Source: an uncultured Pseudomonadota bacterium (GTDB taxonomy: Bacteria; Babelota; Babeliae; Babelales; RVW-14). From it: a stretch of DNA of 64,000 bases. The stretch is taken from NCBI GenBank assembly GCA_964568625.1, contig CAZMQG010000002.1, positions 9,237 through 73,236 of the forward strand, read 5' to 3'. The position numbers and the translations under genes were made by a program. Of this stretch, positions 1 through 64,000 are shown piece by piece. The notes under the pieces were generated by a model. It searched no databases. It was given only the letters and a program-made list of their open reading frames with translations, and was not told where the DNA came from. Every line of letters starts with the position of its first letter. Positions within the stretch are counted from its first letter, which is position 1.

Positions 1-321
1 GCTCCATTTTTTTCAAGGTTTGGGTCAGGAGTGGCTCATTTGCTTGGCCCTACTGGGGGATACCTGATTGGATTTGCTGTAGCAATGCTACTAATGGTAT
101 TTTTGCGTGATTTTAAGCCGGCATCTAAAATTTGGTTGTTGATTAGCTACTGGTTTTGCTGTATTTTGTACTATACGTTTGGGTTGCTTCAGTTGAGCTG
201 TTTTGTGCCATCAAACAAAATTTTGGCGCTAGGATTGTATCCATTTATTCTTGGTGATTTTGTAATCAAAGCAATTTTCATCTTAATTTTGACAACAGCA
301 TTTTGGCGCAGAAAATTATAG
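1..321 (+). CDS. bioY: BioY biotin transporter, 5'-truncated by window edge
   Basis: Frame 1 is open from base 1 (APFFSRFGSGVAHLLGPTGGYLIGF); GPTGGYLxGF is the BioY signature; hydrophobic helices follow. Confidence 0.85.
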   Translation, partial: APFFSRFGSGVAHLLGPTGGYLIGFAVAMLLMVFLRDFKPASKIWLLISYWFCCILYYTFGLLQLSCFVPSNKILALGLYPFILGDFVIKAIFILILTTAFWRRKL

Positions 322-326
322 TAATT

Positions 327-385
327 TAGATCCTGGATCAAGTCCCCGATTTATGTACAAGGTTTTGGTGGACGTGGCAGGATGA
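327..385 (-). repeat. 59-bp palindromic REP/RPE-like element, intergenic copy
   Basis: Reverse complement aligns without gaps to 59155-59213 at 40/59 identities (14/16 and 19/23 at the two ends). Confidence 0.75.
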
Positions 386-401
386 AAAAATAGGAAAGTT
401 T

Positions 402-1700
402 ATGTCTTCAAATAAAAATATGATATCCCCTTTTGTCGGTGTGCTTATATGTATAAACACCATGATTGGTGCCGGGCTTTTTATTAATGCCGCTACTCTT
501 GCCCAAAAAGCAGGGCCATGGGGATTTGTAGGATATATTGTATCGGCATTGCTTATGTTGCCATTAATTTTGAGCGTCAGTACGCTTGCGAAATTACATC
601 CTGTTTCAGGGGGATTATACGTTTTCAGTAAAAATTACATTGGTAATTGGGCTGGATTTTTTAGTGGATGGAGCTATTTTCTGGGTAAAACGGCAGCAGC
701 AGGTCTTTTGATGCATAAATTTGTTCAATTTTTTCAAGTACAATTTAGTTTTTTTAATCAATTCCCTACGTTGGCTCTTGATTATTTTGTTTTAATTTTT
801 TTAATATCAATTCATATTATTGGTGCAAGAATTGGGGGAAAACTTCAGTATTTATTTGTAACTCTTAAAATGTTGCCAATATTTTTTGTTTTTGTATTTG
901 GTTTTATTACATTTGATACGGCATTTTATCAATTTGATATAAGCGATTTTTCAAGCCTATTTTTAATTATTCCGGTATGCGTTTTTGCATCAACGGGATT
1001 TGAAATTATTTGCTCGGTTGGGCACTTAATTACAGATTCTTCGAAAAATATCAAAAGTGTTATTTTGATTGCGTTTGGTATTGTTGTGTGTATAAATACA
1101 ATATTTCAAGGGGTTATTTTTGGGGCTCTGGGATGGGCAATATCAAGTTCAGGAATTCCAATTTTGCCATTGGCTCAAAAGGCTATCCCAACATATGAAA
1201 TTATCGGAAGAATATTAAATGGCTCTGTTTATGCAGCTATTTTGGGAGCCTGTTTTTCGATATTTACTGCAAATTGCTGGAACTTGTTTACATTAGCAGA
1301 AAATAACCATCTTCCGTTTAAAAATATTCTTACAAAGCTTTCAACAAAGCAGATCCCATGGGTTGCTTTAATTGTTGAAGGTTTTATAACAGCAATCATA
1401 TTGGCAATCACAAGTGCACAGTTGCCGTTGATGAATGTGGCGGTTTTTTCGCAGCTTATTGCTATGCTTCTTAGTGCAGTTGCAGCATTTTATGCTGCCA
1501 AATCTACTATTGATTTTGGATTAAGTCGATGGGTACCTATTTTAGGAATTTGTACTGCATCTTATATTTTATTTGTGTCGTTGTTTAATATTATAAAATT
1601 TGGAATATCATTTTCTTTTTTATCAATATTCTTAATTGGAATTGCAGCGGCAATAATTAAAATGGTGCCACGCAAGTGTGACACCAATAAAATTTCTTAG
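402..1700 (+). CDS. APC-superfamily amino acid permease
   Basis: 432 aa, about 12 hydrophobic segments, TMIGAGLF in TM1, HPVSGGLYVF, GFE motif in TM6. Confidence 0.88.
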   Translation: MSSNKNMISPFVGVLICINTMIGAGLFINAATLAQKAGPWGFVGYIVSALLMLPLILSVSTLAKLHPVSGGLYVFSKNYIGNWAGFFSGWSYFLGKTAAAGLLMHKFVQFFQVQFSFFNQFPTLALDYFVLIFLISIHIIGARIGGKLQYLFVTLKMLPIFFVFVFGFITFDTAFYQFDISDFSSLFLIIPVCVFASTGFEIICSVGHLITDSSKNIKSVILIAFGIVVCINTIFQGVIFGALGWAISSSGIPILPLAQKAIPTYEIIGRILNGSVYAAILGACFSIFTANCWNLFTLAENNHLPFKNILTKLSTKQIPWVALIVEGFITAIILAITSAQLPLMNVAVFSQLIAMLLSAVAAFYAAKSTIDFGLSRWVPILGICTASYILFVSLFNIIKFGISFSFLSIFLIGIAAAIIKMVPRKCDTNKIS

Positions 1701-1717
1701 TATTTTAAAAAATAGTA

Positions 1718-2611
1718 CTAGTCGTTTCTAACTCTTCTTTTCTTAGATTTAGACTCACGTTTTGTTGGAGCTTTTCGTTTTAGAGAAGTTGTTTTTGTTT
1801 TTTCAGTAGGTAGTGTGGATGCTGTTCGGAGTCTTACCGTAGGAAGATAAAGATCTCTGAGTAAGGAAAAGCTGAACATATGCAAAACATCTGCAGGTAC
1901 TATTGTTTCAGGATTTTTTGCTTCATAATAATATCCTGCATAAATTTTTGCCAAATCCTGTGCGGTGTCCATAATTACGCCTGCTTTAGGTTTATTTTGT
2001 GCAGGAGTATTTTTGTAAATATGGCTATAGATTTTTTTATATCCGTCGCTAATTCCCTGAGTCTCTAAAATTTCATCTGCCATTTTTATAATAAGAACCA
2101 ATCTGTCTTTTAATGCAGGTATGATAAAACTTTTTAAAAATTCGACAGGAACTTTTTTTGATGTTTCTATTCTTTTACTTGTTAGTATTTTCCACGTATT
2201 ACAAAATTGTGCCAGATTTTTTCTAATATAACCTTCAACGCTGTCTGTAGAGTTATTTTTTGATGTTGATGTGTCTTCAGGATTTAGAAGTACGGTTCCT
2301 GCTTTTAGCTCAGTTTTTTGTTTGATGATGTTTGCCAGAAGGTGTGCTGTGATTGTATCTTGAATTATGCCTGATATAAGTTTTTCAAAAAGAAACTCGC
2401 GAGTTTCGGGTTTTGCATAAGATTTTTTGCTGCTGAGTTCTTTAGTGATCCAGTTGGAAACTTCTTGTTTTAAATCTTTATCTTGTCTCATTTCCAACAT
2501 TAATTCTCCCCAGGTGAGAGTTTCGTCCGGTTGAACTGTTGCGGCATTAACGCATGGATTAAATAAACCCAGCGTCAATATTGATAACGAGAGGATTTGA
2601 ACTCTTTTCAT
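1718..2611 (-). CDS. Secreted hypothetical protein with basic NLS-like C-terminus
   Basis: 297-aa ORF; Sec-type signal peptide ending VNA; C-terminus KRKAPTKRESKSKKRRVRND; shares GIIxDTxxAHLLA motif with neighbour. Confidence 0.7.
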   Translation of the reverse strand: MKRVQILSLSILTLGLFNPCVNAATVQPDETLTWGELMLEMRQDKDLKQEVSNWITKELSSKKSYAKPETREFLFEKLISGIIQDTITAHLLANIIKQKTELKAGTVLLNPEDTSTSKNNSTDSVEGYIRKNLAQFCNTWKILTSKRIETSKKVPVEFLKSFIIPALKDRLVLIIKMADEILETQGISDGYKKIYSHIYKNTPAQNKPKAGVIMDTAQDLAKIYAGYYYEAKNPETIVPADVLHMFSFSLLRDLYLPTVRLRTASTLPTEKTKTTSLKRKAPTKRESKSKKRRVRND

Positions 2612-2656
2612 AATAAGTCCTTTCCTTTTTCCATTTTTTAACAGACTACCAACACT

Positions 2657-4990
2657 TTATAAACGCGATTTTAAACTTTCTAATTTTTGATTTAATTGAT
2701 TTAGTTTAGTTTTTAATTCAGTCAGGTTATTACGAAGTTGGAGAAGGGCTCCCTGAAGTTTTTCGCTTGGGTGCATCTCTATGGTGGGTTTAGCTGCAAA
2801 TAAGTCTTTTAATGCATCAGGAATATTTATTTGTCCAGGTATAGGTTTAGTAATTGGTTTACTATGGAGCTCGGATTGTGCATATTTCCCTCTGTATTGC
2901 TGAATTACTTTTGTGAAATTTTCATATAACATTGGGGCATATTTTTCTTGTTTCATTTTCTCAGATAACCCAGATTGTGCTCTTTGAGTGATTGAATAAT
3001 AAATTATGCTGTGAATGTAAACTTGATGCATTGTGATAAGGAATTTGGCAAGTTCTATGTCTATAAAGTATTTTGAATCGGAATTAAAAAGATCAAGTAA
3101 TTTGGCAAGGGCATCGTCTTTAAGTCCTAATGATGTGGGAATTGTACGCATGTATAAGTCTCGATTTTCATATATATACCAACTTTGGATTTTGTTTGAT
3201 AGATATTCGTTCAAAATTCTTTGGGCAAAAAATTCTCCTAATGTTTCAATTACTTCTAATTTACTTTTAAATTTGGTGTCAATTTGTGCTTGCATAACAG
3301 GTCTTAATTGCTCGGGTATTTCACTTAGTATTCTTGCATACAAAGCCTTTTTGTCCTGTTCGCTAAGATATGGATTTAGTAGATTTTGATAAATGCATGA
3401 TTCTATTGCGCTTAAAATCGCTTTTTCATTTCCCTTTGTCGATTTGATTTTTGTTCTCAATTTTTCCTGGATAATTTCCTTACTTTCAGGTTTAAATATA
3501 TTAAAAAAGGCAAGAATGTCTTTTTCACCATCTACTGTTCCTACGATTTCTCCGGTTATTTTCAGTATTAAATCAATTCTTTTTGACAAATAAACTCGAA
3601 GGTCTTCCATTGATGTGGACGCAATATCTCTTCCTGAAGAATCTTTTGTTAAGAAAAAATTTCTGAAAATTGATATGAAATTTTTCCAGAATTCTTGTGA
3701 ATGATCTTTGTAATAATCTGATTTAGCCTTAAAATATGTTTCGTATGACTGGCCGAGAATTTTTTTTGATTCTGGGTCATGCCAATTCCAGTCATAAAAA
3801 AGTATTAGAAATGTTGTCCATGATTCAGTTAGGGGTTCTAGTTTTTCTTGAATTTTGTTTTTTAAGCTGTTTAAAAACACTTCCATGTTTATTGGGTTTT
3901 CCAATACTTCATTTAAGCTTATTTCTTTACCACTTATTTTTTTTGCTTTTACGCATTCTGCTAGTAAATGAGCGATCAGTGTATCTGAGATAATGCCTTG
4001 AATGAATATTTTTAGAGCTTCAGATGTTGTTGGAGCTGCTATATGTTTTAGTCTTTCTTTTGCATCATTTGGGTACTGGAATTGAAAAGTTGTATTGCTT
4101 GATATTTCTATTAATTTATCTTGAATTATAGGTTTTAATTTGTTGAGTTCATCTGAAATTTCTCCATTCTTACAGGATCCTTTTTTTTCGTATTCATAAA
4201 AGTCTTCTAAAAAAGCTCTCCAAGATATTTCATGAGGCATTTTTATTTTATAATATGCTCTTATTTCGATTGGCTGTGGTTTTTCATCTAAACCAAGTTC
4301 AGAAAGTGTACTTGAGTAATCAGATATTTCTTTAAAACTTATTTTTGTAACTTCAGTTTGATCCGCAATCCCTAATTTTTTAAGGATCTCAAATCTTAAC
4401 GTTCCAATTGTTTTATTCGAAGGGATTAAAAAATTGTCAGGGATTTCTACATTGTCCAATATAACTTTAAAAGAGATGGGCTGAGGTTGAATGATGGTTA
4501 GTTCTAATGTTTTTTTATTGAATTTTACAAGTGTTTGATTGGTGCTTAATTTTTTCCCTGCAAGTGTTAATTTTTGTTCAAAATTTTTATGACCTGTGAC
4601 TCTTGAAATTAGATTTTTTAAATCTAATATTGTAATACTTGGACTTACTAAAAATTCTGCATGCGTTTTGCTTGGTAATTCTATTGTAATTATGATTTCA
4701 GTTGTTTTATTTTTGGGATATACCCAACCATTTTCAGTTTCGACGACGAAAATAGAATTTTCTTTTTTCAAATCTCCAATAAATTCTATTTTTACGGGGT
4801 CTTTTATTTTGAGTTCTTTTTTTATTGCTTGGGCAATAATATCTTGGTCTAACTTTTCGAAATTTACGTGAATTTTCCCGATTACGTGGCTATCGTTATT
4901 ATGATCTACCAGATACACCAGAGTTCCAAAACTATTTTGTATAAGCAAAAATAGAAATATAACTGAAATCACAATTGATTTTAACTTCAT
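2657..4990 (-). CDS. Secreted hypothetical protein with tandem ubiquitin-like domains and C-terminal coiled coil
   Basis: Start moved to ATG 4990 (AGGAGAG upstream); signal peptide; VSPSITILDLKNLISRVTGHKNFEQKLTLAGKKLSTNQTL resembles ubiquitin; heptad tail. Confidence 0.7.
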   Translation of the reverse strand: MKLKSIVISVIFLFLLIQNSFGTLVYLVDHNNDSHVIGKIHVNFEKLDQDIIAQAIKKELKIKDPVKIEFIGDLKKENSIFVVETENGWVYPKNKTTEIIITIELPSKTHAEFLVSPSITILDLKNLISRVTGHKNFEQKLTLAGKKLSTNQTLVKFNKKTLELTIIQPQPISFKVILDNVEIPDNFLIPSNKTIGTLRFEILKKLGIADQTEVTKISFKEISDYSSTLSELGLDEKPQPIEIRAYYKIKMPHEISWRAFLEDFYEYEKKGSCKNGEISDELNKLKPIIQDKLIEISSNTTFQFQYPNDAKERLKHIAAPTTSEALKIFIQGIISDTLIAHLLAECVKAKKISGKEISLNEVLENPINMEVFLNSLKNKIQEKLEPLTESWTTFLILFYDWNWHDPESKKILGQSYETYFKAKSDYYKDHSQEFWKNFISIFRNFFLTKDSSGRDIASTSMEDLRVYLSKRIDLILKITGEIVGTVDGEKDILAFFNIFKPESKEIIQEKLRTKIKSTKGNEKAILSAIESCIYQNLLNPYLSEQDKKALYARILSEIPEQLRPVMQAQIDTKFKSKLEVIETLGEFFAQRILNEYLSNKIQSWYIYENRDLYMRTIPTSLGLKDDALAKLLDLFNSDSKYFIDIELAKFLITMHQVYIHSIIYYSITQRAQSGLSEKMKQEKYAPMLYENFTKVIQQYRGKYAQSELHSKPITKPIPGQINIPDALKDLFAAKPTIEMHPSEKLQGALLQLRNNLTELKTKLNQLNQKLESLKSRL

Positions 4991-5014
4991 CACAACTCTC
5001 CTTTTCACAAACAT

Positions 5015-6655
5015 TTAAAACTCTATTTTTTCTCCGGTCATTTCTTTAGGTTGTTGTAACCCTATAAAATTTAATATAGTCGGTGCAATACTTGAGATGC
5101 CAAATTTTGGTTTGATTGACCAGCTCTCTTCTTGCTTGCTTTGCATATCTTTTGATACAAGAATAAAAGGCACCGGATTTTGGGTATGTGCCGTAAGAGG
5201 GGTGCCGGTTACAGGATCTATCTTTTCTTCGGCATTACCGTGATCCGCTGCAATAAACATTGTCCCATTCATTTTTTCAACAACAACTTTGTACAGTTGT
5301 TCAAGTTGCTTGTCCAAGTATTCACAGGCCTTAACCGTTGCATTAAAATCTCCGGAGTGGCCAACCATGTCGGCGTTGGCATAATTAATCAGATAAAAAT
5401 CTGCTGGTTCTGTCTTTAACGAGTTTAAAACAGTTTCTGTTATTTCGTTTGCACGCATTTCAGGAGAATTGATATAGTTTTCGGTTTTGATGGATGGAAT
5501 TAAAACCCGTGTTTCATTTGGTGCTTGGTGATCTTGCATTCCGTGGAAAAAGTAGGTTACGTGGGCATATTTTTCAGTTTCAGCGATTATAAATATTTTG
5601 CGGATTTTATTATCAGGGGTTGTTTTTTCTGCCAGTACGTCCAGTATGGTGTTTGTTATCTTTTCGCGTTCAAATAAAACGTCATTGTTAAATTTTGTAA
5701 AATCTTGATTATACCTGGTTGGTGTTATGAAGAATGCAAGTTCGTGATTTGTGCTACACAGCTTTTGCACTTTGAATTTGTCGAAATTTGGGTTAATAAA
5801 GCTTTCTGTTATTTGTTGTGCGCGGTCAGGTCGGAAATTGAAAAACACAATTCCATCGCCGAATTTAATAAAGCCATTTGGCTCAATAAGTGTAGGCTTG
5901 ACGAATTCGTCAGTTATCCCTGCAGTATATGCCCGGTTGATAATAGTTTGCCAAGTGGTGGACGTAGAAAATTGAATTGCAGAGTTGCTCTGGAATTGTT
6001 GAAGGTGGTCTTTAACATGAACCGCTGGGTTTGAGCCAATTAGCATATCATAATATTGCTTAGTTCTATCCCAATTATTATCTCGGTCCATGGCATAAAA
6101 TCGACCTGCTACGCTTGCAATTTTGCCACAGTTTAGCTTTTTACATTCGTCTTCTAAGCTATTGAGATAAATTGAAGCGCTTTTGGGTGCTACATCTCTA
6201 CCGTCAAGAATTACGTGTATAAATACATTAGTAAGCCCAGATTTTTTTGCCAATTTTAAAAAGGCGTATAGGTGAGACTCGTGGCTATGTACTCCCCCGT
6301 CTGAGAGTAGGCCTATAAGATGAAGTGCTTTATCTGTCTTTTTTATTTTATTAAAATTGTTTATTAACATTTTATTTTCAAAGAAATCACCGGATGTAAT
6401 TTCATCATGAAATTTTTTAAGAGCAGATTCAACAACGCGACCGGAGCCTATTGTTAGGTGGCCGACTTCCGAGTTTCCGATGTATCCTGGGGGCAACCCA
6501 ACATATTCGCCTGAGGCATTCAGCAGAGTGTGTGGGTAATTTTGTGTTATCCAATTCCAAAAAGGCATTTTGGCATGCGCTACCGCATTACCTTGCGATT
6601 TGAGGCTGTGGCCGAACCCGTCAAGAATTACAAGCATTATTGGGGATTTATTCAT
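5015..6655 (-). CDS. gpmI: 2,3-bisphosphoglycerate-independent phosphoglycerate mutase
   Basis: ILDGFG, GNSEVGH, LSDGGVHSH, GRFYAMDRDNNWDR, AETEKYAHVTYFF, NADMVGHSG, ADHGNAE motifs. Confidence 0.97.
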   Translation of the reverse strand: MNKSPIMLVILDGFGHSLKSQGNAVAHAKMPFWNWITQNYPHTLLNASGEYVGLPPGYIGNSEVGHLTIGSGRVVESALKKFHDEITSGDFFENKMLINNFNKIKKTDKALHLIGLLSDGGVHSHESHLYAFLKLAKKSGLTNVFIHVILDGRDVAPKSASIYLNSLEDECKKLNCGKIASVAGRFYAMDRDNNWDRTKQYYDMLIGSNPAVHVKDHLQQFQSNSAIQFSTSTTWQTIINRAYTAGITDEFVKPTLIEPNGFIKFGDGIVFFNFRPDRAQQITESFINPNFDKFKVQKLCSTNHELAFFITPTRYNQDFTKFNNDVLFEREKITNTILDVLAEKTTPDNKIRKIFIIAETEKYAHVTYFFHGMQDHQAPNETRVLIPSIKTENYINSPEMRANEITETVLNSLKTEPADFYLINYANADMVGHSGDFNATVKACEYLDKQLEQLYKVVVEKMNGTMFIAADHGNAEEKIDPVTGTPLTAHTQNPVPFILVSKDMQSKQEESWSIKPKFGISSIAPTILNFIGLQQPKEMTGEKIEF

Positions 6656-6779
6656 GGTAAATCACTTTAATTTTGATATATTTTCAAAAAACTTATTTTT
6701 ACGTTACAATGCATCTTATACTTAAACTTAAATTATGTTTGAATTTTAAAAATTGTTATTTTTTAAAAAGGGTAACACT

Positions 6780-7208
6780 ATGAAGCGTTATTTGGCAATA
6801 TTATGCAGCAGTATTTTTCTTTTTTCTTCCTTGGGTTTTGGTTTTATGCATGCTGTTGACCAGAGTGAGTCAGAGTGCGTTTTACAGAATTCTGTTGATA
6901 AATTGGCTGAAGATATATCTTCAGGTGCTGTTTCTGTAGAAGAAGTTTCCTTGAGTGATATTTCTGTAGATGATATTGATTTGGTCGAAAAAGATTATTC
7001 TCTTAAAGATCTGACGTTTGGGGATAAATTACAGTTGCTGTGGTTTGCAATAACAACCGGTGAACTTAAAAATATGGTAATAAAACACGTTTCAACAAAT
7101 AAACGTAAATATATATGTGGTGCGGCAGCAAGTGCAGCAGTTTTGGCGGTAGTGACTGCATATTATTTAACTCAAAAAAATCAAAAGGTTCTTGCCCCTA
7201 AAAATTAA
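6780..7208 (+). CDS. Hypothetical exported protein with C-terminal hydrophobic anchor
   Basis: ATG at 6780 (MKRYLAIL...) gives a signal peptide; acidic middle; C-terminal GAAASAAVLAVVTAYYL followed by a basic tail. Confidence 0.6.
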   Translation: MKRYLAILCSSIFLFSSLGFGFMHAVDQSESECVLQNSVDKLAEDISSGAVSVEEVSLSDISVDDIDLVEKDYSLKDLTFGDKLQLLWFAITTGELKNMVIKHVSTNKRKYICGAAASAAVLAVVTAYYLTQKNQKVLAPKN

Positions 7209-7210
7209 GT

Positions 7211-8017
7211 ATGAATGAACGGCATCTTTTTACTTTATTTTGTAAAGATTTATCACAATTTATCTCGGGCAGAGTGGGGTGTCAGGTTGAAATTTCTGAC
7301 CGTGATTTATGGCAGAGAATTACCAAAGTTTTGCGCTTGAGAGCCGGAGAGAATATACTGTTATTTGATGAGAATGTTCATGCTGATGTTATTGTTTTGG
7401 AAAAAACATTTGCGAAAAAAGAGCTTGTGGTCTTATTTATCGAATCTGTAAATTCTAACCAACCGCTCAAGCCGAATATAACGTTGATGCCATGTCTTTT
7501 AAAAAAAGATGCGTTTGAAGATATAATATATGCAGCTGCTCAAATGGGTGTTAATAAAATCATTCCGATTTTATCAGATAAAGTGCAACGTTCATGGGGG
7601 GAAAAAAAAGAGCGTGAGCGACTGTTTAATATAATGGTGGCTGCATGTGAGCAGTCGAAAAACTTTTTTTTACCTGAAATTTGTGAACCTGTTAAAATTC
7701 AGGATATTACAAGACAGCTATCTGGAGATTCTATATCTCAGATACGAACATCCGAAAATATACCAAGTCTAAAAATTTATTTTGATCAAAGCGGGGCATC
7801 TTTTGTTGATTTACTTAAAAAAATTAAAGAAAACAATGCCCAAAAGAATTATGACTTGGATATTGTTCTGTTCTTTGGCCCTGAAGGGGGCTTAACTACC
7901 CAGGAAGAAAAGCTTTTATCTGACCTTCATTTTGAGACTTATGCTCTTACCCCTACAATATTGCGTGCACGCGAGGCCGTAATTGTTGGATTGGGTGGCG
8001 TAAGAAGTGCGAGATAA
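7211..8017 (+). CDS. rsmE: 16S rRNA m3U1498 methyltransferase
   Basis: KVLRLRAGE, QMGVNKIIP, AACEQS, FGPEGGLT, ILRAREA SPOUT motifs. Confidence 0.92.
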   Translation: MNERHLFTLFCKDLSQFISGRVGCQVEISDRDLWQRITKVLRLRAGENILLFDENVHADVIVLEKTFAKKELVVLFIESVNSNQPLKPNITLMPCLLKKDAFEDIIYAAAQMGVNKIIPILSDKVQRSWGEKKERERLFNIMVAACEQSKNFFLPEICEPVKIQDITRQLSGDSISQIRTSENIPSLKIYFDQSGASFVDLLKKIKENNAQKNYDLDIVLFFGPEGGLTTQEEKLLSDLHFETYALTPTILRAREAVIVGLGGVRSAR

Positions 8018-8021
8018 ATTT

Positions 8022-8123
8022 ATTCGCCGTCGCCAAAAAACCCCATGATTTATCAAGCATGTGTATGAATGGCGCGGTGAACCCGACGAAGCCTTGGCGA
8101 AGACGGGTTTGGCTATGACGAAT
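8022..8123. repeat. Composite palindromic element between convergent rsmE and tsaB
   Basis: Outer imperfect inverted repeat 8022-8036/8109-8123 (12/15); inner GC-rich hairpin aacccgacgaagccttggcgaagacgggtt at 8080-8109. Confidence 0.6.
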
Positions 8124-8128
8124 TTCGC

Positions 8129-8159
8129 GTGATACAACGGTCTTAAAGCCGTTGTACAC
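8129..8159. terminator. Stem-loop at the 3' ends of convergent genes (possible terminator or stabiliser)
   Basis: Perfect 8-bp stem tacaacgg/ccgttgta plus gtg/cac extension; no clear U-tract. Confidence 0.35.
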
Positions 8160-8160
8160 T

Positions 8161-8871
8161 TCATTTTCTGATCGCAAAGTACTGTGTTTTTAGATATAGT
8201 GGCGAAATCTGATTTTCTATATTTTCTTTTTTTAACCAACATTCGTATGCAATTTGGCCAATTACTTTGGCACTGGCAAGTAGTGGTTCATCAAGAATTA
8301 CTGCCTGATCTGAGAGTAAATGTTTGATATTGGTTTTATAAAGTTGGCTGCCCTGACCACAGAATAAAATTTTCTGATCTTTAAATTTTGATTTTATGTC
8401 ATCCAATAAAATATCTATATTTTGGCAACCCTGTGTTGATTCCAGTATGTTTTTGGCATCAGTTTTGGAAACTAAGAAGTAGGCTTCGTTGTTATAAGCG
8501 TTTAAGAGGGTCACAATATTTTGAATATTCGTATTTTTTGTATCTGATTTACTATCCAGTGCTTCTTTAGCAAGTGCATCAAGGCCACTGATTCCTATTA
8601 ATGGAATTTTATTATTAAAAGCAATACCATTTATGGTTGCTATTGTGACACGCAGTGATGTGAAGGCTCCGGGGCCTTTGTCGACAGCTATAAAAGATAA
8701 GTTTGTAAGTGATAAGTTATGTTTTTTTAAAAGAGAATCTAAAAACATGATCAGACTTGAACTAGCACGTACATCTAATTTTGTTAGAGAATCCAGGCAG
8801 ACCTGGTCCTGAAAGAGTGCGATATCAAGCTTATTGTGTGTTCCATGAATGCTGACAAATTTAAATGACAT
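8161..8871 (-). CDS. tsaB: tRNA threonylcarbamoyladenosine biosynthesis protein TsaB
   Basis: AVDKGPGAFTSLRVTIATINGIA matches the TsaB GPGSFTGLR motif; PLYLK at the C-terminus. Confidence 0.9.
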   Translation of the reverse strand: MSFKFVSIHGTHNKLDIALFQDQVCLDSLTKLDVRASSSLIMFLDSLLKKHNLSLTNLSFIAVDKGPGAFTSLRVTIATINGIAFNNKIPLIGISGLDALAKEALDSKSDTKNTNIQNIVTLLNAYNNEAYFLVSKTDAKNILESTQGCQNIDILLDDIKSKFKDQKILFCGQGSQLYKTNIKHLLSDQAVILDEPLLASAKVIGQIAYECWLKKENIENQISPLYLKTQYFAIRK

Positions 8872-8875
8872 AAAT

Positions 8876-9058
8876 TTATTCGTGTTGTTTTTTTAGCTTT
8901 TGGCGTTGGTAAAATAGACTGAAAGCGTCATCTTTTAATGTATTTTCTTTTTTTTCTATAATTTTACCACAATTTATACATTTCCATCCCTCGAAATTGA
9001 TGAAGTGATCAAAGAATGACTGAACAACCAGCAAACCTCCACATTTAGGACACTTCAT
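8876..9058 (-). CDS. Small zinc-ribbon protein
   Basis: MKCPKCGG...WKCINCG (two CxxC); AGGAG upstream; ends 4 bp before tsaB start. Confidence 0.75.
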   Translation of the reverse strand: MKCPKCGGLLVVQSFFDHFINFEGWKCINCGKIIEKKENTLKDDAFSLFYQRQKLKKQHE

Positions 9059-9286
9059 GCAATCTCCTCTTTTTCTAGGTTTTTGCTCTAATTATCTTGA
9101 AGTTTAAATTTAAGACAATCAGACATGATAAACCCTTCTCTATTCTTTATGGTAGCATAATAACGATTAATGTCCTAAGCATTTTTTAAAAAATTAAAAA
9201 TTGTCGTATTTGCGCTTATAAACATGGTTTAATTCAAAAAACCTATTTTTAAACAAAATCATATTTTTTGTTAAATTTGCAGGGTG

Positions 9287-10627
9287 CTAGTTTTTGGGGT
9301 TTTTTAATTTATCAATGGTTTCTTTTTCTAGTATTTGAATTTCCAAATCAATTTTGTTTTTGTTTTCCTGCTCATTTTTGAAAATTGACTGTTCTTTAAC
9401 TTTTGAGTCACACACTTGCTCAGTTAATTCTATTTTATTCTGACATTCTTTTTTTTGAGTGCCTAACTCTGAAATTAATTTTTTCATGTCAGTTGTTATT
9501 TTTTGATTTTCATCAACTTTATTTAATAATTCTTTGTTTGTAACTTGAAGTTCAAACATCTGGCGGCCAAGCATTTCGGTTTTCTCCCTGAATTGTACTT
9601 TTGCCAGTTGCAGTTCTGGGAATTCACTGGCTTTTTTACCACTTATTTCTTCGATTATATTAATGGTAAGAGCCCTTATGTCGTTATCAGAAATGGATTT
9701 TTGTTTTTGTATGGAATTAATTTCGTAAAGAAATTTCAACCGAATTTGTTTTTTTTGTGCAGCATTTAGCTCTAAATTTTCAATGATGGCGTCAGATTTT
9801 TTAATTGCTGTTGTGATAGAATCTAATTGAGTATTTTTGTTTATAATTTGGTTGTAATTTGGGTCGGATAAGTATTTTGATGAACGGAGTGTCTTGTCAA
9901 ACCATATTTTTTGTTTTTCAAACTTATTCATAAAATCACTTACCTGATTTGGATCTTCTGCGTCTAGAATTATTTTTTGTAAGAATGTCGTATTTGTATT
10001 GAATTCTTTTTCAGCTGAAATTTTTGCGTTTTCGGGGATGGGGTCAAAATTTATCGAATATTTTTCTAAATTATGCATTTCAACAGGGAGGATTTGGTCT
10101 ACTGATTTTTGCAGATTGGCCAAAGTCATTTGCTCGCGTTGAGCTTTGCGAATTTTAAGGGCTTCTTCGTCAGCCTTATCGATTATTTCAAGAATCTTCA
10201 GTGTGGCATCTTTTTTGAAATTTAATATATCTGTTTTTATTTTATCATTAATTATATTTAGTTCCTGTTTTGCTTCTTTCGTTAGATCTTGAGTCTCTTG
10301 AGTAGCGGATTTTTTAATCGAGGTAGTTTCATTGTAGGCTTTTTGGCATATGGTTTCGATATTGTGTTCAAGTTTTTTATTTATTTGAGAGACCTCTTCT
10401 GTTGTTTCTTCTTGTAATTTTTTTACTCTTAAGTCTGTTTGAGCTTCCAAGTTCTCGGCCTTTTGTTCTGCTTTTTGTAAAAGATCAACTATTTCTGTGC
10501 TTTGATTTTGTTTTAGATCAGTTAAAATTTGTTTGAACATATTGGATTTGGTGGCGTTTAAAGTATTCATCGATGGATAGCTAATGATAGCTATTAAAAA
10601 TAATAAGAATAATCTAATATTTGCCAT
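9287..10627 (-). CDS. Exported coiled-coil protein with 11-residue repeats
   Basis: 446 aa, N-terminal hydrophobic signal, ten consecutive 11-mers at aa 52-161, heptad-like C-terminus. Confidence 0.7.
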   Translation of the reverse strand: MANIRLFLLFLIAIISYPSMNTLNATKSNMFKQILTDLKQNQSTEIVDLLQKAEQKAENLEAQTDLRVKKLQEETTEEVSQINKKLEHNIETICQKAYNETTSIKKSATQETQDLTKEAKQELNIINDKIKTDILNFKKDATLKILEIIDKADEEALKIRKAQREQMTLANLQKSVDQILPVEMHNLEKYSINFDPIPENAKISAEKEFNTNTTFLQKIILDAEDPNQVSDFMNKFEKQKIWFDKTLRSSKYLSDPNYNQIINKNTQLDSITTAIKKSDAIIENLELNAAQKKQIRLKFLYEINSIQKQKSISDNDIRALTINIIEEISGKKASEFPELQLAKVQFREKTEMLGRQMFELQVTNKELLNKVDENQKITTDMKKLISELGTQKKECQNKIELTEQVCDSKVKEQSIFKNEQENKNKIDLEIQILEKETIDKLKNPKN

Positions 10628-10815
10628 TTACGTCCCCTCTTATCTAGTTTCCCCCGATTTTAAAATCTATTCTTCTAAGAATATTCTAGAGAATTGGGAA
10701 CACTTATTTCAATAAATTTCAATAAAACGTAGCTTTTTTTTACTGACAGGGTATCATAGAAACCTACAGCACCTCTTTTTTATCAATTGATCAATCGGTC
10801 GTGCAGGAGACGTGA

Positions 10816-13308
10816 ATGATAGTTAAAAGTAAAAAAATATTAACTTTGGTTTTCTCGATATCAAGCCTATTTTTTTTGGCTTCAAATTTTGTTTCACTAA
10901 ACGCTGAATCAGAGCAAGGTGTACAAGGCAATCTGTCTGATTCTGACGATTTAAATTCTGACAATTTGGCAGATTTGAACTCTGAGGAAAAAAAGCCGAA
11001 CAAGGTAATTAATCAAATTATTGTTAAGGGGAATAAAAACGTTGGAACCCCTGTTATTTTAAATAGAATTCCATATAAAGTTGGAGATGTTTTTGATCAG
11101 GGCAAAAGTGCTGACGCAATCAATAATTTGTGTGATCTGGGCTATTTTAGGCAAGTACAGCTTGAAGGTGAAAATGTTTCCCCGGAATCAATGAATTTGA
11201 TTGTTATTGTAGAAGAGAAAAAATTGATTGAAAAAGTGGAGTTTAATGGGAATAAGGTTGTTACAACTAAAAAGTTAAGAGAGACCTTAAATGTTGATAA
11301 AATCAACACTATTGATGAAATATCAGCTCAAAAATTGATCAAAGAGATAAAAAAGGCTTATAAAGAGGAAAATAGGCATAAGCTTAATATAGATTTTGAT
11401 CTTCTTCCAAGTAAAGACAATGCGGATAAAGTTATCTTGTTGTTTAAGATTAATGAAGGTCCAAAGTCCTTAGTCAAAAGAGTGTATTTTTCCGGAAATA
11501 AAAATATTCCTGATCGTAAATTGCGAAAAGTTGTTTTTACGAGAGAAGATTGGTTGCTTAGCTTTTCTGATGGGGCAGGGACTTATGACGAAGAGGCTGT
11601 GGAAATAGATAAGCATCGTATTGAATACTTTTATCGTGACAATGGATATTTGCAAGCAAAGGTCTATAAAAGTAAAATTGATTTTTCTAGAAATGAAAAA
11701 GATGTTACCGTAATTTTTTATATTAAAGAAGGCTCTCAGTTTATCGTTCGGGATATTCGAGCTCCCGGAGATGAAATTTATGGAGAAAGTGAGCTTATGC
11801 CATTGATTAGCCTTGAATCAGGTAAACCCTTTTCGCAGGCAAAGCTTGTCGAGTCTATTAACTTAATTCGAGAATTGTGGGGGAAAAAAGGATATATCTA
11901 TGCTGATGTTTATCCTCAGATAAAGCCCGATGAAGAAAATAATGTTGTTGATGTAACTTTTAATGTTGAGCGTGGCAATAGGATGTATGTCAATAAGATT
12001 GATATTACCGGTAACAAGTACACTCATGATAAAGTTATTCGTCGTCAACTGGATGTTTATGAGGGTGATCTTATAACAAGTAAAAATATGCGTAGATCGA
12101 AGAATCAGGTAGAATATCTTGGTTACTTTGAGCGGGGTGGAGTGGATTGGAAAATTCACCGCATCACAGATGATTTGGCTGATCTTGAGATGATTGTTCA
12201 GGAAGCCAAAACTGGAAATGCAAATGTAGCATTGAGTTATGGTAGTGATAAAATAACACCACAACCGTCGCTTCACGGATCCGTAAATGTTCAAAAAAAT
12301 AATTTATTTGGACTTGGATATAATACAAGTGCCATGGTTCAGGCAAGCAGGCATCATTTACAAAGGTTAGAGGGAAGCTTTGAAGATTCCCATATTTTTG
12401 ATACCAATATTTACGGGTTTGTAAATCCATACTGGCATTGGATGGAATATAGCCAGTGGGGAAGGTCTGTTGATCGCAGTCCAATACAAAAAATTGCCGG
12501 TTTTGATTTACGGCTTGGTTTTCCTTTGACCAGTATTGATAAGCGGTTGCAGGTGGTTGTTGACATGGGGTATGAACATATTAGAAATAATAATCCAAAA
12601 GCTCTTAATGATAGGGTTCGCCCAATTGTTGACAGAACATTTCAAGCTGGTGATTTAACTTGGATTGGACTTGATTTTATTAAGGATACTCGTAACCATA
12701 AAGTTTATCCAAGTGATGGTTATAAGATTATTTTATCTACAAGACTTGCTCCAACAAAAATTAATAACAATTTTGGTTTTTTCAAAGCTGAATTGGATGC
12801 CAGTTGGTATTATGCTTTAATCGGACAAGATTCGCTTGTTCTTGCAATGCGTGCCAGGGGCGGTCGAGTTAGTGATTTAAGTAATAAAACCATCCCATAT
12901 AAAGAACTTTATCAAATGGGTGGGCAGGATACGGTCAGAGGTTTTTTATGGGGTGGCGTTGGTCCTGCTTGGAAACCTAGCGATGCGCCACTTGGTGCAA
13001 GAAATGCCGTTTTATTTGGAACAGAGTTAATATTCCCACTGATTGCAGATTATTCAATGAAGGGACATGTTTTCTACGATGCAGGTTGTGGATGGAGTAC
13101 CCCGCCAATTACACTTAAAGATGATGTGTATAATATTAACGATTATATAGTACGAAATAAATTTGATTTACGACATTCTATTGGATTTGGTGTAAATTTG
13201 GTTAATCCGTTCCCCGCCAAAATCGATTGGGGTTTCAAGCTTGATCGTAAAAAGAACATGGGCGAATCTCCTTACGAATTCCATCTGAGTATGAATTACG
13301 CCTGGTAG
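10816..13308 (+). CDS. bamA: Outer membrane protein assembly factor BamA
   Basis: Multiple POTRA repeats (GNKNV, GNKVV, GNKNI, GNKYT), GGQDTVRGF motif, C-terminal MNYAW. Confidence 0.95.
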   Translation: MIVKSKKILTLVFSISSLFFLASNFVSLNAESEQGVQGNLSDSDDLNSDNLADLNSEEKKPNKVINQIIVKGNKNVGTPVILNRIPYKVGDVFDQGKSADAINNLCDLGYFRQVQLEGENVSPESMNLIVIVEEKKLIEKVEFNGNKVVTTKKLRETLNVDKINTIDEISAQKLIKEIKKAYKEENRHKLNIDFDLLPSKDNADKVILLFKINEGPKSLVKRVYFSGNKNIPDRKLRKVVFTREDWLLSFSDGAGTYDEEAVEIDKHRIEYFYRDNGYLQAKVYKSKIDFSRNEKDVTVIFYIKEGSQFIVRDIRAPGDEIYGESELMPLISLESGKPFSQAKLVESINLIRELWGKKGYIYADVYPQIKPDEENNVVDVTFNVERGNRMYVNKIDITGNKYTHDKVIRRQLDVYEGDLITSKNMRRSKNQVEYLGYFERGGVDWKIHRITDDLADLEMIVQEAKTGNANVALSYGSDKITPQPSLHGSVNVQKNNLFGLGYNTSAMVQASRHHLQRLEGSFEDSHIFDTNIYGFVNPYWHWMEYSQWGRSVDRSPIQKIAGFDLRLGFPLTSIDKRLQVVVDMGYEHIRNNNPKALNDRVRPIVDRTFQAGDLTWIGLDFIKDTRNHKVYPSDGYKIILSTRLAPTKINNNFGFFKAELDASWYYALIGQDSLVLAMRARGGRVSDLSNKTIPYKELYQMGGQDTVRGFLWGGVGPAWKPSDAPLGARNAVLFGTELIFPLIADYSMKGHVFYDAGCGWSTPPITLKDDVYNINDYIVRNKFDLRHSIGFGVNLVNPFPAKIDWGFKLDRKKNMGESPYEFHLSMNYAW

Positions 13309-13393
13309 AGTTAGCTTTTGCATCAGATGATCTTACGAAAATTATGATTTGGCAAAACTTGTAGTTTTACATAGATTTCTGGGAGATTAGTCA

Positions 13394-14221
13394 GTGATGC
13401 TCAATTTTTTTTATAAAAATTTCATGGGAAGACTTATACGTCTTCCCATGACTTATGTATGGTTTTCTCAATTTGGTGGTGCATTTGCAGATTCAAGCAT
13501 AAGTCGATATTTTATTAAATCATTTATTAAACGTAACAAAATAGACATGTCTGATTATATTGTTCCTGAAGGTGGGTATAAAACTTTTAATGAATTTTTT
13601 TATCGCAAATTAAAACCAAATAGAAGAATCATCGATTCAGATTCAAATTCAATTATCTCTCCTGCTGACAGCAAACTTTTAGTAATTCCGGAGATAAATA
13701 TTCAAACGTATTTTTTTGTTAAAGCTTGCAAGTTTGATCTTGAAAGTTTTTTGCAAGATCAAGATTTGGCAAATGAATTTTCTGGGGGAACCCTTTTTCT
13801 TTTTAGGCTTGCTCCCGAAAATTATCATCGTTTTCATTTTCCATTTGATTGTGTTGCAAGTTTGCCACATAGAATTAAGGGTAAGTTTGAATCGGTAAAT
13901 CCGGTAGTTTATAAATCAGGCATTCAGCCATTGACTGAAAACGAACGTCATTTGATTGTTTTAGATTCGGAAAAATTTGGCAAAGTTCTTTTTGTTCCGG
14001 TTGGGGCAATGCTTGTTGGCAAGGTTGTTGAAACTTACGATCCGAAAAAATTTAATAAAAAAGGCGATGAAGTTGGATTCTTTGCATTTGGAGGTTCAAG
14101 CATTGTTATGGTATTCAAAAAAGGTGCAGTGATTCCTGATGAAACTTTTATCCAAAATTCTTTACATGATAGAGAGTCTGCAGTTAGGATGGGACATAAA
14201 ATAAATAAGTTTATTGATTAA
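13394..14221 (+). CDS. psd: Phosphatidylserine decarboxylase proenzyme
   Basis: FNEFFYRKLK, ISPADSK, RLAPENYHRFHFP, FGGSSIV autocleavage motif. Confidence 0.93.
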   Translation: MMLNFFYKNFMGRLIRLPMTYVWFSQFGGAFADSSISRYFIKSFIKRNKIDMSDYIVPEGGYKTFNEFFYRKLKPNRRIIDSDSNSIISPADSKLLVIPEINIQTYFFVKACKFDLESFLQDQDLANEFSGGTLFLFRLAPENYHRFHFPFDCVASLPHRIKGKFESVNPVVYKSGIQPLTENERHLIVLDSEKFGKVLFVPVGAMLVGKVVETYDPKKFNKKGDEVGFFAFGGSSIVMVFKKGAVIPDETFIQNSLHDRESAVRMGHKINKFID

Positions 14222-14271
14222 AATCGTGATTTATGTCTAAAGTTTAAATTATTAAAATTGGGGTAGTGGTT

Positions 14272-14946
14272 ATGTCCAAATTTATAGAAATTTATCCTTC
14301 GCTGATGTGTGCGGATTTATTAAATCTGGCAAAAGTTCTTTTCGATTTGGATGATTACTGTGATGGTTATCACATTGACGTTATGGATGATCACTTTGTT
14401 CCAAATTTGACTATGGGCCCAGATTTTGTGAATGCGATTGCTGCAGCAACACAAAAGCCAATTCAAGTTCATTTGATGGTTGATAATCCAAAATCTTGGG
14501 TTAATAGGTTGAAGCTCAGTAAAAAAGATACTTTTATATTTCATTATGAAGCCTTTGAATGCTTTAGCTCCATGAAAGAGCTGGTTGTTAAGGTCAAAGA
14601 AAAAGGATGGAAAGTTGGTATGGCTTTTAATCCACAGACAAACATATCTTTGGTTGAGCAATATATTAGTGTTTTTGACAAAATTCTTATGATGGCGGTT
14701 AATCCTGGGTTTGCGGGACAAAAATTTATGCCTGAAGTTATAGAAAATGTAAAAAACATCATTACTTGTAAAAAAACTCAAAATGCAAATTTTAAGATTT
14801 ACATGGATGGTGGAATTGGCAAAGATAACATAAAAATGGTTGCCCAGCTTGGAGTAGACGCTGTTGCGGTAGGATCGGCTATTTTTTCTGAAAAAAATCC
14901 GGTCCAAGCGTTAAAAGAACTTTACGAAATCGCAAAACCTACTTAA
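14272..14946 (+). CDS. rpe: Ribulose-phosphate 3-epimerase
   Basis: IYPSLMCAD, HIDVMDDHFVPN, VHLMV, MAVNPGFAGQKF, DGGI motifs. Confidence 0.95.
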   Translation: MSKFIEIYPSLMCADLLNLAKVLFDLDDYCDGYHIDVMDDHFVPNLTMGPDFVNAIAAATQKPIQVHLMVDNPKSWVNRLKLSKKDTFIFHYEAFECFSSMKELVVKVKEKGWKVGMAFNPQTNISLVEQYISVFDKILMMAVNPGFAGQKFMPEVIENVKNIITCKKTQNANFKIYMDGGIGKDNIKMVAQLGVDAVAVGSAIFSEKNPVQALKELYEIAKPT

Positions 14947-15010
14947 ATTGATAGATTAGGTTTTTAAGTTTTAAAATACATTTATTTTTTCAAGATTGGG
15001 AAGGCGTTAG

Positions 15011-17515
15011 ATGCAAGTTGTAAACACGGCAGCTAAGCTTAAAGTTGGCGTATTATTTGGTGGAAAATCAATTGAACGAGAAGTATCATTAAATTCCGGG
15101 CGAACAATTTGTGACCACCTTGATACTGATAAATACGAAGTTATTCCTTTGTTTCAAGATGAAGATGGGACATTGTATAATCTTCCATGGCATTTTTTAC
15201 ATCGTGGTAAGATTTCCGATTTTCAATCAAGATTGGCAAAAGAGGCTCAAAAAATTACCTGGGATGATCTAAGAAATTTGGTTGATTTTGTTTATTTGGC
15301 AGTTCATGGGCGGTTTGCTGAAGACGGAACCATTCAAGGTATGCTTGAAATTTTGCATATTCCATATTTGGGTAGCAAAATATTTGGAAGTGCTCTTGGA
15401 ATGAACAAATTAGTTCAAAAAGAGATTTTTAGTACCAATGGAATTGATGTTGCTGCCGGAATTACTATTCATAAATCTGAAGTTGATTCTTTAAATGTTG
15501 ATGATGTTCTACTTCGTCTCGAAAAAGCCGGAACAAAATTGCCATGCATTGTAAAGCCAATTCACGAGGGATCCAGTCTTGGCGTGTCAAAAGTTTTAAC
15601 AGAAGATGAGCTTATTCCAGCAATAAAAAAAGCTGCTTATGTTGATGCTCGCAGAGTTCAAGATGTCATTGTCGAAGAAAAAATTGAAGGCATGGAATTT
15701 GTTTGTGTATCATTGCAGAAAGCTGTTAAAAAAGATGGGAAGATAGAAGCGGAATGGTTTACATTTCCCATAACGGAAGTTGTACCAGAAGGACAGAGTA
15801 TTTATGATTATGAACAAAAATATATGCCTGGCCGTGCAACAAAAATTACTCCGGCTCGTTGTTCAGATCAGGATTTGCAGAAAATTTCGCAAACTTGTAT
15901 AAAGGCATCAATTCTTTTGAATTTCGCAACAATTTCACGAATTGATGGTTTTTTGACAAAAGATGGAAGAGTCATTTTAATTGATCCGAATACTTTGACG
16001 GGAATGTCGCCTGCAACGTTTTTATTCCACCAGGCCGCAGAGTATGGAATGAGTCACACCCAACTTATAAATTATTTGATCGAAACTGAATTAAAGTTAG
16101 CAGGAATGCTTGAATTTTCAGGTGAAGATAACGGAGGCAAGGGAGCTTTTGTGGAAACTAATAAACATGATGAAAAAAAGTTACGAGTAGCGGTGTTGTT
16201 AGGTGGTGCCACAAACGAACGTGAAATTTCGCTTGAATCCGGAAGAAATATTTGCTATAAACTTTCTCCTCAAAAGTATGAATGTATTCCACTTTTTGTT
16301 ACCAATTCACATGAGCTTTATAAATTAGATCAACGTTTATTGATCAAAAATTCGACAAGAGAAATATCAAATATGCTTGATAAGGAGCAGAATGTTTCTT
16401 GGTCAGCATTGCCTGATATTTGCGATTTTGTCTTTATTGGGTTGCATGGTGGACTTGGCGAGGGTGGAGGCGTTCAGGGTGCTCTTGAAATGTTGGGCAT
16501 TCCCTACAATGGATCAGGTGTTTTACCCAGTGCTCTATGTATGGACAAATTTAAGACAAATAATTTTTTACGAGGGCATGGCTTTGATGTACCCGATTCT
16601 TTTTTGGTTACACTTCAAGATTGGAATAAAAAATCCATCAAAGAAAGAGACGAATTTATTGATGCAAATTTAAAAGATTATAACTATCCACTTATTCTAA
16701 AACCTCATGATGACGGTTGCAGTGTGTTTGTTAAAAAAGTTAAGAACCGTGTTGAGTTAATTGATTTGATTGATCAATATTTTGCTCAATCTGGGAAGTC
16801 TGTTGCGATGTTTGAAGAGTTGATAATTGGTACTGAGTTGACATGCGGTGTGATAGGAAACGATGAAAATGTCAGGGCTTTAGTTCCATCTAACACTGTT
16901 GCTAAAAATGATATTCTTTCAATTGAAGAGAAGTTTTTGCCAGGAGAGGGAGAAAATCAAACCCCTGCAAATCTTCCAACTGATACTCTTGAATTTGTTA
17001 AAAAGGTAATGGTTGATGCTTATAAGTCTGTAGGTTGTGCCGGATATGCTAGAATTGACTGTTTTTATCAAGATGCAAATCAGAGTAAAACAGGTAAACC
17101 TCGTGTGGTAATTTTAGAATTTAACACATTACCCGGTATGACTCCTGCTACTTGTATTTTCCATCAAGCGGCAGAATGTGGAATTAGGCCAATGAATTTT
17201 ATTGATAAAATAATTGAACTTGGTTTTGCTAATCATGCTGAAAAATTGAACGTGACGCGTATAAAAAATAATGAACAAGAACAACAGGCACCGGAGCTAG
17301 TACTAGAGCCTGTCGTTCTTGGGGAATTAAATTCTGAATCTGTAGGGGCTGCTGTAAAAAAAGATGAACAATCAATGAGTCTTGATCATTCCCAAGAAAA
17401 ACATCATCGAAAAAAGTCCAAATCGAGCAAGAGTGTGAATTTTGATTCTGCTGAGCAGTCTGATTCGCCTCAATCTCAGGATATTGATGATAAGATTACA
17501 ATGAACTTATTTTAA
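15011..17515 (+). CDS. ddl: D-alanine--D-alanine ligase with two tandem ATP-grasp Ddl domains
   Basis: Two complete motif sets: GGKSIEREVSLNSG/HGRFAEDG/KPIHEGSS/RIDG and GGATNEREISLESG/HGGLGEGG/KPHDDGCS/RIDC/EFNTLPGM; charged low-complexity tail. Confidence 0.88.
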   Translation: MQVVNTAAKLKVGVLFGGKSIEREVSLNSGRTICDHLDTDKYEVIPLFQDEDGTLYNLPWHFLHRGKISDFQSRLAKEAQKITWDDLRNLVDFVYLAVHGRFAEDGTIQGMLEILHIPYLGSKIFGSALGMNKLVQKEIFSTNGIDVAAGITIHKSEVDSLNVDDVLLRLEKAGTKLPCIVKPIHEGSSLGVSKVLTEDELIPAIKKAAYVDARRVQDVIVEEKIEGMEFVCVSLQKAVKKDGKIEAEWFTFPITEVVPEGQSIYDYEQKYMPGRATKITPARCSDQDLQKISQTCIKASILLNFATISRIDGFLTKDGRVILIDPNTLTGMSPATFLFHQAAEYGMSHTQLINYLIETELKLAGMLEFSGEDNGGKGAFVETNKHDEKKLRVAVLLGGATNEREISLESGRNICYKLSPQKYECIPLFVTNSHELYKLDQRLLIKNSTREISNMLDKEQNVSWSALPDICDFVFIGLHGGLGEGGGVQGALEMLGIPYNGSGVLPSALCMDKFKTNNFLRGHGFDVPDSFLVTLQDWNKKSIKERDEFIDANLKDYNYPLILKPHDDGCSVFVKKVKNRVELIDLIDQYFAQSGKSVAMFEELIIGTELTCGVIGNDENVRALVPSNTVAKNDILSIEEKFLPGEGENQTPANLPTDTLEFVKKVMVDAYKSVGCAGYARIDCFYQDANQSKTGKPRVVILEFNTLPGMTPATCIFHQAAECGIRPMNFIDKIIELGFANHAEKLNVTRIKNNEQEQQAPELVLEPVVLGELNSESVGAAVKKDEQSMSLDHSQEKHHRKKSKSSKSVNFDSAEQSDSPQSQDIDDKITMNLF

Positions 17516-17593
17516 AATTCTTGTGTTTTTGAAATAAAAATTGCTACCTTACTGCTAAAGTTTTAAAAACTATTAGGAGAAAGGAGTTTTGGA

Positions 17594-18244
17594 ATGAATT
17601 ATATTTCTAATTTGCTTAAGCTATTATCACTTTGTATTTGTCTTGCAATTTTTTCGGCAATGGATATGCGAGGTCCGGGTGCTTCAGGTGGAGTTTCATC
17701 TGCTGATTTAGAAGATTTGAAATTTGTGCCATTGCAAGAAGGTCAGGGAATGTTTGAAGCAAAAATATTGGGGGAGCTTGATGTGCAAGGAAATCCCAAA
17801 ATTGCTTACGATGTTAAAGAAATATCATTTGGTGGAACAACCAAACTTGGTGGCATAAAAAGTGAAGATGATTTTTCGGTTACGGATTTGGATATAGCAA
17901 AAATTAAAGATATTAGTGTTGTTAATGCTGCTTTTCAAAGCAAAAGATATAAGGTAAATAATGTGTCGGAAGTATTTGTTTTGGCAAAAGTGACATTTGA
18001 TACAGGTGCAATACTTGAAAATGTTTTAATTCCTAAAAATGTTCAGGTAAGTGCCATTGAATTTAATACAGGTGCTGGGAAAGCGTGGAAGCTCTCAAAT
18101 TTAAGTAAGATTGAGTTTAAAAAATCCATGGCTGCGCAAAATGCTGTAAATGAAGTGAATCATGCGTTTAAAAAAAGTGTAGAAAAAACTGCAGAAGTTA
18201 AAAAAACGCCGGGGCACAAAGTTGTAAAAACGATTAAATATTAA
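17594..18244 (+). CDS. Secreted hypothetical protein
   Basis: AAGGAG RBS, signal peptide ending IFSA, beta-rich body. Confidence 0.65.
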   Translation: MNYISNLLKLLSLCICLAIFSAMDMRGPGASGGVSSADLEDLKFVPLQEGQGMFEAKILGELDVQGNPKIAYDVKEISFGGTTKLGGIKSEDDFSVTDLDIAKIKDISVVNAAFQSKRYKVNNVSEVFVLAKVTFDTGAILENVLIPKNVQVSAIEFNTGAGKAWKLSNLSKIEFKKSMAAQNAVNEVNHAFKKSVEKTAEVKKTPGHKVVKTIKY

Positions 18245-18381
18245 AGAATTTTTCAAAAAAAGAACTCCCATATAAAAATATAAATTTTGGTATATAATCC
18301 TTCGAATTAGAGTTGCAAAGGATGATACCCATGGGCGAAAAATGTCCAAAATATTAATTACGATTTCAGAAAGTAATTAAC

Positions 18382-19899
18382 ATGAACGGAATTTTAAGAG
18401 TTTTCGCATATATATTTTTAACATGTATAATTTTAGTAGGTTTATCAAATAATATTTTTTGCATGTGCCAAATAGAGCTTCCGGATTTAGCGTTTTTACC
18501 TCCAGATTTAGCCTTTGCATTACAAACTCAATCGGATCCTTCAGTTAATCTTGATGAGATAAATTTTAATACTATACATGACATTATATGTGGTGTTAAT
18601 TTTGATTTTAAATTTTTTAAAAAAATTGTTTCTATGTATTGTTGTTCCAGGTTGGCATACCTGTCAAATTCTAAAGAGTGGATGTGTAATGAAAAACATA
18701 AGCGTCCATTTAGCTCCAAGGAACATAAGTTTTCTAAAAAATGTAAAAAACTTATGTCGGATAAGTTTGCCAGAGAAAGTGTCTTACATGAAAATTTTTA
18801 TGCACAAAAATTATTTATTGATAAAACCACAAAACTGATCACTATTTCTGATTTGCATGCGGATTTTGACGCTTTGGATTCAATTTTAAATAATATGCGT
18901 AACATTGGATATATTGATGAAAATTTCATAATTAAGGAAGGTTGTTTTTTAGTCGGATTGGGTGATTATGTTGACAGAAAACCTACATCCTTACGGACTC
19001 TTACATTATTGCTTATTATTGCATTAAAGAATCCCGGAAAAGTTATTTTCTTACGAGGAAATCATGAAGATGTAAATATCAATTTAATTTATGGAATTAA
19101 GATAGAGATCATGTCTGCTTTCGGGGGTGAATTTATTGAAAAAACTTGTAAATTACTTATAAAGCTTTACGAATTGATGCCGTCGGTTCTATATGTTGCA
19201 CAATCTAATCTTTTAGAAGATATAAATGATTTTTTGATTTTTTCACATGCTTTACTGGATTTTAAATTTAATCCGAGCCATTTTTTGGATTTTGATAATT
19301 CGGAGCTAATGAAAAATAGAGGTACCCGTTTTTGTACTATAGAACAAAACATATTTGGATGTGAGGATTTGGTTGATATTCCTTTAACTGCATATGGTTT
19401 TGTATGGCATGACATAGGGTTAAAAAATTCTTCTAGAGTTGAGATTGACTCTTCTTCCAATAGATACAGATATAAACCGGATTTTATAAAATATTTTTGC
19501 AAAAAATATTCTTCTGGAACGAATTTAATTTCCGGAATGGTTGGAGGTCATGAGCATTATCTTGCAAAGTATATTCATCTTGCCGATAAAGATCCCAGTT
19601 TATTTACACAATATGATTTTAGGGGTGAATTAACACCATCAGTTGCATACATTAAGGTTATCGATAAAGGCGATTCTGCAGAGATTAAATCAGGCTTAAT
19701 TGATGCGAAATACGAAGCAGGAGTTTGTTTTACTAATGGTTTAGAATCAGACTATTTAAATTGCTTTTCAATGGTGAAATTTGTGAGTGCTCCAATAGAT
19801 TGCCTAGCATATAAACCCACCTATTTGGTTGTAAGTAGGTGTACTGCGGAAAATTTCGGTGAACATGTGTTTTGGAATTATAAAGTGATTGAATGCTGA
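18382..19899 (+). CDS. Secreted PPP-family (calcineurin-like) Ser/Thr phosphatase
   Basis: SDLHA, GDYVDR, RGNHE, SHA, VWHD, GGHE and FVSAP motifs in PPP order; N-terminal hydrophobic signal. Confidence 0.8.
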   Translation: MNGILRVFAYIFLTCIILVGLSNNIFCMCQIELPDLAFLPPDLAFALQTQSDPSVNLDEINFNTIHDIICGVNFDFKFFKKIVSMYCCSRLAYLSNSKEWMCNEKHKRPFSSKEHKFSKKCKKLMSDKFARESVLHENFYAQKLFIDKTTKLITISDLHADFDALDSILNNMRNIGYIDENFIIKEGCFLVGLGDYVDRKPTSLRTLTLLLIIALKNPGKVIFLRGNHEDVNINLIYGIKIEIMSAFGGEFIEKTCKLLIKLYELMPSVLYVAQSNLLEDINDFLIFSHALLDFKFNPSHFLDFDNSELMKNRGTRFCTIEQNIFGCEDLVDIPLTAYGFVWHDIGLKNSSRVEIDSSSNRYRYKPDFIKYFCKKYSSGTNLISGMVGGHEHYLAKYIHLADKDPSLFTQYDFRGELTPSVAYIKVIDKGDSAEIKSGLIDAKYEAGVCFTNGLESDYLNCFSMVKFVSAPIDCLAYKPTYLVVSRCTAENFGEHVFWNYKVIEC

Positions 19900-19909
19900 A
19901 TCTTAAAGT

Positions 19910-20989
19910 CTATTGTGATATTATTCCCTTTTTTTCATAAGCGTATGCTTTAAATTTTGCTCTCATAAGAGTATCAAGGATATGCTCTTTTTTGGTTTTA
20001 ATTCCATCATCTTGTTCTGGTTCCTCAAGAAAAGATACATTTCCGTTTTTTAAATCAATATCTATTTTATTATAGATTGAGGTTGGAATAGAAATGCCAA
20101 ATGATGTAAAATACCTGCAAAAGCAGTGTGTAAGAGACCATAATAAGTCATCAAGATCATCAAGGTGATCAATTATGCCGGAGAGTGCCAGTTTTTGTAT
20201 GTTGTTTGAAATTGATATGAATGATGGCCAAATTTCTTCGGCGCTGTTGTCGTCCCACACCGTTTTATCAAGTAATGTTTCAACAAAACGTAGTGTTACA
20301 TGTCTGAGGCGTTCTTTTGTTTTATGAGCATCAAATTTTTTCTGTAGATGGCTTACGCTTTGAGTTATTAATGCAAATATGTCGTTAGTAATTTGCTGTG
20401 TTACCTTTGTTTTGTTAAATATTTCTTGTTTTGCAAATTGTTCATTAAGTTGGTTTAATATTATTTTTTCAAGGTTTTTGCGTATTATTTCAAGCTCTGT
20501 CTTAAAACAGTCCTCTGTTTCGTCAAAATATCGGCCTAAGTATTCGTTAAAATTTTCAAGAAGAGAATTTGTTACTTTCCCAAGAATTAGGTCGCAAGAT
20601 TTTATTTTATTATGAAAAAGCCTCATTCCTACATATGTTATGGATTCATCAAGGTTTAAATCTGTGGTAATTTTTAAAAACTGAGCGATGTCTGATCCAT
20701 CATGCGAAAAAAGTTCTGTCAATTCAGGTTTATTATAATACTCTTTTACGTATTGTTGTAAAAATGTTTGATTTAAAATCGTTGTCCTTGAGACAAGGTC
20801 ACATGCTCGCGTTTGGGATTGCTCTGCCTGTTCATCAAAGTAAACTTTCAATGGTAATGTGCTTGATTGAAGAGGTGTGCCGTCGTTGATTTCGTCTTCA
20901 AAATCAACAATTTGTTGAAAATTTGCATTGCATGTAAAAAAACTAGTAATAAAGACAAAGATTACATAAAACAAATTTTTTGTTTTCAT
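19910..20989 (-). CDS. Secreted hypothetical helical protein
   Basis: 359-aa ORF, AAGGA RBS, signal peptide ending CNA. Confidence 0.65.
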   Translation of the reverse strand: MKTKNLFYVIFVFITSFFTCNANFQQIVDFEDEINDGTPLQSSTLPLKVYFDEQAEQSQTRACDLVSRTTILNQTFLQQYVKEYYNKPELTELFSHDGSDIAQFLKITTDLNLDESITYVGMRLFHNKIKSCDLILGKVTNSLLENFNEYLGRYFDETEDCFKTELEIIRKNLEKIILNQLNEQFAKQEIFNKTKVTQQITNDIFALITQSVSHLQKKFDAHKTKERLRHVTLRFVETLLDKTVWDDNSAEEIWPSFISISNNIQKLALSGIIDHLDDLDDLLWSLTHCFCRYFTSFGISIPTSIYNKIDIDLKNGNVSFLEEPEQDDGIKTKKEHILDTLMRAKFKAYAYEKKGIISQ

Positions 20990-21162
20990 AACTCAATCCT
21001 TTCTGATAGATTTAAACGAAAGTGTTTACCTGGAAAAATTTCAATAGTAACATTTTATAAACAAGAGGGTAAACATTGGTGCCAGGATATCAAGGAACTA
21101 AATTTGTTGGCAAGTTTTTTTTGAATGAGTTGTAGGACTCTTTTCAAATGGGAGTTTAAGCG

Positions 21163-22383
21163 ATGCCTCTTTACCAATATGAATCTTATAGTCGTCGTGG
21201 AAGTAAAGTTACCGGTACGGTAGATGCTACTTCGCTACAAATGGCAAAAGAGATTTTGCAGGGGCAGGATCTTTTACCAATAAGCATAAAAGAAGTTCAA
21301 TCGATTGAAGGTCAGACAGGATTTTCGCTTAAAAATTTATTCGAAAAAAAAATTGATTCGCGTAGTACGATTCTTTTTACGAAGCAGTTATCAGTACTTT
21401 TGAAGTCTTCCGTTCCTCTGTTGCAAGCCATAGAGCTTTTAACGGAGCAGTTTGAAGGTGCGTTTCGTAGAATTTTGATAAGAGTTAAAGATGGGCTTAA
21501 ATCAGGTCAACCGTTGGCAAAAGAACTTTCGCGATATCCAAAAATATTTACAAATGTTTATGTTCAACTTGTCCGAGCCGGTGAGGCAAGTGGCAAGCTT
21601 GATCTAATTTTATTTCGTTTAACCGACTATCTTGAAAAAGCGGAAGAGACTAAGAAAAATATAAAAAAGGCAATGTCATATCCAATTATTGTTATGTCGT
21701 TTGCTGTGCTTGTGGTAGTTGGATTGCTTGTTGGCTTAGTTCCGAAACTAGGTAGTATGTTTACACAAATGGGTAAAGAGTTGCCGTTGCCCACTCGTAT
21801 ATTGATTGGAATGTCTGATTTTTTTGTTAATAATTTTATACTTTTAGGTGTCGCATCAATTGCATCAGTTATATTTTTTATGTATTGGAAATCAACGCCA
21901 TCAGGCAAATATAAATTTGATTCTATTCTATTACGTTTTCCGCTAACGGCTTATTTTTCAAAAACTCGAGCAGTTGTGCAGTTTTGCAAAACTTTGGGTA
22001 TGCTTCTTGAAAGTGGTGTAAATTTGTCTGAGGCTCTTGATATTGTTTGCAATATTGTTGATAATGCAGTACTTGCTAAACAGCTGAACCAAGCTCGTGA
22101 CAAAATTATTAAAGAGGGTAAAATTTCAAAATACTTGCGTGAGACTGGCATTTTTCCTAATATTGCAATTTATATGATTGGAACAGGCGAGCAGTCAGGT
22201 AAGCTTGGTGAAATGCTTACGACTGTAGGAAGTGATTACGATAGGGAACTAACTGAGTTGACTGAAGGTTTAACTGCAAAAATTAATCCTATTATGACAG
22301 TTGTGATGGGTGTTATTATTGTGTTTATTATGGCGTCTATTTTCTTGCCGATTATGAGTATGACCGATTTGGCCGGAATTTAG
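21163..22383 (+). CDS. gspF: Type II secretion / type IV pilus inner-membrane platform protein (GspF/PilC family)
   Basis: MPLYQY start, QLSVLLKSSVPLLQA, LVRAGEASGKLD, AMSYP, LLESGV, GEQSGKL, FLPIMSM. Confidence 0.93.
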   Translation: MPLYQYESYSRRGSKVTGTVDATSLQMAKEILQGQDLLPISIKEVQSIEGQTGFSLKNLFEKKIDSRSTILFTKQLSVLLKSSVPLLQAIELLTEQFEGAFRRILIRVKDGLKSGQPLAKELSRYPKIFTNVYVQLVRAGEASGKLDLILFRLTDYLEKAEETKKNIKKAMSYPIIVMSFAVLVVVGLLVGLVPKLGSMFTQMGKELPLPTRILIGMSDFFVNNFILLGVASIASVIFFMYWKSTPSGKYKFDSILLRFPLTAYFSKTRAVVQFCKTLGMLLESGVNLSEALDIVCNIVDNAVLAKQLNQARDKIIKEGKISKYLRETGIFPNIAIYMIGTGEQSGKLGEMLTTVGSDYDRELTELTEGLTAKINPIMTVVMGVIIVFIMASIFLPIMSMTDLAGI

Positions 22384-22415
22384 GAAGTTTTATTAATTCG
22401 AATTGGGAGATATTT

Positions 22416-22862
22416 ATGAAAATGAAATTGAGTAAGGCTTTTACAATGATGGAGATGATGGTTGTTCTTCTTATCATTGGATTTATTGCTGCAATGGTTA
22501 TTCCACAAGTTACAAAATATATGCAGAGAGCTGGTGAATCAAAAATGCAGCTTAGGATGTCAACAATTAAATCTGCATTAATGAGCTATCGAATGGATTT
22601 TGGCGTTTATCCTTCTTCTCGCGAGGGCTTACGAGCTTTGATTGAAAATCCAAGAACAAATGATGAAATGTATCGCAAGTTTGAGCGCGAAGGTAGATGG
22701 CCTTATATAGTAGAGGGTGAAAAAGGTATAGCTGACGATAATGGTAATGAATTTATTTATAATAATCCCCCTGAAAAGTTTAAAAATAAGTATCGTTCGT
22801 ATGAGATTATTTGGGTTGGTCGTGGATCTGAAGAAGAGCCTCAAATGGATATCGGGGAATAA
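22416..22862 (+). CDS. gspG: Major pseudopilin GspG-like
   Basis: Class III signal KA|FTMMEMMVV, GVYPSSREGLRAL, DDNGNEFIYNNP. Confidence 0.85.
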   Translation: MKMKLSKAFTMMEMMVVLLIIGFIAAMVIPQVTKYMQRAGESKMQLRMSTIKSALMSYRMDFGVYPSSREGLRALIENPRTNDEMYRKFEREGRWPYIVEGEKGIADDNGNEFIYNNPPEKFKNKYRSYEIIWVGRGSEEEPQMDIGE

Positions 22863-22865
22863 CGA

Positions 22866-23435
22866 GTGACTGACTTGCATGTGTTTAAAAAGCGACATGC
22901 GTTTACAATGATTGAAATGATGGTTGTCATCTTCCTTATAGGTGTGATGGCAACCTTTGTTATTCCTAGGCTTGTTCGAAAAACTCCTCAGGCTGAGTGG
23001 AGTACTATTTTGTATGATCTTAATAATCTTGCCATTTTTGCGCGACAAGAAGCAATATCAAATCAAGCTGTTTATAGGCTTAATTTTAAATCTATGGGTA
23101 ATGCGCCGGATATGATGATTATCGAAAAAGAAGAGCAGGATCCTGAAAAACCTTGGAAAAGAGTTTATACACCTGTTTTATCATATTATTTAAAAACCCA
23201 ATATCAGTTTCATCCATCTGTTAAAATAAAAGCTTTTTATCATGGTAAAAAAGAGGAAGTTTCAGATGGGTCAGGCGACCCATGCTGTTATATTGTTCAC
23301 GATGGGCTTGTGCAAGATGTGATTATTCATCTTGTACGAACTGAAAAAGGTGTTGAATCGCGTGTAAGTTTTAAAATGATGCCTTTTTATGGAAAATTTG
23401 AACGGTATGATGATTTTATAAAACCGGAATTGTAA
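22866..23435 (+). CDS. gspH: Minor pseudopilin GspH-like
   Basis: HA|FTMIEMMVV N-methylation motif; position after gspG; ARQEAI. Confidence 0.65.
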   Translation: MTDLHVFKKRHAFTMIEMMVVIFLIGVMATFVIPRLVRKTPQAEWSTILYDLNNLAIFARQEAISNQAVYRLNFKSMGNAPDMMIIEKEEQDPEKPWKRVYTPVLSYYLKTQYQFHPSVKIKAFYHGKKEEVSDGSGDPCCYIVHDGLVQDVIIHLVRTEKGVESRVSFKMMPFYGKFERYDDFIKPEL

Positions 23436-23863
23436 TGAAATTATTAATGAAGCTTTCCCGCGGGACGAATTCCCAAGGTTTTACTTTAATTGAGGTTATT
23501 CTTGCAATGGGTGTTCTTACTGCAACGGTCTTTATTATTTCAGGCCTAATGCTACGTTCATTCTTGCGTGTTCAAGAAAACAGGGATGATATCGAGAAAG
23601 TTTTCTTAATTAAGCGTGAGTTGTATGCAAATTATTTCAATCCTCCAAAAGATAATAAAAAAAATGTACAAAAAATAGAAGAGCCTGCTATAACTATTAC
23701 ATCTAAACTTGATGATATTAACAAAAAATCTAGCCTGTCTGATTTAAGAAAGACCTTGAAAATTGTTCGATCTGATGCGATTTGGAAAATGAACAATAAT
23801 GTAAGGGAGTCTGCAATGGTAAGCTTTATTTTTCAACCTAAAAAAGAAGAACAGAAGAGATGA
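23435..23863 (+). CDS. gspI: Minor pseudopilin GspI-like
   Basis: QG|FTLIEVILA motif; short; third pilin in the series. Confidence 0.6.
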   Translation: MKLLMKLSRGTNSQGFTLIEVILAMGVLTATVFIISGLMLRSFLRVQENRDDIEKVFLIKRELYANYFNPPKDNKKNVQKIEEPAITITSKLDDINKKSSLSDLRKTLKIVRSDAIWKMNNNVRESAMVSFIFQPKKEEQKR

Positions 23864-24855
23864 AATCAAAACCGGCATTCACAATTATTGAACTTATTCT
23901 TGTGATTGGGTTATCCGGAATAGTGATTATGGGAATGATGCAAGCTTACAATAATATAATGCGTTATTTAAAAACCATTCAAGAGATGCAGTCTGTTAAT
24001 AGAAAAGCCTGTTTACTATTCAATCAAATGGAACGTGATTTTATGACGGCTTTTATTCCTCCGGTTATGAAAAAAATTACTCCGGAAAAAAATAGTAAGC
24101 CCAAAGACGATCAATCTTCTGATAAAAATGATCAGGATAAAAAGTCTGATGATTCAGAAAAAATAGAAGATTCTACAAAATCTTCTGAAGAAAAGAAAAA
24201 AAGTGCAGAAAAAAAACGAGAAGCTCTAAAAAAATATTTTATTGCAAATATCGATGACAATAGTTTACCTAAAAGAATAAATGAGACACGTACGTACCAG
24301 TTTAAAAATGTAACATTTATTAATACAAATCCATTTCAGGTATATGGGCAAAGTAAAGTGCGTCTTGTGCGTGTTATGTATGAACTGGTACTTGATAAAA
24401 CTCGTAGCAAGGGAGACTCTTACTGTTATAATTTATGGCGCAAAGAGACAGAAAATCTTGAAAATACAAAAGTTAAAGAAGATGAGGTTGGTTTTACAAC
24501 AAAATCCAAGACGACTCAAATTAGAAAAATTTTGGTAGCAGATGGGATCAAAGAATTCTTTGTTCAGTATGTTTATCAAGGCAGACCAAAAAACAACGAA
24601 AAACTTACAGCAGCTCAGATTGAAGCCGGAGAAAGCGGAGAAGATGAAGAAAAGATTGAAGAAAAAATATTTGATACATGGGGAGAAAATAGTAAAACAA
24701 TTGGTGTGGTTCCAAATAGAGTTAATGTAAATATAACATTTTGGGATGAAAAACTTTTAAAAACGGCATCGTTGCAAACGACTTTTCCTGTTATGAGTTT
24801 TTCGTTATTAAAGGCAGACACAACTGTGTCTAACTCATCTAATAAGTTGAATTGA
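23860..24855 (+). CDS. gspJ: Minor pseudopilin GspJ-like
   Basis: PA|FTIIELIL motif, MERDF, larger size, charged insertion; 4-bp overlap with upstream gene. Confidence 0.65.
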   Translation: MKSKPAFTIIELILVIGLSGIVIMGMMQAYNNIMRYLKTIQEMQSVNRKACLLFNQMERDFMTAFIPPVMKKITPEKNSKPKDDQSSDKNDQDKKSDDSEKIEDSTKSSEEKKKSAEKKREALKKYFIANIDDNSLPKRINETRTYQFKNVTFINTNPFQVYGQSKVRLVRVMYELVLDKTRSKGDSYCYNLWRKETENLENTKVKEDEVGFTTKSKTTQIRKILVADGIKEFFVQYVYQGRPKNNEKLTAAQIEAGESGEDEEKIEEKIFDTWGENSKTIGVVPNRVNVNITFWDEKLLKTASLQTTFPVMSFSLLKADTTVSNSSNKLN

Positions 24856-24873
24856 TTTTAAACAAAAGATTTT

Positions 24874-26043
24874 ATGAAAAAAAATAGTGCGTCAGTCTTA
24901 CTTTTTTCGTTAATGATAATTTCAATCATAATTATGATGACTGAACAGATGATACGTGGTGTTATGGTGGGTGCGGGCTTTACCAAAACCATGATTAATC
25001 GTGAACATGCAGAGATGCTTGCTCTTGGTGGAATTAACATTGCCATTGCTCAACTAACATATGAAAAAGATGAAACTGCAAAAGAAAAAGATGATGCTAA
25101 AGTTGAATCTGGCGTAGTAAAACCTGAATCCGAACTAGGTGGAGATGGGCAAAAAATTACATCTCAACAGCGTTTCGTTTTTAATTTGATTTCGAATTTA
25201 AACAGATGGCAGACATTTGACCTTGATCCCAAAATCGATGGTATTGCAGGTACCGTAAAAATATGTATTACAAGTGAGCACGGAAAAATAAATATAAATA
25301 ACGCATTTGATTTTAAAAAACAGGAATTCAAAAAAGAATTTATATCTTTATTAGGAGGTCTTGAAATTCCTGGAAAACTTAAGCCTGGCGAATTTTTTAA
25401 TAAAATTTCAGAGTTCTTGAAAAATCGAGAAAAAAAACTTTATGATGTTTCGGAGTTGTTAAATGTTCCTGGTCTTGAGGGTTTTAATGCGGATATTTTT
25501 TATGAGCCGCCAAGCATGCATAAAAAAGAGGGTGGAGAGTTGAACCAAAATTTGGCACTGCAAGATATTTTTACCATTTGGACAGAGAACGCAAAAATTG
25601 ACCCCTTAGTATTTTCTGATGCATTGTGTAATATTTTAAATATTCGAAGACCTCATGCAGATGATGCAAAAAAATATAGGGAGCGATTTAAAAAAGTTGC
25701 TATGGAATTTAAAGATGACTGGGGTAAAGATTGGGATACAAATTGGAAGCATCTTGAAGGTATTTATGATACCAAGCCAAAGGCATTATCAAATATAAAA
25801 GACATTTTAGTTGAAAAATTTAATCCGAAAGTCTATTCTGTTCTATCGTATGGCAGAGTAGGCCATGTTGAGCAAAGAGTTCTTGCAGTAATTAAAGAAA
25901 TTGAAATTAAAAGCAGAAAAATAAAATCGAGCGATCAGAGTGAAAAGAGTAGTAGTGGTGATCAGTCTGCTCAAGAGGCTTCGGGGTCGAAGCAAAAACC
26001 GAATAGAAAAGTTTTTAGAATAGAGAGAATTTATTGGCTTTAG
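24874..26043 (+). CDS. gspK: Minor pseudopilin GspK-like
   Basis: Hydrophobic N-terminus lacking Glu5, SEHGKININ, VSELLNVPGL HhH-like segment; last in the series. Confidence 0.7.
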   Translation: MKKNSASVLLFSLMIISIIIMMTEQMIRGVMVGAGFTKTMINREHAEMLALGGINIAIAQLTYEKDETAKEKDDAKVESGVVKPESELGGDGQKITSQQRFVFNLISNLNRWQTFDLDPKIDGIAGTVKICITSEHGKININNAFDFKKQEFKKEFISLLGGLEIPGKLKPGEFFNKISEFLKNREKKLYDVSELLNVPGLEGFNADIFYEPPSMHKKEGGELNQNLALQDIFTIWTENAKIDPLVFSDALCNILNIRRPHADDAKKYRERFKKVAMEFKDDWGKDWDTNWKHLEGIYDTKPKALSNIKDILVEKFNPKVYSVLSYGRVGHVEQRVLAVIKEIEIKSRKIKSSDQSEKSSSGDQSAQEASGSKQKPNRKVFRIERIYWL

Positions 26044-26084
26044 TTTTAGGAACACGATTTCTAATATATTTTTAAGGATCATTC

Positions 26085-27644
26085 GTGAATACGGAAACGC
26101 GTGTTGGAATATTTATCTTAGTTGCTATTGGTGTATTTTTATATTTAAGTCTTAACATCAGAGCGTTTCGCTTTGATAAGCATCAGTACTTTACGTACAA
26201 GGCTTACTTTGATGATACCGGAGGACTTACGACAAAGTCGCCTGTGAAAATTGCAGGTGTTGATGTTGGTTGGGTTGACACCATAAATCTTCTTGATAAT
26301 GGAAAAGCTGAAATTGTTATGCGTGTCAGCAGAGACAATAAGCTTGCAAAAAATGCTTTTGCAATGATTCATCAAGATGGTTTGATTGGTGCTAAAACTC
26401 TTGAGATTGATCCCGGAAGTCCTGCGACAGGGTATATTTTACCGGGTGGCACTTTGGCTATGCCAGGTAAAACACCTGCAAGTGTTGGTGAGCTTTTGGA
26501 TCAATTCCGTGATATTGCAGCGACAATTCAAGATATTACATCTTCTTTAAAAAATGTTTTTGCATCTCGAGCTGGAGAAGATAATTTAAAAACAGCTTTG
26601 AATTCTATTGCAAGAGCGTCCGAGAGAATGGCAGATTTCTCTCAAGTTTTACAGCGCACTATGAATAAAAATGAAGAAAATGTAAATGTAATGCTTGCTG
26701 ATTTCCGTGCTACAGCTGAGTCGCTCAAGCTTAGAATTCCTCAAGTTACTGACTCATTTAAGAATAGTATGGATAGAATTTCTACAGATGTTGGTGGTGC
26801 CGGCCAAAAGGCGTCAGGTGCATTTGAGCAGATTGAAGACACTGCTGTTCAGGCTCGCGATACATTCAGAGAAGCAGGTCAGGTTGTAGAAAAAATTAAT
26901 ACAGGTAAGGGTCTTATCGGTAAATTGGTTAACGAAGACGAAACTTATACAGATTTAAAAAAGACAATCAAAGGATTCAAAAATTATGTCGGCAAGACGC
27001 AAGCTTTAATGTTGAATATTGATATGCACTCTGAAACAATGTTAAGAAATACGAATTCAAAAGGATATTTTGATTTAAGGTTACGTCCAAATAACGACTG
27101 TTTTTATAGTGTTCAGATGATAGCTGCCGAGAAAGGTGCGGTTACCCGTCAGACAACTTATTATAAACGTTTTGATGAGCATGGGGTTGAACTTAAGCCA
27201 ACAGAATTAGATATTCCATTGCAGAAAAAGATTGAATTTGCTGAAGGAGTTGAGTCAACGGTACAGAAAAAGAATGATATTTTATTTGGTTTACAGTTTG
27301 GAAAGCGTTTTGATCGACTTGCATTGCGCATGGGTATATTTGAAAATTCGTTTGGAGTGGGTGTTGATTATTCCGTACCTCTTAATACCGATAAAATGCA
27401 TTGGATTACGACATTGGAAGCATTTGATATGCGAGGCGTTAATAGACTTAATGACACTCGTCCTCACATAAAGTGGTTAAACAGAGCATTCTTTATGAAG
27501 AATCTTTATACCACGTTTGGAATTGATGATATAGTTAGTAAGACTCAATTTAATCCATTCTTTGGAGGAGGATTTAGGTTTGGTGATGATGATTTGAAAT
27601 ACTTTATTTCCTACATATCACCGGGAAAAGCATCCGGTAAATAG
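26085..27644 (+). CDS. mlaD: Long MCE/MlaD-family protein with helical stalk and C-terminal beta-rich domain
   Basis: ETRVGIF TM start, GGLTTKSPVKIAGVDVGWV MCE motif, GLIGAKTLEIDPG, helical middle, amphipathic beta-strand C-terminus. Confidence 0.85.
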   Translation: MNTETRVGIFILVAIGVFLYLSLNIRAFRFDKHQYFTYKAYFDDTGGLTTKSPVKIAGVDVGWVDTINLLDNGKAEIVMRVSRDNKLAKNAFAMIHQDGLIGAKTLEIDPGSPATGYILPGGTLAMPGKTPASVGELLDQFRDIAATIQDITSSLKNVFASRAGEDNLKTALNSIARASERMADFSQVLQRTMNKNEENVNVMLADFRATAESLKLRIPQVTDSFKNSMDRISTDVGGAGQKASGAFEQIEDTAVQARDTFREAGQVVEKINTGKGLIGKLVNEDETYTDLKKTIKGFKNYVGKTQALMLNIDMHSETMLRNTNSKGYFDLRLRPNNDCFYSVQMIAAEKGAVTRQTTYYKRFDEHGVELKPTELDIPLQKKIEFAEGVESTVQKKNDILFGLQFGKRFDRLALRMGIFENSFGVGVDYSVPLNTDKMHWITTLEAFDMRGVNRLNDTRPHIKWLNRAFFMKNLYTTFGIDDIVSKTQFNPFFGGGFRFGDDDLKYFISYISPGKASGK

Positions 27645-27705
27645 TTATACTGAATTTGTTTTGGTCTAATTTATTTTAGTGTTAAGAGAAAAAGGGAGAA
27701 GTGAG

Positions 27706-28917
27706 ATGAATGGATCTTTTAGACTAGGCATGACGATTATGTTACTGTGTTTGATAAAGGTGCCTTTGGCTTTTGGTGGCATCATATTTTCAAACCGCAG
27801 TTCGTCGATGGTTGTCTTGCCTAGCGGCAAAATATATCTTGGACAGACTGATTCAATAAAAGGTTGGAGCCGAGAATCAATTGTCCAGGCTGTTGGAAAT
27901 AATTCGCCGTTTGATTGGGATCCTAGTTGGACAGGAGAGAATGTTGTTACTTTTGCAACAGCTCCAGTACCGGATTTACCCAAAAACCCTGGCGATATAA
28001 CTCTCAATGTTTATTACCATGAGTTAACGGAAGATCTATTTCTTGGTCCAAATCGAAATTTAATAATAGAACCGTCAGAAAATTCAGACTACACATTTAT
28101 AAATGGAAATGGGTATGCAATAAATTTGGCAGAGGGCTTCCAAAATTTAATTAAAATTGCGCCTGGCCAAACAGTAGAGATAGGCAATGCTGTTATAAAA
28201 AATTACGATGAATTTGGAATTTATTTTGGCTTAGGTTCTAGCCTAAGTTTCCTAAATTCTTCAATAGAGATAACAGATAATCGAACATTTTCTAAGCCGT
28301 TGAATCTCTCAGGAGAGGTTTCAATAAATGGATATGGATACACTGTAATTTTAAATTCTAGCTCAGGCATAAATGTAACAACAGGGCAATTGAGTATAAA
28401 TAATTTAACTTTATATGGTGTGCAGGGACAAAATGTAAGAAGTCTAAACGATAGCTGTAATATCATTTTACAAAACTGCAATATGTTCTTAACTGATGAC
28501 TACAGATTTAAGTTTGGTGGGTTGCAGATGATTGATTCGAAAATTTCAGGATTTCATGGTTTTAATTACGAATCATCATTAACCTGTTCAATTTCGCGTA
28601 CAGTTACACTTGATACAGGTGTGACATTTAGTTACAGTCCAATAACTGACAATCGTGATCTGATTTATATGGACAGCAGCTCAAGGCTTTATTTAAATGG
28701 ATGTACGTTAAGTTCATCTCTTACCGGAATGCGTTTGACTACAGGTACCGTCATAGTTGATGGTCAAAACAAGATTTATAATGATGGGGCCTTAAGTGCT
28801 TCACAGGCAGTAATGTTTGGATCTGGTGATGTAAGCAAAGATCTTGGAATTGAGATTCTTCCCGGGGCTAAACTTGAATTGATGTCTGGAATATTTGTTT
28901 ATGCGAATGTGGGTTAG
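27706..28917 (+). CDS. Secreted beta-helix-like scaffold protein without propeller insert (array member 0)
   Basis: ATG 27706 after GGGAG; signal peptide; INGNGY/INGYGY repeats; C-terminal half aligns with the scaffold of downstream genes. Confidence 0.7.
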   Translation: MNGSFRLGMTIMLLCLIKVPLAFGGIIFSNRSSSMVVLPSGKIYLGQTDSIKGWSRESIVQAVGNNSPFDWDPSWTGENVVTFATAPVPDLPKNPGDITLNVYYHELTEDLFLGPNRNLIIEPSENSDYTFINGNGYAINLAEGFQNLIKIAPGQTVEIGNAVIKNYDEFGIYFGLGSSLSFLNSSIEITDNRTFSKPLNLSGEVSINGYGYTVILNSSSGINVTTGQLSINNLTLYGVQGQNVRSLNDSCNIILQNCNMFLTDDYRFKFGGLQMIDSKISGFHGFNYESSLTCSISRTVTLDTGVTFSYSPITDNRDLIYMDSSSRLYLNGCTLSSSLTGMRLTTGTVIVDGQNKIYNDGALSASQAVMFGSGDVSKDLGIEILPGAKLELMSGIFVYANVG

Positions 28918-28986
28918 TTTAACGTCAACTTGATAATTTCAACATTTGATTACATGAATTTGGATAATATATCTGGAATAGTTTAT

Positions 28987-29024
28987 TGAGCCCGCCGTAG
29001 CGCACTAGCACGAAGGTGGGCTCA
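28987..29024. repeat. GC-rich palindromic hairpin upstream of the propeller genes
   Basis: tgagcccgcc-N18-ggtgggctca (10-bp stem, one G-U); core resembles 8082-8107 and 59168-59194. Confidence 0.65.
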
Positions 29025-29142
29025 GCCCAAATATATTTTAGGGTCAATTTAAATAATTATCCCTGTAGGTAAAGTGTATTGAAATATAAAAATTTCTGTT
29101 CAAAATCGATCATGACAATTTCATGTCAGCTGGAGTAGTAGT

Positions 29143-32100
29143 ATGAAATTTCTGGTAACTGTATTTTGTTTTGTTTTAAATTTTTTGTTTTTTATTCAAC
29201 ATATATTTGCAACTTCTATTGATGGAACAACTTCGGTTAAGTACCTGACTACAAACCAGGTTTTTAGGAATGGAGAATATGCACGAGGATATGTAAAACT
29301 TACATCAGGCGCAACAATATTAGAGAATGCAGGGGTATTTTTTGATATAAATGAGCTACTTTCCGGAGGACTTGATTTACGTTCTACCGGTACATTGAAT
29401 CTTCAGAGTGATCTTCATCTTGATCCAAATTTTACACTCTCAGGAAGTGGTATCATCTGTGGTAATAATAAAACTATTTTCATGAATGAAAATCTAACTA
29501 TTCCGGATAATTCTGTTATTCATATAAATTCAAATACGATAATTGATGGGCAGGGTAAGGATTTGATTTTTGGGAGAAGAAGTAAGCTTTTTGTGGACAC
29601 AAACGTGACGTTGACACTACAAAATATGCGAATTATACAAAACTTTAATGATTTCTCTGATCCATGTATCAGACTTGCAGCGTTTCAAAGTAAGCTCGCT
29701 TTAAACGATGTTGAGCTTGCATTGTCACAAGATTTTTTGTTTTCGCAGGGCCAACTTTTTGTTCATGGGGATGTAGCAATAACTGGATCGGCAGCTTTTG
29801 TATACAAATCTACCCAACATAGCTTTATAACACCGGATAGCAGATTCTATTTCGATGTAGGAACGACTTTTTCAGTTACTCCCGCAACAATAACAGACTG
29901 CAAATTTGATCAGACCCCATCTTACATATCAAATAATTTCATTTTAATGTCAGATCAAACATCAAAATTACATTTGAATGAATGTTCTTTACAAACTACG
30001 CTAACAGGTTGCAGATTTACGAAAGGAACTGTTGATTTTGATAATAAATGTTTTTTAAGAAGTAATAGTTCAATCACCCTAGCTTCATCACCATTGAATA
30101 TTTTAGCTTCTAAGCTTCTTTCTCTAGCTGCTTCTACGGATGATTTTCCAAGTAGTGTCTCATGGTCCCCTAATGGAAGTTATTTGGCCGTGGTAAGTAA
30201 AAATGCAAATTCATTACAGATTTTTAACTCTACCACACTTGTCCAGATCGGTAGCGATGTAGTTACCGGATCTTCTCCAGTCTCTGTTTCATGGTCAAAT
30301 ACAAGTACACAGCTTGCCGTTGCAAATTCCGGAGATAACACTGTCAAAGTATTTAATTTTACGGGATCTACGACACCATCTCTTTCAGTAAGCAAATCTA
30401 CCGGAACAACTCCATCGTGTTGTGCTTGGTCGCCTTATGGAAGTTATGTAGCAGTAACTAATTCAGGTTTAAATAATTTGCAAATTTTTAAAGCATCGAC
30501 TTTAGCGTCGATTGGAAGCGTTTCTACAGATATAACTCCATCATCTGTTGCCTGGGCACCGGGTGATAGACTTTTGGCTGTAACCAATTCAGGTTCAAGC
30601 ACTTTGCAAGTTTTTTCATTTAGTGGATTTGGAAATCCAGTACAAGTAGCAAGTGGGGGTACAGGTTTTGGCCCTTCATCTGTTACTTGGGCCCAAAATG
30701 GAATGTTTTTAGCGGTTGCTAACAAAAATTCTGATACAGTGCAAACATTTTCATTTAACAGTAGTTACGCATTGAGTCTTATTGATACGACTTTAACCGG
30801 TGATGAACCTGTTGCAGTGGCTTGGAAGATTGATGGAACTTCTTGTGGAATTTTAAATTATACTTCAAATACCTTACAAACTTTGCCATTCAATAATCAA
30901 AGTGCATTGGCTAAAGTGGGTAGTGATGTGAGTACTGGGACTAATCCAGTTTCGGTCTCATGGTCATATGATAGTAAATATCTTGCAACAGTTAAACGAG
31001 GAGATTCTGGTCCATTAGTACAAGCATTTTCATTTACTGGGACCACTCCAAATTTACTAGGTTCTGCGGCTACCGGTAGCGCTCCCTCTTCAGTATCATG
31101 GTCTTCGCAAGATAAATTATTAGGAGTGGTTAATCAAGGTTCTAACACATTACAAATATTTTCAGTTGGAGGTTCTACTCCAACTCAAATAGGAGGTTAT
31201 GCAGACACAGGGACTTGGGCTTATCCAGAATCAGTATCATGGTCACCCAATAATAATTTTATTGCTGTAGCAAATTACAGTGCAAATACTCTACAAGTAT
31301 TTGCATTTAACGGTTCTAGCACTCCAACTCAAGTTGGAGGTAATGCTACAACTGACACTGGTCCAAGATCGGTATCATGGTCTCCAACTGCCAACTTCAT
31401 TGCGGTAGTTAACCAATCCAACGGTACGTTACAGGTATTTTCATTTGATGGGTCTAGTACTCCAACCCAGGTTGGTGGTAATGTAATAGTTGGCGTTGAT
31501 ACAATGTCTGTAACATGGTCGCCTGATGGGAACTTTATTGCGGTTATTAATAGCCCTTCATATCCCACTCTTGGAAACTTAAATATATTTTCATTTGATG
31601 GAATAAATACGCCAGTTCAAGTTGGAGGTAGTGCAAATACGGGGAACACTCCGATGGATGTCAAATGGTCACCCGATGGAAGTTTTATTGCCGTAGCTAA
31701 CATGAATTCTCATGATTTGCGAGTGTTTTCATTTGATGGAATTAATACGCCAACTCAAGTTGGAGGCAATGCTGCCGCAGGGACTTATCCAACCACGCTG
31801 TCTTGGTCATCGGATAGCCAATTTATTGCTGTGGGAGCAAGATTCTCTGCATCAGTTGGTAAATTGGAAATATTTTCATTTGATGGTATTAACACTCCAA
31901 CTAAAGCTGTCAGTGATGTATCACTCAGTGAAGTTCCGAATTCCTTATCATGGTCCCAGACTGGTGATTTTATTGCCGTGGTTTCGTATGCTAACGTATT
32001 ACAAGTATTTTCATTTGATGGCATTAACTCACCAACTCAGGTGGGTAGCGATGTAGGCGTTTGGTCTAGCCCTACATGTGTAGCTTGGTCTCCTAATGGT

Positions 32101-34047
32101 AATTTTATTGCTATGGTTGCGGCGTATGGTAAGTTGGGAGTATTTTCATTTACGGTAGCACCAGTTCAGGTCGGAATTGTATCTACAGATAATGGTCCGA
32201 TTTCAGCATCATGTTCTCCAGTAAGTAATTTTATTGCTGTAGTTAATTCTATAAATACGTTACAGGTGTTTTCATTTAATAGTTCCAGCACTCCAATTCA
32301 AGTAGGTAGCAATGCAGCTACAGATTTATACCCGGACTCAGTATCATGGTCGGCAGATGGCAAATTTATTGCTGTAGTAAATTACAGTTCACATAACCTA
32401 CAAATATTTTCATTCAACGGTTCTAGCACCCCAACTCAAGTTGGAAGCAATGTTACAACCGGACTTAATCCGTCTTCAGTATCTTGGTCTCCAACTTCCA
32501 ATTTTATTGCGGTAGTTAATCAAACCAGTGGGACGTTACAAATATTTTCATTTAATGGAACCAGTACCCCAATCCAAGTTGGTGGAAACGCAACTACAAG
32601 CAGTACCCCAAAGTCGGTATCTTGGTCATCTGATGGGAGATTTATTATTGTTGCCAATTACGCATCAGACACATTGCAAATATTTTCATTTAACGGATAC
32701 GGTACGCCAACACAAGTTGGTACCAGTGTGGGTACAGGGCTTGCACCAATTTCTGCATCATGGGCACCAGATTCCAAATACATTTCTGCAGTAAATTTCA
32801 GTTCAAATACGTTACAAGTATTTTCGCTCAATGTTGTTGGAGACACTGATCCAATTAGCCAGACTCTTTCTACAAACAATGGACCCTCTTCTATTTCGTG
32901 GTCTTCATCTGGTTATGCGGCTGTTGTTGATTCTAATTCGGATACGCTGGAACTTTTTTTTGCACCCGGTTCTGACCCTAATCCTAGCTCGGTTTCATGG
33001 ACTGCAGATGGAAGATTTGTTGCAGTAGTGGGTAGAAGTGCAGGAATATTACAAGTATTTTCTTTTAATGGGTCCAGCACCCCAATAGTTGTAGGAAACC
33101 AAGTAACAACAGGTACAAGTCCAAATTCAGTCTCATTTTCATCTGATAGCAGATTTATTGCTTTAGTTAATCAAGGATCAAATACATTGCAGGTATTCTC
33201 ATTTAACGGGACAAGTACTCCCGTGCAAGTTGGTAGTAACGTAACTACCAGCACCTCGCCTAGCTCAGTAGTTTGGTCACCTGACGGTAAATTTCTTGCA
33301 GTAGTTAACTCGGGGACAAACAGATTACAAGTCTTTTCATTTAACGGATCAAGCACTCCAACGATAGTTGGTACTTATGCAACTACTGATACCAACCCAA
33401 ACTCAGTATCCTGGTCTCCTGACGCAAGATTTATTGCTGTCGCCTGTTCAGGAACAAATAGACTACAAGTATTTTCATTTAACGGATCAAGTACTCCAAC
33501 AATAGTTGGAAGTTATGCAACCACCGATCCCAACCCAAACTCAGTGTCATGGTCCCCTGACGGAAGATTTATTGCTGTAGCCAATTATGGATCTAATAGT
33601 TTGCAAGTATTTTCATTTAACGGATCAAGTACCCCAACAATAGTTGGAAGTTATGCATCTACCGATAGCAATCCCGACGCATTATCATGGTCTCCTGATG
33701 GTAGATTTATCTCTGTTGTAAATAGAACATCAAATACGCTTCAGGTTTTTGCATTTAATGGAACAAGCTCACCAACTCAAGTTGGAGACAGCTTCTCCAC
33801 AGGTACCACTCCTTATTCAGTATCCTGGTCTGCAGATGGCAGATTTGTTGCCGTTGTTAATTATGGCTCTAATACATTGCAGATATTTCAAGCGGATTAT
33901 ATAACCGATAGGACAACTCAAGCGATGTCAAATGGAATTGTATTTGGTAAATCTGTACTGGGTGTAAATTATGATCCATCGGTGAACCTATTAGCAGGAA
34001 GTAATGTTTTAATTGACGGTTTATTAAATTATGATTGTGTTATTTAA
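29143..34047 (+). CDS. Secreted scaffold plus WD40-like propeller protein, 28 blades (array member 1)
   Basis: Signal peptide, SIDGTTSVKY domain, 28 counted PxSVSWSPDGxFIAVV-type repeats, ends NYDCVI. Confidence 0.85.
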   Translation: MKFLVTVFCFVLNFLFFIQHIFATSIDGTTSVKYLTTNQVFRNGEYARGYVKLTSGATILENAGVFFDINELLSGGLDLRSTGTLNLQSDLHLDPNFTLSGSGIICGNNKTIFMNENLTIPDNSVIHINSNTIIDGQGKDLIFGRRSKLFVDTNVTLTLQNMRIIQNFNDFSDPCIRLAAFQSKLALNDVELALSQDFLFSQGQLFVHGDVAITGSAAFVYKSTQHSFITPDSRFYFDVGTTFSVTPATITDCKFDQTPSYISNNFILMSDQTSKLHLNECSLQTTLTGCRFTKGTVDFDNKCFLRSNSSITLASSPLNILASKLLSLAASTDDFPSSVSWSPNGSYLAVVSKNANSLQIFNSTTLVQIGSDVVTGSSPVSVSWSNTSTQLAVANSGDNTVKVFNFTGSTTPSLSVSKSTGTTPSCCAWSPYGSYVAVTNSGLNNLQIFKASTLASIGSVSTDITPSSVAWAPGDRLLAVTNSGSSTLQVFSFSGFGNPVQVASGGTGFGPSSVTWAQNGMFLAVANKNSDTVQTFSFNSSYALSLIDTTLTGDEPVAVAWKIDGTSCGILNYTSNTLQTLPFNNQSALAKVGSDVSTGTNPVSVSWSYDSKYLATVKRGDSGPLVQAFSFTGTTPNLLGSAATGSAPSSVSWSSQDKLLGVVNQGSNTLQIFSVGGSTPTQIGGYADTGTWAYPESVSWSPNNNFIAVANYSANTLQVFAFNGSSTPTQVGGNATTDTGPRSVSWSPTANFIAVVNQSNGTLQVFSFDGSSTPTQVGGNVIVGVDTMSVTWSPDGNFIAVINSPSYPTLGNLNIFSFDGINTPVQVGGSANTGNTPMDVKWSPDGSFIAVANMNSHDLRVFSFDGINTPTQVGGNAAAGTYPTTLSWSSDSQFIAVGARFSASVGKLEIFSFDGINTPTKAVSDVSLSEVPNSLSWSQTGDFIAVVSYANVLQVFSFDGINSPTQVGSDVGVWSSPTCVAWSPNGNFIAMVAAYGKLGVFSFTVAPVQVGIVSTDNGPISASCSPVSNFIAVVNSINTLQVFSFNSSSTPIQVGSNAATDLYPDSVSWSADGKFIAVVNYSSHNLQIFSFNGSSTPTQVGSNVTTGLNPSSVSWSPTSNFIAVVNQTSGTLQIFSFNGTSTPIQVGGNATTSSTPKSVSWSSDGRFIIVANYASDTLQIFSFNGYGTPTQVGTSVGTGLAPISASWAPDSKYISAVNFSSNTLQVFSLNVVGDTDPISQTLSTNNGPSSISWSSSGYAAVVDSNSDTLELFFAPGSDPNPSSVSWTADGRFVAVVGRSAGILQVFSFNGSSTPIVVGNQVTTGTSPNSVSFSSDSRFIALVNQGSNTLQVFSFNGTSTPVQVGSNVTTSTSPSSVVWSPDGKFLAVVNSGTNRLQVFSFNGSSTPTIVGTYATTDTNPNSVSWSPDARFIAVACSGTNRLQVFSFNGSSTPTIVGSYATTDPNPNSVSWSPDGRFIAVANYGSNSLQVFSFNGSSTPTIVGSYASTDSNPDALSWSPDGRFISVVNRTSNTLQVFAFNGTSSPTQVGDSFSTGTTPYSVSWSADGRFVAVVNYGSNTLQIFQADYITDRTTQAMSNGIVFGKSVLGVNYDPSVNLLAGSNVLIDGLLNYDCVI
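33334..33747 (+). repeat. Intragenic 138-bp (46-aa) tandem repeat, 3 near-identical units
   Basis: ttttcatttaacggatcaag recurs at 33334, 33472 and 33610. Confidence 0.85.
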
Positions 34048-34068
34048 AAAATTCGGGGAAATAAGAAC

Positions 34069-37000
34069 ATGACAATAAAAAAAAATCTACTTGGCTTTGT
34101 AGTAACTTTTTTGGTTATTCCACACACCTTGTTTCCTTCTTCTATAGATGGGACTACTTCAGTAAAATATCTTACGAAAAATCAGGTTTTTAGAGATGGA
34201 GAATACGCGCGAGGTTATGTAAAATTTAAATCAGGAGCAACAATTTTAAGTTCATGTAGTGCATTGTTTAATACGCAGGAACCGCTTGAAGGTGGACTTG
34301 ATTTACGTCAAACGGGAGCACTTAGTCTTGAGGGTCCCATTTATTTTGATTCTAATTTTACACTTTCTGGAAGTGGGATAATTAAGGGTAATGGGAAAAT
34401 AATTTTTTTGAATGGAAATTTGACCATTCCGGATAATTCAATAATTCATGTAAATTCAAATACAATAATTGACGGGCAGGGTAAAAATTTGATTTTTGGA
34501 AAACGGGGGAGAATTTTTGTTGATACAAATATTACATTAACGCTTCGTAATATGAAGATTGTTCAAACTTATAACGATTTTTCCGATCCGTGTATCAGGC
34601 TTGCGGCTCTAAGAAGTAATCTTACTCTTGATAATGTTGAATTGTCTTTGTTTCAAGATTTCTTATTCCCTGAAGGGCAACTCTTTATTCATGGCGATGT
34701 TGCCGTAACTGGAACTTCGGCCTTTATTTTTCAGTCTACTCAGCATACATTTATCGCTCCAGAAAGTACTTTTTACTTTGATATAGGAACCACATTTTCA
34801 GTTGTGCCTGCAACTATAACCGATTGTGGTTTTGACCAATGGCCTACTTACTCATCAAGTAATTTTGTTGTAATGACAGATGCAACATCAAGGTTATGTT
34901 TGAACGAGGCATCTCTATGTTCCACTCCAACTGGTTCTAGGTTTGCAAAAGGCACCGTAGAATTTGAAAATAAGTGTTTTATAAAAAGCAACAGTGCTAT
35001 TGATTTGCCGTCTCCTTATCTCGTTGATACTCTTCAATATGTACAAACCGGCAACTGGCCAGTTTGTGTGGATTATTCTCCTACCGGAAGTTATGTTGCG
35101 GTTGTAAATAGAACTTCAAATACATTGCAAATCTTTGATTCTGTTACATTGGCTCAAATTGGAAGTGACGTAATCACTGGAAATACACCCGTATATGTTT
35201 CTTGGTCAAATACAAGCACCCAAATTGCTGTTGCAAATTCAGGAGATGATACAGTTAAAGTATATAATTTCAATGGATCTAGTACCCCAACTCTTTCAGC
35301 AAGTGCATCTACAAATTCACAACCATCATGTGTTGCATGGTCACCTTATGGGAAATATATCGCTGTAACAAATTCAGGATCTAATTCTTTACAAGTTTTT
35401 AAATCAGATACACTTGCTCAAATTGGTAGCAATGCAACTACTGACAGCAACCCTTCTGCGGTTTCATGGGCTCCAGGCGATAGGCTTTTGGCTGTAACAA
35501 ATTCGACATCAGATACATTACAACTTTTTTCATTCGATGGGGTTGGCACACCGACACAAATTGCAAATCATGCTACAGATTCTACGCCATCATCCGTTTC
35601 CTGGTCGCAAAATGGAATATTTATATCTGTTGCAAATAAAATTAGCAATTCCACACAAATTTTTGCTTTTGATAGCACATACTCTTTAAATTTAATTGAT
35701 ACCATTCCCACTGATTATACCCCAACATCCATATCATGGTCTAACGATGGACGTTATCTCGCATTTGTTAATTATACCTCCAATAATTTGTGGTATGTAC
35801 CTTTTGTGGATCAAAGTTTACACACTAAAATTGGAAGTGATGTTGATACAGGTCAAGAGTTAACGGGTTTGGCATGGGCGCCTACGGAAGATTATCTTGC
35901 AGTTATATCCAAATGGGGAAGCGCATTGCAAATATATTCATTTGATGGGATAAATTCACCTGTATTGGTTCAAGCTAGCGGATCTCCATCTCCAACGGAT
36001 ATTGCGTGGTCTCCAACAGGAACATTTATTGCCGTATCTACAGATTACAATGGGAATGTTTACATATATTCGTTCGCGTCGGGGGTTTTGACTTACCGAA
36101 ATTCTTATGCAATTTCTGGTGTTACGCCTCAATCAGTATCATGGTCTCCATCCGGCGACTATTTTGCGGTAAGTGCATCCGATAGTAAATTATACATATT
36201 TTATTTCAATAAAATATCTTATGCATTAACTCTTGTTGGTAATACAAGCACAGCATCTTCATCTATTAATTCTGTATCTTGGTCTGCGCAAGAAGAGTTT
36301 ATTGCCTTGGCGGGTGGGTCCTCGGGTACATTGCAGATTTTTTCATTTACGGGTTCTAACCCCGTATTAGTTGGCAGTGTAAGTACTGGATCTAATTTGG
36401 AATCAGTGTCCTGGGCGCCAACAGGAGACTATCTCGCTGTTGCTGATTCAGGGTTTCCATCAAAACTGGAAATATTTTCATTCAATGGTTCAAATCCCGT
36501 TTTGATAAATAGTGTTAATGCAGCTCAGTGGATAAATTCAGTATCTTGGTCGCCTGATGGTAGATTTATAACCGTTTCGGATAGATATGCTTACATATTA
36601 CAAACATTTTCATTTAGTAGAAATGGAGATTTAATTCAGGTTGGTGATAATGTAGGCACCGGGTCAGGTTCTGAGCCACAAGTAGTTGCATGGTCTCCTC
36701 AAGGTAAGTTTGTTGCTGAAGTTAACTATTGGACAAAAACATTAGAAGTATTTTCATTAACGCAAGCCTCTGCTAAATTAGATGTCAGTAAAAAAATTAC
36801 TACCAACGTTAAACCTACCTCATTATCATGGTCACCAAATAATACAAATATTGCAGTTACTTCCAGAGACTCTAACGAACTACAAATATTCGAACTTGAA
36901 TATCCATCATTACTAAATCAAATTGGCGGAGGTGCTACAACCGGACTTCGTCCTACATCTGTATCATGGTCTCCTGACAGTAGATTTATTTCTTTAGTGA

Positions 37001-38073
37001 ACACTTATTCCAGTTCAATACAAGTGTTCTCATTTAATGGAAATGATTCCCCTATGTTAATTGATACAAAAACAACATTAACTGGGCCAAGTGGTGTTCA
37101 GGGCGTTTGGCCAACTGCAGCAGCATGGTCACCTGTTGGTAATTTTATTACCATAACAGCGGAAGGGAATCCTGTTCCATACCAGGGAAGTTCTTTGCAA
37201 GTTTTTGGATTTAATGGAGTTGATTCGCTAACAAGATTGGTAACTAAAGTATTCCCTTCAGAAACTCCAATAGGTGGGCTGGCTTGGTCTCCCGATGGCA
37301 GATTTTTTGCAATAGATACTTACGGGAGTATGATGAAAGTATATTCATTTAACGGAATTGATAATATTACTCAAGTTGGTAGCGATTTAATTTTAGGAGT
37401 TATCTATCCGGGAGCAATATCATGGTCACCGGACGGAAGATTTATTTCAATTGCAGCTCCAAATCTTTATTTGGGTAATGTATTTCAGATATATTCATTT
37501 GATGGAGTCAATACCCCAACAAAAGTTGGAAATGATGTTTCAACAGGAACATCACCGGCATCAGCAACTTGGTCTCCGGATGGAAGATTTATCGCCGTAT
37601 GTAACGCTTCATCGAATGAGTTGCAAATATTCTCATTCAATGGAACCGATACTCCCGTCCAAGTTGGGGGAAACGCAACCACTGAAAAAGGACCTTTTGG
37701 TGCGGTGTGGTCTCCATCAGGTAAATTTATTGCCTTAGTTAACTACTATGCTAAATCAATTCAACTATTTTCATTTGATGGAGCTAATACTCCAATATTA
37801 GTTGGAACAAGCTCAATAAACAACAATTCGAGTTCAATCTCCTGGTCGCCTGATGGGAAATTTATTGCGGTTGCTGAAGATGTTTCAGGAACCAATGGCA
37901 ATCTCAAAATATTTAAAATAAATCTTACCGCTGACAGAACTTTGCAAGCTATTTCAAATGGAGTTGTATTTGGAAATTCAAATATTGGGGCTACTTATGA
38001 CGCTACGGTTAAACTTTTAGCTGGGGCGAGTGTTAATGTAGATGGACTTGTAAATTATGATTGCGTCAATTAA
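34069..38073 (+). CDS. Secreted scaffold plus WD40-like propeller protein, 21 blades (array member 2)
   Basis: Same N-terminal domain, 21 counted repeats, ends NYDCVN. Confidence 0.85.
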   Translation: MTIKKNLLGFVVTFLVIPHTLFPSSIDGTTSVKYLTKNQVFRDGEYARGYVKFKSGATILSSCSALFNTQEPLEGGLDLRQTGALSLEGPIYFDSNFTLSGSGIIKGNGKIIFLNGNLTIPDNSIIHVNSNTIIDGQGKNLIFGKRGRIFVDTNITLTLRNMKIVQTYNDFSDPCIRLAALRSNLTLDNVELSLFQDFLFPEGQLFIHGDVAVTGTSAFIFQSTQHTFIAPESTFYFDIGTTFSVVPATITDCGFDQWPTYSSSNFVVMTDATSRLCLNEASLCSTPTGSRFAKGTVEFENKCFIKSNSAIDLPSPYLVDTLQYVQTGNWPVCVDYSPTGSYVAVVNRTSNTLQIFDSVTLAQIGSDVITGNTPVYVSWSNTSTQIAVANSGDDTVKVYNFNGSSTPTLSASASTNSQPSCVAWSPYGKYIAVTNSGSNSLQVFKSDTLAQIGSNATTDSNPSAVSWAPGDRLLAVTNSTSDTLQLFSFDGVGTPTQIANHATDSTPSSVSWSQNGIFISVANKISNSTQIFAFDSTYSLNLIDTIPTDYTPTSISWSNDGRYLAFVNYTSNNLWYVPFVDQSLHTKIGSDVDTGQELTGLAWAPTEDYLAVISKWGSALQIYSFDGINSPVLVQASGSPSPTDIAWSPTGTFIAVSTDYNGNVYIYSFASGVLTYRNSYAISGVTPQSVSWSPSGDYFAVSASDSKLYIFYFNKISYALTLVGNTSTASSSINSVSWSAQEEFIALAGGSSGTLQIFSFTGSNPVLVGSVSTGSNLESVSWAPTGDYLAVADSGFPSKLEIFSFNGSNPVLINSVNAAQWINSVSWSPDGRFITVSDRYAYILQTFSFSRNGDLIQVGDNVGTGSGSEPQVVAWSPQGKFVAEVNYWTKTLEVFSLTQASAKLDVSKKITTNVKPTSLSWSPNNTNIAVTSRDSNELQIFELEYPSLLNQIGGGATTGLRPTSVSWSPDSRFISLVNTYSSSIQVFSFNGNDSPMLIDTKTTLTGPSGVQGVWPTAAAWSPVGNFITITAEGNPVPYQGSSLQVFGFNGVDSLTRLVTKVFPSETPIGGLAWSPDGRFFAIDTYGSMMKVYSFNGIDNITQVGSDLILGVIYPGAISWSPDGRFISIAAPNLYLGNVFQIYSFDGVNTPTKVGNDVSTGTSPASATWSPDGRFIAVCNASSNELQIFSFNGTDTPVQVGGNATTEKGPFGAVWSPSGKFIALVNYYAKSIQLFSFDGANTPILVGTSSINNNSSSISWSPDGKFIAVAEDVSGTNGNLKIFKINLTADRTLQAISNGVVFGNSNIGATYDATVKLLAGASVNVDGLVNYDCVN

Positions 38074-38089
38074 AAAGAGCAGGAGAGGT

Positions 38090-41000
38090 ATGAAGCTATC
38101 AACTTTTTCATTATATTTTATTATTGTTTTCTTATTTTTTTCAAATTATGCACGTGCCTCTTCCATTGATGGGACAACATCACCGAAATATCTGACTACA
38201 AATCAGGTTTTTCATAATAATCAATATGCACGAGGATATGTAACTCTTAATTCCGGGGCAACAATTTTAAGTGATGCCACTGCATTTTTAAATATAAATA
38301 CGCCATTGAAAGGTGGGCTTGACTTACGTTCAACAGGAACTCTTAGTCTTGAGGGGGATCTTTATCTTGACACAAATTTTACGCTGTCCGGTAGTGGTGT
38401 AATAAGGGGAAATGGTAAAACTATTTTTATGAATGGGAACTTAACAATTCCGGACAACTCTGTAATTCATATAAATTCCAATTCGATAATAGATGGGCAA
38501 GGGCATGATCTTGTTTTTGGACGAAGAGGAAGAATTTTTGTCGATACAAATATTACTTTGACATTGCGTAATATGAAAATTGTTCAAAATTATAATGATT
38601 TTTCAGATCCATGTGTTCGGTTAGCTTCGTTCAAAAGTCAGTTGGCATTGAATGATGTTGAGTTTGCATTATCGCAGGATTTTTTATTTAATCAAGGTGA
38701 ATTATTCATTCATGGCGATGTAACAGTAACGGGAACTTCTGCGTTTATTTATCAATCTACTCAACATAGTTTTATAGCTTCGGATAGTATTTTTTATTTT
38801 GATAAAGCAACTACTTTTTCGGTTATTCCTGCTACTTTTACCGATTGTATGTTTGATCAATGGCCAACATATACGTCAAACCGTTTTATTGTAATGACAG
38901 ACCAAACATCAAGATTATTATTTAATGAAGCTTCACTTTGTTCAACTTCTACCGGGTGCAGGTTTGCAAAAGGTGTTGTGAATTTTGCAAATAATTGTAA
39001 CATAAAAAGCAACAGTGCGCTTGATTTGCCTCAAGCCTATATTGCAGATACAGGTGTAAATATTCAAACTGGAAGGTTGCCAGCCTATGTTGCATATTCT
39101 CCTAATGGAAATTATCTTGCTATTGTTAATAAACAGTCAAATACATTACAAATTTTTGATTCAGTTTCGCATGCACAGATTGGAAGCGATGTAATTTCGG
39201 GAAGTTTACCAGTTGCAGTTTCTTGGTCAAATACTAGTACGCAGCTTGCAGTTGTTAACTCTGGTGATAATACAGTAAAAGTATTTAATTTTAACGGATT
39301 AAGTATTCCTACTCTTTCTGTAAGCAAATTTACAGGTGCTAATCCCTCATGCGTTGCCTGGTCTTTGTATGGAAATTATATTGCCGTGACTAACGCAGGT
39401 TCTAATACTGTGCAAATTTTTAAGGCGTCGACGCTGTCTCAGGTTGGTAGTAGCGTTGTTACTGGCAGTATTCCATCATCTGTGACATGGGCTACTGGAG
39501 ATAGGTTTTTAGCAGTAACAAATATGGGATCAAATACGTTGCAAATATTTTCATTCAACGGATCAAGTACTCCAGTGCTGGCTGCAAGTAATGCTACAGG
39601 AGTTACTCCTTCATCGGTTTCATGGGCACAAAATGGTTTGTTTTTATCAGTTGCTAATAAAGACTCCAATACATTGCAAATATTTTCTTTTGATAAAAAT
39701 CATGCATTAGCTTTGATTGATACGGTTTCCTCTAATTATGAACCAATTGCTACCACGTGGACGCCCGATGGAAGTTATATTGGAGTTTCAGATCATTATT
39801 CCCAAAAAGTACAATTTTTAAGATTTTATAATCAGAGCTTGTTGTCTCAAGTTGGCGGCAATGCTACGACTGGAAGTCACCCTTACCAAGTATCATGGTC
39901 TTCTGATGGACTATTTTTAGCAGTTGTTAATGATGACTCAAATACTTTGCAGATATTTTCATTTAACGGTTCTAGTACACCTCTATTAGTTGCTTCCTCT
40001 GCAACAGGGATGTTCCCTTGGACTGTTTCTTGGTCACCATCTTTACCATCGCCAAATTATTTTCTTACTGTTGCTAATATGGGGTCAAGTTTGCAAGTGT
40101 TTTCATTCGATGGAGTGAGTACAATTACTTCGCTTGCAACGCAAGCTGTAATAGATATTTCGGCTGCATCATGGTCGCCTGTAGGTAATTTTATTGCAGC
40201 GGTTAAGCGGGATACAACAAATACACTTGCAGTATTTCATTTTGACGGAATTAGTACATTAACGCAGGTTGGGATTGATGTAGGAGCTGGAGATAATCCA
40301 TGGGCAGTGTCATGGTCGCCTGCAGGTAATTTTATTGCGGTAGTTAGCCTTTATGATAGCTTATTGCATATATTTTCATTTAATGGATCTAGTTCTCCAG
40401 TTCCAATTGCAAGCACTGCTACCGCTTCTAGTAGAAGTCCGGCCGCATGGTCTCCAGATGGAAACTTTATTGCTGTGGCAGGAAGAATTGCCCCACTTAC
40501 AGGAGTGCTACAAATTTTTAATTTTAACGGATCAGCATTTGGATCCTCTTATACAACAATTACACGAAAGCATATGATTTCTGAAACAGCAGTTTCATGG
40601 ACAAGTGATGGACGATTTATTGCGGTTGGAACAGAGTTAAGTGAGCCTGATAGTAGTACAAATATTCCGGGTATATTACAAATATTTTCTTTTAACGGAT
40701 ATAGTGAGGCAACAGAAGTTTGTTCTAGCGTTGTTGCAGGAAAGACACCAAGATTTGTATCTTGGGATCCAACCGGAAAATTTGTTGCTGTTATTAATGA
40801 GGAATCGAATACATTGCAAGTGTTTTCAATGGATGTGTATTTTGATTTGTCTCAGGCAAGCAAAAACGTTTTCACTCAAAGTAACCCTTTTTCGATAAGT
40901 TGTTCTTCTTCTGATGGATATGTTGCCGTTACCAATGGTAATTCAGATAATGTTCAATTGTTTCAATTACAATATCCTGCAATATTGACTCAAGTTGGTA

Positions 41001-42109
41001 GTGATTTGCCATTTGGCGAAGGGGTATATGAGAACCCATATTCGGTATCATGGTCTTCTGATGATAGATTTCTCTCTGTGGTTTCTTGGAATTATTTGAA
41101 GGCTTATTCATTTAACGGATTGTCAACGCCTACGCAGGTTGGATCTGCTTTAAATTGGAGTGGCAAAAATGTGTCCGTTTCATGGTCTCCATCGGGTCCA
41201 TATATTGGTTCCGTCAGAGCAGTTAATGAATCGATTGATATATTTTTGTTTGATGAAATTACAGGCCCAACTACATATGCTTTTGGATGTAGTACAGATA
41301 ATTATCCAAATTCACTATCCTGGGCTCCATCAGGTAATTTTGTTGCTGTAGCTAATCGTGATTCAGATACATTACAAGTCTTTTCATTTGATGGACTTAA
41401 TACTGTTATTTTTGGACGGACTAGACCTATTTTAGTTAGTTCAATTACAACAGGCTCTGAGCCAACATCTGTTTCGTGGTCATCTGACGGAAGATTTATT
41501 GCTGTTGTTAATGGTGGTGCTAATACATTGCAGGTATTTTCATTTAACGGTGTTAATACAACAACTTTAATTGGTGGAAGTGTGTCAACTGGATCTACGC
41601 CGACGTCAGTTTCATGGTCGCCGGATGGAAGATTTATTGCAGTCTTGAATAATGGGACAAATACACTTCAGGTTTTTTCGTTTAATGGGGCTAGTACTCC
41701 GGTACAAATTGGTGTAAGTGCTAGAACTGATAATTCTCCAAATTCGTTGTCATGGTCGGTAGATGGTAATTTTATTACAGTTGTAAATGGTGATTCAAAT
41801 ACGTTACAAGTATTTTTATTTAATGGAGCTAGTACTCCAGTACTGGTAGATGAAATAGGAGCAGGAAGAGGCCCAATATCGGTTTCATGGTCTCATTCAG
41901 GTAATTTTATTGCTGTAGCAAATTATACTGCACAGACATTGCAAGTATTTCGGGTAAACTATGTACCAAATATTTCTGAACAGGCTATATCAAATGGGGT
42001 AGTATTTGGCAATTCAAATCTTGGTTCAGATTATGATGCAACTGTTAGGCTTTTGGCAGGAAGCAATGTTATGGTGGATGGCTTAGTAAATTATGATTGT
42101 GTTATTTAA
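38090..42109 (+). CDS. Secreted scaffold plus WD40-like propeller protein, 21 blades (array member 3)
   Basis: Start moved to ATG 38090 (AGGAGAGG RBS); 21 counted repeats; ends NYDCVI. Confidence 0.85.
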   Translation: MKLSTFSLYFIIVFLFFSNYARASSIDGTTSPKYLTTNQVFHNNQYARGYVTLNSGATILSDATAFLNINTPLKGGLDLRSTGTLSLEGDLYLDTNFTLSGSGVIRGNGKTIFMNGNLTIPDNSVIHINSNSIIDGQGHDLVFGRRGRIFVDTNITLTLRNMKIVQNYNDFSDPCVRLASFKSQLALNDVEFALSQDFLFNQGELFIHGDVTVTGTSAFIYQSTQHSFIASDSIFYFDKATTFSVIPATFTDCMFDQWPTYTSNRFIVMTDQTSRLLFNEASLCSTSTGCRFAKGVVNFANNCNIKSNSALDLPQAYIADTGVNIQTGRLPAYVAYSPNGNYLAIVNKQSNTLQIFDSVSHAQIGSDVISGSLPVAVSWSNTSTQLAVVNSGDNTVKVFNFNGLSIPTLSVSKFTGANPSCVAWSLYGNYIAVTNAGSNTVQIFKASTLSQVGSSVVTGSIPSSVTWATGDRFLAVTNMGSNTLQIFSFNGSSTPVLAASNATGVTPSSVSWAQNGLFLSVANKDSNTLQIFSFDKNHALALIDTVSSNYEPIATTWTPDGSYIGVSDHYSQKVQFLRFYNQSLLSQVGGNATTGSHPYQVSWSSDGLFLAVVNDDSNTLQIFSFNGSSTPLLVASSATGMFPWTVSWSPSLPSPNYFLTVANMGSSLQVFSFDGVSTITSLATQAVIDISAASWSPVGNFIAAVKRDTTNTLAVFHFDGISTLTQVGIDVGAGDNPWAVSWSPAGNFIAVVSLYDSLLHIFSFNGSSSPVPIASTATASSRSPAAWSPDGNFIAVAGRIAPLTGVLQIFNFNGSAFGSSYTTITRKHMISETAVSWTSDGRFIAVGTELSEPDSSTNIPGILQIFSFNGYSEATEVCSSVVAGKTPRFVSWDPTGKFVAVINEESNTLQVFSMDVYFDLSQASKNVFTQSNPFSISCSSSDGYVAVTNGNSDNVQLFQLQYPAILTQVGSDLPFGEGVYENPYSVSWSSDDRFLSVVSWNYLKAYSFNGLSTPTQVGSALNWSGKNVSVSWSPSGPYIGSVRAVNESIDIFLFDEITGPTTYAFGCSTDNYPNSLSWAPSGNFVAVANRDSDTLQVFSFDGLNTVIFGRTRPILVSSITTGSEPTSVSWSSDGRFIAVVNGGANTLQVFSFNGVNTTTLIGGSVSTGSTPTSVSWSPDGRFIAVLNNGTNTLQVFSFNGASTPVQIGVSARTDNSPNSLSWSVDGNFITVVNGDSNTLQVFLFNGASTPVLVDEIGAGRGPISVSWSHSGNFIAVANYTAQTLQVFRVNYVPNISEQAISNGVVFGNSNLGSDYDATVRLLAGSNVMVDGLVNYDCVI

Positions 42110-42141
42110 AAAGGGTAGGGAACCGATATAGGAAGAGAGCA

Positions 42142-45100
42142 ATGAAAATACCAAAAATAGTTTTTTATTTTACAATTGGACTGCTGTTTATTACCAAAAA
42201 TCTTGCGCCGGCTTCTATTGATGGAACAACTTCGGTTAAGTATTTAACGACAAATCAAGTTTTTCATAATAATCAATATGCGCGAGGATATGTAACGCTT
42301 AATTCAGGAGCAACAATTTTAAGTGATGCCACTGCATTTTTAAATATAAAAACACCATTTTCAGGTGGCCTTGATTTGCGTGAAACAGGAACGCTTAGTC
42401 TTGAGGGTGACCTTTACCTTGATTCTAATGTTACTCTTTCAAGAAGTGGAGTAATAAGGGGAAATGGAAAAACCATATTTTTAAATGGAAATTTAACAAT
42501 TCCGGATAATTCAATTATCCACATAAATTCAGACACCATAATTAATGGCCAAGGAAATGAGTTAGTATTTGGAAAAAGAGGAAGGATTTTTGTTGACACA
42601 AATATTACTCTGACACTGCGTAATATTAAACTTATTCAAACGTTCAACGATTTTTCTGATCCATTCATCAGGCTTGCAGCGTTTGAAAGCAATCTTGTTC
42701 TAGATAGCGTTGAAATGGCATTATCACAAGATTTCTTATTTCCCGAGGGCCAACTTTTTATTCATGGTGATGTTGCGGTTACCGGAACTTCTGCCTTTAT
42801 ATACGAATCGACACAGCATACTTTTATAGCACCTGATAGTACTTTTTATTTTGATATAGGAACAACTTTTTCTGTCACGCCTGCAACGATAACCGATTGT
42901 AGATTTGATCAGTGGCCCACTTATACGTCAAATAACTTTATTCGAATGCAAGATAAAACATCAAGCTTATATTTTAATCAAGCCACTCTTTGTACTACTT
43001 CCACGGGATCTAGATTTACAAAGGGTACGGTGGTTTTTGATAACAAGTGTTTATTGAGCAGCACCAGGGCTCTTGATTTGCCAGGAGTGTATATAGGAAA
43101 TTCGGGCCAAAGCATTCAAACTGGAATGTTGCCGAATAGCATAGCCTTTTCGCCTGATGGAGATTATATTGCTGTTGTAAACAAAAGTTCAAATACTTTG
43201 CAAATTTTTAATTCAACTACGCCATTTGCACAGGTTGGTCTTGATGTCATAACAGGAGATTCCCCCATTGCTGTTTCGTGGTCAAATACAAGTACTCAGC
43301 TTGCTGTAGTGAATTTCGGTGACGACACAGTAAAAGTATTTAATTTTGATGGAATTAGCTCCCCTGTATTTTCAGTAAGCAACACAACTGGTTCAAATCC
43401 ATCGTGCGTATCATGGTCTCCATTTGGAAATTACATTGCTGTAACAAATTCAGGCTCCGATACTTTGCAAATTTTTAAGGCATCAACATTGTCTCAGCTC
43501 GGAGGCTTTGCCGCCACTGGAGATACCCCGTCTTCAGTCGCATGGGCTACAGGAGACAAATTTTTGGCTGTTACCAATGCTGGCTCAAATACTCTGCAAA
43601 TATTTTCATTTAATGGCTCTAGTACTCCATCTTTAGAGGCAAGTAGTGCTACTGGGAATATACCGACATCGGTTTCTTGGGATCAGAATGCTTTATTTAT
43701 TGCGGTTGCAAATAGCAACTCAAACACAGTTCAGATTTTCTCATTTGACTGTAGCCATTCACTAAATTTAATGAATACAATTCTTACTAATCTTGGACCG
43801 ATTTCGATAACTTGGACTAGTAGTGGTGGCCAGATAACATTTGTGAATAATATTTCAAATACATTGCAGTTCTCATCGGTTGTAGATCAAAGCGTTCCAA
43901 TTCAGGTTGGGGGTAGTGTGTCTGTTGGGAATTCTCCATATTCAACAGCTTGGTCGCCATCTGGGAATTTTATTGCCGTTGTTAATAGTCAGTCAGACTC
44001 ATTACAGGTATTTTCATTCGATGGTGTTAATACTCCGACTCAAGTTGGGGGTAATGCATCTACGGCACCGGTTCCTTACTCGGTATCATGGTCTCCTGAT
44101 GAATGCTTTATTGCTGTTGTGAACATCAATACGGGCAAATTGCGAATATTTTCGTTTGATGGGATAAATACGCCTGTGCAAGTTGGAGGTGATGCAAGTA
44201 CAGGGGCTTATCCATGGTCAGTATCTTGGTCTCCCATGGGTAATTTTATTGCCGTTGTTAACTGGGCTGATGGCACATTGCAAGTGTTCTCATTTGATGG
44301 GGTTAATACACCTACACAGGTTGGAGGCAATGCGCCTACGGGAAGCCGTCCTGTATCAGTATCATGGTCGACCAATGGGCATTTTATTGCTGTTGCAAAT
44401 GCTATTTCAAATACGTTACAAGTATTCGCATTTGATGGGGCTAATACGCCTACACAGGTTGGAAGTCCAGCAACTACTGCATCAGTTCCGTTCTCAGTAT
44501 CCTGGGCGCCAGATAGTAGATTTGTCGCAGTTGTTAATCACGATTCGTGTGCATTACAGGTATTTGCATTTGATGGAACTAGTACGCCAGTACAAGTTGG
44601 GGGTGATGCAATTACAGGCAGTTCACCATTCTCTTGGCCAATGTCCGGATCATGGTCGTCTGATGGGCGGTTTATTGCGGTTGCTAATTACAACACCGAT
44701 TCGTTGCAAATATTTTCATTTAATGGATTTGGTACGCCGACACAAGTTGGTGGATCGGTGGCTACGGGATCATATCCTAAATCAGTAGCATGGTCACCGG
44801 CAAGCGATTTCATGGCAGTGATTAACGAGTCATCGAATACATTGCAAGTTTTTTCGCTTAATGTTGCTAGTGCATCAACACAGGTTGCGGGAACCATAAA
44901 AACTCAAACGAAACCATCATCAGTGTCATGTTCCCCAAATTCTGGCGCTGTGATTGTTTCTGGTGGTGAAAATACACTACAACTTTTTGAATATTTACAA
45001 CCATCGGTATCAGCTCAAGTTGGGGGTAATGTAACTACGGGAAGCTTTCCAGACTCAGTATCATGGGCTCCCGATGGAAGATTTGTTGCAGTTGTTAATG

Positions 45101-46113
45101 ATTCCTCAAACACGTTGCAAGTATTTTCATTCAATGGTTCTAGTGCTCCGACACAAGTTGGAGGTAATGCAAATACCGGAAGTAGGCCTGCGTCAGTATC
45201 ATGGTCACCAGATGGAAGATTTATTGCTGTTGTTAGCTATTTATCAAACAGGTTACAGGTCTTTTCTTTTGATGGTGTAAATACGCCTAGTCAAGTTGGG
45301 GCTAACGTATCTACTGGAAATGAGCCATGGTCCGTATCATGGTCACGAGGTGGAAAATTCATTTCTGTTGTTAACAGACAGGCTGGTACGCTGCAGATAT
45401 TCACATTTGATGGAATTCATACTCCAACTCAGGTTGGCAGTAACGTGGATGCCGGCTATTATCCATGGGCAGTATCATGGTCGCCTGAGGGAAGTTTTAT
45501 TGCAGTTGCTAACTTCGAAGGAAATACTTTAAGAGTATTTACATTTGATGGAATTCATACCCCAACTCAAGTTGGCAATGCTGCGTTTGCGGGATCTTAT
45601 CCATGTGTAGCGTCGTGGTCTTCGGATGGTAGATTTATTGCTGTCATTAATAGATTTTCAAATACATTGAGAGTGTTCTCGTTTAATGGCTTTGATACTC
45701 CAGTACAAGTGGGAGGTGGTGCATCAACTGAATCTGGGCCAAATGTCGCGGCATGGCTTCCTGATGGCAAGTTTATTTTTGTCGTTAACTATTCCTCAAA
45801 TACATTAGAAATATTCTCATTTGATGGATCTAGTACGCCGGTCAAGGTCGGTGGAAGCGTTTCTACTGCTAATTATCCAATGTCAGCATCATGTTCGTCC
45901 GATGGGAAATTTATTGCTGTTGTCAGTGGTAATCTAAATGTTCTGCAATTATTCAGAATTAACTATGTTTCAGAAAGATCTGCTCAATCAATTTTGAACG
46001 GAGTTGTGTTTGGAGATTCTGCGTTTGGTTTCGAGTATGACGCAGATGTGCAAGTTCTTGCGGGTTCGCATGTGCTTGTGGATGGAAAAGTAAATTATGA
46101 TTGTGTAAATTAA
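42142..46113 (+). CDS. Secreted scaffold plus WD40-like propeller protein, 21 blades (array member 4)
   Basis: Start moved to ATG 42142; 21 counted repeats; ends NYDCVN. Confidence 0.85.
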   Translation: MKIPKIVFYFTIGLLFITKNLAPASIDGTTSVKYLTTNQVFHNNQYARGYVTLNSGATILSDATAFLNIKTPFSGGLDLRETGTLSLEGDLYLDSNVTLSRSGVIRGNGKTIFLNGNLTIPDNSIIHINSDTIINGQGNELVFGKRGRIFVDTNITLTLRNIKLIQTFNDFSDPFIRLAAFESNLVLDSVEMALSQDFLFPEGQLFIHGDVAVTGTSAFIYESTQHTFIAPDSTFYFDIGTTFSVTPATITDCRFDQWPTYTSNNFIRMQDKTSSLYFNQATLCTTSTGSRFTKGTVVFDNKCLLSSTRALDLPGVYIGNSGQSIQTGMLPNSIAFSPDGDYIAVVNKSSNTLQIFNSTTPFAQVGLDVITGDSPIAVSWSNTSTQLAVVNFGDDTVKVFNFDGISSPVFSVSNTTGSNPSCVSWSPFGNYIAVTNSGSDTLQIFKASTLSQLGGFAATGDTPSSVAWATGDKFLAVTNAGSNTLQIFSFNGSSTPSLEASSATGNIPTSVSWDQNALFIAVANSNSNTVQIFSFDCSHSLNLMNTILTNLGPISITWTSSGGQITFVNNISNTLQFSSVVDQSVPIQVGGSVSVGNSPYSTAWSPSGNFIAVVNSQSDSLQVFSFDGVNTPTQVGGNASTAPVPYSVSWSPDECFIAVVNINTGKLRIFSFDGINTPVQVGGDASTGAYPWSVSWSPMGNFIAVVNWADGTLQVFSFDGVNTPTQVGGNAPTGSRPVSVSWSTNGHFIAVANAISNTLQVFAFDGANTPTQVGSPATTASVPFSVSWAPDSRFVAVVNHDSCALQVFAFDGTSTPVQVGGDAITGSSPFSWPMSGSWSSDGRFIAVANYNTDSLQIFSFNGFGTPTQVGGSVATGSYPKSVAWSPASDFMAVINESSNTLQVFSLNVASASTQVAGTIKTQTKPSSVSCSPNSGAVIVSGGENTLQLFEYLQPSVSAQVGGNVTTGSFPDSVSWAPDGRFVAVVNDSSNTLQVFSFNGSSAPTQVGGNANTGSRPASVSWSPDGRFIAVVSYLSNRLQVFSFDGVNTPSQVGANVSTGNEPWSVSWSRGGKFISVVNRQAGTLQIFTFDGIHTPTQVGSNVDAGYYPWAVSWSPEGSFIAVANFEGNTLRVFTFDGIHTPTQVGNAAFAGSYPCVASWSSDGRFIAVINRFSNTLRVFSFNGFDTPVQVGGGASTESGPNVAAWLPDGKFIFVVNYSSNTLEIFSFDGSSTPVKVGGSVSTANYPMSASCSSDGKFIAVVSGNLNVLQLFRINYVSERSAQSILNGVVFGDSAFGFEYDADVQVLAGSHVLVDGKVNYDCVN

Positions 46114-46136
46114 CAGTGTTAAAAAAGGAAAAAGAG

Positions 46137-49100
46137 ATGAGGTTTAGATTTTTTTTGTTTTGGATTATTTTTTCTGTCACAACTTTTGTTGAGGGGATTT
46201 TTGCGGCATCCATCGACGGCACAACATCAGTCAAGTATCTCACAACAAATCAGGTTTTTGGAAATAATCAATATGCACGAGGATTTGTTTCTTTTAATTC
46301 CGGTGCAACAATTTTGAACAATGCAACTGCATTTTTTAATGTTAAGATGCCATTTTCAGGAGGACTTGACCTCCGTGGAACCGGCACGCTGAGCCTTGAG
46401 GGCGATCTTCATCTAGATTCCAATTTCACGCTCTCCCCAAGTGGCGGAGTAATAAGAGGAAACGGTAAGACAATTTTTATGAACGGGAATTTAACAGTTC
46501 CTGATAATTCCATAATTCACATAAATTCGGATACAATAATTGATGGCCAAGGTAAAGATCTTATCTTTGGAAGAAGAGGTAGAATTTTTGTTGATACAAA
46601 TATCACTCTCACGTTGCGTAATATGAAAATTATACAGAGTTATAACGACTTCTCTGATCCATGCATGAGATTGGCAGCATTCCAGAGCAAACTTGCTCTG
46701 GATAATACTGAGCTGGCATTATCCCAAGACTTTTTATTTTCACAAGGACAGCTTTTTATTCACGGAGATGTGGCGGTTACAGGAACGTCTGCCTTTATAT
46801 ACGAATCGACACAGCATACTTTTATAGCACCTGATAGCACTTTTTATTTTGATATAGGAACAACATTTTCAGTTACACCTGCAACTTTTACTGACTGCAA
46901 ATTTGATCAATGGCCAACAACTACGACAAATAATTTTATTTTAATGACTGATGAAACTTCAAAAATACATTTTAATGAGGCTTCTCTTTTTGCAACTTCT
47001 ACTGGGTGTGGATTTACGAAGGGGGCTGTAAATTTTGAAAATCAGTGTTTTATCAAAAGCAATCAGTCACTAGATTTACCAACAACACATATTGGTAATG
47101 CTATTGGTGAGATAGCCACAGAATTTTCACCAAGTTGCGTGGCCTGGTCTCCTGACGGTAATTTTCTTGCTGTGGTAAATAAAAATTCGGATTCATTACA
47201 GATCTTTGATTCTGTTACCTTGGCTCAAATCGGTAGTAGTGCCGCTACTGGGAGTGGGAGCGCGCCAGTATCCGTTTCTTGGTCAAATACAAGCACGCAG
47301 TTGGCCGTAGCAAATTCAGGAGATAACACGCTTAAAGTGTTTAATTTTAATGGTTCTGTTACCCCAACCTTGTCAGTGAGTACTGCTACCGAAATTTCGC
47401 CTTCATGTTGTTCTTGGTCTTCATATGGCAAATTTATCGCGGTAACAAATTCAGGATCTGATACTTTGCAAATTTTTAAATCTGATACGCTTGCGCAAAT
47501 TGGAAGTAATGCAACGACCGGAGATGCACCTTCATCTGTCTCATGGGCTCCCGGTGATGGGTATTTGGCTGTTGTAAATTTTATTTCAAATACATTACAA
47601 ATTTTTTCATTTGATTATTTTAATACTCCAACTTTAATTGCAAGTCATGTTACGGGCTTTTCTCCTTCCTCAGTTTCGTGGTCAAAAATGGGAGCTTTTA
47701 TAGCATTAGTAAACAAAAGCTCAAACACTCTGCAAATGTTTTCATTTGATGTAAATAAGACGTTAGCTTTAATTAATACATTCCCTACAAATAATGAGCC
47801 ATCTTGTGTGTCTTGGACGTTGGATGGAAAGTATGTTTTTGTTGTTAATTATACTTCTAATACGCTACAATTATTCTCATTATATGATTTGACTAGCACT
47901 GGCTATTTAGGAGGGATTGGGACAGGCACTGAGCCGGTATCAGTGTCATGGGCTCCATTGAGTGATTTTGTTGCTGTTGCTAATAAGACATCAGGAACGA
48001 TTCAGATTTTTTCCGTTAATGGATCAGGAACCCCGACTCTTACAGGAAGTGTTGCTGCAGGGACTAATCCAACGTCAGTGTCATGGTCGCCAGTGAGTAA
48101 CTATGTTGCTGTAGTCAATGATACCTCACCAGGTACATTACAAGTTTTCTCGGTTATTGCGGGCGTTCCAGCGCTTACAGGTTCGATTTCAACAGGTACA
48201 AATCCTCAATCTGTGTCATGGGACCCAACGGGTAATTTTATAGCTGTTGTTAATGGTGCTTCTGGTATATTGGAGGTATTTAATTTTGTTGCCCCAGGAA
48301 CTTTAGCTCTTGCTGGTAGCATCTTAATTGGCGTTGGAACCAGCCCGAGATCGGTAGACTGGTCAGCTGTTGGTAATTTTATAGCTGTGGTTAATAGTGC
48401 TACAAGTAAGCTTAACGTATTTCATTTTGACGGTAGCAGCACAATTACAAAGATTGGTGGTGATGCATCCACAGATAGTTCTCCATATTCAGTTTCTTGG
48501 TCCCCTGATGGAAGTTTTATTGCTGTAGTTAGTTATGATTCGGGAGCTTTGCAGATTTTTTCATTTGATGGATACAGCACCCCGACTCAGGTGGGTGGAA
48601 ATGCTTCTATTGGGGAGCTTTATGCCTATTCCGTGTCATGGTCACCTGATGGCAGGTTTATTGCTGTGAGTTATTATTGGCCTGATACACTTCAAGTATT
48701 TTCTTTTAATGGGTCAGATACTCCAACTAGACAGGGAGGCAGTGCAACAACTGGTAGGATGCCAGCTTCAGTATCATGGTCATATGATTCTGAGTTTATA
48801 GCTGTGGTTAATAGTAGTATACCTGCTGGTAATTCATTACAAATATTTAAGTTAAATTCTGATGGATTAGCTACTCAAATTAATCAGGGTGTTGCTACCA
48901 AAAATAGACCATCTTCTCTTTCATGTTCTCCAGCAGGAACGGCTGCAATTGTTGCGAATACTGGCTCAAATATGCTTCAAATTTTTAATATTCAATATCC
49001 AGATATATTGACTCAAATTGGAAGTGGTGCATCCACTGGGCTTAGCACCCAACCAGTTGCTATGTCATGGTCTCCGGATGGTAGATTTGTAGCTTCGATT

Positions 49101-50129
49101 AATTATGGTTGGGGAGAATTAAAAATATTTTCATTTAACGGTTCAAGCACGCCAACACAAGTTGGCATCGATGTAAATACTGGAGCTGAAGCTTTTTCAG
49201 TTTCGTGGTCACCTGATGGTAGATTTATTGCTGTGACTCATATGTCTTCAAAAATATTGCAAATATATTCATTTAATGGGTATAGCACTCCTGTACAGGT
49301 GGGTGGTAATGCAAGTACAAATGGCTGGGCACGTTCAGTGTCATGGTCGCCTGATGGTAAGTTTATTGCTGTTGTGAGTCGTAGTACCAGTGTTTTACAA
49401 ATATTTTCGTTTGATGGATTTAGTACGCCAGTTCAAGTTGGAGGTAATGCTCCAACTGGTTGGTTGCCAGTTTCAGTTTCGTGGTCGCCGGATGGAAGAT
49501 TTATTGCTTTAGCCAGTTATGGAAATAGCATATTGCAAGTATTCTCGTTTAATGGTTTAAGTACTCCTGTTCAGATTGGTAACAATGTAGGTACTGGGAC
49601 TTATCCAAGCTCAGTGTGTTGGTCACCTGATGGAAGGTTTATAGCTACAGTTAGCGCAGAGGAAGATATATTAAAAGTGTTTTCATTTAATGGGACAAGT
49701 ACTCCAAATAGATTGGGGGATGGGGCTTATACAGATAGTGGTCCTAGTTCGTTATCATGGTCACCAGATGGTAGATTTATTACTGTGGTTAATGCAACTG
49801 CAAATACGTTACAAGTTTTTTCATTTGATGGGGTTTATAATCCAACACAAATTGGTAGTAGTATAAGCCTTGGGGGAATTGGATGGAGTGTTGATTGGTC
49901 CAAGGATGGGGAATTTATAGCCGCTACATATGAAGGTATATTTCCAGATACATCTGCATTAAAAGTGTTCAAGCTAAATTATGGTGTTGATGCATCAGGC
50001 CAAGCAATTTCAAACGGTGTAGTATTTGGTAATTCAAAGCTTGGGTTAAATTATGATGCAACAGTTAAACTTTTGGCAGGAAGTAATGTTATGGTAGATG
50101 GTTTGGTAAATTACGATTGTGTTGTTTAA
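46137..50129 (+). CDS. Secreted scaffold plus WD40-like propeller protein, 21 blades (array member 5)
   Basis: Start moved to ATG 46137; 21 counted repeats; ends NYDCVV. Confidence 0.85.
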   Translation: MRFRFFLFWIIFSVTTFVEGIFAASIDGTTSVKYLTTNQVFGNNQYARGFVSFNSGATILNNATAFFNVKMPFSGGLDLRGTGTLSLEGDLHLDSNFTLSPSGGVIRGNGKTIFMNGNLTVPDNSIIHINSDTIIDGQGKDLIFGRRGRIFVDTNITLTLRNMKIIQSYNDFSDPCMRLAAFQSKLALDNTELALSQDFLFSQGQLFIHGDVAVTGTSAFIYESTQHTFIAPDSTFYFDIGTTFSVTPATFTDCKFDQWPTTTTNNFILMTDETSKIHFNEASLFATSTGCGFTKGAVNFENQCFIKSNQSLDLPTTHIGNAIGEIATEFSPSCVAWSPDGNFLAVVNKNSDSLQIFDSVTLAQIGSSAATGSGSAPVSVSWSNTSTQLAVANSGDNTLKVFNFNGSVTPTLSVSTATEISPSCCSWSSYGKFIAVTNSGSDTLQIFKSDTLAQIGSNATTGDAPSSVSWAPGDGYLAVVNFISNTLQIFSFDYFNTPTLIASHVTGFSPSSVSWSKMGAFIALVNKSSNTLQMFSFDVNKTLALINTFPTNNEPSCVSWTLDGKYVFVVNYTSNTLQLFSLYDLTSTGYLGGIGTGTEPVSVSWAPLSDFVAVANKTSGTIQIFSVNGSGTPTLTGSVAAGTNPTSVSWSPVSNYVAVVNDTSPGTLQVFSVIAGVPALTGSISTGTNPQSVSWDPTGNFIAVVNGASGILEVFNFVAPGTLALAGSILIGVGTSPRSVDWSAVGNFIAVVNSATSKLNVFHFDGSSTITKIGGDASTDSSPYSVSWSPDGSFIAVVSYDSGALQIFSFDGYSTPTQVGGNASIGELYAYSVSWSPDGRFIAVSYYWPDTLQVFSFNGSDTPTRQGGSATTGRMPASVSWSYDSEFIAVVNSSIPAGNSLQIFKLNSDGLATQINQGVATKNRPSSLSCSPAGTAAIVANTGSNMLQIFNIQYPDILTQIGSGASTGLSTQPVAMSWSPDGRFVASINYGWGELKIFSFNGSSTPTQVGIDVNTGAEAFSVSWSPDGRFIAVTHMSSKILQIYSFNGYSTPVQVGGNASTNGWARSVSWSPDGKFIAVVSRSTSVLQIFSFDGFSTPVQVGGNAPTGWLPVSVSWSPDGRFIALASYGNSILQVFSFNGLSTPVQIGNNVGTGTYPSSVCWSPDGRFIATVSAEEDILKVFSFNGTSTPNRLGDGAYTDSGPSSLSWSPDGRFITVVNATANTLQVFSFDGVYNPTQIGSSISLGGIGWSVDWSKDGEFIAATYEGIFPDTSALKVFKLNYGVDASGQAISNGVVFGNSKLGLNYDATVKLLAGSNVMVDGLVNYDCVV

Positions 50130-50168
50130 AATAAAAGGTGGGATATGTCTAATTATAGGAGATTTTTG

Positions 50169-53100
50169 ATGAAAATATCCAAGTTAATAGCAATGTGTGG
50201 TTGCTTTTTTGCATTGGAGAATGCTAATGCGACGTTAAGCTTTTCGAACGATTTGTCTAAGTTTATACTACTTAATGATGCTTCAGAAATTCGAATAAAA
50301 AGCACAGGAATTTATGATAATCAGGATCTTGGAATAACGAATAATTTAAATAAAATTGATTTAGTGAATTCAACTAACAATGTCATAATCATGGATAGTA
50401 ACTTTGAACTTGCAGAAGGTTTTTTATCTAGCGAGACGTGCACCGTTCAGGGTAATGGATATTCAATGATTATGAATGGTGATTTAACAATTCCTGAAAT
50501 GACTACTCTAAAAATTACATCAAGTTTGTTAATAGAAGGCAATGGCCACACGCTATTTATTGATAACTTTGCTCAGATTTTAACAGATACACATGCAACG
50601 TTGACGTTAAGAAATTTGATTCTTAGAAATTCTACAAATACGTCTGAACGGCCGGCAATTGAGGCAAATGGTTCTGATTCTAGAATTACGTTTGATGGTG
50701 TAGAGATTAAATTTAATGATGATTTTTGGTTTAAGCGTGGAAGTCTATTTTTTAACAACAATGTTTTATATTCAGGGGGTTCAAAATTTCTTTATGGTTC
50801 TGCTCAGCCAAGTTACATTATGCCAAATAGTACCCTATTATTTGATAAGGGTACGACCTTCTTTTATAACCCTTCAACTACAAGTAATGAGTTAATTGTA
50901 CAACAGGATCCGACTTCTACGATTTATTTTGATGGAGCAACTCTTCAAACGACTCCAACCGGTCTAAGTTTGGTAAATGGTCAAATGTTTTTTGAAAACC
51001 AAATTAATTTTGATGTTGGAACGGAGTTTAACACGAGTGTATTCAGATTAAATCAAGTCGCTAGTAGTTTAGTTTTGCGTTCTTTGGATTGGGATTTTAG
51101 CGGACAATATTTGGCTGTTGCCGGACAAACAATTGGATTAAATACTAATCAAATAAAAATATATCAATTGAACTCAACAAATTTATCTCAACTGGATGCA
51201 GTGACATATGGGCCACTGTCTTCTTCTGTAAATTCAGCGGTTTGGAGTTCAGATGGGCAATATTTAGCTGTTGGCGGTTCTGGGGCAGGTATTGCAGGTG
51301 GATTTAGTAATAATGATAGTTTAAGAATTTATTATTTAAATCCGGCCACACTTACTTTAAATCCTGTTGCAAGTGTTGATTTTGGAAGTACCTCAACAAT
51401 CAAAACAATTGATTGGGGTGGCCTTGATAATCGTTATCTTGCGATTGGTGGAACAGGAGCTCTTCCTGTTGGTGGATTCGGCAATAATGATAATTTAAGA
51501 ATTTATTATTTTGATGCATTTCAAAATAAATTGAATCCTGTTACAAGTTACAATTTTGGCTCTAGCGTAAATTCAGCACAATGGGATTTTAGTGGATCCT
51601 ATTTGGCTGTGGGTGGATTTCAAACATCAGGAAGTTGTAGGTTGAATCTTTTTACTTTCAATCCTGTTACTAATTCTTTGAATTTGTTTGATAATAAAAA
51701 TTTTGGAGTAACTAGTGATACTTCTATTAATTCTATTGCTTGGACTAGCGAAAGCCAGTTTTTGGCTGTAGGAGGCGGAAGTTACAGCAACGCTATGACA
51801 TCTACTCAAAATTTGATTATATATCAATTTAATCCATCCAATCCTATACCCCTTTCATTTTTAACCTCTGCAAATTCGGTAGAAACCACAAGTACCAGTT
51901 ACATTCAAATTCAAAATTTGAAATGGAGCTCAAACAATCAACTATTGCTTTCCAGTGGTTTAAACCCGGTATCAGGAAATTGGTCTAGCGATATATATGT
52001 TTTTGACTCAAGTTCCAATATAAAGTTAAGTGAATTAAAACAAATGAGTCACGCAAGTGCGTTAGTGCAGTATGCTGCTGCGTGGAATCCTAATACAAAT
52101 TTGTTTGTTACAAGTTCAGACAATTTTATAAATGTTAATTCTTTGGTAGGTTTAAGCCCTAAGCTTGTTTCTAATAAAGATTACACAAATTATTATTCTA
52201 CATTATCCACTGGAACAGATGGTGTTTACTCTATTGATTGGCACCCAGGAGGAGACTACTTGGCAGTTGTGGGGCAAAGTGCTGGAGCTGTTGGTGGTTT
52301 TAGCAATTCAGATGAAATAAGAATTTATCGTTTTGGTGGAGGAACTGAGTCTTTGCATGCTGCTACAAGCCGTCGTTATGGACAAAGGGTTTGTGCTGCA
52401 TCTTGGCGCCCTGACGGGGATTATTTGGCTGTTGGCGGTATTAATCCTACTTACGCAGCCGGTGGATTTAATAATACTGACCAGGTTAGAGTATATAAAT
52501 TTGTAAATAATTCTCTGTCCCCAGAAATAAGTGTCTCTTTAGGATCAAGTTCTGCAGAACTTTACAGTATGGCATGGCACCCAAGTGGAAGATATCTGGC
52601 TTTAGGTTGCTATAATTCAGAGGCCGTTGGGGGATTTCTTGCCGGAGTGAATTTAAGAATTTATTCATTTGATGGAACAATATTAACCCCAATTGTAGGT
52701 TATAATTTTGGTTCTGCCACTCGTACGCCCGCGGGAATGCATTGGAGCCCTGATGGCAAATATTTGGCTGTTGGAACATGTGATGGGCGCCCAACTTCAG
52801 AGCCTGCAACCGGTAACGGGTTGAGAATATTTGAATTTCAAAACGATAACAGCCTGGTTTCAAGAGCAACCTGGAATACATCAGGGGCTGTGTTGAGCGT
52901 AAATTGGGAATTTGACAACAGATATATTGCCGTAACATACAATAATACAACGTTTAAGATTCTTTATTTTACCGGTAGCTCGGTTCAAGAGGTGAAATCG
53001 TGGGGCGATGCCAACTTCAAAAATACGGATGTAAAATTTAGTCCCGATGGTAAGAAGATAGCTTATACTGCAAAAAATGGTGCTTCAAATAATTTTGGGT

Positions 53101-53393
53101 ATCTTTCTATTGATGATAGTGCTCTTAAAAATGAGAGTTTTAATTTTCAGAAAATATCCGGAATTTTTAATCTCTGGTCCTCAGCTTGGCGTCCTGACAG
53201 TAAATATTTGGCAGTAGGTGCTTATAATGTTGGTGAGGGTGCGCAGCAGATATCAGTGTTTAAAGTTGAAAATTTAATAAACATAAACAGAGAAAGCGCC
53301 GAAGGTCTTAGCATTGGTAATTTAGTTGATGCTAACGTACTTGGAAATGGGTTAATAATAGTTAATGGAGTGATGGAGTATGCGGCAGAGTAA
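50169..53393 (+). CDS. Divergent secreted scaffold plus propeller protein, 14 blades (array member 6)
   Basis: ATG 50169 after AGGAG; scaffold motifs VQGNGY, TLTLRN, IYFDGATLQTTPTG; 14 counted WxxDGxYLAVG-type repeats; ends GVMEYAAE. Confidence 0.8.
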   Translation: MKISKLIAMCGCFFALENANATLSFSNDLSKFILLNDASEIRIKSTGIYDNQDLGITNNLNKIDLVNSTNNVIIMDSNFELAEGFLSSETCTVQGNGYSMIMNGDLTIPEMTTLKITSSLLIEGNGHTLFIDNFAQILTDTHATLTLRNLILRNSTNTSERPAIEANGSDSRITFDGVEIKFNDDFWFKRGSLFFNNNVLYSGGSKFLYGSAQPSYIMPNSTLLFDKGTTFFYNPSTTSNELIVQQDPTSTIYFDGATLQTTPTGLSLVNGQMFFENQINFDVGTEFNTSVFRLNQVASSLVLRSLDWDFSGQYLAVAGQTIGLNTNQIKIYQLNSTNLSQLDAVTYGPLSSSVNSAVWSSDGQYLAVGGSGAGIAGGFSNNDSLRIYYLNPATLTLNPVASVDFGSTSTIKTIDWGGLDNRYLAIGGTGALPVGGFGNNDNLRIYYFDAFQNKLNPVTSYNFGSSVNSAQWDFSGSYLAVGGFQTSGSCRLNLFTFNPVTNSLNLFDNKNFGVTSDTSINSIAWTSESQFLAVGGGSYSNAMTSTQNLIIYQFNPSNPIPLSFLTSANSVETTSTSYIQIQNLKWSSNNQLLLSSGLNPVSGNWSSDIYVFDSSSNIKLSELKQMSHASALVQYAAAWNPNTNLFVTSSDNFINVNSLVGLSPKLVSNKDYTNYYSTLSTGTDGVYSIDWHPGGDYLAVVGQSAGAVGGFSNSDEIRIYRFGGGTESLHAATSRRYGQRVCAASWRPDGDYLAVGGINPTYAAGGFNNTDQVRVYKFVNNSLSPEISVSLGSSSAELYSMAWHPSGRYLALGCYNSEAVGGFLAGVNLRIYSFDGTILTPIVGYNFGSATRTPAGMHWSPDGKYLAVGTCDGRPTSEPATGNGLRIFEFQNDNSLVSRATWNTSGAVLSVNWEFDNRYIAVTYNNTTFKILYFTGSSVQEVKSWGDANFKNTDVKFSPDGKKIAYTAKNGASNNFGYLSIDDSALKNESFNFQKISGIFNLWSSAWRPDSKYLAVGAYNVGEGAQQISVFKVENLININRESAEGLSIGNLVDANVLGNGLIIVNGVMEYAAE

Positions 53394-53397
53394 GTTT

Positions 53398-53583
53398 CTA
53401 GCTTATTCCGGGCATATCGCCTGAAGGAAATATAGAATCAAAATCGAAATCAGGGGCCTCTTCGTCTTCGTCTATGAATACGAAGGTGGCCCCATAACTT
53501 GAGCTGTAAATTTCATCGTATTCGCTGTCATATGAAAAATGATAAAAGATTCTATTGTTAGTGTTTTGTGTGTTTATTTCCAC
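53398..53583 (-). CDS. Possible small acidic/aromatic protein
   Basis: GTG start with GGGGA 6 nt upstream; 61 aa with 14 D/E and no K; overlaps a strong hairpin, so coding status is uncertain. Confidence 0.4.
   Translation of the reverse strand: MEINTQNTNNRIFYHFSYDSEYDEIYSSSYGATFVFIDEDEEAPDFDFDSIFPSGDMPGIS
53453..53493. other. Strong GC-rich hairpin downstream of the array
   Basis: ggggcc-tcttcgt...acgaagg-t-ggcccc: 13-bp stem with one G-U and a 1-nt bulge; shares acgaaggtgg with the 28987 hairpin. Confidence 0.55.
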
Positions 53584-53794
53584 TTAAGTTCCCCAAAATT
53601 TGCTTTTGCCGTCGCCTTTCCCCCCTATGCAGATAAGAAATATATCGATAAAATAAGGGAAATCAATGTTTAAAGTAAAAAATATTTAATAAGTTCAGCT
53701 TGAATATTCAGCGTGTTTAATGTGATTTAAAGCTGTAAGTTTGTGTATTTTTTATAATTTTTGTAAAAAATTTTATTAAATTGGTTGTCAAATC

Positions 53795-54589
53795 ATGAAA
53801 AATATAATAGTAATTCCAGCCAGATTTGGGTCATCTCGTCTTCCCGGCAAGCCTCTAGCCCAAATTAATGGGCATAGCTTACTTTATCGTGTGTGGATGC
53901 TTGCAAAAAGGGCACAAAATATCGATGAAGTTTTTATTGCGACTGATGATCAGAGAATTCAAAAACATGCGCAGGATTTTGGAGCACAAGTTTTAATGAC
54001 CGATCCAAATTATCCAACTGGTACGGATCGAATTTATGGTGCGGTTGAACAGTTATCTCAAAAACCTGAAATAATAATAAATATGCAAGGTGATGCTGTT
54101 TTGACTCCGCCATGGATTATTCAAAGTTTGATTGATGCGCTTGTTAATGATTCAAATGTGAAAATGGCTACGCTGGCTAATCAATTGAGCTGGCCGCAGT
54201 ATGATGAGCTTGTTAAGTCGAAGGCTAACAGCAAGAGCAGTGGGACAACTGTTACTTTTGATAAAAATAACGATGCCCTATATTTTTCCAAAAACATAAT
54301 TCCATACGTAAGAAACAGAAATGATCAAGATTTAATGTCCCCAGTATTCAAACACATTGGAATGTATGGGTATCGCTATGATGCTCTTAAAAAATTTGTT
54401 AACTTACCGCAATCTCCACTAGAAAAAGTAGAAAGTTTAGAGCAGCTTAGAATGCTTGAAAACGGTATTAAAATAAAAGTTGCCATCGTGGATGCAAAAG
54501 GTCGCACCATGTGGAGCGTTGACAGCCCTGAGGATGTAAAAAAAGTTGAAGAAATTATAGAGCGAGAGGGGGAATTACTTCCCCTTTAA
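53795..54589 (+). CDS. kdsB: 3-deoxy-manno-octulosonate cytidylyltransferase (CMP-Kdo synthetase)
   Basis: IPARFGSSRLPGKPL, VFIATDD, TGTDRI, NMQGD, ALYFSK, HIGMYGY, ESLEQLRMLENG. Confidence 0.93.
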   Translation: MKNIIVIPARFGSSRLPGKPLAQINGHSLLYRVWMLAKRAQNIDEVFIATDDQRIQKHAQDFGAQVLMTDPNYPTGTDRIYGAVEQLSQKPEIIINMQGDAVLTPPWIIQSLIDALVNDSNVKMATLANQLSWPQYDELVKSKANSKSSGTTVTFDKNNDALYFSKNIIPYVRNRNDQDLMSPVFKHIGMYGYRYDALKKFVNLPQSPLEKVESLEQLRMLENGIKIKVAIVDAKGRTMWSVDSPEDVKKVEEIIEREGELLPL

Positions 54590-55279
54590 ATTTGAAACTT
54601 CTTGGGCTGTTAAATGACGCCATTTTCCAACCTCCAAATCTTTTGTGGTCAAGCCGGCATAGAAAAAGCGATTGAGTTTTAAAACATTATACCCAAAATG
54701 TTCAAACATTCTTCTGACGATGCGATTCTTTCCGCTGTGTATCTCGACAACAACCTTACAGGATGGTTTGTTGTGATTGTAATGTACTGCATCAGGTTTT
54801 ATAAAGCCATCATCAAGGTTTATTCCGGCTGCAAGTTGCTTCAGGTCATTTATTTGGAATAACTTATCAAGTTTGACTAGGTATTTTTTTGTAAATTCGT
54901 AACTGGGATGAGTGAGCTTTTTTGTAAGTTCCCCATCATTAGTTAGGATTAAAAGACCTGTAGTCATGCGGTCAAGTCTTCCTACGGGATAGATTCGTGC
55001 GCTAGATTTAAAATTAATTACATCAAGTACGGTACGTCTTGAGTTTTCATCAGATGCTGTTGTTATGCAATCTTCCGGTTTGTTTAAAAGAATATAAATA
55101 AATTTTTTAATTTGTTGGACGATTTGTCCTTCAAAATGGACTTCATCGTTTGGTTTTACTACATAAAACGGTTCACGGACAACTTTGTCATTAATTGTAA
55201 CCATGCCTGATTTTATCGCATCAGAAGCCTTACGTCGTGAGCAAACACCGCTTGTGGACAAAAATTTGGATAAATACAC
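54575..55279 (-). CDS. RsuA/RluB-family rRNA pseudouridine synthase with S4 domain
   Basis: SGVCSRRKA S4 start, LLNKP, YPVGRLDRMTTGLLILTNDGEL catalytic motif, GKNRIVRRMF. Confidence 0.92.
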   Translation of the reverse strand: MYLSKFLSTSGVCSRRKASDAIKSGMVTINDKVVREPFYVVKPNDEVHFEGQIVQQIKKFIYILLNKPEDCITTASDENSRRTVLDVINFKSSARIYPVGRLDRMTTGLLILTNDGELTKKLTHPSYEFTKKYLVKLDKLFQINDLKQLAAGINLDDGFIKPDAVHYNHNKPSCKVVVEIHSGKNRIVRRMFEHFGYNVLKLNRFFYAGLTTKDLEVGKWRHLTAQEVSNLKGK

Positions 55280-55369
55280 TTTATAAACCCCGCTAAATCT
55301 GCTAATTTAAAAAAACATTGTATATGGAATCTAACAAATTTAATAAAAAATGTACAAAGGGTAGATTTT

Positions 55370-56002
55370 ATGCTGCTAATTCTTGCTCGCCATGGTAATA
55401 CTTTTAATAAAGGTGAAAAAACATATCGAGTTGGGAATTCTAATGACCTACCGCTAGTTGAAAAGGGTTTGGCTCAGGCTCAAACATTTGCAAAAGCGTT
55501 GCTTGAAAAGAATATTAAACCTGTTGCTGTTTATTGCGGTCCTCTACAAAGAACTAGACAATTTGCTGAAATTATTGTGTCCGGACTTAATTTAAATGAG
55601 CAGCCAATAGTTGATGAGCGATTAAATGAACTTAATTATGGGCTTTGGGCAGGACTTGATGATGAGACTATCAGGGAAAAAGTAGGATTGGATTTTGATG
55701 GCTGGGAAAAGTATGGAAAATGGCCACAAAATTCAAAATGGCCTGAAGCGGAGAATGAGGTTGTTCGGCAGGTTAGATCATTTGCTAAAAATTTAGCAGA
55801 AAAATATAATCCGGAAGATGTTGTTCTTGCCGTTAGTAGCAGTGGCAAATTGAGATATTTTTTAAAGTTAATTGAAAATGAATTCGAAGACAGAATCAAA
55901 TCTGGAAATATAAAAGTTGGTACGGGGAACGCGTGTGTTATTGCATATGACCGATCTAAATTTGAGCTTATTGCGTGGAATATAAACGTTGAAGAGTTGT
56001 GA
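55370..56002 (+). CDS. Histidine phosphatase family protein
   Basis: LARHGNT, GPLQRTRQ, RLNELNYGLWAG; the usual second His (VxxHG) reads VSSSG. Confidence 0.85.
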   Translation: MLLILARHGNTFNKGEKTYRVGNSNDLPLVEKGLAQAQTFAKALLEKNIKPVAVYCGPLQRTRQFAEIIVSGLNLNEQPIVDERLNELNYGLWAGLDDETIREKVGLDFDGWEKYGKWPQNSKWPEAENEVVRQVRSFAKNLAEKYNPEDVVLAVSSSGKLRYFLKLIENEFEDRIKSGNIKVGTGNACVIAYDRSKFELIAWNINVEEL

Positions 56003-56616
56003 TGTTTATTAAAAATATTAGAAGTAAGATTTTATATTTTTTTAGTATAAGTTTATTTGTGTTGGGAACTGGGTGGTTTTGGCTGCATAAAAACAGTAAG
56101 CCAAAAGAGGCATCTCCAAAAATTATTAAATCTGAAGTCAAGCCAAACGGGGGTCTGGAAGAAAATGCTGAAATTATAATTAAAGACCTTATTTTAAAAG
56201 AAGTTGAGAAACATAAAGGGCTGGAGTTTGTTATTAATGCAAGCGAGGGTAAAATTTTAAATTCTACAGATAAAATAGAATGTAAAAACATAACCTGCGT
56301 GCTGAATGATAATCATAAAAAAGTTGCAGATTTACGGGCTAATAATGCCGTGATACATAAAACAACTAAGAATGTGTTTCTTTCAGGAAATACCGTTGGG
56401 CATACTTGTGATATGACTATTTGTGGCCGCGATATTAGTTATGATTATTCCAGTCAAATGCTTACTACAAGAAAAGAAATAAGTTATACACATAAACTCT
56501 TCTCTCTAATTGCAAAAGAAAGCCGTGTAGATTTGAAAAATAATAAAATTATAATGAGCGGTGGAGTTAAGAGTGAATTTTTAAATGGTCCTGCATGCAA
56601 CGGCAATGCTAATTGA
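55999..56616 (+). CDS. lptC: LptC-like LPS export protein
   Basis: Single N-terminal TM helix, then beta-jellyroll-like strands (INASEG, VFLSGN, IIMSGGVKSEF); near kdsB and an LptA-like gene. Confidence 0.55.
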   Translation: MMFIKNIRSKILYFFSISLFVLGTGWFWLHKNSKPKEASPKIIKSEVKPNGGLEENAEIIIKDLILKEVEKHKGLEFVINASEGKILNSTDKIECKNITCVLNDNHKKVADLRANNAVIHKTTKNVFLSGNTVGHTCDMTICGRDISYDYSSQMLTTRKEISYTHKLFSLIAKESRVDLKNNKIIMSGGVKSEFLNGPACNGNAN

Positions 56617-57228
56617 TGCCGGCTGTAATATAGCGAGAGTTTGGGCTACGCTTTTGACCGTTGCCCCTGTTGTAAAAAGATCATCGATTATAACGATATT
56701 TTTATCTTTTATTGGATTATTAAATATAAAATTCTTCTTTATAGAAAATGCCGTTTCAACATTTTTTTGTCGCTGATTTGGACTTAATCTGGATTGGAAA
56801 ATTGTTCTATGTTTTCTTTTAACGATATTAATTATTGGGATATCAAGTTTTTTGCTCAATTGTTTTGCAATTAAATCGGCTTGGTTATAACCCCTCCACG
56901 CGAATCTGGACCAATGTAATGGAACCGGAATTAAAAAATCTGCTTTAATCGTTTCGAATGGAACAAAATCAATTATCAAATTTGCAAGTTGTTTGCATGC
57001 AAGAGTGTCATACGAAAATTTTTTTAAGATAAGAGATTTTACAGGATCATCATATGCGCATGCTGCGTAAATGGGTAGGATATATTTTTTTGTTGTTCGG
57101 AGAAAAACGGGTACGACCGGTTTTATTTTACTTTGGCATGCAAAACAAAAAGTTTGTTCTTGATCAATAATGGAAGAGCATGATTGGCAAAACGATGGAT
57201 AAATCAGCCGCAATAAACTGTTTAACAT
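56581..57228 (-). CDS. comF: ComF-family phosphoribosyltransferase-like protein
   Basis: CQSC...CFAC Zn finger, PVPLHWSRFAWRGYNQA, IIDDLFTTGAT. Confidence 0.9.
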   Translation of the reverse strand: MLNSLLRLIYPSFCQSCSSIIDQEQTFCFACQSKIKPVVPVFLRTTKKYILPIYAACAYDDPVKSLILKKFSYDTLACKQLANLIIDFVPFETIKADFLIPVPLHWSRFAWRGYNQADLIAKQLSKKLDIPIINIVKRKHRTIFQSRLSPNQRQKNVETAFSIKKNFIFNNPIKDKNIVIIDDLFTTGATVKSVAQTLAILQPASISIAVACRTI

Positions 57229-57335
57229 AATATCATAAAGTTAAAGTAAATTATTCTAAATTTTAACATTCAAATAGTAACATGACTAAGTTTTTATGCA
57301 ATAAATTAAATATAAAATTTTTTTAAAAAAATTAC

Positions 57336-57364
57336 TTGTGCTTGATAAAAATAAAGAGTAGTAT
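57336..57364 (+). promoter_or_regulatory. Possible sigma70 promoter for 57410
   Basis: TTGTGC-17 nt-TAGTAT about 45 bp upstream of the ATG; AT-rich context weakens the call. Confidence 0.3.
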
Positions 57365-57409
57365 CTGTCCGAAATAATTGTAAAAATATTACAAGAAAGG
57401 AAGATTCTC

Positions 57410-58030
57410 ATGAATAAAAATATTATGATTCTTTGTGCCATGTTACTTTCTTCATCTATGAATATCAAAGCAGTAGATTTTAGGGTTCAAATGCCGATTG
57501 AGTTTGTTATAAAAGCTCAAGATCCTGAAAATCCGCAGGCAGAATTTTTAAACGTAAAAACTGATTTCAAACCAGGCTTAAAATGGGTTATGTTACCGCA
57601 AGTTGCGGCAATGTTTGATCCTTCAAATCCAAGCGAGCCAGTAGTTCTTCTTGATGTAAAACGTACTATTCTTAAGATTATAGCCCAAAACCCTGAGCTT
57701 GTTCGTAATGCTGGAATTCAGCCCGAGGACTTTGCAAATGCCGGAATTTCCACAAGAGATTTACAGGTTCTAAGACATGAAGATATTAGACCTGAGGAGA
57801 TTAGTTTTTTAGCCCAATTGATGGTTGATTTTATTGATGGAGATGCATATGACGGATTGGCTTATATGCGTGATGGCGGATTGAACTTTATAAAAGGTGG
57901 AGCAGGTTTAGGTTTTGGTACTGCAATTTTGCTGAAAAAGGTAACTGTTGTTGTAGCCAAATTTTTAAAAAGCTGGTTTGATGATGTTACCGAGTCTGAA
58001 AAAGAGGCTCGTGCAAGTTTAAGAAATTAA
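57410..58030 (+). CDS. Secreted hypothetical protein
   Basis: AAGGAAG RBS, signal peptide ending NIKA, followed by its own terminator. Confidence 0.7.
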   Translation: MNKNIMILCAMLLSSSMNIKAVDFRVQMPIEFVIKAQDPENPQAEFLNVKTDFKPGLKWVMLPQVAAMFDPSNPSEPVVLLDVKRTILKIIAQNPELVRNAGIQPEDFANAGISTRDLQVLRHEDIRPEEISFLAQLMVDFIDGDAYDGLAYMRDGGLNFIKGGAGLGFGTAILLKKVTVVVAKFLKSWFDDVTESEKEARASLRN

Positions 58031-58060
58031 ATTTCATTATATAAAAAAACTTAATTTGTT

Positions 58061-58097
58061 AGGCGTTAGCGTCTTTTTTTGAGGCTAACGCTTTTTT
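58061..58097 (+). terminator. Rho-independent terminator
   Basis: gcgttagcgtc-T7-gaggctaacgc (11-bp stem, 1 mismatch) followed by a T tract, 30 bp after the stop. Confidence 0.75.
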
Positions 58098-58184
58098 ATT
58101 GGATTTTTAATAAAACCATGTATAGATTATAAAAATGTGTCGTTGTCTGTTTCCAAGTTTATAATTTAGGGGCATGTATTTTAA

Positions 58185-58793
58185 ATGCTTAATAAAAAAT
58201 TAATTCTAATTTTTATTTATTTTATAACATACTCGCTTAATGCTATTGATCCGTTTTCACATATAAAAATTACTAGTAATAAGGCTGTTTGCGAAAAGGA
58301 TAAAGAGAATTCACATACTTTCAGATTTAAATATCTTGAAAAAGTTAATGTTATATTAGCAGATGGAAGTCAAATTACATCTGAATCTCTTGAAGTTGTA
58401 CTGGATAGTAAGAGTGCTAAAGATCCTAATGATTTGAGTAAAAAACATGGCGAAAAAAATAGAAAAAATAAATCCAAAGAGAAGAAGTCTGGAGATCTAT
58501 CGCACATAAAACAGATTACATTTAAGAATAATGTTCAAATTTCTAACCAAAATAGGCGTGCACAGTCGGATTCAGCTATAATTAATCTTTTTGATAACAC
58601 ATGTTTGCTTGCCGGCAACGTAAAAATTAAACAAACAAAAATGGCTCAGAATGATGTTCCTGTGGATATTCAGAGTACTCAGGCGTTAATTAATCTTAAG
58701 ACTTCTCAGGTTACGTTGCTAGGAAGTAGTGAAGAGCCAGTAAGTACTATAATTGAACTTAATAAAAATGTTATGGCATCTAAGAAAAAGTAA
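58185..58793 (+). CDS. lptA: LptA/OstA-like periplasmic protein
   Basis: Signal peptide, IKITSNKA, ITFKNNVQI, AQSDSAII, LLAGNVKIKQ beta-jellyroll pattern. Confidence 0.55.
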   Translation: MLNKKLILIFIYFITYSLNAIDPFSHIKITSNKAVCEKDKENSHTFRFKYLEKVNVILADGSQITSESLEVVLDSKSAKDPNDLSKKHGEKNRKNKSKEKKSGDLSHIKQITFKNNVQISNQNRRAQSDSAIINLFDNTCLLAGNVKIKQTKMAQNDVPVDIQSTQALINLKTSQVTLLGSSEEPVSTIIELNKNVMASKKK

Positions 58794-58801
58794 CTTAAAA
58801 A

Positions 58802-60784
58802 ATGAACAAAATTAAAGTTCTGGCTTTTGATCAGGCACAAAAGATTGCAGCCGGAGAGGTTATAGAACGTCCTGTTAACGTTGTCAAAGAAGTTATTGAA
58901 AATTCTATTGATGCCGGAGCTACTCAAGTTTACTTGTATATAGAAAAAGCTGGCAAACAACTTATTCGCGTTGTGGATAATGGTTGCGGTATGTCTGTGA
59001 CTGATGCAAAAAATTGCTTCTTGTCACATGCTACCAGCAAAATATCTAATATCGATGAGCTTGAGACTATTGATTCGTATGGGTTTAGAGGAGAGGCTCT
59101 TGCCAGCATTAGCGCAATTAGCAAAATAAAATTAATTACGCGACCTACCATTTGTCATCCTGCCGTGTCCGCCATAGCTGAAAGCGAAGGCCGGGAACTT
59201 GAGTCAGGATCTATTTTGCCACAAGAAAATGCGTCACTTGGTGTTGAGATAGAGTATGAAAATTCAAGATTAATTTCGGAAAAATCTATTTCGTGTAATT
59301 TTGGAACTGATCTTCAAATTCATGACCTGTTTTATAATATTCCCGTGCGTAAGAAATTTTTGAAGCAAGATGAAACTGAGTGGAATCAGGTGCAGACACT
59401 TTTTTATGCTTTCTGTCTGAGTCACTTAAAAATTCACTTTAAGCTTTATAATGATGGGAAGCTTGTTTTAAATGCTCCTCCTGTTAATAGTATTCAGGAT
59501 AGAATAACGCAAATTTGGGATCACAATTTTTCACAAAATTTAATTGAGTTAGGGGCCAAGCCCAATAATAACTTATTACAAGCTGATGCTTCTCAGGAGC
59601 AGTCTAATGATTTGTTACCGGGCTGGATTAAGTTCAGAGGTTGTATATCTAACCACAATTTTTGGCGTTATGGTCGAACTCATATATTTTTTTTCGTTAA
59701 CAATCGTTGGGTAAAAAACCCAGAACTTTCTAAGGGTTTGCTAAAGGGTTATCTAAATGTTTTGCCCCATGATAAATTTCCGGCAGCGTTTATTTTTATT
59801 GATATAGACAAGACTCTTGTTGATATTAATTGCCATCCAAAAAAAGAAGAGGTTAGGTTTTTAAAACCCCTTACAGTTCAAAATATGTTACAAGAAATTG
59901 TAAAAAGTACATTGGCACAAAATCTATCAAAGCAGATTTTGCCGGGCTTTATAGGGCAAAATTTTGCAATACAAGATGTTGGTAGTCAAAATTCTACTCA
60001 AAATATTGAGCACGAACATAAAACCGAAAATTTACACACACAAGCTTTTTTGGAACAGCCAAATTTTCATAGACGACAAAACTTTTTTGGCCCTATTGTG
60101 GAGTCTTATTTAGAACCTTCACAAAGACAAACGAATTTGCCGGTTTATGGACAATCTTCTGTCACTGTTAACGTGAGCCAAACTCAAGCTGTTCAACCTG
60201 AGGTGCAGGCATACAAAATTATTGGACAACTTTTTAAAACATATATTTTAATCGAAAATAAAGATAATTTTGTGATCATTGATCAGCATGCGGCTCATGA
60301 ACGAATAATTTATGAAAATTTATTAAAGAATTTTGAGCATAAACAGGGAATAAGACTTTTGTTTCCTGAAATTTTAAATCTTACAGAACAACAAATTAAA
60401 TCTTTGCTTGAGTGTAAAGATTTTTTTAGTGAGCAGGGTATTGATTTTGAAGTGATCGGTAAAAATGATATTTCCATAAAAACCAGTCCGCCAAAAATTT
60501 CGAAAACATCTTTAAAAGAGCTTTTCATGCATGCTATAGAATTTATTCAGGAAAACGAGAAGCTTGATAAAGAGATTTTTCGTAAAAAACTTAATGAACA
60601 TATGCATTCACAAATTTCTTGTAAATCTGCTGTTAAGGCAGGAGATGAATTGACGTTTGCACAGATGCGGCAATTAATTGATGATCTTAATAAATGCGAA
60701 AATCGTATTATTTGCGTTCATGGCCGTCCCACAACATGGATTGTTAGCAAATTTGAAGTCGAGAAGAATTTTAAGCGTCGTTAA
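58802..60784 (+). CDS. mutL: DNA mismatch repair protein MutL
   Basis: KIAAGEVIERP, KEVIENSIDAGA, DNGCGM, HATSKI, GFRGEALASI, DQHAAHERI, CVHGRPT. Confidence 0.97.
   Translation: MNKIKVLAFDQAQKIAAGEVIERPVNVVKEVIENSIDAGATQVYLYIEKAGKQLIRVVDNGCGMSVTDAKNCFLSHATSKISNIDELETIDSYGFRGEALASISAISKIKLITRPTICHPAVSAIAESEGRELESGSILPQENASLGVEIEYENSRLISEKSISCNFGTDLQIHDLFYNIPVRKKFLKQDETEWNQVQTLFYAFCLSHLKIHFKLYNDGKLVLNAPPVNSIQDRITQIWDHNFSQNLIELGAKPNNNLLQADASQEQSNDLLPGWIKFRGCISNHNFWRYGRTHIFFFVNNRWVKNPELSKGLLKGYLNVLPHDKFPAAFIFIDIDKTLVDINCHPKKEEVRFLKPLTVQNMLQEIVKSTLAQNLSKQILPGFIGQNFAIQDVGSQNSTQNIEHEHKTENLHTQAFLEQPNFHRRQNFFGPIVESYLEPSQRQTNLPVYGQSSVTVNVSQTQAVQPEVQAYKIIGQLFKTYILIENKDNFVIIDQHAAHERIIYENLLKNFEHKQGIRLLFPEILNLTEQQIKSLLECKDFFSEQGIDFEVIGKNDISIKTSPPKISKTSLKELFMHAIEFIQENEKLDKEIFRKKLNEHMHSQISCKSAVKAGDELTFAQMRQLIDDLNKCENRIICVHGRPTTWIVSKFEVEKNFKRR
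59155..59213 (+). repeat. 59-bp palindromic element inserted in frame within mutL
   Basis: tcatcctgccgtgtccgccatagctgaaagcgaaggccgggaacttgagtcaggatcta aligns to the reverse complement of 327-385; lies within CHPAVSAIAESEGRELESGS. Confidence 0.8.
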
Positions 60785-60862
60785 CATGTTAATATTTTAA
60801 TATTGTTTATCTACGAATATTCAGAATTTTTAGGTTGTTTTATTTTGGCTGTTGTTACAATT

Positions 60863-61660
60863 CTAAAACAAGCTTGTTATTTTTATGATTTGCCTTACTA
60901 GTGGTTTTGATCCATATATTGTGGCCAGAAATCTTTTATCATAACTTAATATACCCTCTTGTCTGAAACAGTCGGGAGATTCATAACTTGAGGGGGTAGC
61001 CCATGCATGTATTTCTTTTACTTGATCGACCAAAAAAGATCCAACAAATTTTTCTGGGGCAATCTGAAAAATTTTTACGGTTTTTTCCTGGGATGAGTAT
61101 ATTGCAATATGCGTTGCTTCAGGATTAAACTTTATAATGTCGCCTACATTTATTTTGATAGAATTTATCCGTAAGTTAAGTTGGCAATAGCTTCTTCCTG
61201 TATTTATATCAATAATTGCTACCGGACCATTTATTAAGGCAATAGCCAAAAATAAACCGTTATTACTTAATTCTACGCAAGCAATACTGCCTGTGATTTC
61301 ATAAATTAGTTTTCCGTTTAAAATATTCCAAGCGCGAATGAAACTATCCCCAATAGCAAATAAAACTCTGTCATCAGGGCTCCATTTAATCCATGCCATA
61401 GATTTGATTCCCAAATCCATATTACGAATTTTACTTGTAATAGGGTCTATTATTTGCACGATTCCCGATATGCCTCTAAATGCAGATACCGCCAAAAGAT
61501 TTGATCTATTACCCCACTCCATTGTTATTACATTGTAAGGATTTAAACTGAAAAGTTTTTCTTTTGGATTGCTAACAAATTCTTGTTTTGCCATTGAATA
61601 TAATTGTAAATTGCCAAATAAAAAACAGAAATTTAGAAATATTATTTTTTTTATACTCAC
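60863..61660 (-). CDS. Secreted WD40-like repeat protein (about 5 visible blades)
   Basis: Signal peptide; WGNRSNLLAV, WSPDDRVLF, LSNNGLFLAI, FNPEATHIAI, LSYDKRFLAT. Confidence 0.7.
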   Translation of the reverse strand: MSIKKIIFLNFCFLFGNLQLYSMAKQEFVSNPKEKLFSLNPYNVITMEWGNRSNLLAVSAFRGISGIVQIIDPITSKIRNMDLGIKSMAWIKWSPDDRVLFAIGDSFIRAWNILNGKLIYEITGSIACVELSNNGLFLAIALINGPVAIIDINTGRSYCQLNLRINSIKINVGDIIKFNPEATHIAIYSSQEKTVKIFQIAPEKFVGSFLVDQVKEIHAWATPSSYESPDCFRQEGILSYDKRFLATIYGSKPLVRQIIKITSLF

Positions 61661-61880
61661 AACTTATCCTTTTAATAATTTGTCATAAAAAATTCGTATT
61701 TATTTAATTTGAAATATTACTGAGTCTTTAAAAATTGTAAATTATGTTTTAATAAAAAAAATATAGATTGCCAGATTAATAAAAATTAAGAAAAGTTTTA
61801 TTGATTTAAAAATGAGTGATGTTAAACTTTGCAAACATAATTCTACAGATAAGTTTTTTAATATAAATTTATGAGGCTTT

Positions 61881-62327
61881 ATGAAAATTTTAAGAATTTT
61901 ATTAATTTTATTTATAGCTTTTGAATTAATAAATGCAAAGCTCTCTGCGATGGTTGATGCACGACAAAATGATACAAAATTGATTGCGATGTTTACTGAA
62001 AAATTTAAATCTTCTGAAAGCTATTTCGATTCGCAGGCCTTTCCTCTTGATATTATTAAATCTATGGTCTGTCATATTAAAAGAGCCATTGAAGATCCAG
62101 AAAAAATCATACAAATGCGACAAAGGTTGTCTGAAGCGCCTTCTCAAGATGCCGATCTCATGATTTCAAATGAGGCTTTATTAAAAATTTTAAAAGAAAT
62201 TAAAGTAATAGAATCAATTCATATGATTGATTTATCTGATTTGGAGAGTAACCAACGAGTGAAAAAAATCATAATTCTTGCATTATGGGATTACACATAT
62301 TACGTGTGCAACAAATTTAATCAATAA
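61881..62327 (+). CDS. Secreted hypothetical protein
   Basis: GAGG RBS, signal peptide ending KLSA, helical body. Confidence 0.6.
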   Translation: MKILRILLILFIAFELINAKLSAMVDARQNDTKLIAMFTEKFKSSESYFDSQAFPLDIIKSMVCHIKRAIEDPEKIIQMRQRLSEAPSQDADLMISNEALLKILKEIKVIESIHMIDLSDLESNQRVKKIIILALWDYTYYVCNKFNQ

Positions 62328-62356
62328 TCTAAATCAACAAGCTAAAAAAATTTAGA

Positions 62357-64000
62357 TCAGTTACCAGTTCGGGCAAGTTCATCGACAATCAAACTAATTT
62401 CAGTTGCTAGCAATATTCGCTCAAATGGAATTGGGGGTTGAAAATTGGGTGCTTGTGTGGCTGTAAAGAATTCTTGTAACAATACTTCGTGTCCCTTATC
62501 TTGTGTTTTGCTGTGCATATCAAAGCTTTTGGATAAGCCAAAACCATTAAGTTCATAATAATCGTTCATGATAATTGATTTACCATCGAAGAATAACTCC
62601 ATGCGCTCTTTTCCAGATTCTGCATTTCCGACTGATGTATAAAGCAAAGAGCAGCAAGAGCCGTCTTTCATACTAATTTGGGCAACAAAATTATCAGTAG
62701 GTTTAACAGAATAGTTATTTGAATTTATTGATTCTACTGAAATTGATACTGGTTCTGAGTCAGTTAAAAAACAGAATAGTTCAAAAATATGACATGCTTC
62801 GCCTATAATTCGGCCACCGTTTGCAGGTGAATTAAGCCAGTGATCTTTTGGAATAAATCCTGCGTTCATACGATAGTTTATAAGCATTGGGTTGTTACGG
62901 TTTTTTACAACGTCTTTAATTTTTTTAACAAATGGTGAAAATGAGCGATTGAAGTCTACGCAGTACAAGACTTCTTTGTTTTGATTTAAAAACAGTTTTA
63001 GTTTTTCAAGTTGTTCATAATTTACTGCTGCAGGCTTTTCAACAAAAACTGCCTTGCCTGCCGTTAGACTATCAATTGTCTGGTCTGTGTGTAAAGAGTG
63101 CGGGGTGGCGATCAAAATTGCATTAACTTTGTCGTTATTAAGTAACTTTTTATAATCATTTCCGGTGTTTTGTACTTTATATTGATTTGCAATATTAATT
63201 AAATTTGTGACATTTGCATCGATCATTGAGTCAATTTGGACATTTTTTATTTTTGAAATAGCAGGAAGGAGTTTTATTTTACAAAAACCTCCAATTCCTA
63301 TAATTCCAAGTATTGTATTACTTTTTGAGATAAATTTTTTGGCTGTGCGTGAGGTGTTAGTTGTAGTATTTGATTGATTTAAAATTGTTGCTATTTCTTG
63401 CTCTAAATTTTCTCGAGCTGCTTTGTAACAAAGCACGATTCCGAGAGACTCTTTTGTTTGTAAGGATTGATATGCAGCTTCTACGTTGTTTAAATTAAAT
63501 TCACTTGAAACCAGTGGGTCAATTAATATTTTTTTCTCTTGAACAAGTTTGGCGAACAGCTCCATATTTCTGTTTTCAGTCCAGCGTACATAATCGTATG
63601 GATAATCAACTCCACGTTTTTCATAAGTGTCATCATAACGCCCTGGGCCGTAAGAGCAGGATATTAAAAAATCAATCTCTTTTGAATAAAATGGATCGCG
63701 ATCAAAGTCAATTTTTACATCACCAACAAGTATAACCTTGCCCTTGCGGCGAGTCATTTGCATTGCTTGTTGGATAATTTGTCCATCTTTACTGGCGGCG
63801 GTAATTATTGTTGTGTCAATGCCATTTTGGGATGTTGACCATTCGATTTCTTTTATGACATTGCAAATTTTTGGATTAAACACAAAGTCAGTGCCAAGAT
63901 TTTTTGCCAAATTTAAACGAGATTCTTGAATGTCAATTCCATAAACTTGGCATCCTGAAAGTTTTGCCAGCTGTGATGTCAGTTGTCCAATTAGGCCAAG
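62357..64000 (-). CDS. Bi-domain oxidoreductase (Zn-dependent ADH-like plus Gfo/Idh/MocA), 5'-truncated by window edge
   Basis: Frame is open to base 64000 (LGLIGQLTSQLAKLSGC); SCSYGPGRYD, VRWTENRNM, GIIGIGGF, VFVEKP, GGRIIGEACH. Confidence 0.88.
   Translation of the reverse strand, partial: LGLIGQLTSQLAKLSGCQVYGIDIQESRLNLAKNLGTDFVFNPKICNVIKEIEWSTSQNGIDTTIITAASKDGQIIQQAMQMTRRKGKVILVGDVKIDFDRDPFYSKEIDFLISCSYGPGRYDDTYEKRGVDYPYDYVRWTENRNMELFAKLVQEKKILIDPLVSSEFNLNNVEAAYQSLQTKESLGIVLCYKAARENLEQEIATILNQSNTTTNTSRTAKKFISKSNTILGIIGIGGFCKIKLLPAISKIKNVQIDSMIDANVTNLINIANQYKVQNTGNDYKKLLNNDKVNAILIATPHSLHTDQTIDSLTAGKAVFVEKPAAVNYEQLEKLKLFLNQNKEVLYCVDFNRSFSPFVKKIKDVVKNRNNPMLINYRMNAGFIPKDHWLNSPANGGRIIGEACHIFELFCFLTDSEPVSISVESINSNNYSVKPTDNFVAQISMKDGSCCSLLYTSVGNAESGKERMELFFDGKSIIMNDYYELNGFGLSKSFDMHSKTQDKGHEVLLQEFFTATQAPNFQPPIPFERILLATEISLIVDELARTGN

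Follow-up and report, generated by a model that had tools for sequence, protein, structure and literature searches.

A putatively exported protein of a Babeliales bacterium with a divergent ubiquitin-family domain in a predicted array of three beta-grasp units

The window analysed here is a stretch of 64,000 nucleotides from a Babeliales (Dependentiae) bacterium of sludge and wastewater. It contains, on the minus strand, a gene coding for a 777-residue protein in which a signal peptide is followed by three beta-grasp-like units (D0, D1 and D2), an all-helical domain and a leucine zipper, in that order. The iPGM encoded by an adjoining gene is nearest to those of Candidatus Babeliales (51%) and Dependentiae (44%). 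The features of the gene are as follows.

2657..4990, minus strand: whole gene, coding for a 777-aa, putatively exported protein with three ubiquitin-like (UBL) units
4925..4990, minus strand: putative Sec-type signal peptide, MKLKSIVISVIFLFLLIQNSFG/T, residues 1-22 of the 777-aa form
4697..4924, minus strand: D0, first beta-grasp-like unit, residues 23-98 (76 aa)
4478..4696, minus strand: D1, ubiquitin-family domain, residues 99-171 (73 aa), ~30% identity to ubiquitin
4250..4477, minus strand: D2, second, weaker ubiquitin-like unit, residues 172-247 (76 aa)
2786..4249, minus strand: lineage-specific domain, residues 248-735 (~490 aa), predicted by AF2 to consist of helices only
3959-3997, minus strand: motif GIISDTLIAHLLA within the helical domain
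2660..2785, minus strand: C-terminal tail with the five-heptad leucine zipper LQGALLQLRNNLTELKTKLNQLNQKLESLKSRL

The open reading frame listed for this gene covers positions 2657-5014 and gives 785 aa if counted from the ATG at 5014, which is how the residues were numbered in the original prediction. Judging from the sequence, translation most likely begins at the 4990 ATG, since AAGGAG is found 6-8 nt upstream of it, all five homologues begin with MK(A/L)(K/R)S at that point, and the ATG at 5014 leaves no gap to the upstream gene's stop codon; the numbering of the 777-aa form is used below instead. The region in which a resemblance to ubiquitin had been noticed (4247-4699) corresponds to residues 106-256 in the longer numbering, and spans the second and third beta-grasp units. 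The signal peptide was read from the sequence as a hydrophobic core of 13 residues behind a basic n-region, with small residues at -3/-1; the lipobox Cys is absent on inspection of this segment, and the pattern is kept in every homologue in the alignment. The earlier description of the protein as secreted holds insofar as a Sec-type signal peptide is present. Purifying selection acts on the gene: in comparisons with two orthologues, all segments have a dN/dS below 1, with values of 0.14-0.64 over the domains of the mature protein and a maximum of 0.82 for the signal peptide. The GC content (0.32-0.33) is the same as that of the surroundings, which rules out a recent horizontal transfer on grounds of composition and means that any transfer would be old. 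The gene is found in activated sludge, and fragments of it are also present in a sludge RNA-seq run, although this run may include DNA.

The resemblance to ubiquitin is strongest in D1, for which it is borne out by several independent comparisons. The Smith-Waterman score of D1 against human ubiquitin is 67, while shuffled sequences score 26 +/- 5 (n = 500; z = 8.4) and none of the 500 scores as high. The Pfam ubiquitin family PF00240 matches residues 109-165 over profile positions 1-57 of 72 (E 9e-5), with 22.6 bits against a gathering cut-off of 25.4 bits, and is matched by four of the five family members (best E 5.3e-5). The alignment of the D1 family profile with the ubiquitin-domain profile (hhalign) has a probability of 97.2% and an E of 4e-11 over 67 columns, and D1 scores 34 bits against a ubiquitin-repeat HMM. 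A profile search of the PDB with D1 matched only ubiquitin, ubiquilin and BAG6, with ubiquitin first. AF2 predicts a beta-grasp fold for this unit (pLDDT 74-90), and the predicted model aligns with single ubiquitin in Foldseek over 74-78 columns (TM 0.78-0.80, 1.6-2.7 A). Ala46-Gly47-Lys48 and the fold core are retained. Sequence and predicted structure thus agree that D1 is a divergent yet genuine eukaryote-type ubiquitin-family domain, and it demonstrably descends from eukaryote-type ubiquitin; at ~30% identity, capture from a eukaryote is not provable by phylogeny. The likelihood that the resemblance is due to chance, or that the reading frame is a non-coding artefact, is close to nil: the Pfam score below the cut-off would fit such a view, but it is refuted by the shuffle and profile-profile results, by the agreeing fold prediction, and by conserved orthologues that are under purifying selection and keep their gene order. 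An affinity to the prokaryotic beta-grasp families ThiS, MoaD, TGS and YukD was considered and dropped, as neither the window protein nor any of its four relatives matched one of them in Pfam at E <= 1. The two outcomes named beforehand as grounds for refutation, a lack of a predicted beta-grasp fold and best matches to bacterial ThiS, MoaD or TGS domains, are both contradicted by these results. SLBB is a further prokaryotic beta-grasp family.

D2 and D0 are less clear than D1. D2, which carries TIGTLRFEILKKLGI, had been described as a second, weaker unit. Taken alone it is not significantly similar to ubiquitin (z = 1.6 in the shuffle test) and its predicted fold, although of the correct topology, has a pLDDT of only 45-72, while its alignment with the ubiquitin profile (hhalign) is in register over 60 columns (probability 59%, E 9e-5). 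It is the best conserved of the three units within the family, with 32 of 76 columns invariant. For D0, whose possible existence upstream had been mentioned, a beta-beta-alpha-beta-beta unit is predicted in the N-terminal AF2 model with a pLDDT of 80-91, but there is no sequence signal in the comparison with ubiquitin (hhalign 7%), and its likeness to ubiquitin is one of predicted fold only.

It is as a series that the three units come closest to a known arrangement. Their lengths (76, 73 and 76 aa for D0, D1 and D2) follow the polyubiquitin period; in HMMER alignments, D1-D2 lies nearly without gaps on two successive ubiquitin repeats of the polyubiquitin-like proteins P0012, P0038 and P0054, and there is a weak alignment of D0-D1 to consecutive repeats of P0044. 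The full-length AF2 model is poor (pLDDT 56), so the N-terminal fragment was modelled separately, giving a pLDDT of 74. Foldseek searches with this fragment matched linear tetra-, tri- and di-ubiquitin, ISG15, OASL and the talin head (best E 8e-9; 216 matches at E <= 1e-3), and the alignments with tri- and tetra-ubiquitin take in D0 (232-254 of 241 columns). The nearest named relatives outside the family are eukaryotic polyubiquitins, from a fish and a diatom. These observations point to a probable polyubiquitin origin of the array. When D0, D1 and D2 were compared with one another (hhalign), no signal was obtained, so that an internal duplication is not demonstrable from sequence.

In none of the homologues is any of the three units followed by Gly-Gly. 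D1 ends in ...TLELTIIQPQP and passes straight into D2 via ...LELTIIQPQPISFKV..., and D2 in turn runs into the helical domain. With neither Gly-Gly junctions nor Gly-Gly termini, the array would be neither processed nor conjugated, in line with the original view of integral UBL domains. The surface that ubiquitin uses for recognition has also changed. At the positions of the Leu8/Ile44/His68/Val70 patch, D1 has Pro, Thr, Glu and Thr, respectively; across the five relatives, Leu8 is replaced by Pro in all five and Ile44 by Thr in four (it is kept in one), His68 is Glu or Ile, and Val70 is Thr or Asn, so that as a set these positions are hydrophobic in none of the five.

These replacements argue against canonical docking to the proteasome or to ubiquitin-binding domains, and they bear directly on the proposal that the protein mimics ubiquitin functionally, its UBLs docking on proteasome receptors, ubiquitin-binding domains or ubiquitin-pathway enzymes of the host and diverting the host ubiquitin system. 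Such a role would be in keeping with the presence of a eukaryote-type UBL in an exported protein whose bacterium belongs to a parasitic phylum, with the retention of Ala46-Gly47-Lys48 and the fold core in D1, and with the predicted likeness of the array to linear di-, tri- and tetra-ubiquitin and to ISG15, which have dedicated host readers. However, the canonical patch is gone, Gly-Gly is absent, and the protein changes fastest in D0 and D1 (39-43% identity, compared with 72-76% in the rest). Two more distant members of the family, P0009 and L083_574, share the architecture but have lost the ubiquitin sequence signal. Functional mimicry of this kind is consequently improbable in our view. Of the idea of a host ubiquitin-system mimic, what stands is a protein with eukaryote-type, non-conjugatable UBLs and a signal peptide in a parasitic phylum; the docking on proteasome receptors or ubiquitin-pathway enzymes is not supported.

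The best-conserved part of the 777-aa protein is the helical domain. Searches of Pfam, NCBIfam, PHROGs and the PDB with this domain yielded nothing significant: the only Pfam entry found was DUF4441, below threshold (E 0.002), and the best PDB match in a profile search with residues 249-777 was an insignificant one to a HisZ fragment (E 0.015). Foldseek with the full-length model gave ubiquitin matches only. The region of the GIISDTLIAHLLA motif is common to the 297-aa protein encoded next to the gene (E 8e-7) and to P0009. In the C-terminal tail, the zipper leucines stand at positions 1, 5, 8, 12, 15, 19, 22, 26, 29 and 33, which is the a/d pattern, and AF2 predicts a helix at residues 743-776 over this region; P0009 and the two L083 paralogues also keep the zipper.

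The gene belongs to a tandem cluster of exported paralogues that have the helical domain and the zipper in common. Three features of the surroundings are relevant here.

1718..2611, minus strand: downstream paralogue, a 297-aa exported protein of the same helical-domain family
1727-1780, minus strand: basic, bipartite-NLS-like tail KRKAPTKRESKSKKRRVR of the 297-aa paralogue
21163..26043, plus strand: type II secretion (T2SS) operon with GspF, four prepilin-type pseudopilins and a GspK-like gene

The 297-aa paralogue shows homology along its entire length to residues 264-529 of P0009 (E 1e-24), its orthologues keep both its signal peptide and the tail KRKAPTKRESKSKKRRVR, and the gene order around the two genes is conserved. 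The T2SS operon lies 16 kb from the UBL gene; GspF is identified by Pfam T2SSF (E 3e-58), and the four ORFs after it have the N-terminal prepilin motifs FTMMEMM, FTMIEMM, FTLIEVI and FTIIELI. This system is a possible route across the outer membrane for Sec-dependent proteins, and could serve the 777-aa protein as well.

The family is tiny, specific to its lineage and confined to a very narrow clade. It has a single 50%-identity representative among 1.8 billion, and a scan of the family alignment against 185,579 species-representative genomes (GTDB representatives) found no relative. No homologue was found either among the ORFs located beside iPGM in the closest Babeliales and Dependentiae representatives (L003-L007, L024 and L044). 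One homologue already carries the automatic annotation "ubiquitin-like domain-containing protein".

The Dependentiae characterised so far live as parasites inside protist cells, and signal peptides are typical of their putative effectors (PMC6561590). In the isolate Chromulinavorax destructans, signal peptides are found on 44% of the CDS and on 78% of the ankyrin-repeat proteins, and the proteins which carry them have been read as secreted factors for host manipulation (PMC6561590). With such a proportion of the CDS, the presence of a signal peptide by itself says little in favour of an effector. The protein might alternatively be thought of as a component of the periplasm or envelope, its beta-grasp units being structural or ligand-binding, like those of other exported bacterial proteins, and its helical domain and zipper forming a scaffold, with no target in the host. 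A signal peptide proves Sec targeting and nothing beyond it, genes for BamA, MlaD and transporters are among the neighbours, and the patch for eukaryotic partners is lost, all of which would suit this account. On the other hand, the affinity of D1 is to eukaryotic ubiquitin and to none of the prokaryotic families searched for, and the narrow distribution, with no counterpart beside iPGM in other Dependentiae, is unlike that of a conserved envelope component. Furthermore, an NLS-like tail on the adjacent paralogue would be pointless inside a bacterium. We regard an envelope function as a possible but unlikely explanation.

The explanation which we favour, and to which we would give about an even chance of being right, is that of an exported, probably host-directed protein which reuses a captured fragment of polyubiquitin as a non-conjugatable module. 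Most likely, a polyubiquitin-like gene fragment was captured and became the source of the three-unit array, which would then have lost its Gly-Gly processing and conjugation sites together with the Ile44 docking patch. The array may now be a stable N-terminal module for interaction or spacing, while the novel helical domain, being conserved, would presumably be the active part, and the zipper could oligomerise the protein, possibly with its paralogues. The inner membrane would be crossed via Sec, with exit through the T2SS encoded nearby or in vesicles, and the protein might act on a protist host jointly with the neighbouring paralogue with the NLS-like tail. The analysis shows the architecture, the ubiquitin ancestry of D1, the features of the signal peptide, the taxon, the paralogue cluster and the purifying selection; export beyond the periplasm, a host target, the role of the module and its polyubiquitin origin are what we infer here. 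In a more speculative and decidedly improbable version, the protist parasite would have placed a bacterial signal peptide before a captured polyubiquitin gene fragment and eliminated its sites of cleavage and conjugation. The resulting linear, tri-ubiquitin-like chain, secreted and resistant to cleavage, would serve as a decoy or anchor for those host proteins that read linear or tandem ubiquitin-like signals (autophagy, xenophagy or innate-defence adaptors), with the helical domain providing the effector activity and the zipper multimerising the decoy.

Eukaryote-type ubiquitin is almost missing in bacteria and its use by them is rare; nothing relevant was found when the literature was searched for PF00240 in bacterial effectors. 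The closest known case is BfUbb of Bacteroides fragilis, which in 2018 was still described as the sole bacterial ubiquitin homologue (PMC6194340). Like the protein described here, BfUbb has a eukaryote-type ubiquitin descent, a signal sequence (cleavable in BfUbb) and no C-terminal Gly-Gly, and is therefore exported and not conjugatable (PMC3352274). It is, however, a single 76-aa domain with 63% identity to ubiquitin from a free-living gut commensal, while the present protein has three diverged units (~30% at best) and a novel helical domain in 777 aa, and comes from Babeliales. BfUbb was first proposed to inhibit the host E1 (PMC3352274), and was later reported to be an interbacterial toxin against a periplasmic PPIase (PMC5705921, PMC11467351). 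This history has two sides for the present case: an analogous first hypothesis of a host target gave way to a non-host function, and BfUbb shows that a ubiquitin homologue with a signal peptide and without Gly-Gly can enter competitors and poison a periplasmic target. The same role is nevertheless very unlikely here in view of the lower identity and the multidomain architecture; in addition, no immunity or transporter genes serving such a weapon are evident nearby, and obligate intracellular parasites, a lifestyle assumed from PMC6561590, would rarely meet competitors.

The protein is a second, independent case after BfUbb, in another phylum and in the form of an integral, polyubiquitin-spaced array of three units in a large exported protein. 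The weight of this is tempered by the existing automatic annotation of a homologue, by the unconserved docking surface and by the putative nature of the function.

With linear polyubiquitin, ISG15, FAT10 and OASL the array shares the head-to-tail succession of ubiquitin folds with a period of ~76 aa. It differs from them in the absence of Gly-Gly, in the loss of the Ile44 patch, and in having a bacterial signal peptide before the array and a large non-ubiquitin domain after it. Non-conjugated UBLs inside larger proteins are also known from ubiquilin/Dsk2, BAG6 and Rad23; these retain the hydrophobic patch for proteasome receptors, whereas D1 is without it. The combination of a eukaryote-type domain with a Sec signal peptide recalls the ankyrin-repeat proteins of C. 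destructans among the putative Dependentiae effectors (PMC6561590). The T2SS substrates of Legionella are reported to include eukaryotic-like proteins (PMC6617341), and a T2SS is likewise present in the genome studied here, where secretion and host targeting are putative. Unlike in these effectors, the domain is ubiquitin rather than ankyrin, F-box or U-box. Should the protein prove to reach the host, the effector biology of the Dependentiae, so far hardly studied, would gain a point of entry, and "ubiquitin itself" would join the eukaryotic parts reused by intracellular bacteria.

The mechanically listed ORF of the gene for the ubiquitin-like (UBL) protein starts at the ATG at 5014, which directly follows the stop codon of iPGM, the gene upstream. 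The tandem domains of the original prediction (4247-4699) correspond to residues 106-256 of this 785-aa reading. A further ATG lies at 4990, preceded by AAGGAG at a distance of 6-8 nt, and each of the five database homologues starts at this position, with MK(A/L)(K/R)S. Taken together, these three observations indicate that 4990 is the likely true start, and the resulting 777-aa form was adopted, with residue numbers lower by 8. Residues 1-22 (MKLKSIVISVIFLFLLIQNSFG, followed by T) have the layout of a Sec signal peptide (basic, hydrophobic, small residues at -3 and -1), retained in every homologue, and contain no lipobox cysteine. The gene and its downstream neighbour are:

2657-5014, minus strand: UBL gene as listed, 785 aa
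1718-2611, minus strand: exported helical-domain paralogue, 297 aa, with its own signal peptide

The signal peptide is followed by three successive units, D0, D1 and D2, of 76, 73 and 76 residues. D1, which had been aligned with ubiquitin by eye, scores 67 against human ubiquitin, compared to 26 ± 5 for shuffled sequences (z = 8.4; 0 of 500 shuffles equal it). Pfam PF00240 matches residues 109-165 (E 9e-5; 22.6 bits, slightly below the gathering score of 25.4 bits), as well as four of the five relatives. A profile search of the PDB with the N-terminal 241 residues returned only ubiquitin, ubiquitin variants, and ubiquilin and BAG6 UBLs, all aligning to D1, and hhalign, comparing the aligned D1 units of the family with a set of 198 ubiquitin repeats, gave a probability of 97.2% (E 4e-11, 67 columns). 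The weaker second unit, D2, does not reach significance when its sequence is compared singly (z = 1.6), but is recovered in register at profile level (hhalign, 59%, E 9e-5, 60 columns). For D0, the possible third unit, hhalign found no sequence signal for ubiquitin, and it counts as a putative unit by its predicted fold. The full-length model is poor (pLDDT 56), but it already shows the three units, each beta-beta-alpha-beta-beta, with nothing but helices after them. Residues 22-262 modelled separately reach a pLDDT of 74 (D0 80-91, D1 74-90, D2 45-72). Foldseek matched this N-terminal model in the PDB to linear tetra-, tri- and di-ubiquitin, ISG15, OASL and the talin head (best E 8e-9; 216 matches with E <= 1e-3), the tri- and tetra-ubiquitin alignments spanning 232-254 of 241 columns. 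Single ubiquitin superposes with a TM of 0.78 at 2.7 Å, and the giant-virus and baculovirus ubiquitins of a viral library at 1.6-2.2 Å. The predicted fold is a beta-grasp, and ThiS, MoaD and TGS gave no Pfam match at E <= 1 in the window protein or its relatives, so that neither outcome named as refuting the observation occurred. The earlier observation of tandem ubiquitin-like domains is confirmed.

In an exhaustive search of 1.84 billion representatives, matches outside the family were all confined to profile positions ~88-236 and were proteins with 3-11 ubiquitin repeats, the named ones being eukaryotic polyubiquitins from one fish and one diatom. HMMER produced single near-gapless alignments from D1 through D2 across two consecutive repeats in three matched proteins (P0012, P0038 and P0054), and a weak one from D0 through D1 across two consecutive repeats in a fourth (P0044). 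Since near-gapless alignments fall on consecutive repeats, they support, without proving, descent of the array from a polyubiquitin-like gene fragment. The absence of a terminal di-Gly was borne out: the Gly-Gly junctions are lost, and D1 is joined to D2 by TIIQPQPISF.

D1 retains the core of ubiquitin, and with it Pro19, Thr22-Ile23, Lys27, Ala46-Gly47-Lys48, Leu50 and Leu56. In place of the canonical docking residues Leu8, Ile44, His68 and Val70 it has Pro, Thr, Glu and Thr, and no relative examined retains this patch as a set, which is the chief argument against the proposed docking on proteasome receptors and ubiquitin-pathway enzymes. D0 and D1 are also poorly conserved. Between the window gene (D0 and D1 at 4478-4924) and the orthologue at the related locus L002 (8847-11180), these two units are 39-43% identical, compared to 72-76% for D2 and the helical domain, and dS is ~3.1 for D0 and 0.5 for the helical domain (~6x). 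The low identity and raised dS point to an N-terminal module that may have recombined or be turning over quickly, in a gene of mosaic appearance. For dN/dS, every domain of the mature protein falls within 0.14-0.64, with values up to 0.82 in the signal peptide. A strict mimic of the host ubiquitin system is possible but disfavoured by the loss of the patch and the poor conservation of D0 and D1; the host ubiquitin-system interpretation is partly supported.

Conservation is highest in residues 248-735, which are all-helical in the model and for which Pfam, NCBIfam, PHROGs and the PDB gave no significant match; a perfect leucine heptad repeat with a/d spacing makes up the last 33 residues. Only five full-length homologues were found among 5.8 billion clustered proteins, reducing to one 50%-identity representative; one is already auto-named "MAG: ubiquitin-like domain-containing protein [bacterium]". 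P0009, a remoter member of 551 aa, has the same signal peptide and three units at its N-terminus, a helical domain whose homology to the 297-aa protein extends along its full length (E 1e-24), and the same zipper at its C-terminus. The 297-aa neighbour and the UBL protein share a GIIxDTxxAHLLA motif region (E 8e-7), and the order iPGM, UBL protein, 298-aa protein is kept in three other contigs. The conserved basic C-terminal stretch of the 297-aa protein, KRKAPTKRESKSKKRRVR (tail 1727-1780), fits the bipartite nuclear-localisation consensus, which suggests a partner that may be targeted to the host nucleus. Such a tail is unexpected for a bacterium. One related locus is arranged differently:

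4763-7966 of L083 (Logan ERR7850082): two-gene slot syntenic with window 2657-4990

Its 574-aa gene encodes a signal peptide, three beta-grasp-like units, the motif domain and a zipper, and its 489-aa gene a signal peptide, the helical domain and a zipper. These parts correspond to the two ends of the 777-aa protein, front and back, which indicates that genes of this family have undergone a fusion or fission. Neither P0009 nor the 574-aa protein still gives a detectable ubiquitin sequence signal.

The closest GTDB representatives of the adjoining iPGM are a Candidatus Babeliales MAG (51%) and other Dependentiae (44%). Several studies have yielded metagenomes, of wastewater, activated sludge, bioreactors and biogas fermenters, that contain DNA near-identical to window 1500-7000, and in one sludge RNA-seq run short contigs cover parts of the UBL gene and of iPGM. 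The window also encodes BamA and MlaD, as well as:

9287-10627, minus strand: 446-aa ORF without Pfam match, adjoining BamA in related contigs too
15011-17515, plus strand: 834-aa protein with two complete tandem D-alanine--D-alanine ligase modules (residues 11-359 and 391-740)
19910-20989, minus strand: 359-aa ORF without Pfam match, with a hydrophobic, signal-like N-terminus
21163-26043, plus strand: T2SS operon, with GspF, four prepilin-type pseudopilins, then a GspK-like ORF
29143-53393, plus strand: six tandem ORFs with lactonase/TolB-type beta-propeller repeats and hydrophobic, signal-like N-termini

The prepilin-type N-termini of the four ORFs after GspF are FTMMEMM, FTMIEMM, FTLIEVI and FTIIELI. 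Five beta-propeller ORFs (1334-1634 aa) share 47-56% mutual identity, several with overlapping stop/start codons; the sixth (1082 aa) is a relative at ~25% identity.

The architecture is best read as that of an exported, lineage-specific protein that is probably host-directed. A role confined to the periplasm or envelope is less likely, since it agrees poorly with the affinity of D1 to eukaryotic ubiquitin, the very narrow distribution of the family and the NLS-like tail of the paralogue. In the host-directed reading, a captured and degenerated polyubiquitin fragment would be a non-conjugatable N-terminal module, with the activity residing in the novel helical domain and oligomerisation brought about by the zipper. 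In the Dependentiae isolate Chromulinavorax destructans, signal peptides are found on 44% of CDS and 78% of ankyrin-repeat proteins, and the proteins bearing them are read as Sec-dependent host-manipulation factors (PMC6561590). The closest precedent is BfUbb of Bacteroides fragilis, a signal-peptide-bearing ubiquitin homologue without Gly-Gly, initially proposed as an inhibitor of host E1 (PMC3352274). It is also a warning, since later work reported BfUbb to be an interbacterial toxin (PMC5705921, PMC11467351). The UBL protein fits two known classes, the secreted bacterial ubiquitin homologues and the eukaryote-like exported proteins of intracellular bacteria.

What the first reader, a model, noticed from the sequence alone, without database searches (positions are those of the whole stretch)
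27706..34047. Split scaffold: propellers are inserted at one site inside a beta-helix-like domain
Member 0 reads continuously GTVIVDGQNKIYNDG-ALSASQAVMFGSGDVSKDLGIEILPGAKLELMSGIFVYAN. Members 1-5 carry the matching halves GTVDFDNKCFLRSNS and QAMSNGIVFG...DPSVNLLAGSNVLIDGLLNYDC, separated by roughly 950-1300 aa of blades; member 6 is split the same way. The last ~45 aa therefore complete the N-terminal domain, and member 0 looks like the empty chassis. The beta-helix assignment (repeating GNG/TLTLxN strands) is inference.
Basis: partly seen in the sequence, partly recalled or inferred. Interest (0 to 1): 0.75.

Follow-up and report, generated by a model that had tools for sequence, protein, structure and literature searches.

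The report
Propellers nested inside a beta-helix scaffold
Seven neighbouring genes of an uncultured amoeba-associated bacterium (Babeliales/TM6) share an unannotated beta-helix domain, and in six of them two to four complete seven-bladed propellers are spliced into one loop just before the helix's last turn, a design that recurs widely in this group.

Summary
Seven tandem genes (27679-53393, + strand) share a ~300-aa body and a ~37-aa tail. The two are contiguous in member 0. In members 1-6 they are separated by 28, 21, 21, 21, 21 and about 14 blade units, that is 4, 3, 3, 3, 3 and 2 seven-bladed propellers.

Outside evidence supports insertion into one domain:
- Insert-less homologues of members 1-5 exist (P0020, P0022; 55-62% identical). 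P0022 sits inside the syntenic array of a related genome.
- A body+tail profile finds 2,284 representative proteins. Among 546 modules examined, 414 are contiguous and 85 carry inserts, mostly in classes of one, two, three or four propellers.
- 293 tails lie inside multi-module proteins, so the tail is not a C-terminal sorting signal.
- Coevolution couples the tail to the last body rung in three ladders.
- AlphaFold models member 0 as one confident all-beta domain, tail included.
- One relative carries a BNR propeller at the same site.

Caveats: the AlphaFold model of member 6 left the tail and the last rung unmodelled, so the direct packing test is inconclusive. Member 0 belongs to a different subfamily and is not the progenitor. 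Function is unknown; the likeliest role is a secreted or surface host-binding protein. The organism is a Candidatus Babeliales (Dependentiae) bacterium. I found no published description of this architecture.

The parts
27706..28803 (+). Member 0: signal peptide, conserved ~75-aa N-terminal extension that AlphaFold leaves unmodelled, then the beta-helix body. The structured part is aa 104-375 of ORF 27679.
   Evidence: Body HMM 251-384 bits. AlphaFold pLDDT 88-97 from aa 104 onward. Orthologues 54-98% identical.
28804..28914 (+). Member 0 tail (aa 376-412), contiguous with the body; predicted final rung of four short strands.
   Evidence: Tail HMM 35-60 bits. pLDDT 88-95. HHalign against post-insert tails E 1.4e-11.
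29143..30069 (+). Member 1 signal peptide and beta-helix body (aa 1-309).
   Evidence: Body HMM 416 bits.
30070..33927 (+). Member 1 insert: 28 blade units, i.e. four seven-bladed propellers. Includes a 138-bp tandem array at 33151-33776.
   Evidence: Pfam PF10282 298 bits. Blade HMM 28 units. Tandem Repeats Finder.
33928..34044 (+). Member 1 tail.
   Evidence: Tail HMM 50 bits at aa 1597-1634.
34069..34995 (+). Member 2 signal peptide and body (aa 1-309).
   Evidence: Body HMM 418 bits. 55-62% identical to insert-less P0020/P0022.
34996..37953 (+). Member 2 insert: 21 blade units, i.e. three propellers.
37954..38070 (+). Member 2 tail.
   Evidence: Tail HMM 54 bits. Family couplings map to m2 residue pairs 293-1303, 297-1312/1314, 299-1316/1322, 303-1322, 306-1325 and 307-1328.
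38090..39016 (+). Member 3 body. The probable true ATG is at 38090; the ORF opens at 38057.
   Evidence: Body HMM 415 bits. P0064, a member-3-like relative, starts at MKISRI.
39017..41989 (+). Member 3 insert: 21 blade units.
41990..42106 (+). Member 3 tail.
   Evidence: Tail HMM 56 bits.
42142..43068 (+). Member 4 body. The probable true ATG is at 42142; the ORF opens at 42097.
   Evidence: Body HMM 432 bits.
43069..45993 (+). Member 4 insert: 21 blade units in d-a-b-c register. Includes a 138-bp tandem array at 45016-45375.
45994..46110 (+). Member 4 tail.
   Evidence: Tail HMM 53 bits.
46137..47066 (+). Member 5 body. The probable true ATG is at 46137; the ORF opens at 46101.
   Evidence: Body HMM 421 bits.
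47067..50009 (+). Member 5 insert: 21 blade units.
50010..50126 (+). Member 5 tail.
   Evidence: Tail HMM 56 bits.
50145..51020 (+). Member 6 signal peptide and body (aa 1-292), a divergent subfamily.
   Evidence: Body HMM 200-292 bits. Full-length orthologues 58-95% identical, plus two relatives at 43-44%.
51021..53285 (+). Member 6 insert: two seven-bladed WD40-type propellers (13 units detected, probably 14).
   Evidence: Pfam WD40 88 bits. AlphaFold pLDDT 80-93 over most of this region. Foldseek matches double-propeller proteins such as Aip1 1nr0, E about 1e-18.
53286..53390 (+). Member 6 tail, shortened and divergent.
   Evidence: HHalign against post-insert tails probability 92%, E 6e-7. 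Not modelled by AlphaFold, pLDDT below 50.

Best explanation
Architecture (confidence about 0.85). Each gene encodes a Sec-signal-bearing protein built on an unannotated beta-solenoid (beta-helix-like) domain of about 340 aa. In members 1-6 one loop has received a nested insert of whole seven-bladed propellers: four in member 1, three each in members 2-5 and two in member 6. That loop lies between the third strand of the penultimate rung and the first strand of the last rung, and corresponds to m0 residues 369-377. After the insert the chain returns, and the last ~37 aa form the final rung or cap on the N-terminal body.

The blade units run in d-a-b-c register. The insert opens with a d-like strand and ends on a c strand. 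In WD40-type 'velcro' closure this register places the two ends of a propeller side by side, which is what insertion into a tight loop requires. This last step is inference.

The scaffold (body plus tail) is the conserved part, 75% and 71% identity among members 1-5. The propellers are the variable part, 43-56% identity.

Function (inferred, confidence about 0.5). These are secreted or surface-displayed binding proteins of an obligate protist-associated bacterium. The helix would act as a rigid stalk and the propellers as interchangeable ligand-binding heads. The tandem, fast-changing paralogue array would then diversify host-interaction specificity.
For: **Contiguous homologues.** P0020 and P0022 join '...FDNKVTVSS' directly to 'TSFTFGNASLGANYDALVKLLAGSNVFINGFVNYDCVI'. 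P0022 lies in a syntenic array ordered m0-orthologue / 1320 / 1331 / 1946 / 339 / m6-orthologue.

**Family survey.**
- The body+tail profile finds 2,284 representative proteins at E<=1e-3.
- Among 546 modules, 414 are contiguous.
- Insert lengths fall mostly into classes: 64 at 302-413 aa, 8 at 662-805 (one of these is a mis-paired module rather than an insert), 8 at 956-1088, and one each at 1158 and 1284. The only exceptions are single inserts of 31, 61 and 456 aa.
- Blade counts are mostly 7, 14, 21, 28 or 35.

**Tail position.** 293 tails lie more than 100 aa from a protein's C-terminus, 16 of them after an insert.

**Structure of m0.** AlphaFold gives pLDDT 88-97 from aa 104 to 412, all-beta, tail included. 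All listed (top 50) Foldseek PDB hits are right-handed beta-helices.

**Coevolution.** Mean-field direct-coupling analysis on 476 modules (Neff 457) gives separations peaking at 20-30, and at about 20-26 along the whole body. Tail-body couplings concentrate on the last body rung as three ladders, in m0 numbering 354-382, 353/358-389/391, 360-393/399, 364-399, 367-403, 368-406 and 369-405.

**Different cargo at the same site.** P0098 carries a BNR/Asp-box propeller there: Sortilin-Vps10 53.5 bits against a cut-off of 33, and PSII_BNR 48.8 against 27.

**Phylogeny of the state.** On a UPGMA tree of the bodies, parsimony needs 12 gain/loss changes against about 90 after shuffling, with an insert-free root.

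**Function.**
- N-terminal signal-like sequences in every member.
- No conserved charged cluster in the scaffold; the conserved positions are mainly Gly, hydrophobic, Ser/Thr and Asn residues, plus two aspartates.
- The scaffold is more conserved than the propellers.
- The array is only about 50% identical in a strain whose m0 is 97% identical.
- Published work already suggests that TM6 WD40/propeller proteins are secreted host-interaction factors (PMC4378268, PMC4776705).
Against: - The only structure prediction of an insert-bearing window protein did not place the tail. For m6, with a 13-sequence alignment, residues 1043-1082 and the last body rung 264-300 both have pLDDT below 50 and pTM is 0.56.
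- Foldseek similarity to solved beta-helices is weak: best E 4e-3, TM 0.2-0.28. No Pfam beta-helix model reaches its threshold; PF20585 scores 22 against 24.3 bits.
- The coupling signal comes mostly from contiguous modules. A test of native against swapped tails in insert-bearing modules was positive overall (61st percentile, p 2e-4) but vanished against the 15 closest relatives (49th percentile). It therefore does not exceed shared ancestry.
- Enrichment for parallel over antiparallel ladders was not discriminating.
- L005_1126 has 17 units, not a multiple of seven.
- Nothing here bears directly on localisation or ligand.
Confidence: 0.8

Rival explanations
1. The conserved C-terminal ~40 aa is an autonomous C-terminal sorting or secretion signal. 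The architecture would then be linear (N-domain, cargo, tag) rather than a split domain.
For: The tail is at the extreme C-terminus in all seven window proteins and is conserved. The AlphaFold model of m6 leaves it unstructured.
Against: 293 of 499 detected tails lie more than 100 aa from the C-terminus, between modules of multi-module proteins; 16 of these follow an insert (examples P0030, P0031, P0037). In m0 the tail is modelled as strands at pLDDT 88-95 within one domain. The tail coevolves with the last body rung.
Confidence: 0.04
2. The tail is a separate small cap domain that merely neighbours the helix. The propellers would then sit in an inter-domain linker rather than inside a domain.
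For: Packing was not measured from coordinates. The insertion loop is the longest loop of the region in m0-type proteins.
Against: About 37 aa in three or four short strands is too small for an autonomous fold (inference). Tail-body couplings form three ladders onto the three strands of the last rung, with offsets of 27-38 columns, comparable to the rung-to-rung offsets elsewhere. Body and tail are never found apart in the 414 contiguous modules.
Confidence: 0.1
3. Member 0 is the local progenitor: the empty chassis into which propellers were inserted to generate members 1-6 in this locus.
For: It lies immediately upstream of the array here and in a related genome.
Against: It is only 25-31% identical to the m1-m6 bodies. 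It has an A-type tail, whereas all 85 insert-bearing modules have B-type tails. It carries its own conserved N-terminal extension. Its orthologue occurs without the array in TM6 GWF2_37_49. Much closer empty forms of the m1-5 subfamily exist, P0020 and P0022.
Confidence: 0.05
4. Artefact: mis-assembly of repeats, frameshift or fused gene calls create the apparent split.
For: Repeat-rich genes assemble poorly. L005 shows an odd 17-unit member.
Against: All seven ORFs are intact and in tandem. The same split is seen in 85 modules in proteins from several independent sources (NCBI, JGI, ENA, Logan).
Confidence: 0.01

Closest known systems
Right-handed parallel beta-helix proteins (pectate-lyase-like fold: polygalacturonases, phage tailspikes, TibA/Ag43/SRRP adhesins)
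   Same: All-beta solenoid. The only structural neighbours found are of this class (8ikw_B, 1nhc_A, 4q1q_A, 5ny0, 1qrc). Coupled pairs lie about 20-26 columns apart. There is a weak Pectate_lyase_5 hit.
   Different: No Pfam or NCBIfam model reaches threshold and no PDB sequence relative was found. TM scores are only 0.2-0.28. There is no conserved catalytic-type residue cluster and no autotransporter barrel.
SPATE autotransporter passengers such as Hbp, where small globular side domains protrude from loops of a beta-helix stem (recalled from memory, not tested here)
   Same: The principle of a beta-helix stalk displaying a globular domain from one loop.
   Different: Here the cargo is 1-5 whole propellers (about 320-1,600 aa) placed just before the last rung. 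There is no protease domain and no beta-barrel. No sequence relationship was tested.
Tandem seven-bladed WD40 double propellers (Aip1/UNC-78 1nr0, Pwp2/Utp, Elp2)
   Same: The m6 insert is modelled as two seven-bladed propellers and matches these at Foldseek E 1e-19 to 1e-15.
   Different: In those proteins the propellers make up most of the protein or sit at a terminus. Here they are nested inside another domain.
Lactonase/YVTN-type seven-bladed propellers (Pfam PF10282)
   Same: The inserts of m1 and m2 score 298 and 192 bits against a cut-off of 21.7. The repeat is 46 aa.
   Different: There is no evidence of lactonase activity. The repeats score comparably on many WD40-clan models. m6 does not reach the PF10282 threshold (14.8 bits).
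WD40/beta-propeller 'eukaryotic-like' secreted proteins reported in TM6 genomes (Pagnier 2015, PMC4378268; Yeoh 2016, PMC4776705)
   Same: Same phylum and the same propeller class. Public names for relatives are 'WD40 repeat domain-containing protein' or 'hypothetical protein'.
   Different: In the passages I searched by keyword, those papers list repeat classes only. Neither the beta-helix scaffold nor the nested architecture turned up there. Two further literature searches found nothing relevant.

Membership tests
Nested (domain-in-domain) insertion | The parent domain exists as one contiguous unit in homologues. | tested here: met
   414 of 546 modules are contiguous. P0020, P0022, P0140 and P0128 are about 338-aa proteins with body and tail adjacent.
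Nested (domain-in-domain) insertion | The insert is a complete autonomous domain (or several) at one fixed site. | tested here: met
   All 85 inserts lie at the same body/tail junction. Lengths fall mostly into whole-propeller classes and blade counts are mostly 7, 14, 21, 28 or 35. Exceptions: P0160 (1 blade) and L005_1126 (17 blades).
Nested (domain-in-domain) insertion | The two halves of the parent domain pack together in the insert-bearing protein. | tested here: inconclusive
   Family-level couplings link the tail to the last rung, and m0 is modelled as one domain. The AlphaFold model of m6 leaves both segments below pLDDT 50. The swapped-tail test does not exceed relatedness.
Right-handed parallel beta-helix (Pfam Beta_helix PF13229 / pectate-lyase clan) | Match to a clan model at or above its gathering score. 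| tested here: not met
   Only PF20585, at 22.0 bits against a cut-off of 24.3, on m0. Nothing on the m1, m2 or m6 bodies.
Right-handed parallel beta-helix (fold level) | Stacked coils of about 20-25 residues and structural similarity to solved beta-helices. | tested here: inconclusive
   Coupled pairs lie 20-26 columns apart. All listed (top 50) Foldseek hits are beta-helices but weak: E >= 4e-3, TM <= 0.28. Handedness was not determined.
Seven-bladed beta-propeller (WD40 clan / Lactonase PF10282) | Pfam match above threshold and blades in multiples of seven. | tested here: met
   PF10282 scores 298 and 192 bits (m1, m2). PF00400 scores 75-107 bits. Unit counts are 28, 21, 21, 21, 21 and about 14. 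Foldseek matches seven-bladed double propellers.
Type V autotransporter adhesin | C-terminal beta-barrel translocator domain. | tested here: not met
   The proteins end 37-39 aa after the last blade. No autotransporter model was hit.
C-terminal sorting signal (for example T9SS CTD or T1SS signal) | The element occurs only at the extreme C-terminus of the exported protein. | tested here: not met
   293 tails are internal.

The most novel reading that the evidence does not exclude
The loop before the last rung of this Dependentiae beta-helix is a general-purpose permissive 'socket'. It has captured propellers more than once: WD40/YVTN-type in most cases, a BNR/Asp-box propeller in P0098, and an analogous nesting in an unrelated PbH1-type helix in P0240. 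Its cargo grows and shrinks in whole-propeller steps. Together this would give these intracellular parasites a modular display system for rapidly diversifying host-binding surfaces.
Probability: 0.35. Interest if true: 0.75.

Novelty: new variant of a known kind. Interest (0 to 1): 0.6.

Why it matters
It defines a large protein family specific to the Dependentiae, with at least 2,284 representative clusters and no Pfam, NCBIfam or PDB relative. Public records currently call its members 'hypothetical' or 'WD40 repeat protein'.

It is also an extreme natural case of domain nesting. Up to 35 blades (about 1,600 aa) separate two halves of a beta-solenoid that still coevolve.

For protein evolution and design, it marks a loop that tolerates very large inserts. 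For the biology of TM6/Babeliales, it points to a fast-evolving, probably exported gene array as a candidate determinant of host interaction.

Tried and rejected
- A tail HMM built from only the six window tails gave no significant hit on m0. Outside sequences were needed.
- The search for related loci with the mixed alignment A3 failed because no block was conserved enough. It was repeated with the m0 orthologues.
- A PDB sequence search with the family profile returned only chance-level hits.
- AlphaFold of full-length m6 was meant as the decisive packing test. The tail and the last rung came back at pLDDT below 50, and coordinates are not exposed.
- The test scoring each body's own tail against swapped tails was positive only when relatedness was ignored. 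It is not counted as evidence.
- Counting parallel against antiparallel ladders in the couplings showed both modestly enriched, so it did not discriminate.
- Proteins with precomputed PF13229 hits (P0229, P0235, P0238-P0240) are not members of this family by the body HMM. They are a separate beta-helix/propeller combination.
- One apparent 662-aa insert without blades (P0036, module 6) comes from pairing a body with the tail of a later module. It is not real cargo.


Full report
**What is in the window.** Seven same-strand ORFs lie in tandem from 27679 to 53393. Their lengths are 412, 1634, 1334, 1350, 1338, 1342 and 1082 aa. The finding's coordinates, 27706-34047, run from the probable ATG of member 0 to the stop of member 1. 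Every member begins with a signal-peptide-like sequence. For members 3-5 the longest ORF overlaps the preceding gene, but the likely start is an internal ATG (38090, 42142, 46137). Relatives begin at that point (P0064).

**Organism.** The m0 protein is 97% identical to one in a Candidatus Babeliales MAG (JBAZAX010000003.1). It is 65% identical to one in candidate division TM6 GW2011_GWF2_37_49. The phylum is Dependentiae, whose known members are obligate associates of protists.

**Checking the observation.** All quoted strings are present.
- The long middle parts are propeller blades. Pfam Lactonase PF10282 scores 298 and 192 bits for m1 and m2, and WD40-clan models hit m6.
- A blade HMM counts 28, 21, 21, 21, 21 and 13 units. 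m6 has two double spacings, so 14 is likely. That corresponds to 4, 3, 3, 3, 3 and 2 seven-bladed propellers.
- The m0 body is homologous to the N-terminal ~300 aa of m1-m6: BLASTP E 2e-13 to 9e-9.
- Homology of the short tails could not be shown from the six window tails alone. An HMM built only from outside post-insert tails hits m0 at 375-411 above all 2000 shuffles.
- The m6 tail is shortened but aligns at probability 92%.

**Is it one domain that has been split?** Six lines of evidence bear on this.

1. *Close insert-less homologues exist.* P0020 and P0022 (339 aa) are 55-62% identical to the m2 body. They run straight from '...FDNKVTVSS' into 'TSFTFGNASLGANYDALVKLLAGSNVFINGFVNYDCVI'. P0022 sits within the syntenic array of a related genome: m0-orthologue 403 aa, then 1320, 1331, 1946, 339 and the m6-orthologue 1079. 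The 1946-aa gene is the m1 counterpart with 35 blades.

2. *The unit is usually contiguous.* A profile of body plus tail finds 2,284 proteins (E<=1e-3) among 1.84 billion cluster representatives. Many are giants with up to 13 copies of the whole unit. I dissected 252 proteins into 546 modules. Of these, 414 have the tail within 30 aa of the body. Another 85 have an insert:
   - 64 inserts of 302-413 aa;
   - 8 of 662-805 aa, one of which is a mis-paired module rather than an insert;
   - 8 of 956-1088 aa;
   - one each of 1158 and 1284 aa;
   - single exceptions of 31, 61 and 456 aa.

   Blade counts are mostly 7, 14 and 21, with 28 in m1 and 35 in L001_1946.

3. *The tail is not a terminal tag.* 293 tails are internal to multi-module proteins, which excludes a C-terminal sorting signal.

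4. *m0 is modelled as one domain.* AlphaFold with 18 sequences gives one all-beta domain from aa 104 to 412 at pLDDT 88-97, with the tail at 88-95. The site equivalent to the insertion point is the loop 369-377, between strands 363-368 and 378-380.

5. *The halves coevolve.* Mean-field direct-coupling analysis on 476 modules (Neff 457) shows coupled pairs about 20-26 columns apart along the whole body, as expected for a solenoid. Of the 23 tail-body pairs in the top 150, 17 involve the last ~36 body columns. They form three ladders onto the three strands of the last body rung. In m2 numbering these pairs lie about 1,000 residues apart, for example 297-1312 and 303-1322.

6. *The halves are conserved together.* Among m1-m5 the body and tail are the conserved parts (75% and 71% identity). 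The propellers are more variable (43-56%).

**What did not work.** The direct test, AlphaFold on full-length m6 with 13 orthologues, modelled the two propellers well. It left both the last body rung (264-300) and the tail (1043-1082) below pLDDT 50, with pTM 0.56. This neither confirms nor refutes packing. The equivalent rung is confident in m0, where the tail is contiguous. A test of native against swapped tails did not exceed what relatedness explains.

**The fold.** All listed (top 50) Foldseek PDB hits for the m0 model are right-handed parallel beta-helices: polygalacturonases, TibA, SRRP, tailspikes and pectate lyases. They are weak, with best E 4e-3 and TM 0.2-0.28. No Pfam, NCBIfam or PDB sequence relative reaches threshold. 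I therefore call it a beta-solenoid that is beta-helix-like, not a member of a named beta-helix family. The m6 insert matches double seven-bladed WD40 proteins such as Aip1 at E about 1e-19.

**Evolution.**
- All 85 inserts go with one junction/tail type (B: '...FDNK.T..S' ... 'TQ.lSNGivFGnS..G..YD..V.vL.GA.V.v.G'). The m0-type (A) modules are contiguous.
- About eight clear B-type modules lack an insert. Several of them keep the post-insert linker motif 'PQAxSNG' or 'TQLSNG', for example P0140, P0063, P0067 and P0068. This suggests secondary loss.
- P0160 retains a single blade.
- On a UPGMA tree of the bodies, parsimony needs 12 gains or losses against about 90 when states are shuffled, with an insert-free root.
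- P0098 carries a BNR/Asp-box propeller at the same site, so the site has taken at least two propeller superfamilies.
- Member 0 is therefore a contiguous relative, not the progenitor of members 1-6.

**How it probably works.** The structural reading is that a rigid solenoid stalk displays one to five propellers from the loop before its final rung, and the tail returns to cap the helix. The units are in d-a-b-c register: the insert opens with a d-like strand and ends on a c strand. By analogy with WD40 'velcro' closure, this brings the two ends of a propeller together (inference).

The functional reading is inference. It rests on the signal peptides and on the absence of a conserved charged cluster in the scaffold. 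It also rests on the variable heads on a conserved stalk, and on an array that is only about 50% identical in a strain whose m0 is 97% identical. The host-dependent lifestyle of the phylum fits the same picture (PMC4378268, PMC4776705). Together these point to exported host-binding proteins whose specificity is diversified by paralogy and by propeller gain and loss.

**Novelty.** Domain nesting, beta-helix stalks and bacterial WD40 proteins are each known. This scaffold family and propeller arrays nested before the last rung were not found in Pfam or NCBIfam. They were also absent from the passages I searched by keyword in the TM6 genome papers and from four literature searches. I rate it a new variant of a known kind, of moderate to good interest.

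Noticed in passing
L005:11438-16841 compared with window 29143-50129: In a MAG whose m0 is 97% identical, the genes after m0 are 668 aa (7 blades) and 1126 aa (17 blades). They are only about 50% identical to any window member. The array seems to turn over much faster than its flanks, or the MAG assembly collapsed the repeats.
   Followed up: partly
window 33151-33776 and 45016-45375: 138-bp (46-aa, one blade) tandem DNA arrays with 72-78% matches, inside the last propeller of member 1 and the last propeller of member 4. These look like recent blade duplications.
   Followed up: partly
P0098 (793 aa), residues ~300-640: A relative carries a BNR/Asp-box propeller (Sortilin-Vps10 and YCF48-like Pfam hits above threshold) at the same body/tail junction, instead of a WD40/YVTN-type propeller.
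   Followed up: partly
P0160 (398 aa), residues ~301-363: A relative has a single d-a-b-c blade (63 aa by the first module parse, 61 aa on re-analysis) at the insertion site. It is either a remnant of recombinational collapse or a blade that assembles between subunits.
   Followed up: no
P0240 (777 aa): An unrelated PbH1/NosD-type beta-helix protein also has a seven-bladed propeller nested in it. Removing the propeller in silico raises NosD from 24.0 to 35.5 bits and Beta_helix from 25.8 to 32.9 bits.
   Followed up: partly
window 27757-27987 (member 0 aa ~27-103): A conserved N-terminal segment (GW[ST]R[EQ]SI[VL]Q...W.P.W) is invariant among the orthologues, yet AlphaFold gives it pLDDT below 50. 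Similar motifs recur as linkers before modules in multi-module relatives (P0117, P0153, P0175).
   Followed up: no
P0029-P0050: Giant relatives of 2,000-4,562 aa carry up to 13 matched stretches of the scaffold unit in tandem. Some alternate insert-bearing and insert-free modules within one protein (P0034, P0037, P0042).
   Followed up: partly
P0170 (666 aa): An alternative arrangement: the propeller lies N-terminal to a contiguous scaffold domain rather than nested in it.
   Followed up: no
window 22866-27644 and 53795-56616: The array is flanked by cell-envelope genes: a pilin-like N-methylation-motif protein (22866-23435), MlaD (26085-27644), a CMP-KDO-synthetase-type cytidylyltransferase (53795-54589) and LptC (55999-56616). 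MutL follows at 58802-60784. In L010/L001 the syntenic array is flanked on both sides by MacA/MacB-like genes.
   Followed up: partly
L006 (TM6 GW2011_GWF2_37_49): The m0 orthologue (65% identical) has no propeller array beside it. An m6 orthologue (P0183) lies elsewhere on the same assembly. m0 and m6 are therefore conserved genes, while the m1-m5 block is the variable part.
   Followed up: partly

Follow-up and report, generated by a model that had tools for sequence, protein, structure and literature searches.

The window, i.e. the whole 64-kb stretch of DNA that was analysed, contains six tandem paralogs (m1-m6; 29143-53393), which we consider, on balance, to form a tandem repertoire of predicted Sec-exported proteins whose variable propeller faces bind ligands. 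Export, surface exposure, ligand binding and the identity of the ligand are what we infer from the features described below. Judged by its homologues, which bear TM6 or Babeliales names, the source lineage is Dependentiae (TM6/Babeliales). This phylum, widespread and mostly uncultured, is believed to depend on eukaryotic hosts.

All six genes are on the forward strand. The first, m1 (29143..34047), encodes 28 blades, i.e. four propellers, and shows a recent blade amplification at 33151-33776, while m2 (34069..38073), m3 (38090..42109), m4 (42142..46113) and m5 (46137..50129) encode 21 blades each. The divergent member m6 (50169..53393) shares the N-domain (36% identity) and has longer blades of a different, WD40-like type; the comparison of strains indicates that it is subject to strong purifying selection. 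Translation of m4 likely starts at the ATG at 42142, which gives a protein of 1323 aa; the mechanical ORF (42097-46113) opens at a TTG at 42097, and the Strain-B homologues begin at the Met equivalent to the m4 ATG. The protein opens with a Sec-type signal peptide read from the sequence, MKIPKIVFYFTIGLLFITKNLAPA (42142..42213), with predicted cleavage before SIDGTT, and the start of the mature protein, SIDGTTS, is common to all paralogs. A conserved N-terminal domain of ~300 aa (42214..43101), without Pfam or NCBIfam family, comes next, and its first half is predicted to form short periodic beta-strands, solenoid-like. It is followed by propeller 1 (blades 1-7; 43105..44040), the model of which superposes on 7-bladed propellers, by propellers 2 (blades 8-14; 44041..45015) and 3 (blades 15-21; 45016..45975), both with variable, aromatic-rich top-face positions, and by a conserved C-terminal tail (…NGVVFG…VDGKVNYDCVN; 45976..46110), which the isolated model leaves without structure (pLDDT about 30). 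We favor a 7+7+7 split, with 6+8+7 as the alternative, because there are 21 blades, blades 14 and 21 are divergent, a low-pLDDT linker lies at aa 923-930 and propeller 1 fits seven-bladed structures. The region 43900-45930, on which a preliminary description of this DNA had focused, corresponds to aa 602-1278 of ORF 42097-46113, i.e. to blades 7-21 of 21 or the outer two-thirds of the gene.

Alignment of the 112 blades of m1-m5 over 46 columns gave the consensus QVGGnasTGs.P.SVSWSPDGrFIAVVN..sNTLQVFSFdG..TPT. The five highest column entropies were found at columns 11 (3.67 bits), 13 (3.54), 29 (3.53), 10 (3.51) and 30 (3.29). Columns 10, 11 and 13 flank the conserved Pro and columns 29 and 30 come after FIAVVN; the same five columns headed the entropy ranking in an independent set of 474 blades from 47 other proteins. 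The per-column entropies thus bear out the two variable sites that the preliminary description had recognized, one around the conserved Pro and the other after FIAVV, where m4 blades 9, 11, 16, 18 and 19 carry NWAD, NHDS, SYLS, NFEG and NRFS, respectively. Its view of the blade framework as nearly fixed was overstated, as m4 blades 7-21, compared pairwise, have a mean identity of only 0.51 overall; the core strands reach 0.66 and the hot columns 0.12.

In the AF2 model (pLDDT 84), strands A, B and C correspond to columns 12-17, 23-28 and 33-38. Columns 10/11/13 lie where the D-A loop passes into strand A, and the B-C loop begins with columns 29/30. Because of this assignment of strands (DSSP) and of the four-strand meander topology, the modelled positions of both variable sites are on one ('top') face of the propeller rather than scattered over different faces, a distribution that would have spoken against a binding surface. 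The hot columns parallel the top-face hotspots R1-2, R1 and D-1 of WD40 proteins (PMC3419727).

The AF2 models (pLDDT 84 and 74) have the seven-bladed, four-stranded propeller fold, and propeller 1 can be superposed with G-beta and WDR5 at a TM of 0.7-0.85 (target-normalised) and an rmsd of about 2.5 A. Among solved structures, the YVTN propeller 1l0q came closest to propeller 1 in fold (E=3e-15, 21% identity); it was also a phmmer sequence match to propeller 3 (E=7e-11). This Methanosarcina mazei surface-layer propeller likewise has seven blades, and the archaeal protein is extracellular. It pairs one propeller with PKD domains, and we know of no hypervariable face or paralog array described for it. 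PF10282 (Lactonase) was the top Pfam match for m1-m5, m4 scoring 242 bits vs a gathering cut-off of 21.7 (E=1e-71). The blade consensus is not that of a canonical WD40 repeat, being devoid of GH and WD and having its Trp at the end of strand A; PF00400 reached 51.7 bits summed over m4, yet no single stretch passed. The YVTN repeat model was absent from the NCBIfam output at E<=1e-3. The WD40 label initially given to these blades therefore holds for the seven-bladed propeller fold, but by Pfam and by nearest fold (1l0q) the blades are of lactonase/YVTN type.

We considered the possibility that the propellers are lactonase-type catalysts. PF10282 is their top Pfam match, the gluconolactonase PpgL and some putative 6-phosphogluconolactonases are among the solved sequences closest to them, and they share with lactonase propellers (PF10282; E. 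coli YbhE 1ri6, PpgL 6igb) a Pro before strand A, the SPDG motif, a hydrophobic strand, an N and a polar turn. Yet the NCBIfam lactonase models (6-phosphogluconolactonase) gave 65-68 bits vs cut-offs of 370-500, which is far too low. Furthermore, enzymes of the lactonase family have one propeller, the top-face pocket of which is conserved, whereas the array comprises six paralogs, its proteins have two to three propellers that differ from one another, and the corresponding positions are the most variable ones. No conserved catalytic pocket was found in m4, where the would-be pocket positions are the least conserved of the protein, and an enzymatic function appears very improbable indeed.

The residues present at the hot columns are distinctive. 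Around the conserved Pro, m4 has LPN, SPI, NPS, TPS, IPT and GPI in blades 1-6, and SPY, VPY, YPW, RPV, VPF, SPM (with an FSWP insert), YPK, KPS, FPD, RPA, EPW, YPW, YPC, GPN and YPM in blades 7-21. Every triplet quoted when this contrast was first described is present, but four distal blades devoid of aromatics (RPV, KPS, RPA, GPN) had been omitted. Counting Tyr, Trp and Phe at columns 11/13/29 gave 17/45 (38%) in distal vs 1/18 in proximal blades of m4 (p=0.013) and 57/242 vs 7/90 when m1-m5 were pooled (p=9e-4); distal blades had 24% aromatics at these columns vs 3.6% at control variable columns (p=2e-16), all these Fisher tests being approximate, since the blades have a common ancestry. 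The distal/proximal contrast was significant for m4, the most aromatic member of the array, for the pooled set and, marginally, for m3, but not for m1, m2 or m5 singly. For m5, said to show the same contrast, there is a trend only (11/45 vs 2/18, p=0.32). Residues at the hot columns ranked Y>S>N>R,T>G>W, and, family-wide, columns 13 and 29 had Tyr more often than any other residue (474 blades, 47 other proteins). By analogy, this composition resembles that of known binding surfaces.

Comparison of the paralogs indicated that propeller 1 is conserved, hot columns included, and that propellers 2 and 3 are not. Blades 1-5 of propeller 1 correspond position by position across paralogs, whereas identity at the distal hot columns is near-random (0.04-0.24). 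A similar picture was obtained with m2 and its 68%-identical ortholog, between which identity amounted to 0.91 in the N-domain, 0.62 in the distal core, 0.64 in the bottom loops and 0.25 in the hot columns. As judged from this sequence pair, the loops of the opposite face are not hypervariable.

These values bear on the possibility that propellers 2 and 3 use their aromatic top faces for packing on each other, on the N-domain, on the tail or on a second subunit, which would make these faces co-vary. The pTM of the model (0.54) does not settle the domain arrangement and is compatible with such packing, and aromatic patches commonly mark interfaces. In addition, two highly conserved parts, the C-terminal tail and the N-domain's second half, may need a partner, because they were modelled at a pLDDT of only about 30 when separated. 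However, orthologs should conserve such contacts, which is difficult to reconcile with 25% identity at the hot columns vs 62% in the core, and every allele would require simultaneous compensating changes. We regard an internal interface of this kind as quite unlikely.

The ratio of non-synonymous to synonymous change (omega) at the hot columns was 0.33 between strains and 0.76 over 14 independent sister-blade pairs, compared with 0.1-0.3 elsewhere. The sister-blade value is a pooled estimate only, as synonymous sites are near saturation in blade-vs-blade comparisons (dS about 0.8; pS 0.35-0.7 for the closest pairs). Hot-column omega was thus 2.5-4 times that of the rest and always below 1, so that the excess of non-synonymous change that might have been expected from the preliminary description is relative, not absolute. 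With few sequences and a dS of about 0.8, tests for positive selection and for concerted evolution are weak. Distal blades of one gene did not resemble each other more than those of different genes, i.e. concerted blade evolution was not seen. We also considered that the array might be the target of a diversity-generating retroelement and rejected this, as no reverse transcriptase domain was found in the scanned ORFs of the window; none is on record with the orthologous genes of the related strain, and the closest blade pair was only 85% identical.

Since omega never exceeded 1, the variability could derive from relaxed constraint alone, the top-face positions drifting in propellers that serve as a scaffold or spacer without specific ligand. 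Loops in general evolve faster than strands, which agrees with such drift. If this were the explanation, however, the opposite-face loops of m2 should not be as conserved as the core (0.64 vs 0.62) while the hot columns fall to 0.25, and the hot columns of propeller 1 should not be conserved. Drift does not predict the aromatic enrichment of the hot columns over other variable columns either, and the prevalence of Tyr at columns 13 and 29 throughout the family is unexpected from it. Relaxed constraint on its own therefore appears unlikely. The notion that the distal propellers are diversified binding heads, already put forward in the preliminary description, is supported by the restriction of variability to one face, the conservation of the bottom loops and the composition of the hot columns, but not by an omega above 1; it is the best reading of the variable faces and, in our estimation, somewhat likely to be right.

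Exchange between strains was also apparent. In the nearest strain, m1-m3 comprise tracts that are 99-100% identical to the window in a background of 88-91%, and different alleles (bX, bY) replace the bodies of m4 and m5, the forward-strand segment 43300..49995 having no orthologous counterpart there. The dS between strains was 0.05-0.12 in m1-m3 vs 0.38-0.78 in the flanking genes and m6. Contigs from an independent run tiled the window haplotype without differences, and the region is present in contigs of at least eight wastewater and sludge metagenomes; no polymorphism of m4 was observed, the wastewater/sludge contigs compared with the region being either identical to the window or cross-mapping paralogs. 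The best protein match to m4 elsewhere (57% identical) turned out to be an ortholog of m3, and the scan of a genome collection for m4 orthologs yielded one Babeliales MAG locus (56%).

Allele replacement and recombination between strains, as at this locus, are typical of surface antigens; the genes are in tandem, and the fold closest to propeller 1 is that of an S-layer protein. These proteins might coat the cell surface, as archaeal YVTN S-layer proteins do, and vary their face to evade host factors or phages rather than to bind. This explanation leaves the richness in aromatics and arginine unaccounted for, and there was no sign of lattice formation or of surface location. Furthermore, the hosts of Dependentiae are thought to be protists, which are without adaptive immunity (PMC4776705). 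Escape is in our view an improbable reason for the variability.

The N-domain gave no significant match in Pfam, NCBIfam, PDB sequence or profile searches, matches to left-handed beta-helices being insignificant, and Foldseek matches to a model of the N-domain with propeller 1 were dominated by the propeller. Searching a library of 1.84 billion proteins with an N-domain profile identified 1818 clusters, of which 406 at E<=1e-30. Most of these are about 650-750 aa long and have one propeller after the domain, which occupies residues ~25-320, and the named matches are Babeliales or TM6. With its signal peptide, its ~300-aa N-domain and the propellers that follow, m4 belongs to this unnamed Dependentiae family.

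Each protein comprises a constant chassis (the ~300-aa N-domain, the seven-bladed propeller 1 and the C-terminal tail) and, located between propeller 1 and the tail, variable propellers of lactonase/YVTN type, of which there are two (three in m1). In these variable propellers, what distinguishes blades, paralogs and alleles from one another is three to five positions per blade (columns 10, 11, 13; 29, 30), which are enriched in Tyr, Trp, Phe and Arg and would line up as a ring on every propeller. Ligand binding is the most likely role of these rings, the ligand probably being a protein or a glycan of the host or the environment, and each paralog or allele would have a specificity of its own. 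New specificities could arise by blade duplication, by near-neutral or adaptive point changes at the hot positions, and by homologous recombination swapping whole propeller bodies between lineages, for which the N-domain, propeller 1 and the tail would provide the flanking homology.

Variable hotspots in a constant framework are known from repetitive prokaryotic WD40 proteins, which are classified by internal identity as highly (at least 0.7) or moderately (0.4-0.7) repetitive (Hu et al. 2017, PMC5587647). With 0.51, blades 7-21 of m4 have hotspot diversity and are in the moderately repetitive range, outside the Highly-Repetitive WD40 class. One such protein, 2ymu, came first among the Foldseek matches when these blades had been modelled. 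The array resembles this group (PMC5587647) by blade amplification within proteins, diverse predicted top-face positions and several propellers per protein. It differs from it in that the m4 blades are of lactonase/YVTN type, without GH…WD or DHSW signature, and in that the genes are in tandem and encode proteins exported, as judged from sequence, with an N-domain of no known family. The NLRs HET-D, HET-E and NWD of fungi also have hypervariable WD repeats (Paoletti et al. 2007, PMC1805685; PMC2873952). Like the array, they form a gene family with few diversified residues per repeat on the interaction surface of the propeller, and recombination reshuffles their repeats or alleles to generate new recognition specificities, a trait that the two would share. 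Unlike NWD/HET-E, m4 has no NACHT or STAND domain (its N-domain being unmatched in Pfam, NCBIfam and PDB sequence) and the array shows neither strong concerted evolution of the repeats nor an omega above 1 (0.33-0.76). Moreover, the fungal proteins are cytoplasmic, whereas the array proteins carry a signal peptide.

In TM6/Dependentiae, the phylum of the array, WD40 and other beta-propeller proteins, some of them secreted, have been noted, and it has been proposed that they exert their effect on the host (McLean 2013 as cited in PMC4776705; Pagnier 2015, PMC4378268). These papers (PMC4776705, PMC4378268) only count domains, and the passages searched contain no mention of this N-domain with three propellers, a tandem array, face-specific variability or exchange of alleles between strains. 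What can be said of host recognition and manipulation by Dependentiae has so far been limited to counts of 'eukaryotic-like' repeat domains, and the locus offers a concrete, testable candidate. It belongs to a large, phylum-associated family (more than 1800 clusters with the N-domain), to which this lineage has added propellers with one face varying between blades, paralogs and strains, and the alleles of which move between lineages. We tentatively suggest, as a possibility that we hold to be less than likely, that the array is an exchangeable recognition repertoire, in which the chassis anchors or exports the protein and flanks recombination, while the propeller 2/3 cassettes are traded between co-occurring Dependentiae and set the host range. 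If this were true, the locus would determine host range throughout a phylum of protist parasites, with aromatic faces selecting host cells or molecules. Should the faces bind no host ligand, they would represent a clean case of a repeat protein in which constraint is relaxed on one face. If they do bind host ligands, they would provide a handle on host specificity as well as a natural propeller-based binding scaffold.

The 43900-45930 stretch encodes residues 602-1278 of m4, the fourth of six tandem paralogous genes (m1-m6) for large proteins that occupy 29143 to 53393 on the + strand (1634, 1334, 1350, 1338, 1342 and 1082 aa, in this order). Members m1-m5 start with a Sec-type signal peptide, as read from the sequence, whose predicted cleavage leaves SIDGTTS as the mature N-terminus. 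A conserved N-domain of ~300 aa follows, at 42214-43101 in m4, then 46-residue blades (consensus QVGGnasTGs.P.SVSWSPDGrFIAVVN..sNTLQVFSFdG..TPT; exactly 21 in m2-m5, 28 in m1) and a conserved C-terminal tail of ~45 aa terminating in NYDCV. The first 170 residues of the N-domain gave a confident model with short periodic strands and the remainder a pLDDT of ~30. When predicted apart, the second half of the N-domain, itself conserved, and the tail (NGVVFG…VDGLVNYDCV, 45976-46110 in m4, also present at the ends of m1-m5) both had a pLDDT of ~30. Conserved cysteines are found in the N-domain (TDC and NKC) and in the tail (YDC), suggesting that the latter might fold back onto the N-domain. The last gene, m6 (50169-53393), has an N-domain 36% identical to the others, but a different, longer WD40-like blade.

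All named homologues belong to MAGs labelled 'candidate division TM6' or 'Candidatus Babeliales', which identifies the source organism as a member of the Dependentiae; the window sequence was also found unchanged in several wastewater and sludge metagenomes. Its GC content is low (~35% window-wide), rising up to 0.43 at 44001-46000, in the distal blades of m4, where a 201-aa ORF in a different reading frame on the m4 strand (44183-44788) is probably a by-product of the repeats. Ordinary bacterial genes in the window include those for MlaD, MutL and BamA/Omp85 with POTRA repeats, the latter implying an outer membrane. BamA/Omp85, together with the genes for a T2SS-F/PilC-type protein and a pseudopilin, accounts for 10816-13308 and 21163-23435; the T2SS-F/PilC-type and pseudopilin genes precede the array by a few kb. 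An 834-aa ORF at 15011-17515 is a tandem fusion of two complete D-Ala-D-Ala ligase units, and a small ORF of 265 aa on the opposite strand outside the array (60863-61660, -) has weak matches of the beta-propeller/WD40 type.

The preliminary description had placed hypervariable positions around a conserved proline and after FIAVV. Our own blade HMM served to align the 112 blades of m1-m5. Entropy peaked (3.3-3.7 bits) at five columns, 11, 13, 29, 10 and 30, i.e. the two residues preceding and the one following the conserved Pro12, plus the two following FIAVVN28. Every residue triplet quoted in support was present in the alignment. Aromatics at columns 11, 13 and 29 of m4 were indeed more frequent in distal blades 7-21 (17/45) than in proximal blades 1-6 (1/18; Fisher p=0.013), though four non-aromatic distal blades had been left out of the original account. 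The other members are less aromatic than m4, and the same contrast, also claimed for m5, was non-significant in m1, m2 or m5 taken alone; it reappeared when m1-m5 were pooled (57/242 distal versus 7/90 proximal; Fisher p=9e-4). Aromatics made up 24% of residues at the distal hot columns 11, 13 and 29 versus 3.6% at control variable columns of the same blades (Fisher p=2e-16), the order of residues being Y, S, N, R/T, G, A/W. The description of the framework as nearly fixed was too strong, the distal blades of m4 being 51% identical, and 66% in the core strands. Across 474 blades taken from 47 homologues in other metagenomes, columns 13, 29 and 11 again had the top entropies and Tyr was the commonest residue at 13 and 29, so the pattern extends beyond the source genome. 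The observation thus holds up: it has statistical support and applies to the family as a whole. In m1, blades 24-27 (33151-33776) are a recent tandem amplification of a 138-bp blade unit (closest pair, 85% nucleotide identity), and their hot columns still hold small polar residues (NPN, SPS).

The blades had been called WD40, a name that fits their fold class and not their family. PF10282 (Lactonase, seven-bladed propeller) was the top Pfam family (242 bits for m4), an NCBIfam scan of the array proteins gave no model at cut-off, and the nearest solved proteins by sequence were lactonase-family propellers and 1l0q, an archaeal S-layer YVTN propeller. The model of propeller 1 (probably blades 1-7) superposed on seven-bladed structures, 1l0q first, and G-beta fitted it with a TM of ~0.75 and an rmsd of ~2.5 A. 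Blades 7-21 were modeled by AF2 with a pLDDT of 84.4, their top Foldseek match being 2ymu, a highly repetitive double propeller. DSSP assigned strand A to columns 12-17, B to 23-28 and C to 33-38, with D running from column 46 into the following blade. A four-strand meander places its D-A and B-C connections on one face and those between A and B and between C and D on the opposite one. On the modeled strands, columns 10, 11 and 13 and columns 29 and 30 therefore share one face, the 'top' by WD40 convention, and are not scattered over different faces. WD40 proteins bind their partners through hotspots R1-2, R1 and D-1, the topological counterparts of these columns (PMC3419727). That this common face forms an internal interface is improbable in our estimation.

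Comparison of m2 with P0004, its 68%-identical ortholog from another MAG, gave an identity of 0.91 in the N-domain, 0.84 (core) and 0.67 (hot columns) in propeller 1, and 0.62 (core), 0.64 (opposite-face loops) and 0.25 (hot columns) in the distal blades, so that more is involved than loops that merely vary. Among paralogs, blades 1-5 kept their positional correspondence, with identities of 0.70-0.81 for the framework and 0.20-0.50 for hot columns; in blades 6-21 the latter fell to 0.04-0.24, which is near random. These proteins thus split into a constant part (N-domain, propeller 1 and tail) and a variable part (propellers 2 and 3), with change mostly on one face.

Nei-Gojobori omega was computed over the m1, m2 and m3 orthologs of the window and of its nearest strain, strain B (GCA_000315315.2, AMWB02009348.1, from an assembly of >9000 contigs). 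It amounted to 0.33 for hot columns, 0.13 for the framework and 0.10 for opposite-face loops (Fisher p=0.027 for the N:S contrast). Fourteen independent sister-blade pairs gave 0.76 for hot columns versus 0.29 and 0.21 elsewhere, at a dS of ~0.8, which is near saturation. Hot columns therefore evolve 2.5-4 times faster than the rest, near the neutral rate. The anticipated excess of non-synonymous change exists as a relative rise, but omega exceeded 1 neither between strains nor between sister blades. Relaxed constraint, which would leave these columns simply free to drift, seems to us an unlikely explanation. m6 behaves unlike m1-m5, with background divergence between strains (dS 0.63) and strong purifying selection (omega 0.05).

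Between-strain dS was 0.38-0.78 for flanking genes and m6, but 0.09, 0.12 and 0.05 for m1, m2 and m3. Viewed in steps of 300 bp, the array is mosaic, with tracts of 99-100% identity (~31100-33200, 34700-36200 and 37400-41900) within a background of 88-91%. From ~43300 to 49995, a span that takes in the greater part of m4 and almost the whole of m5, no orthologous alignment with strain B was obtained. Instead, strain B (L002 14022-17981 and L001 14053-17991) has an extra gene, bX, between m2 and m3, and a single gene, bY, which resembles m4 at its start and m5 at its end, though its propeller body is only ~53-55% identical to any window member. The strain-B proteins are present on two contigs. 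Contigs of 4-9 kb from an independent run tile the window haplotype with no differences and even depth, so on the window side the mosaic is no scaffolding artefact. The near-identical tracts (29300-41900, m1-m3) and the low dS of m1-m3 point to recent recombination between lineages, apparently confined to the propeller array within the 32 kb compared. Homologous recombination between lineages at this locus, which would also have replaced whole propeller bodies, is the simplest reading. We considered a diversity-generating retroelement as the source of variability and rejected it, since no reverse transcriptase was found in the scanned window ORFs or among the recorded strain-B genes. Antigen-like escape, with the variable face changing to evade recognition, is an unlikely account.

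The logic of the array is that of two known systems, to neither of which it belongs: repetitive prokaryotic WD40 proteins, with a conserved framework and diverse predicted hotspot sites (PMC5587647), and fungal het-d/het-e/NWD, in which four interaction-surface residues per repeat are positively selected and repeats are reshuffled (PMC1805685). The array differs from them in its blade family, the lack of a NACHT domain, an internal identity of 0.51, an omega not above 1 and no clear concerted evolution. Papers on TM6 genomes mention WD40 and beta-propeller proteins, part of them secreted, that probably take part in host interaction (PMC4776705, PMC4378268); the passages searched in them contain no description of this architecture or of its variability.

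Searched against Pfam, NCBIfam and PDB sequences, the N-domain matched nothing, yet its profile retrieved 1818 clusters among 1.84 billion representative proteins (406 at E<=1e-30), one 4562-aa protein carrying up to 12 copies. In one Babeliales MAG the syntenic array is shorter and closes with an m6-like gene. The common family form, of ~700 aa, consists of signal peptide, N-domain and one propeller, so the three- and four-propeller proteins of this array seem to be elaborated versions, in which further propellers were probably added after the conserved first one. We infer that the distal propellers are diversified binding heads, the best-supported reading and a somewhat probable one, and its interest, limited by a selection signal no higher than neutrality, is raised by the allele exchange between strains and by how large the uncharacterised N-domain family is.

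What the first reader, a model, noticed from the sequence alone, without database searches (positions are those of the whole stretch)
59140..59216. Palindromic DNA element inserted in frame in the MutL ATPase domain
After GFRGEALASI...LITR, MutL carries about 25 extra residues (PTICHPAVSAIAESEGRELESGSIL) where canonical MutL has only a short linker. The core 59 nt match the reverse complement of the intergenic element at 327-385 with equal length and 40/59 identity. It appears nested: an outer gtcatcctg/caggatc palindrome (CHP...ELESGS) split by an inner ccgccatagc...gcgaaggccgg hairpin. Established: Rickettsia palindromic elements insert in frame into housekeeping genes. Inference: the same process operates here, in a mismatch-repair gene, with possible effects on mutation and recombination rates.
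Basis: partly seen in the sequence, partly recalled or inferred. Interest (0 to 1): 0.72.

Follow-up and report, generated by a model that had tools for sequence, protein, structure and literature searches.

The report
Nested hairpin repeat inside mutL gene
A small mobile hairpin repeat, of a kind already known from Rickettsia, Neisseria and many other bacteria, has landed in frame inside the mismatch-repair gene mutL of an uncultivated Dependentiae (TM6) bacterium, adding a 24-residue loop that the protein appears to tolerate.

Summary
MutL (58802-60784) carries 26 codons (59144-59221) where its closest relatives without the element have two. The 59-nt core matches the reverse complement of 327-385 at 40/59 positions; the next best match in the window is 30/59.

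The insert is nested. The outer part is a TGTC-tagged hairpin (ATCCTGAA / CTTGA / TTCAGGAT / CCA), which also occurs alone in related genomes and across many phyla. A second, 33-nt TGTC-tagged GC-rich hairpin splits it.

The outer hairpin meets the published definition of CGTC-tagged REPs (Di Nocera 2013), the superfamily that includes Rickettsia RPE-4 and RPE-6 and Neisseria dRS3. The same hairpin brackets small GIY-YIG "Ssn" nuclease genes, an association published by Chenal in 2025 and reproduced here.

Syntenic filled and empty sites show recent mobility. Other Dependentiae carry independent in-frame copies in MutL, PriA, SufS and a ComF-like gene.

The RPE analogy holds. No evidence supports an effect on mutation rate: all MutL motifs are intact, the site is a permissive loop, and the insert has outlasted a speciation.

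Verdict: a new member of a known kind, of moderate interest.

The parts
58802..60784 (+). mutL gene (660 aa). It encodes a GHKL ATPase N-domain, a disordered linker and a C-terminal endonuclease domain with DQHAAHERIIYE.
   Evidence: ORF. Pfam PF13589/PF02518/PF01119/PF08676 and Dependentiae MutL homologues. Solved MutL N-domains match at E about 1e-52, with the alignment broken at the insert.
59144..59221 (+). Inserted segment: codons 115-140 (PTICHPAVSAIAESEGRELESGSILP). These 78 nt replace the two codons (L-N) of the empty allele, a net gain of 24 aa.
   Evidence: Protein alignment. DNA alignment with L001 (filled) and L002 (empty). L203 is empty.
59153..59162 (+). Outer hairpin: TGTC tag (59153-59156) and the first 6 nt of the left arm, ATCCTG (59157-59162).
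   Evidence: Compared with the solo form GTC|ATCCTGAA|CTTGA|TTCAGGAT|CCA.
59163..59195 (+). Inner nested element, 33 nt and GC-rich: CCGTGTCCGCCATAGCTGAAAGCGAAGGCCGGG. It is a second TGTC-tagged imperfect hairpin (CCGCCATAGC / loop / GCGAAGGCCGG).
   Evidence: The same insert sits at the same position of the outer hairpin in L001, L002 (twice), L024, L034 and L203. Solo relatives with stem covariation occur in L070, L059, L114 and L173.
59196..59213 (+). Rest of the outer hairpin: AA (end of left arm), loop CTTGA (59198-59202), right arm GTCAGGAT (59203-59210) and tail CTA (59211-59213).
327..385 (-). Second composite copy, with the same termini and length and a diverged AT-richer centre. It lies in the 80-nt spacer between ORF 31..321 and the permease-like ORF 402..1700.
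   Evidence: 40/59 identity; ORF context.

Best explanation
The extra MutL segment is a composite of two short tagged hairpin repeats.

The outer unit is a CGTC/TGTC-tagged REP: tag, an 8-bp stem starting with AT, the 5-nt loop CTTGA, and a CCA-like tail. It belongs to the superfamily that contains Rickettsia RPE-4 and RPE-6 and Neisseria dRS3/NTS. In other genomes the very same hairpin forms the inverted ends of tiny cassettes encoding a roughly 95-aa GIY-YIG 'Ssn' single-strand nuclease. The inner unit is a second TGTC-tagged GC-rich hairpin, always found inserted after ATCCTG of the outer one.

Shown: the composite entered mutL in the common ancestor of the window organism and GCA_043808975, after the split from the GCA_000315315 lineage. 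It landed in the turn between two beta strands of the ATPase domain. Only one of its six reading frames is open, and that is the frame in which it persists, so it is simply translated into a 24-residue surface loop.

Inferred: it spreads as non-autonomous DNA through a single-stranded hairpin intermediate, helped by an Ssn-type nuclease encoded elsewhere in the genome (about 0.4 likely). Copies inside genes survive only where the frame is open and the protein tolerates a loop. For MutL the insert is a tolerated passenger, not a functional module.
For: Identity and insertion.
- Filled versus empty alleles are seen at protein and DNA level.
- The second window copy matches at 40/59, against 30/59 for the next best match.
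- Further composite copies occur at non-orthologous sites: the L002 mutL linker, L002:4547, L024:6165, L034:6482-6520 and L203:19074.
- Solo outer hairpins are present or absent at syntenic sites among window, L001 and L002.
- The paralogous window and L002-linker copies differ at 2 of 54 nt, although the genes are only 84% identical (and sequences).

Family.
- A genome-collection scan gave 119 or more stretches from many phyla. About 110 of 125 matches carry the full (C/T)GTCATCCTGAACTTGATTCAGGATC(C/T)AT.
- The published Ssn/SRM association was reproduced. Of 63 metagenome loci chosen only by GIY-YIG similarity, 36 have a GTCAT hairpin upstream, 37 have an inverted one downstream, and 27 have both. 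The wrong-orientation controls gave 6 and 13.
- The ATCCTGAA hairpin itself brackets GIY-YIG genes in L048, L093, L037, L133 and L189.
- A whole cassette is an indel between L001 and L002/window.

Tolerance.
- Only one open frame exists (reading of the sequence), and all coding copies give the same CHP...SG peptide.
- In the AlphaFold model the insert lies between strands 108-114 and 147-153, with pLDDT 57-80.
- Independent insertions occupy the same loop in P0052/L122, and the loop is also longer in P0075, P0035 and P0017.
- In-frame copies occur in PriA, SufS and a ComF-like gene.
- The insert is fixed in four runs.
Against: - No ssn (GIY-YIG) gene lies in the 64-kb window, so a cognate nuclease for this genome is not shown.
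- The published degenerate SRM search pattern does not match this hairpin.
- GIY-YIG nucleases cut but are not known to join DNA, so how copies are pasted is unknown. Chenal et al. only hypothesise an IS-like past.
- No clear target-site duplication could be defined in the AT-rich flanks.
- The window is not REP-rich: 7 GTCA-anchored hairpins against 4.4 in shuffles, and only two family copies.
- Synonymous sites of the insert are more conserved than those of the rest of the gene: 22/23 against 76%, p about 0.02. This hints at a DNA-level constraint or gene conversion and is not explained by pure neutrality.
Confidence: 0.8

Rival explanations
1. This is the same repeat family, but it spreads without any Ssn nuclease. 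Candidate routes are hairpin-promoted template switching or slippage during replication, gene conversion between copies, or another transposase acting in trans. On this view the Ssn genes merely sit between such hairpins or use them as regulatory or target sites.
For: Di Nocera et al. found no dedicated transposase for CGTC REPs. There is no ssn gene in the window. GIY-YIG enzymes have no known strand-transfer activity, and Chenal et al. show cleavage and an effect on transformation, not transposition. The SRM pattern is not matched.
Against: There is a strong orientation-specific association of GTCAT hairpins with both ends of ssn-like genes. A whole hairpin-ssn-hairpin unit behaves as an indel between close relatives. 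The identical ATCCTGAA hairpin flanks ssn genes in several phyla.
Confidence: 0.35
2. The insert has been co-opted. The extra loop, or the hairpin in the DNA or mRNA, now modulates MutL. It could alter ATPase-driven dimerisation or expression, and so change mutation or recombination rates.
For: The insert is retained across a speciation, with synonymous sites more conserved than in the rest of the gene. mutL is hit repeatedly in Dependentiae. Di Nocera et al. note REPs in many repair genes and speculate on mutators.
Against: The loop has modest model confidence and no conserved structure. Three of its 26 residues changed between the two carriers, about the same rate as the whole protein. The same peptide occurs in unrelated proteins and in the disordered MutL linker. 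Relatives function without it. The recurrence is as well explained by permissive loops.
Confidence: 0.1
3. This is an ordinary lineage-specific loop expansion, or an assembly artefact, and the resemblance to 327-385 is coincidental.
For: Dependentiae MutLs vary in length at this loop.
Against: The match is 40/59 against a background maximum of 30/59. Near-identical DNA occurs at many other loci and genomes. The insert is present in six independent assemblies.
Confidence: 0.01
4. The segment is an intervening sequence, such as a mini-intein or an intron-like RNA, that is removed, so the mature MutL lacks it.
For: None was found beyond its position inside a conserved domain.
Against: It is 26 codons, far too short for an intein and without intein motifs. 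No Rfam family matches. No skipped junction appears in contigs of runs labelled RNA-Seq, though contigs are weak evidence. The open frame is maintained in all coding copies.
Confidence: 0.01

Closest known systems
CGTC-tagged REP superfamily (Di Nocera, De Gregorio & Rocco 2013, BMC Genomics 14:522). It includes Neisseria dRS3 and Rickettsia RPE-4 and RPE-6.
   Same: It has an unpaired (C/T)GTC tag, an 8-bp stem starting with AT, a 5-nt loop and a CCA-like tail. Copies are dispersed, occur as head-to-head pairs, and are found inside genes in frame, notably in replication and repair genes.
   Different: The host phylum (Dependentiae) and the host gene (mutL) are not in that survey. Here one tagged hairpin is nested inside another, and the composite recurs at several loci. 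The inner hairpin does not start with AT and has two conserved mismatches, so it fits none of the four described families.
Ssn-related motifs (SRM/NTS) and Ssn GIY-YIG ssDNA nucleases (Chenal et al. 2025, Nat Commun 16:2388)
   Same: These are GTCAT-tagged directional hairpins that flank small single-domain GIY-YIG genes on both sides in inverted orientation. The very hairpin in MutL does so in other genomes. The distribution spans many phyla and is rich in symbionts.
   Different: The published degenerate SRM pattern does not match this stem (tested). No ssn gene lies in the window. In Neisseria only 2% of NTS lie within genes, whereas here about half of the copies seen in Dependentiae loci do. 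Cleavage was not tested.
Rickettsia palindromic elements, RPE-1 in particular (Ogata et al. 2000, 2002; from my own knowledge and as cited)
   Same: It is selfish palindromic DNA inserted in frame into housekeeping genes of an obligate intracellular bacterium, translated as surface loops and tolerated.
   Different: RPE-1 is 100-150 bp and Rickettsia-specific. This element is 59-78 nt, belongs to the short CGTC type, and is in a different phylum.
Small dispersed repeats (SDR) of heterocystous cyanobacteria (Elhai et al. 2008; from my own knowledge)
   Same: They are very small hairpin repeats that insert into one another and into genes.
   Different: There is no sequence relation, no CGTC tag, and no known nuclease partner.

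Membership tests
CGTC-tagged REP superfamily | Unpaired CGTC (or TGTC/CCTC) motif at one end | tested here: met
   TGTC at 59153-59156. CGTC or TGTC precedes the stem in about 110 of 125 copies from the genome collection. Definition.
CGTC-tagged REP superfamily | Stem of 8-9 bp with complementary A-T in the first and second positions | tested here: met
   The solo form is ATCCTGAA/TTCAGGAT, 8 bp and perfect. In the window copy the nested insert leaves ATCCTG/CAGGAT paired.
CGTC-tagged REP superfamily | Loop of 4-5 nt and a 3-nt tail near CCA | tested here: met
   The loop is CTTGA. The tail is CCA in most copies and CTA in the window copy.
CGTC-tagged REP superfamily | Many dispersed copies per genome, often as head-to-head dimers | tested here: inconclusive
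   Dispersed copies and one head-to-head pair (L001:9269-9329) were seen, and L122 has tail-to-tail pairs. Only 22-64 kb per genome could be read, so copy number per genome is unknown. The window has two copies.
Ssn-related motif (SRM) | Flanks ssn (cd10448 GIY-YIG) genes, typically on both sides | tested here: met
   The ATCCTGAA hairpin brackets GIY-YIG genes in L048, L093, L037, L133 and L189. Of 63 GIY-YIG loci, 27 have GTCAT hairpins on both sides. This is not seen in the window itself.
Ssn-related motif (SRM) | Matches the published search pattern HGTCWYN(0-2)YYVSBRHN(0-5)WNVSBRGN(0-2)RNCYNB | tested here: not met
   The regex finds the NTS control but not the solo hairpin, either window copy or the inner element. 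It has 0 hits in the window.
Ssn-related motif (SRM) | Cut as single-stranded DNA just upstream of the hairpin by its cognate Ssn | not testable with these tools
   This needs a nuclease assay.
Rickettsia palindromic elements | In-frame insertion in conserved genes that leaves the ORF intact, with empty sites in relatives | tested here: met
Rickettsia palindromic elements | Sequence similarity to an RPE consensus (RPE-1 to RPE-8) | not tested
   No RPE consensus was compared. The link rests on Di Nocera's assignment of RPE-4 and RPE-6 to the CGTC superfamily.
MITE | Terminal inverted repeats plus a target-site duplication | tested here: inconclusive
   The arms are inverted repeats. The flanks are AT-rich, and no consistent duplication could be defined at five filled/empty pairs.
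MutL (host gene) | GHKL ATPase motifs, the DNA_mis_repair domain, and a MutL_C domain with the DQHA(X)2E(X)4E endonuclease motif | tested here: met
   Pfam domains. Invariant E30, N34, D59, G61, G63, GFRGEAL and DQHAAHER 494-501. PDB MutL matches.

The most novel reading that the evidence does not exclude
The two-hairpin composite may be a self-propagating unit whose inner hairpin targets a fixed position of the outer one. Tagged hairpins might also land or persist preferentially in genes of DNA repair and replication: at least three independent mutL events besides this one, plus priA. One cause could be that mobilisation runs through the single-stranded DNA these proteins handle. Another could be that loop insertions tune repair, giving intracellular Dependentiae a reversible way to change mutation rate.
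Probability: 0.1. Interest if true: 0.7.

Novelty: new member of a known kind. Interest (0 to 1): 0.4.

Why it matters
This extends the 'selfish DNA inside protein-coding genes' phenomenon from Rickettsia and a few Proteobacteria to Dependentiae, another lineage of obligate intracellular bacteria. It links the phenomenon to a repeat superfamily for which a partner nuclease (Ssn) was found only in 2025.

For annotation, the peptides CHPELDSGS, NQVQDD and SAIAESEGR in Dependentiae proteins mark repeat insertions, not lineage-specific domains.

For evolution, mutL offers a natural series of filled and empty alleles at two permissive loops. That series could be used to date insertions and to test whether such loops affect repair.

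The nesting of one tagged hairpin at a fixed position of another may say something about how these elements choose targets.

Tried and rejected
- **Rfam.** A gathering-threshold search over the window and seven loci found no family for either hairpin, only a tRNA in L024.
- **Folding.** The composite is not more stable than shuffled sequence, so 'strong palindrome' was dropped for the composite.
- **Pattern scan.** A right-end pattern was used instead.
- **Literature.**
  - Full-text searches for the hairpin sequence and its peptides found nothing relevant.
  - 'Dependentiae' with 'palindromic' found nothing relevant.
  - 'GIY-YIG' with 'Rickettsia palindromic' gave no paper.
- **GIY-YIG link.** I first took the link between GIY-YIG genes and these hairpins for a new finding. 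Chenal et al. 2025 had published it.
- **Peptide searches.** These were meant to count coding copies across databases.
  - A 30-aa phmmer search against 1.84 billion representatives found nothing.
- **Target-site duplication.** Five filled/empty pairs were examined and the result is ambiguous in AT-rich flanks.
- **Excision variants.** None were seen in sequencing runs, but only contigs were available, and these cannot show rare variants.
- **Intein, intron and artefact readings.** All were rejected (see rivals).
- **Error.** One script compared the paralogous copies with a one-base offset and printed 17/57. The correct count, read from the printed sequences, is 2 differences in 54.
Full report
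**What is there**

The window is AT-rich (about 35% G+C). It comes from an uncultivated Dependentiae (TM6/Babeliales-like) bacterium found in sludge and wastewater metagenomes. MutL is encoded at 58802-60784.

In an alignment of 20 Dependentiae MutLs, only the window protein and its closest relative P0002 (85% identical) carry PTICHPAVSAIAESEGRELESGSILP after the strand ...KLITR. Seven relatives at 70-78% identity, and all more distant ones, read LITR-LNQEN.

At DNA level, 78 nt (59144-59221, codons 115-140) replace the six bases CTAAAT (L002) or TTAAAT (L203). The net gain is 72 nt. The segment has about 60% G+C.

Its 59-nt core (59155-59213) matches the reverse complement of 327-385 at 40 of 59 positions without a gap. 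Both ends are identical and the centre has diverged. No other place in the window exceeds 30/59. The two end motifs are expected 0.20 and 0.14 times by chance.

The copy at 327-385 lies in an 80-nt spacer between two genes of the same direction. Contigs of four independent runs span the MutL insert without indel, and the identical protein is encoded on two further assemblies.

**Anatomy**

- **Outer unit.** It occurs alone as TTTTGTC|ATCCTGAA|CTTGA|TTCAGGAT|CCATGG. This is a perfect 8-bp hairpin with a 5-nt loop, preceded by a TGTC tag. One copy carries a compensatory stem change, ATGCTGAA/TTCAGCAT.
- **Composite.** A 33-nt GC-rich piece (59163-59195) sits between ATCCTG and AACTTGA.
- **Recurrence.** The same piece, at the same position, is found in:
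  - the MutL ATPase copy of L001;
  - the MutL linker of L002;
  - intergenic L002:4547, L024:6165, L034:6482-6520 and L203:19074.

  The two L002 copies carry a second such piece in the other arm.
- **Inner unit.** It is itself a TGTC-tagged hairpin (CCGCCATAGC / loop / GCGACGGCGG) with two conserved mismatches. It shows stem covariation (CCGCC/GGCGG, CAGCC/GGCTG, CCGTC/GACGG). Solo relatives occur in proteobacterial and other contigs.
- **Stability.** With the outer stem interrupted, the composite folds no better than shuffled sequence.

**Mobility**

Among the syntenic loci of the window, L001 and L002, copies are present or absent at five further sites.

| Site | Context | State in the other loci |
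|---|---|---|
| L002:7822 | Inside a ComF-like phosphoribosyltransferase gene (+39 nt, 227 vs 214 aa) | Empty in L001 and window |
| L002:8366 | Intergenic | Empty in window; L001 has a different insert |
| L002:15904 | Intergenic | Empty in L001 |
| L001:9180-9335 | Intergenic | Empty in L002 and window |
| L002:4547 | Intergenic | Empty in L001 and window |

The window MutL copy and the L002 linker copy differ at 2 of 54 bases, although the two genes are 84% identical in DNA (sequences). No consistent target-site duplication could be defined.

**Coding copies**

The composite has one open frame of six (read). Every coding copy uses it and gives CHPAVSAIAE[SR]EGREL[DE]SG.

- **MutL.**
  - The disordered linker carries the composite in P0003 and P0004. 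It carries the solo hairpin in P0002 and P0007 and a remnant in P0005.
  - A distant MutL (P0052/L122) carries two solo hairpins in opposite orientations in the same ATPase loop, and two more in its linker.
  - P0075, P0035 and P0017 have other expansions of that loop.
  - P0014 carries the peptide of a sibling hairpin.
- **Other genes.** In a Babeliales MAG the hairpin is in frame in a class-V aminotransferase (SufS-like) and, as a composite, in PriA.

About half of the roughly 20 copies seen in Dependentiae loci lie in long open frames.

**The MutL loop**

The AlphaFold model (84-sequence alignment, mean pLDDT 80, pTM 0.77) places the insert between strands 108-114 and 147-153. It has a short helix and pLDDT of 57-80. 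The ATPase motifs and the endonuclease motif DQHAAHER are intact. Alignments to solved MutL N-domains break exactly at the insert.

Between the two carriers, 3 of 26 residues changed, much as in the rest of the protein. Synonymous codons are more often identical in the insert (22/23 against 76%, p about 0.02). This may reflect a constraint on the DNA, or gene conversion.

**What family**

About 110 of 125 matches carry the whole hairpin (C/T)GTCATCCTGAACTTGATTCAGGATC(C/T)AT. They come from:

- Alpha- and Gammaproteobacteria;
- Bacteroidota;
- Patescibacteria;
- Melainabacteria;
- Armatimonadota;
- Campylobacterota;
- Rickettsiales;
- Babeliales;
- other groups.

Di Nocera et al. 2013 define CGTC-tagged REPs by the following features:

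- a tag that is often TGTC;
- an 8-9-bp stem starting with AT;
- a 4-5-nt loop;
- a CCA tail.

The outer hairpin meets each point. They assign Neisseria dRS3 and Rickettsia RPE-4 and RPE-6 to this superfamily. They report intragenic copies concentrated in replication and repair genes and speculate on mutators. They found no dedicated transposase. mutL and Dependentiae are not in their survey.

**Partner gene**

I noticed roughly 95-aa GIY-YIG genes bracketed by inverted copies of these hairpins, including the exact ATCCTGAA hairpin (L048, L093, L037). In L001 a whole cassette is absent from L002 and the window.

I then tested 63 metagenome loci chosen only by GIY-YIG similarity. Of these, 36 have a GTCAT hairpin within 130 nt upstream, 37 have an inverted one downstream, and 27 have both. 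Wrong-orientation controls gave 6 and 13.

This reproduces Chenal et al. 2025. They name the proteins Ssn and show that they cut single-stranded DNA next to their hairpins (NTS/SRM). They report 71% of homologues with a motif nearby and 42% with motifs on both sides, and they note the IS-like architecture.

Their degenerate SRM pattern does not match this particular stem. No ssn gene lies in the window.

**Verdict**

The element is a nested pair of CGTC/TGTC-tagged REP hairpins, inserted in frame, translated, and tolerated in a permissive MutL loop. It was inherited by two lineages.

- **Known kind:** RPE-like and REP insertions in genes, and the Ssn-associated hairpins.
- **New here:** the phylum, the gene, the recurrent use of two MutL loops, and the nested composite that recurs at several loci.
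- **Inferred:** how copies are pasted, and whether an Ssn helps.
- **Unsupported:** an effect on mutation rate.

Noticed in passing
window 29143-53393: Six tandem paralogous giant genes (1082-1634 aa) are built from dozens of 138-nt (46-aa) repeats (SWSPDG..FIAVVN..LQVFSF). The syntenic genes in L001 and L002 hit beta-propeller/lactonase Pfam families.
   Followed up: partly
L001:5100-5480 (empty site in window at 54576/54578): A 100-aa GIY-YIG (Ssn-like) gene is bracketed by inverted GCGCTCACCCTGAGCTTGTCGAAGGGT hairpins. It is present in L001 and absent from L002 and the window. A solo copy of that hairpin is at L001:21339-21368.
   Followed up: yes
L122:10454-10523 and 11426-11495: A distant Dependentiae MutL (P0052, 757 aa) carries two pairs of solo hairpins in opposite orientation. 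One pair is in the same ATPase loop and one is in the linker. All four hairpins found in that 22-kb locus are inside mutL.
   Followed up: partly
L023:130-153 and L024:914-937: In a Babeliales MAG the hairpin is in frame in PriA (with a reversed inner element, peptide TPAVAKAVAGRQDAPLCHPELDSGSI). It is also in frame in a SufS-like class-V aminotransferase (FCHPELDSGSI).
   Followed up: partly
L002:7822-7860 (empty site in window near 56727): A solo hairpin adds 13 residues to a ComF-like double-zinc-ribbon phosphoribosyltransferase in L002 only.
   Followed up: yes
L001:8195-8270 and L002:8366-8400 (empty site in window near 57231): The same intergenic point holds a solo hairpin in L002 and a different, unrelated-looking 75-nt insert in L001, which suggests an insertion hot spot.
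   Followed up: no
window 13424-13452 (-): A perfect 10-bp GTC-tagged hairpin starting with AT (GTC|ATGGGAAGAC|gtataa|GTCTTCCCAT) lies at the start of ORF 13394..14221. It may be another tagged REP type.
   Followed up: no
window 58849-59083: Contigs of three runs (X2, X3, X7) share nine substitutions in the first 280 nt of mutL and none from 59084 to 59600. This points to a second strain, or a recombination boundary just upstream of the insert.
   Followed up: no
L203:600-1305 and 2690-5297: Relative to the window's gene order, this relative has gained a Gp49/HTH (HigB/HigA-like) pair and several ankyrin-repeat genes.
   Followed up: no
L002 (GCA_000315315.2, contig AMWB02009348): This Dependentiae contig is number 9348 of a very large assembly. 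It may be a symbiont or contaminant within another organism's genome project.
   Followed up: no
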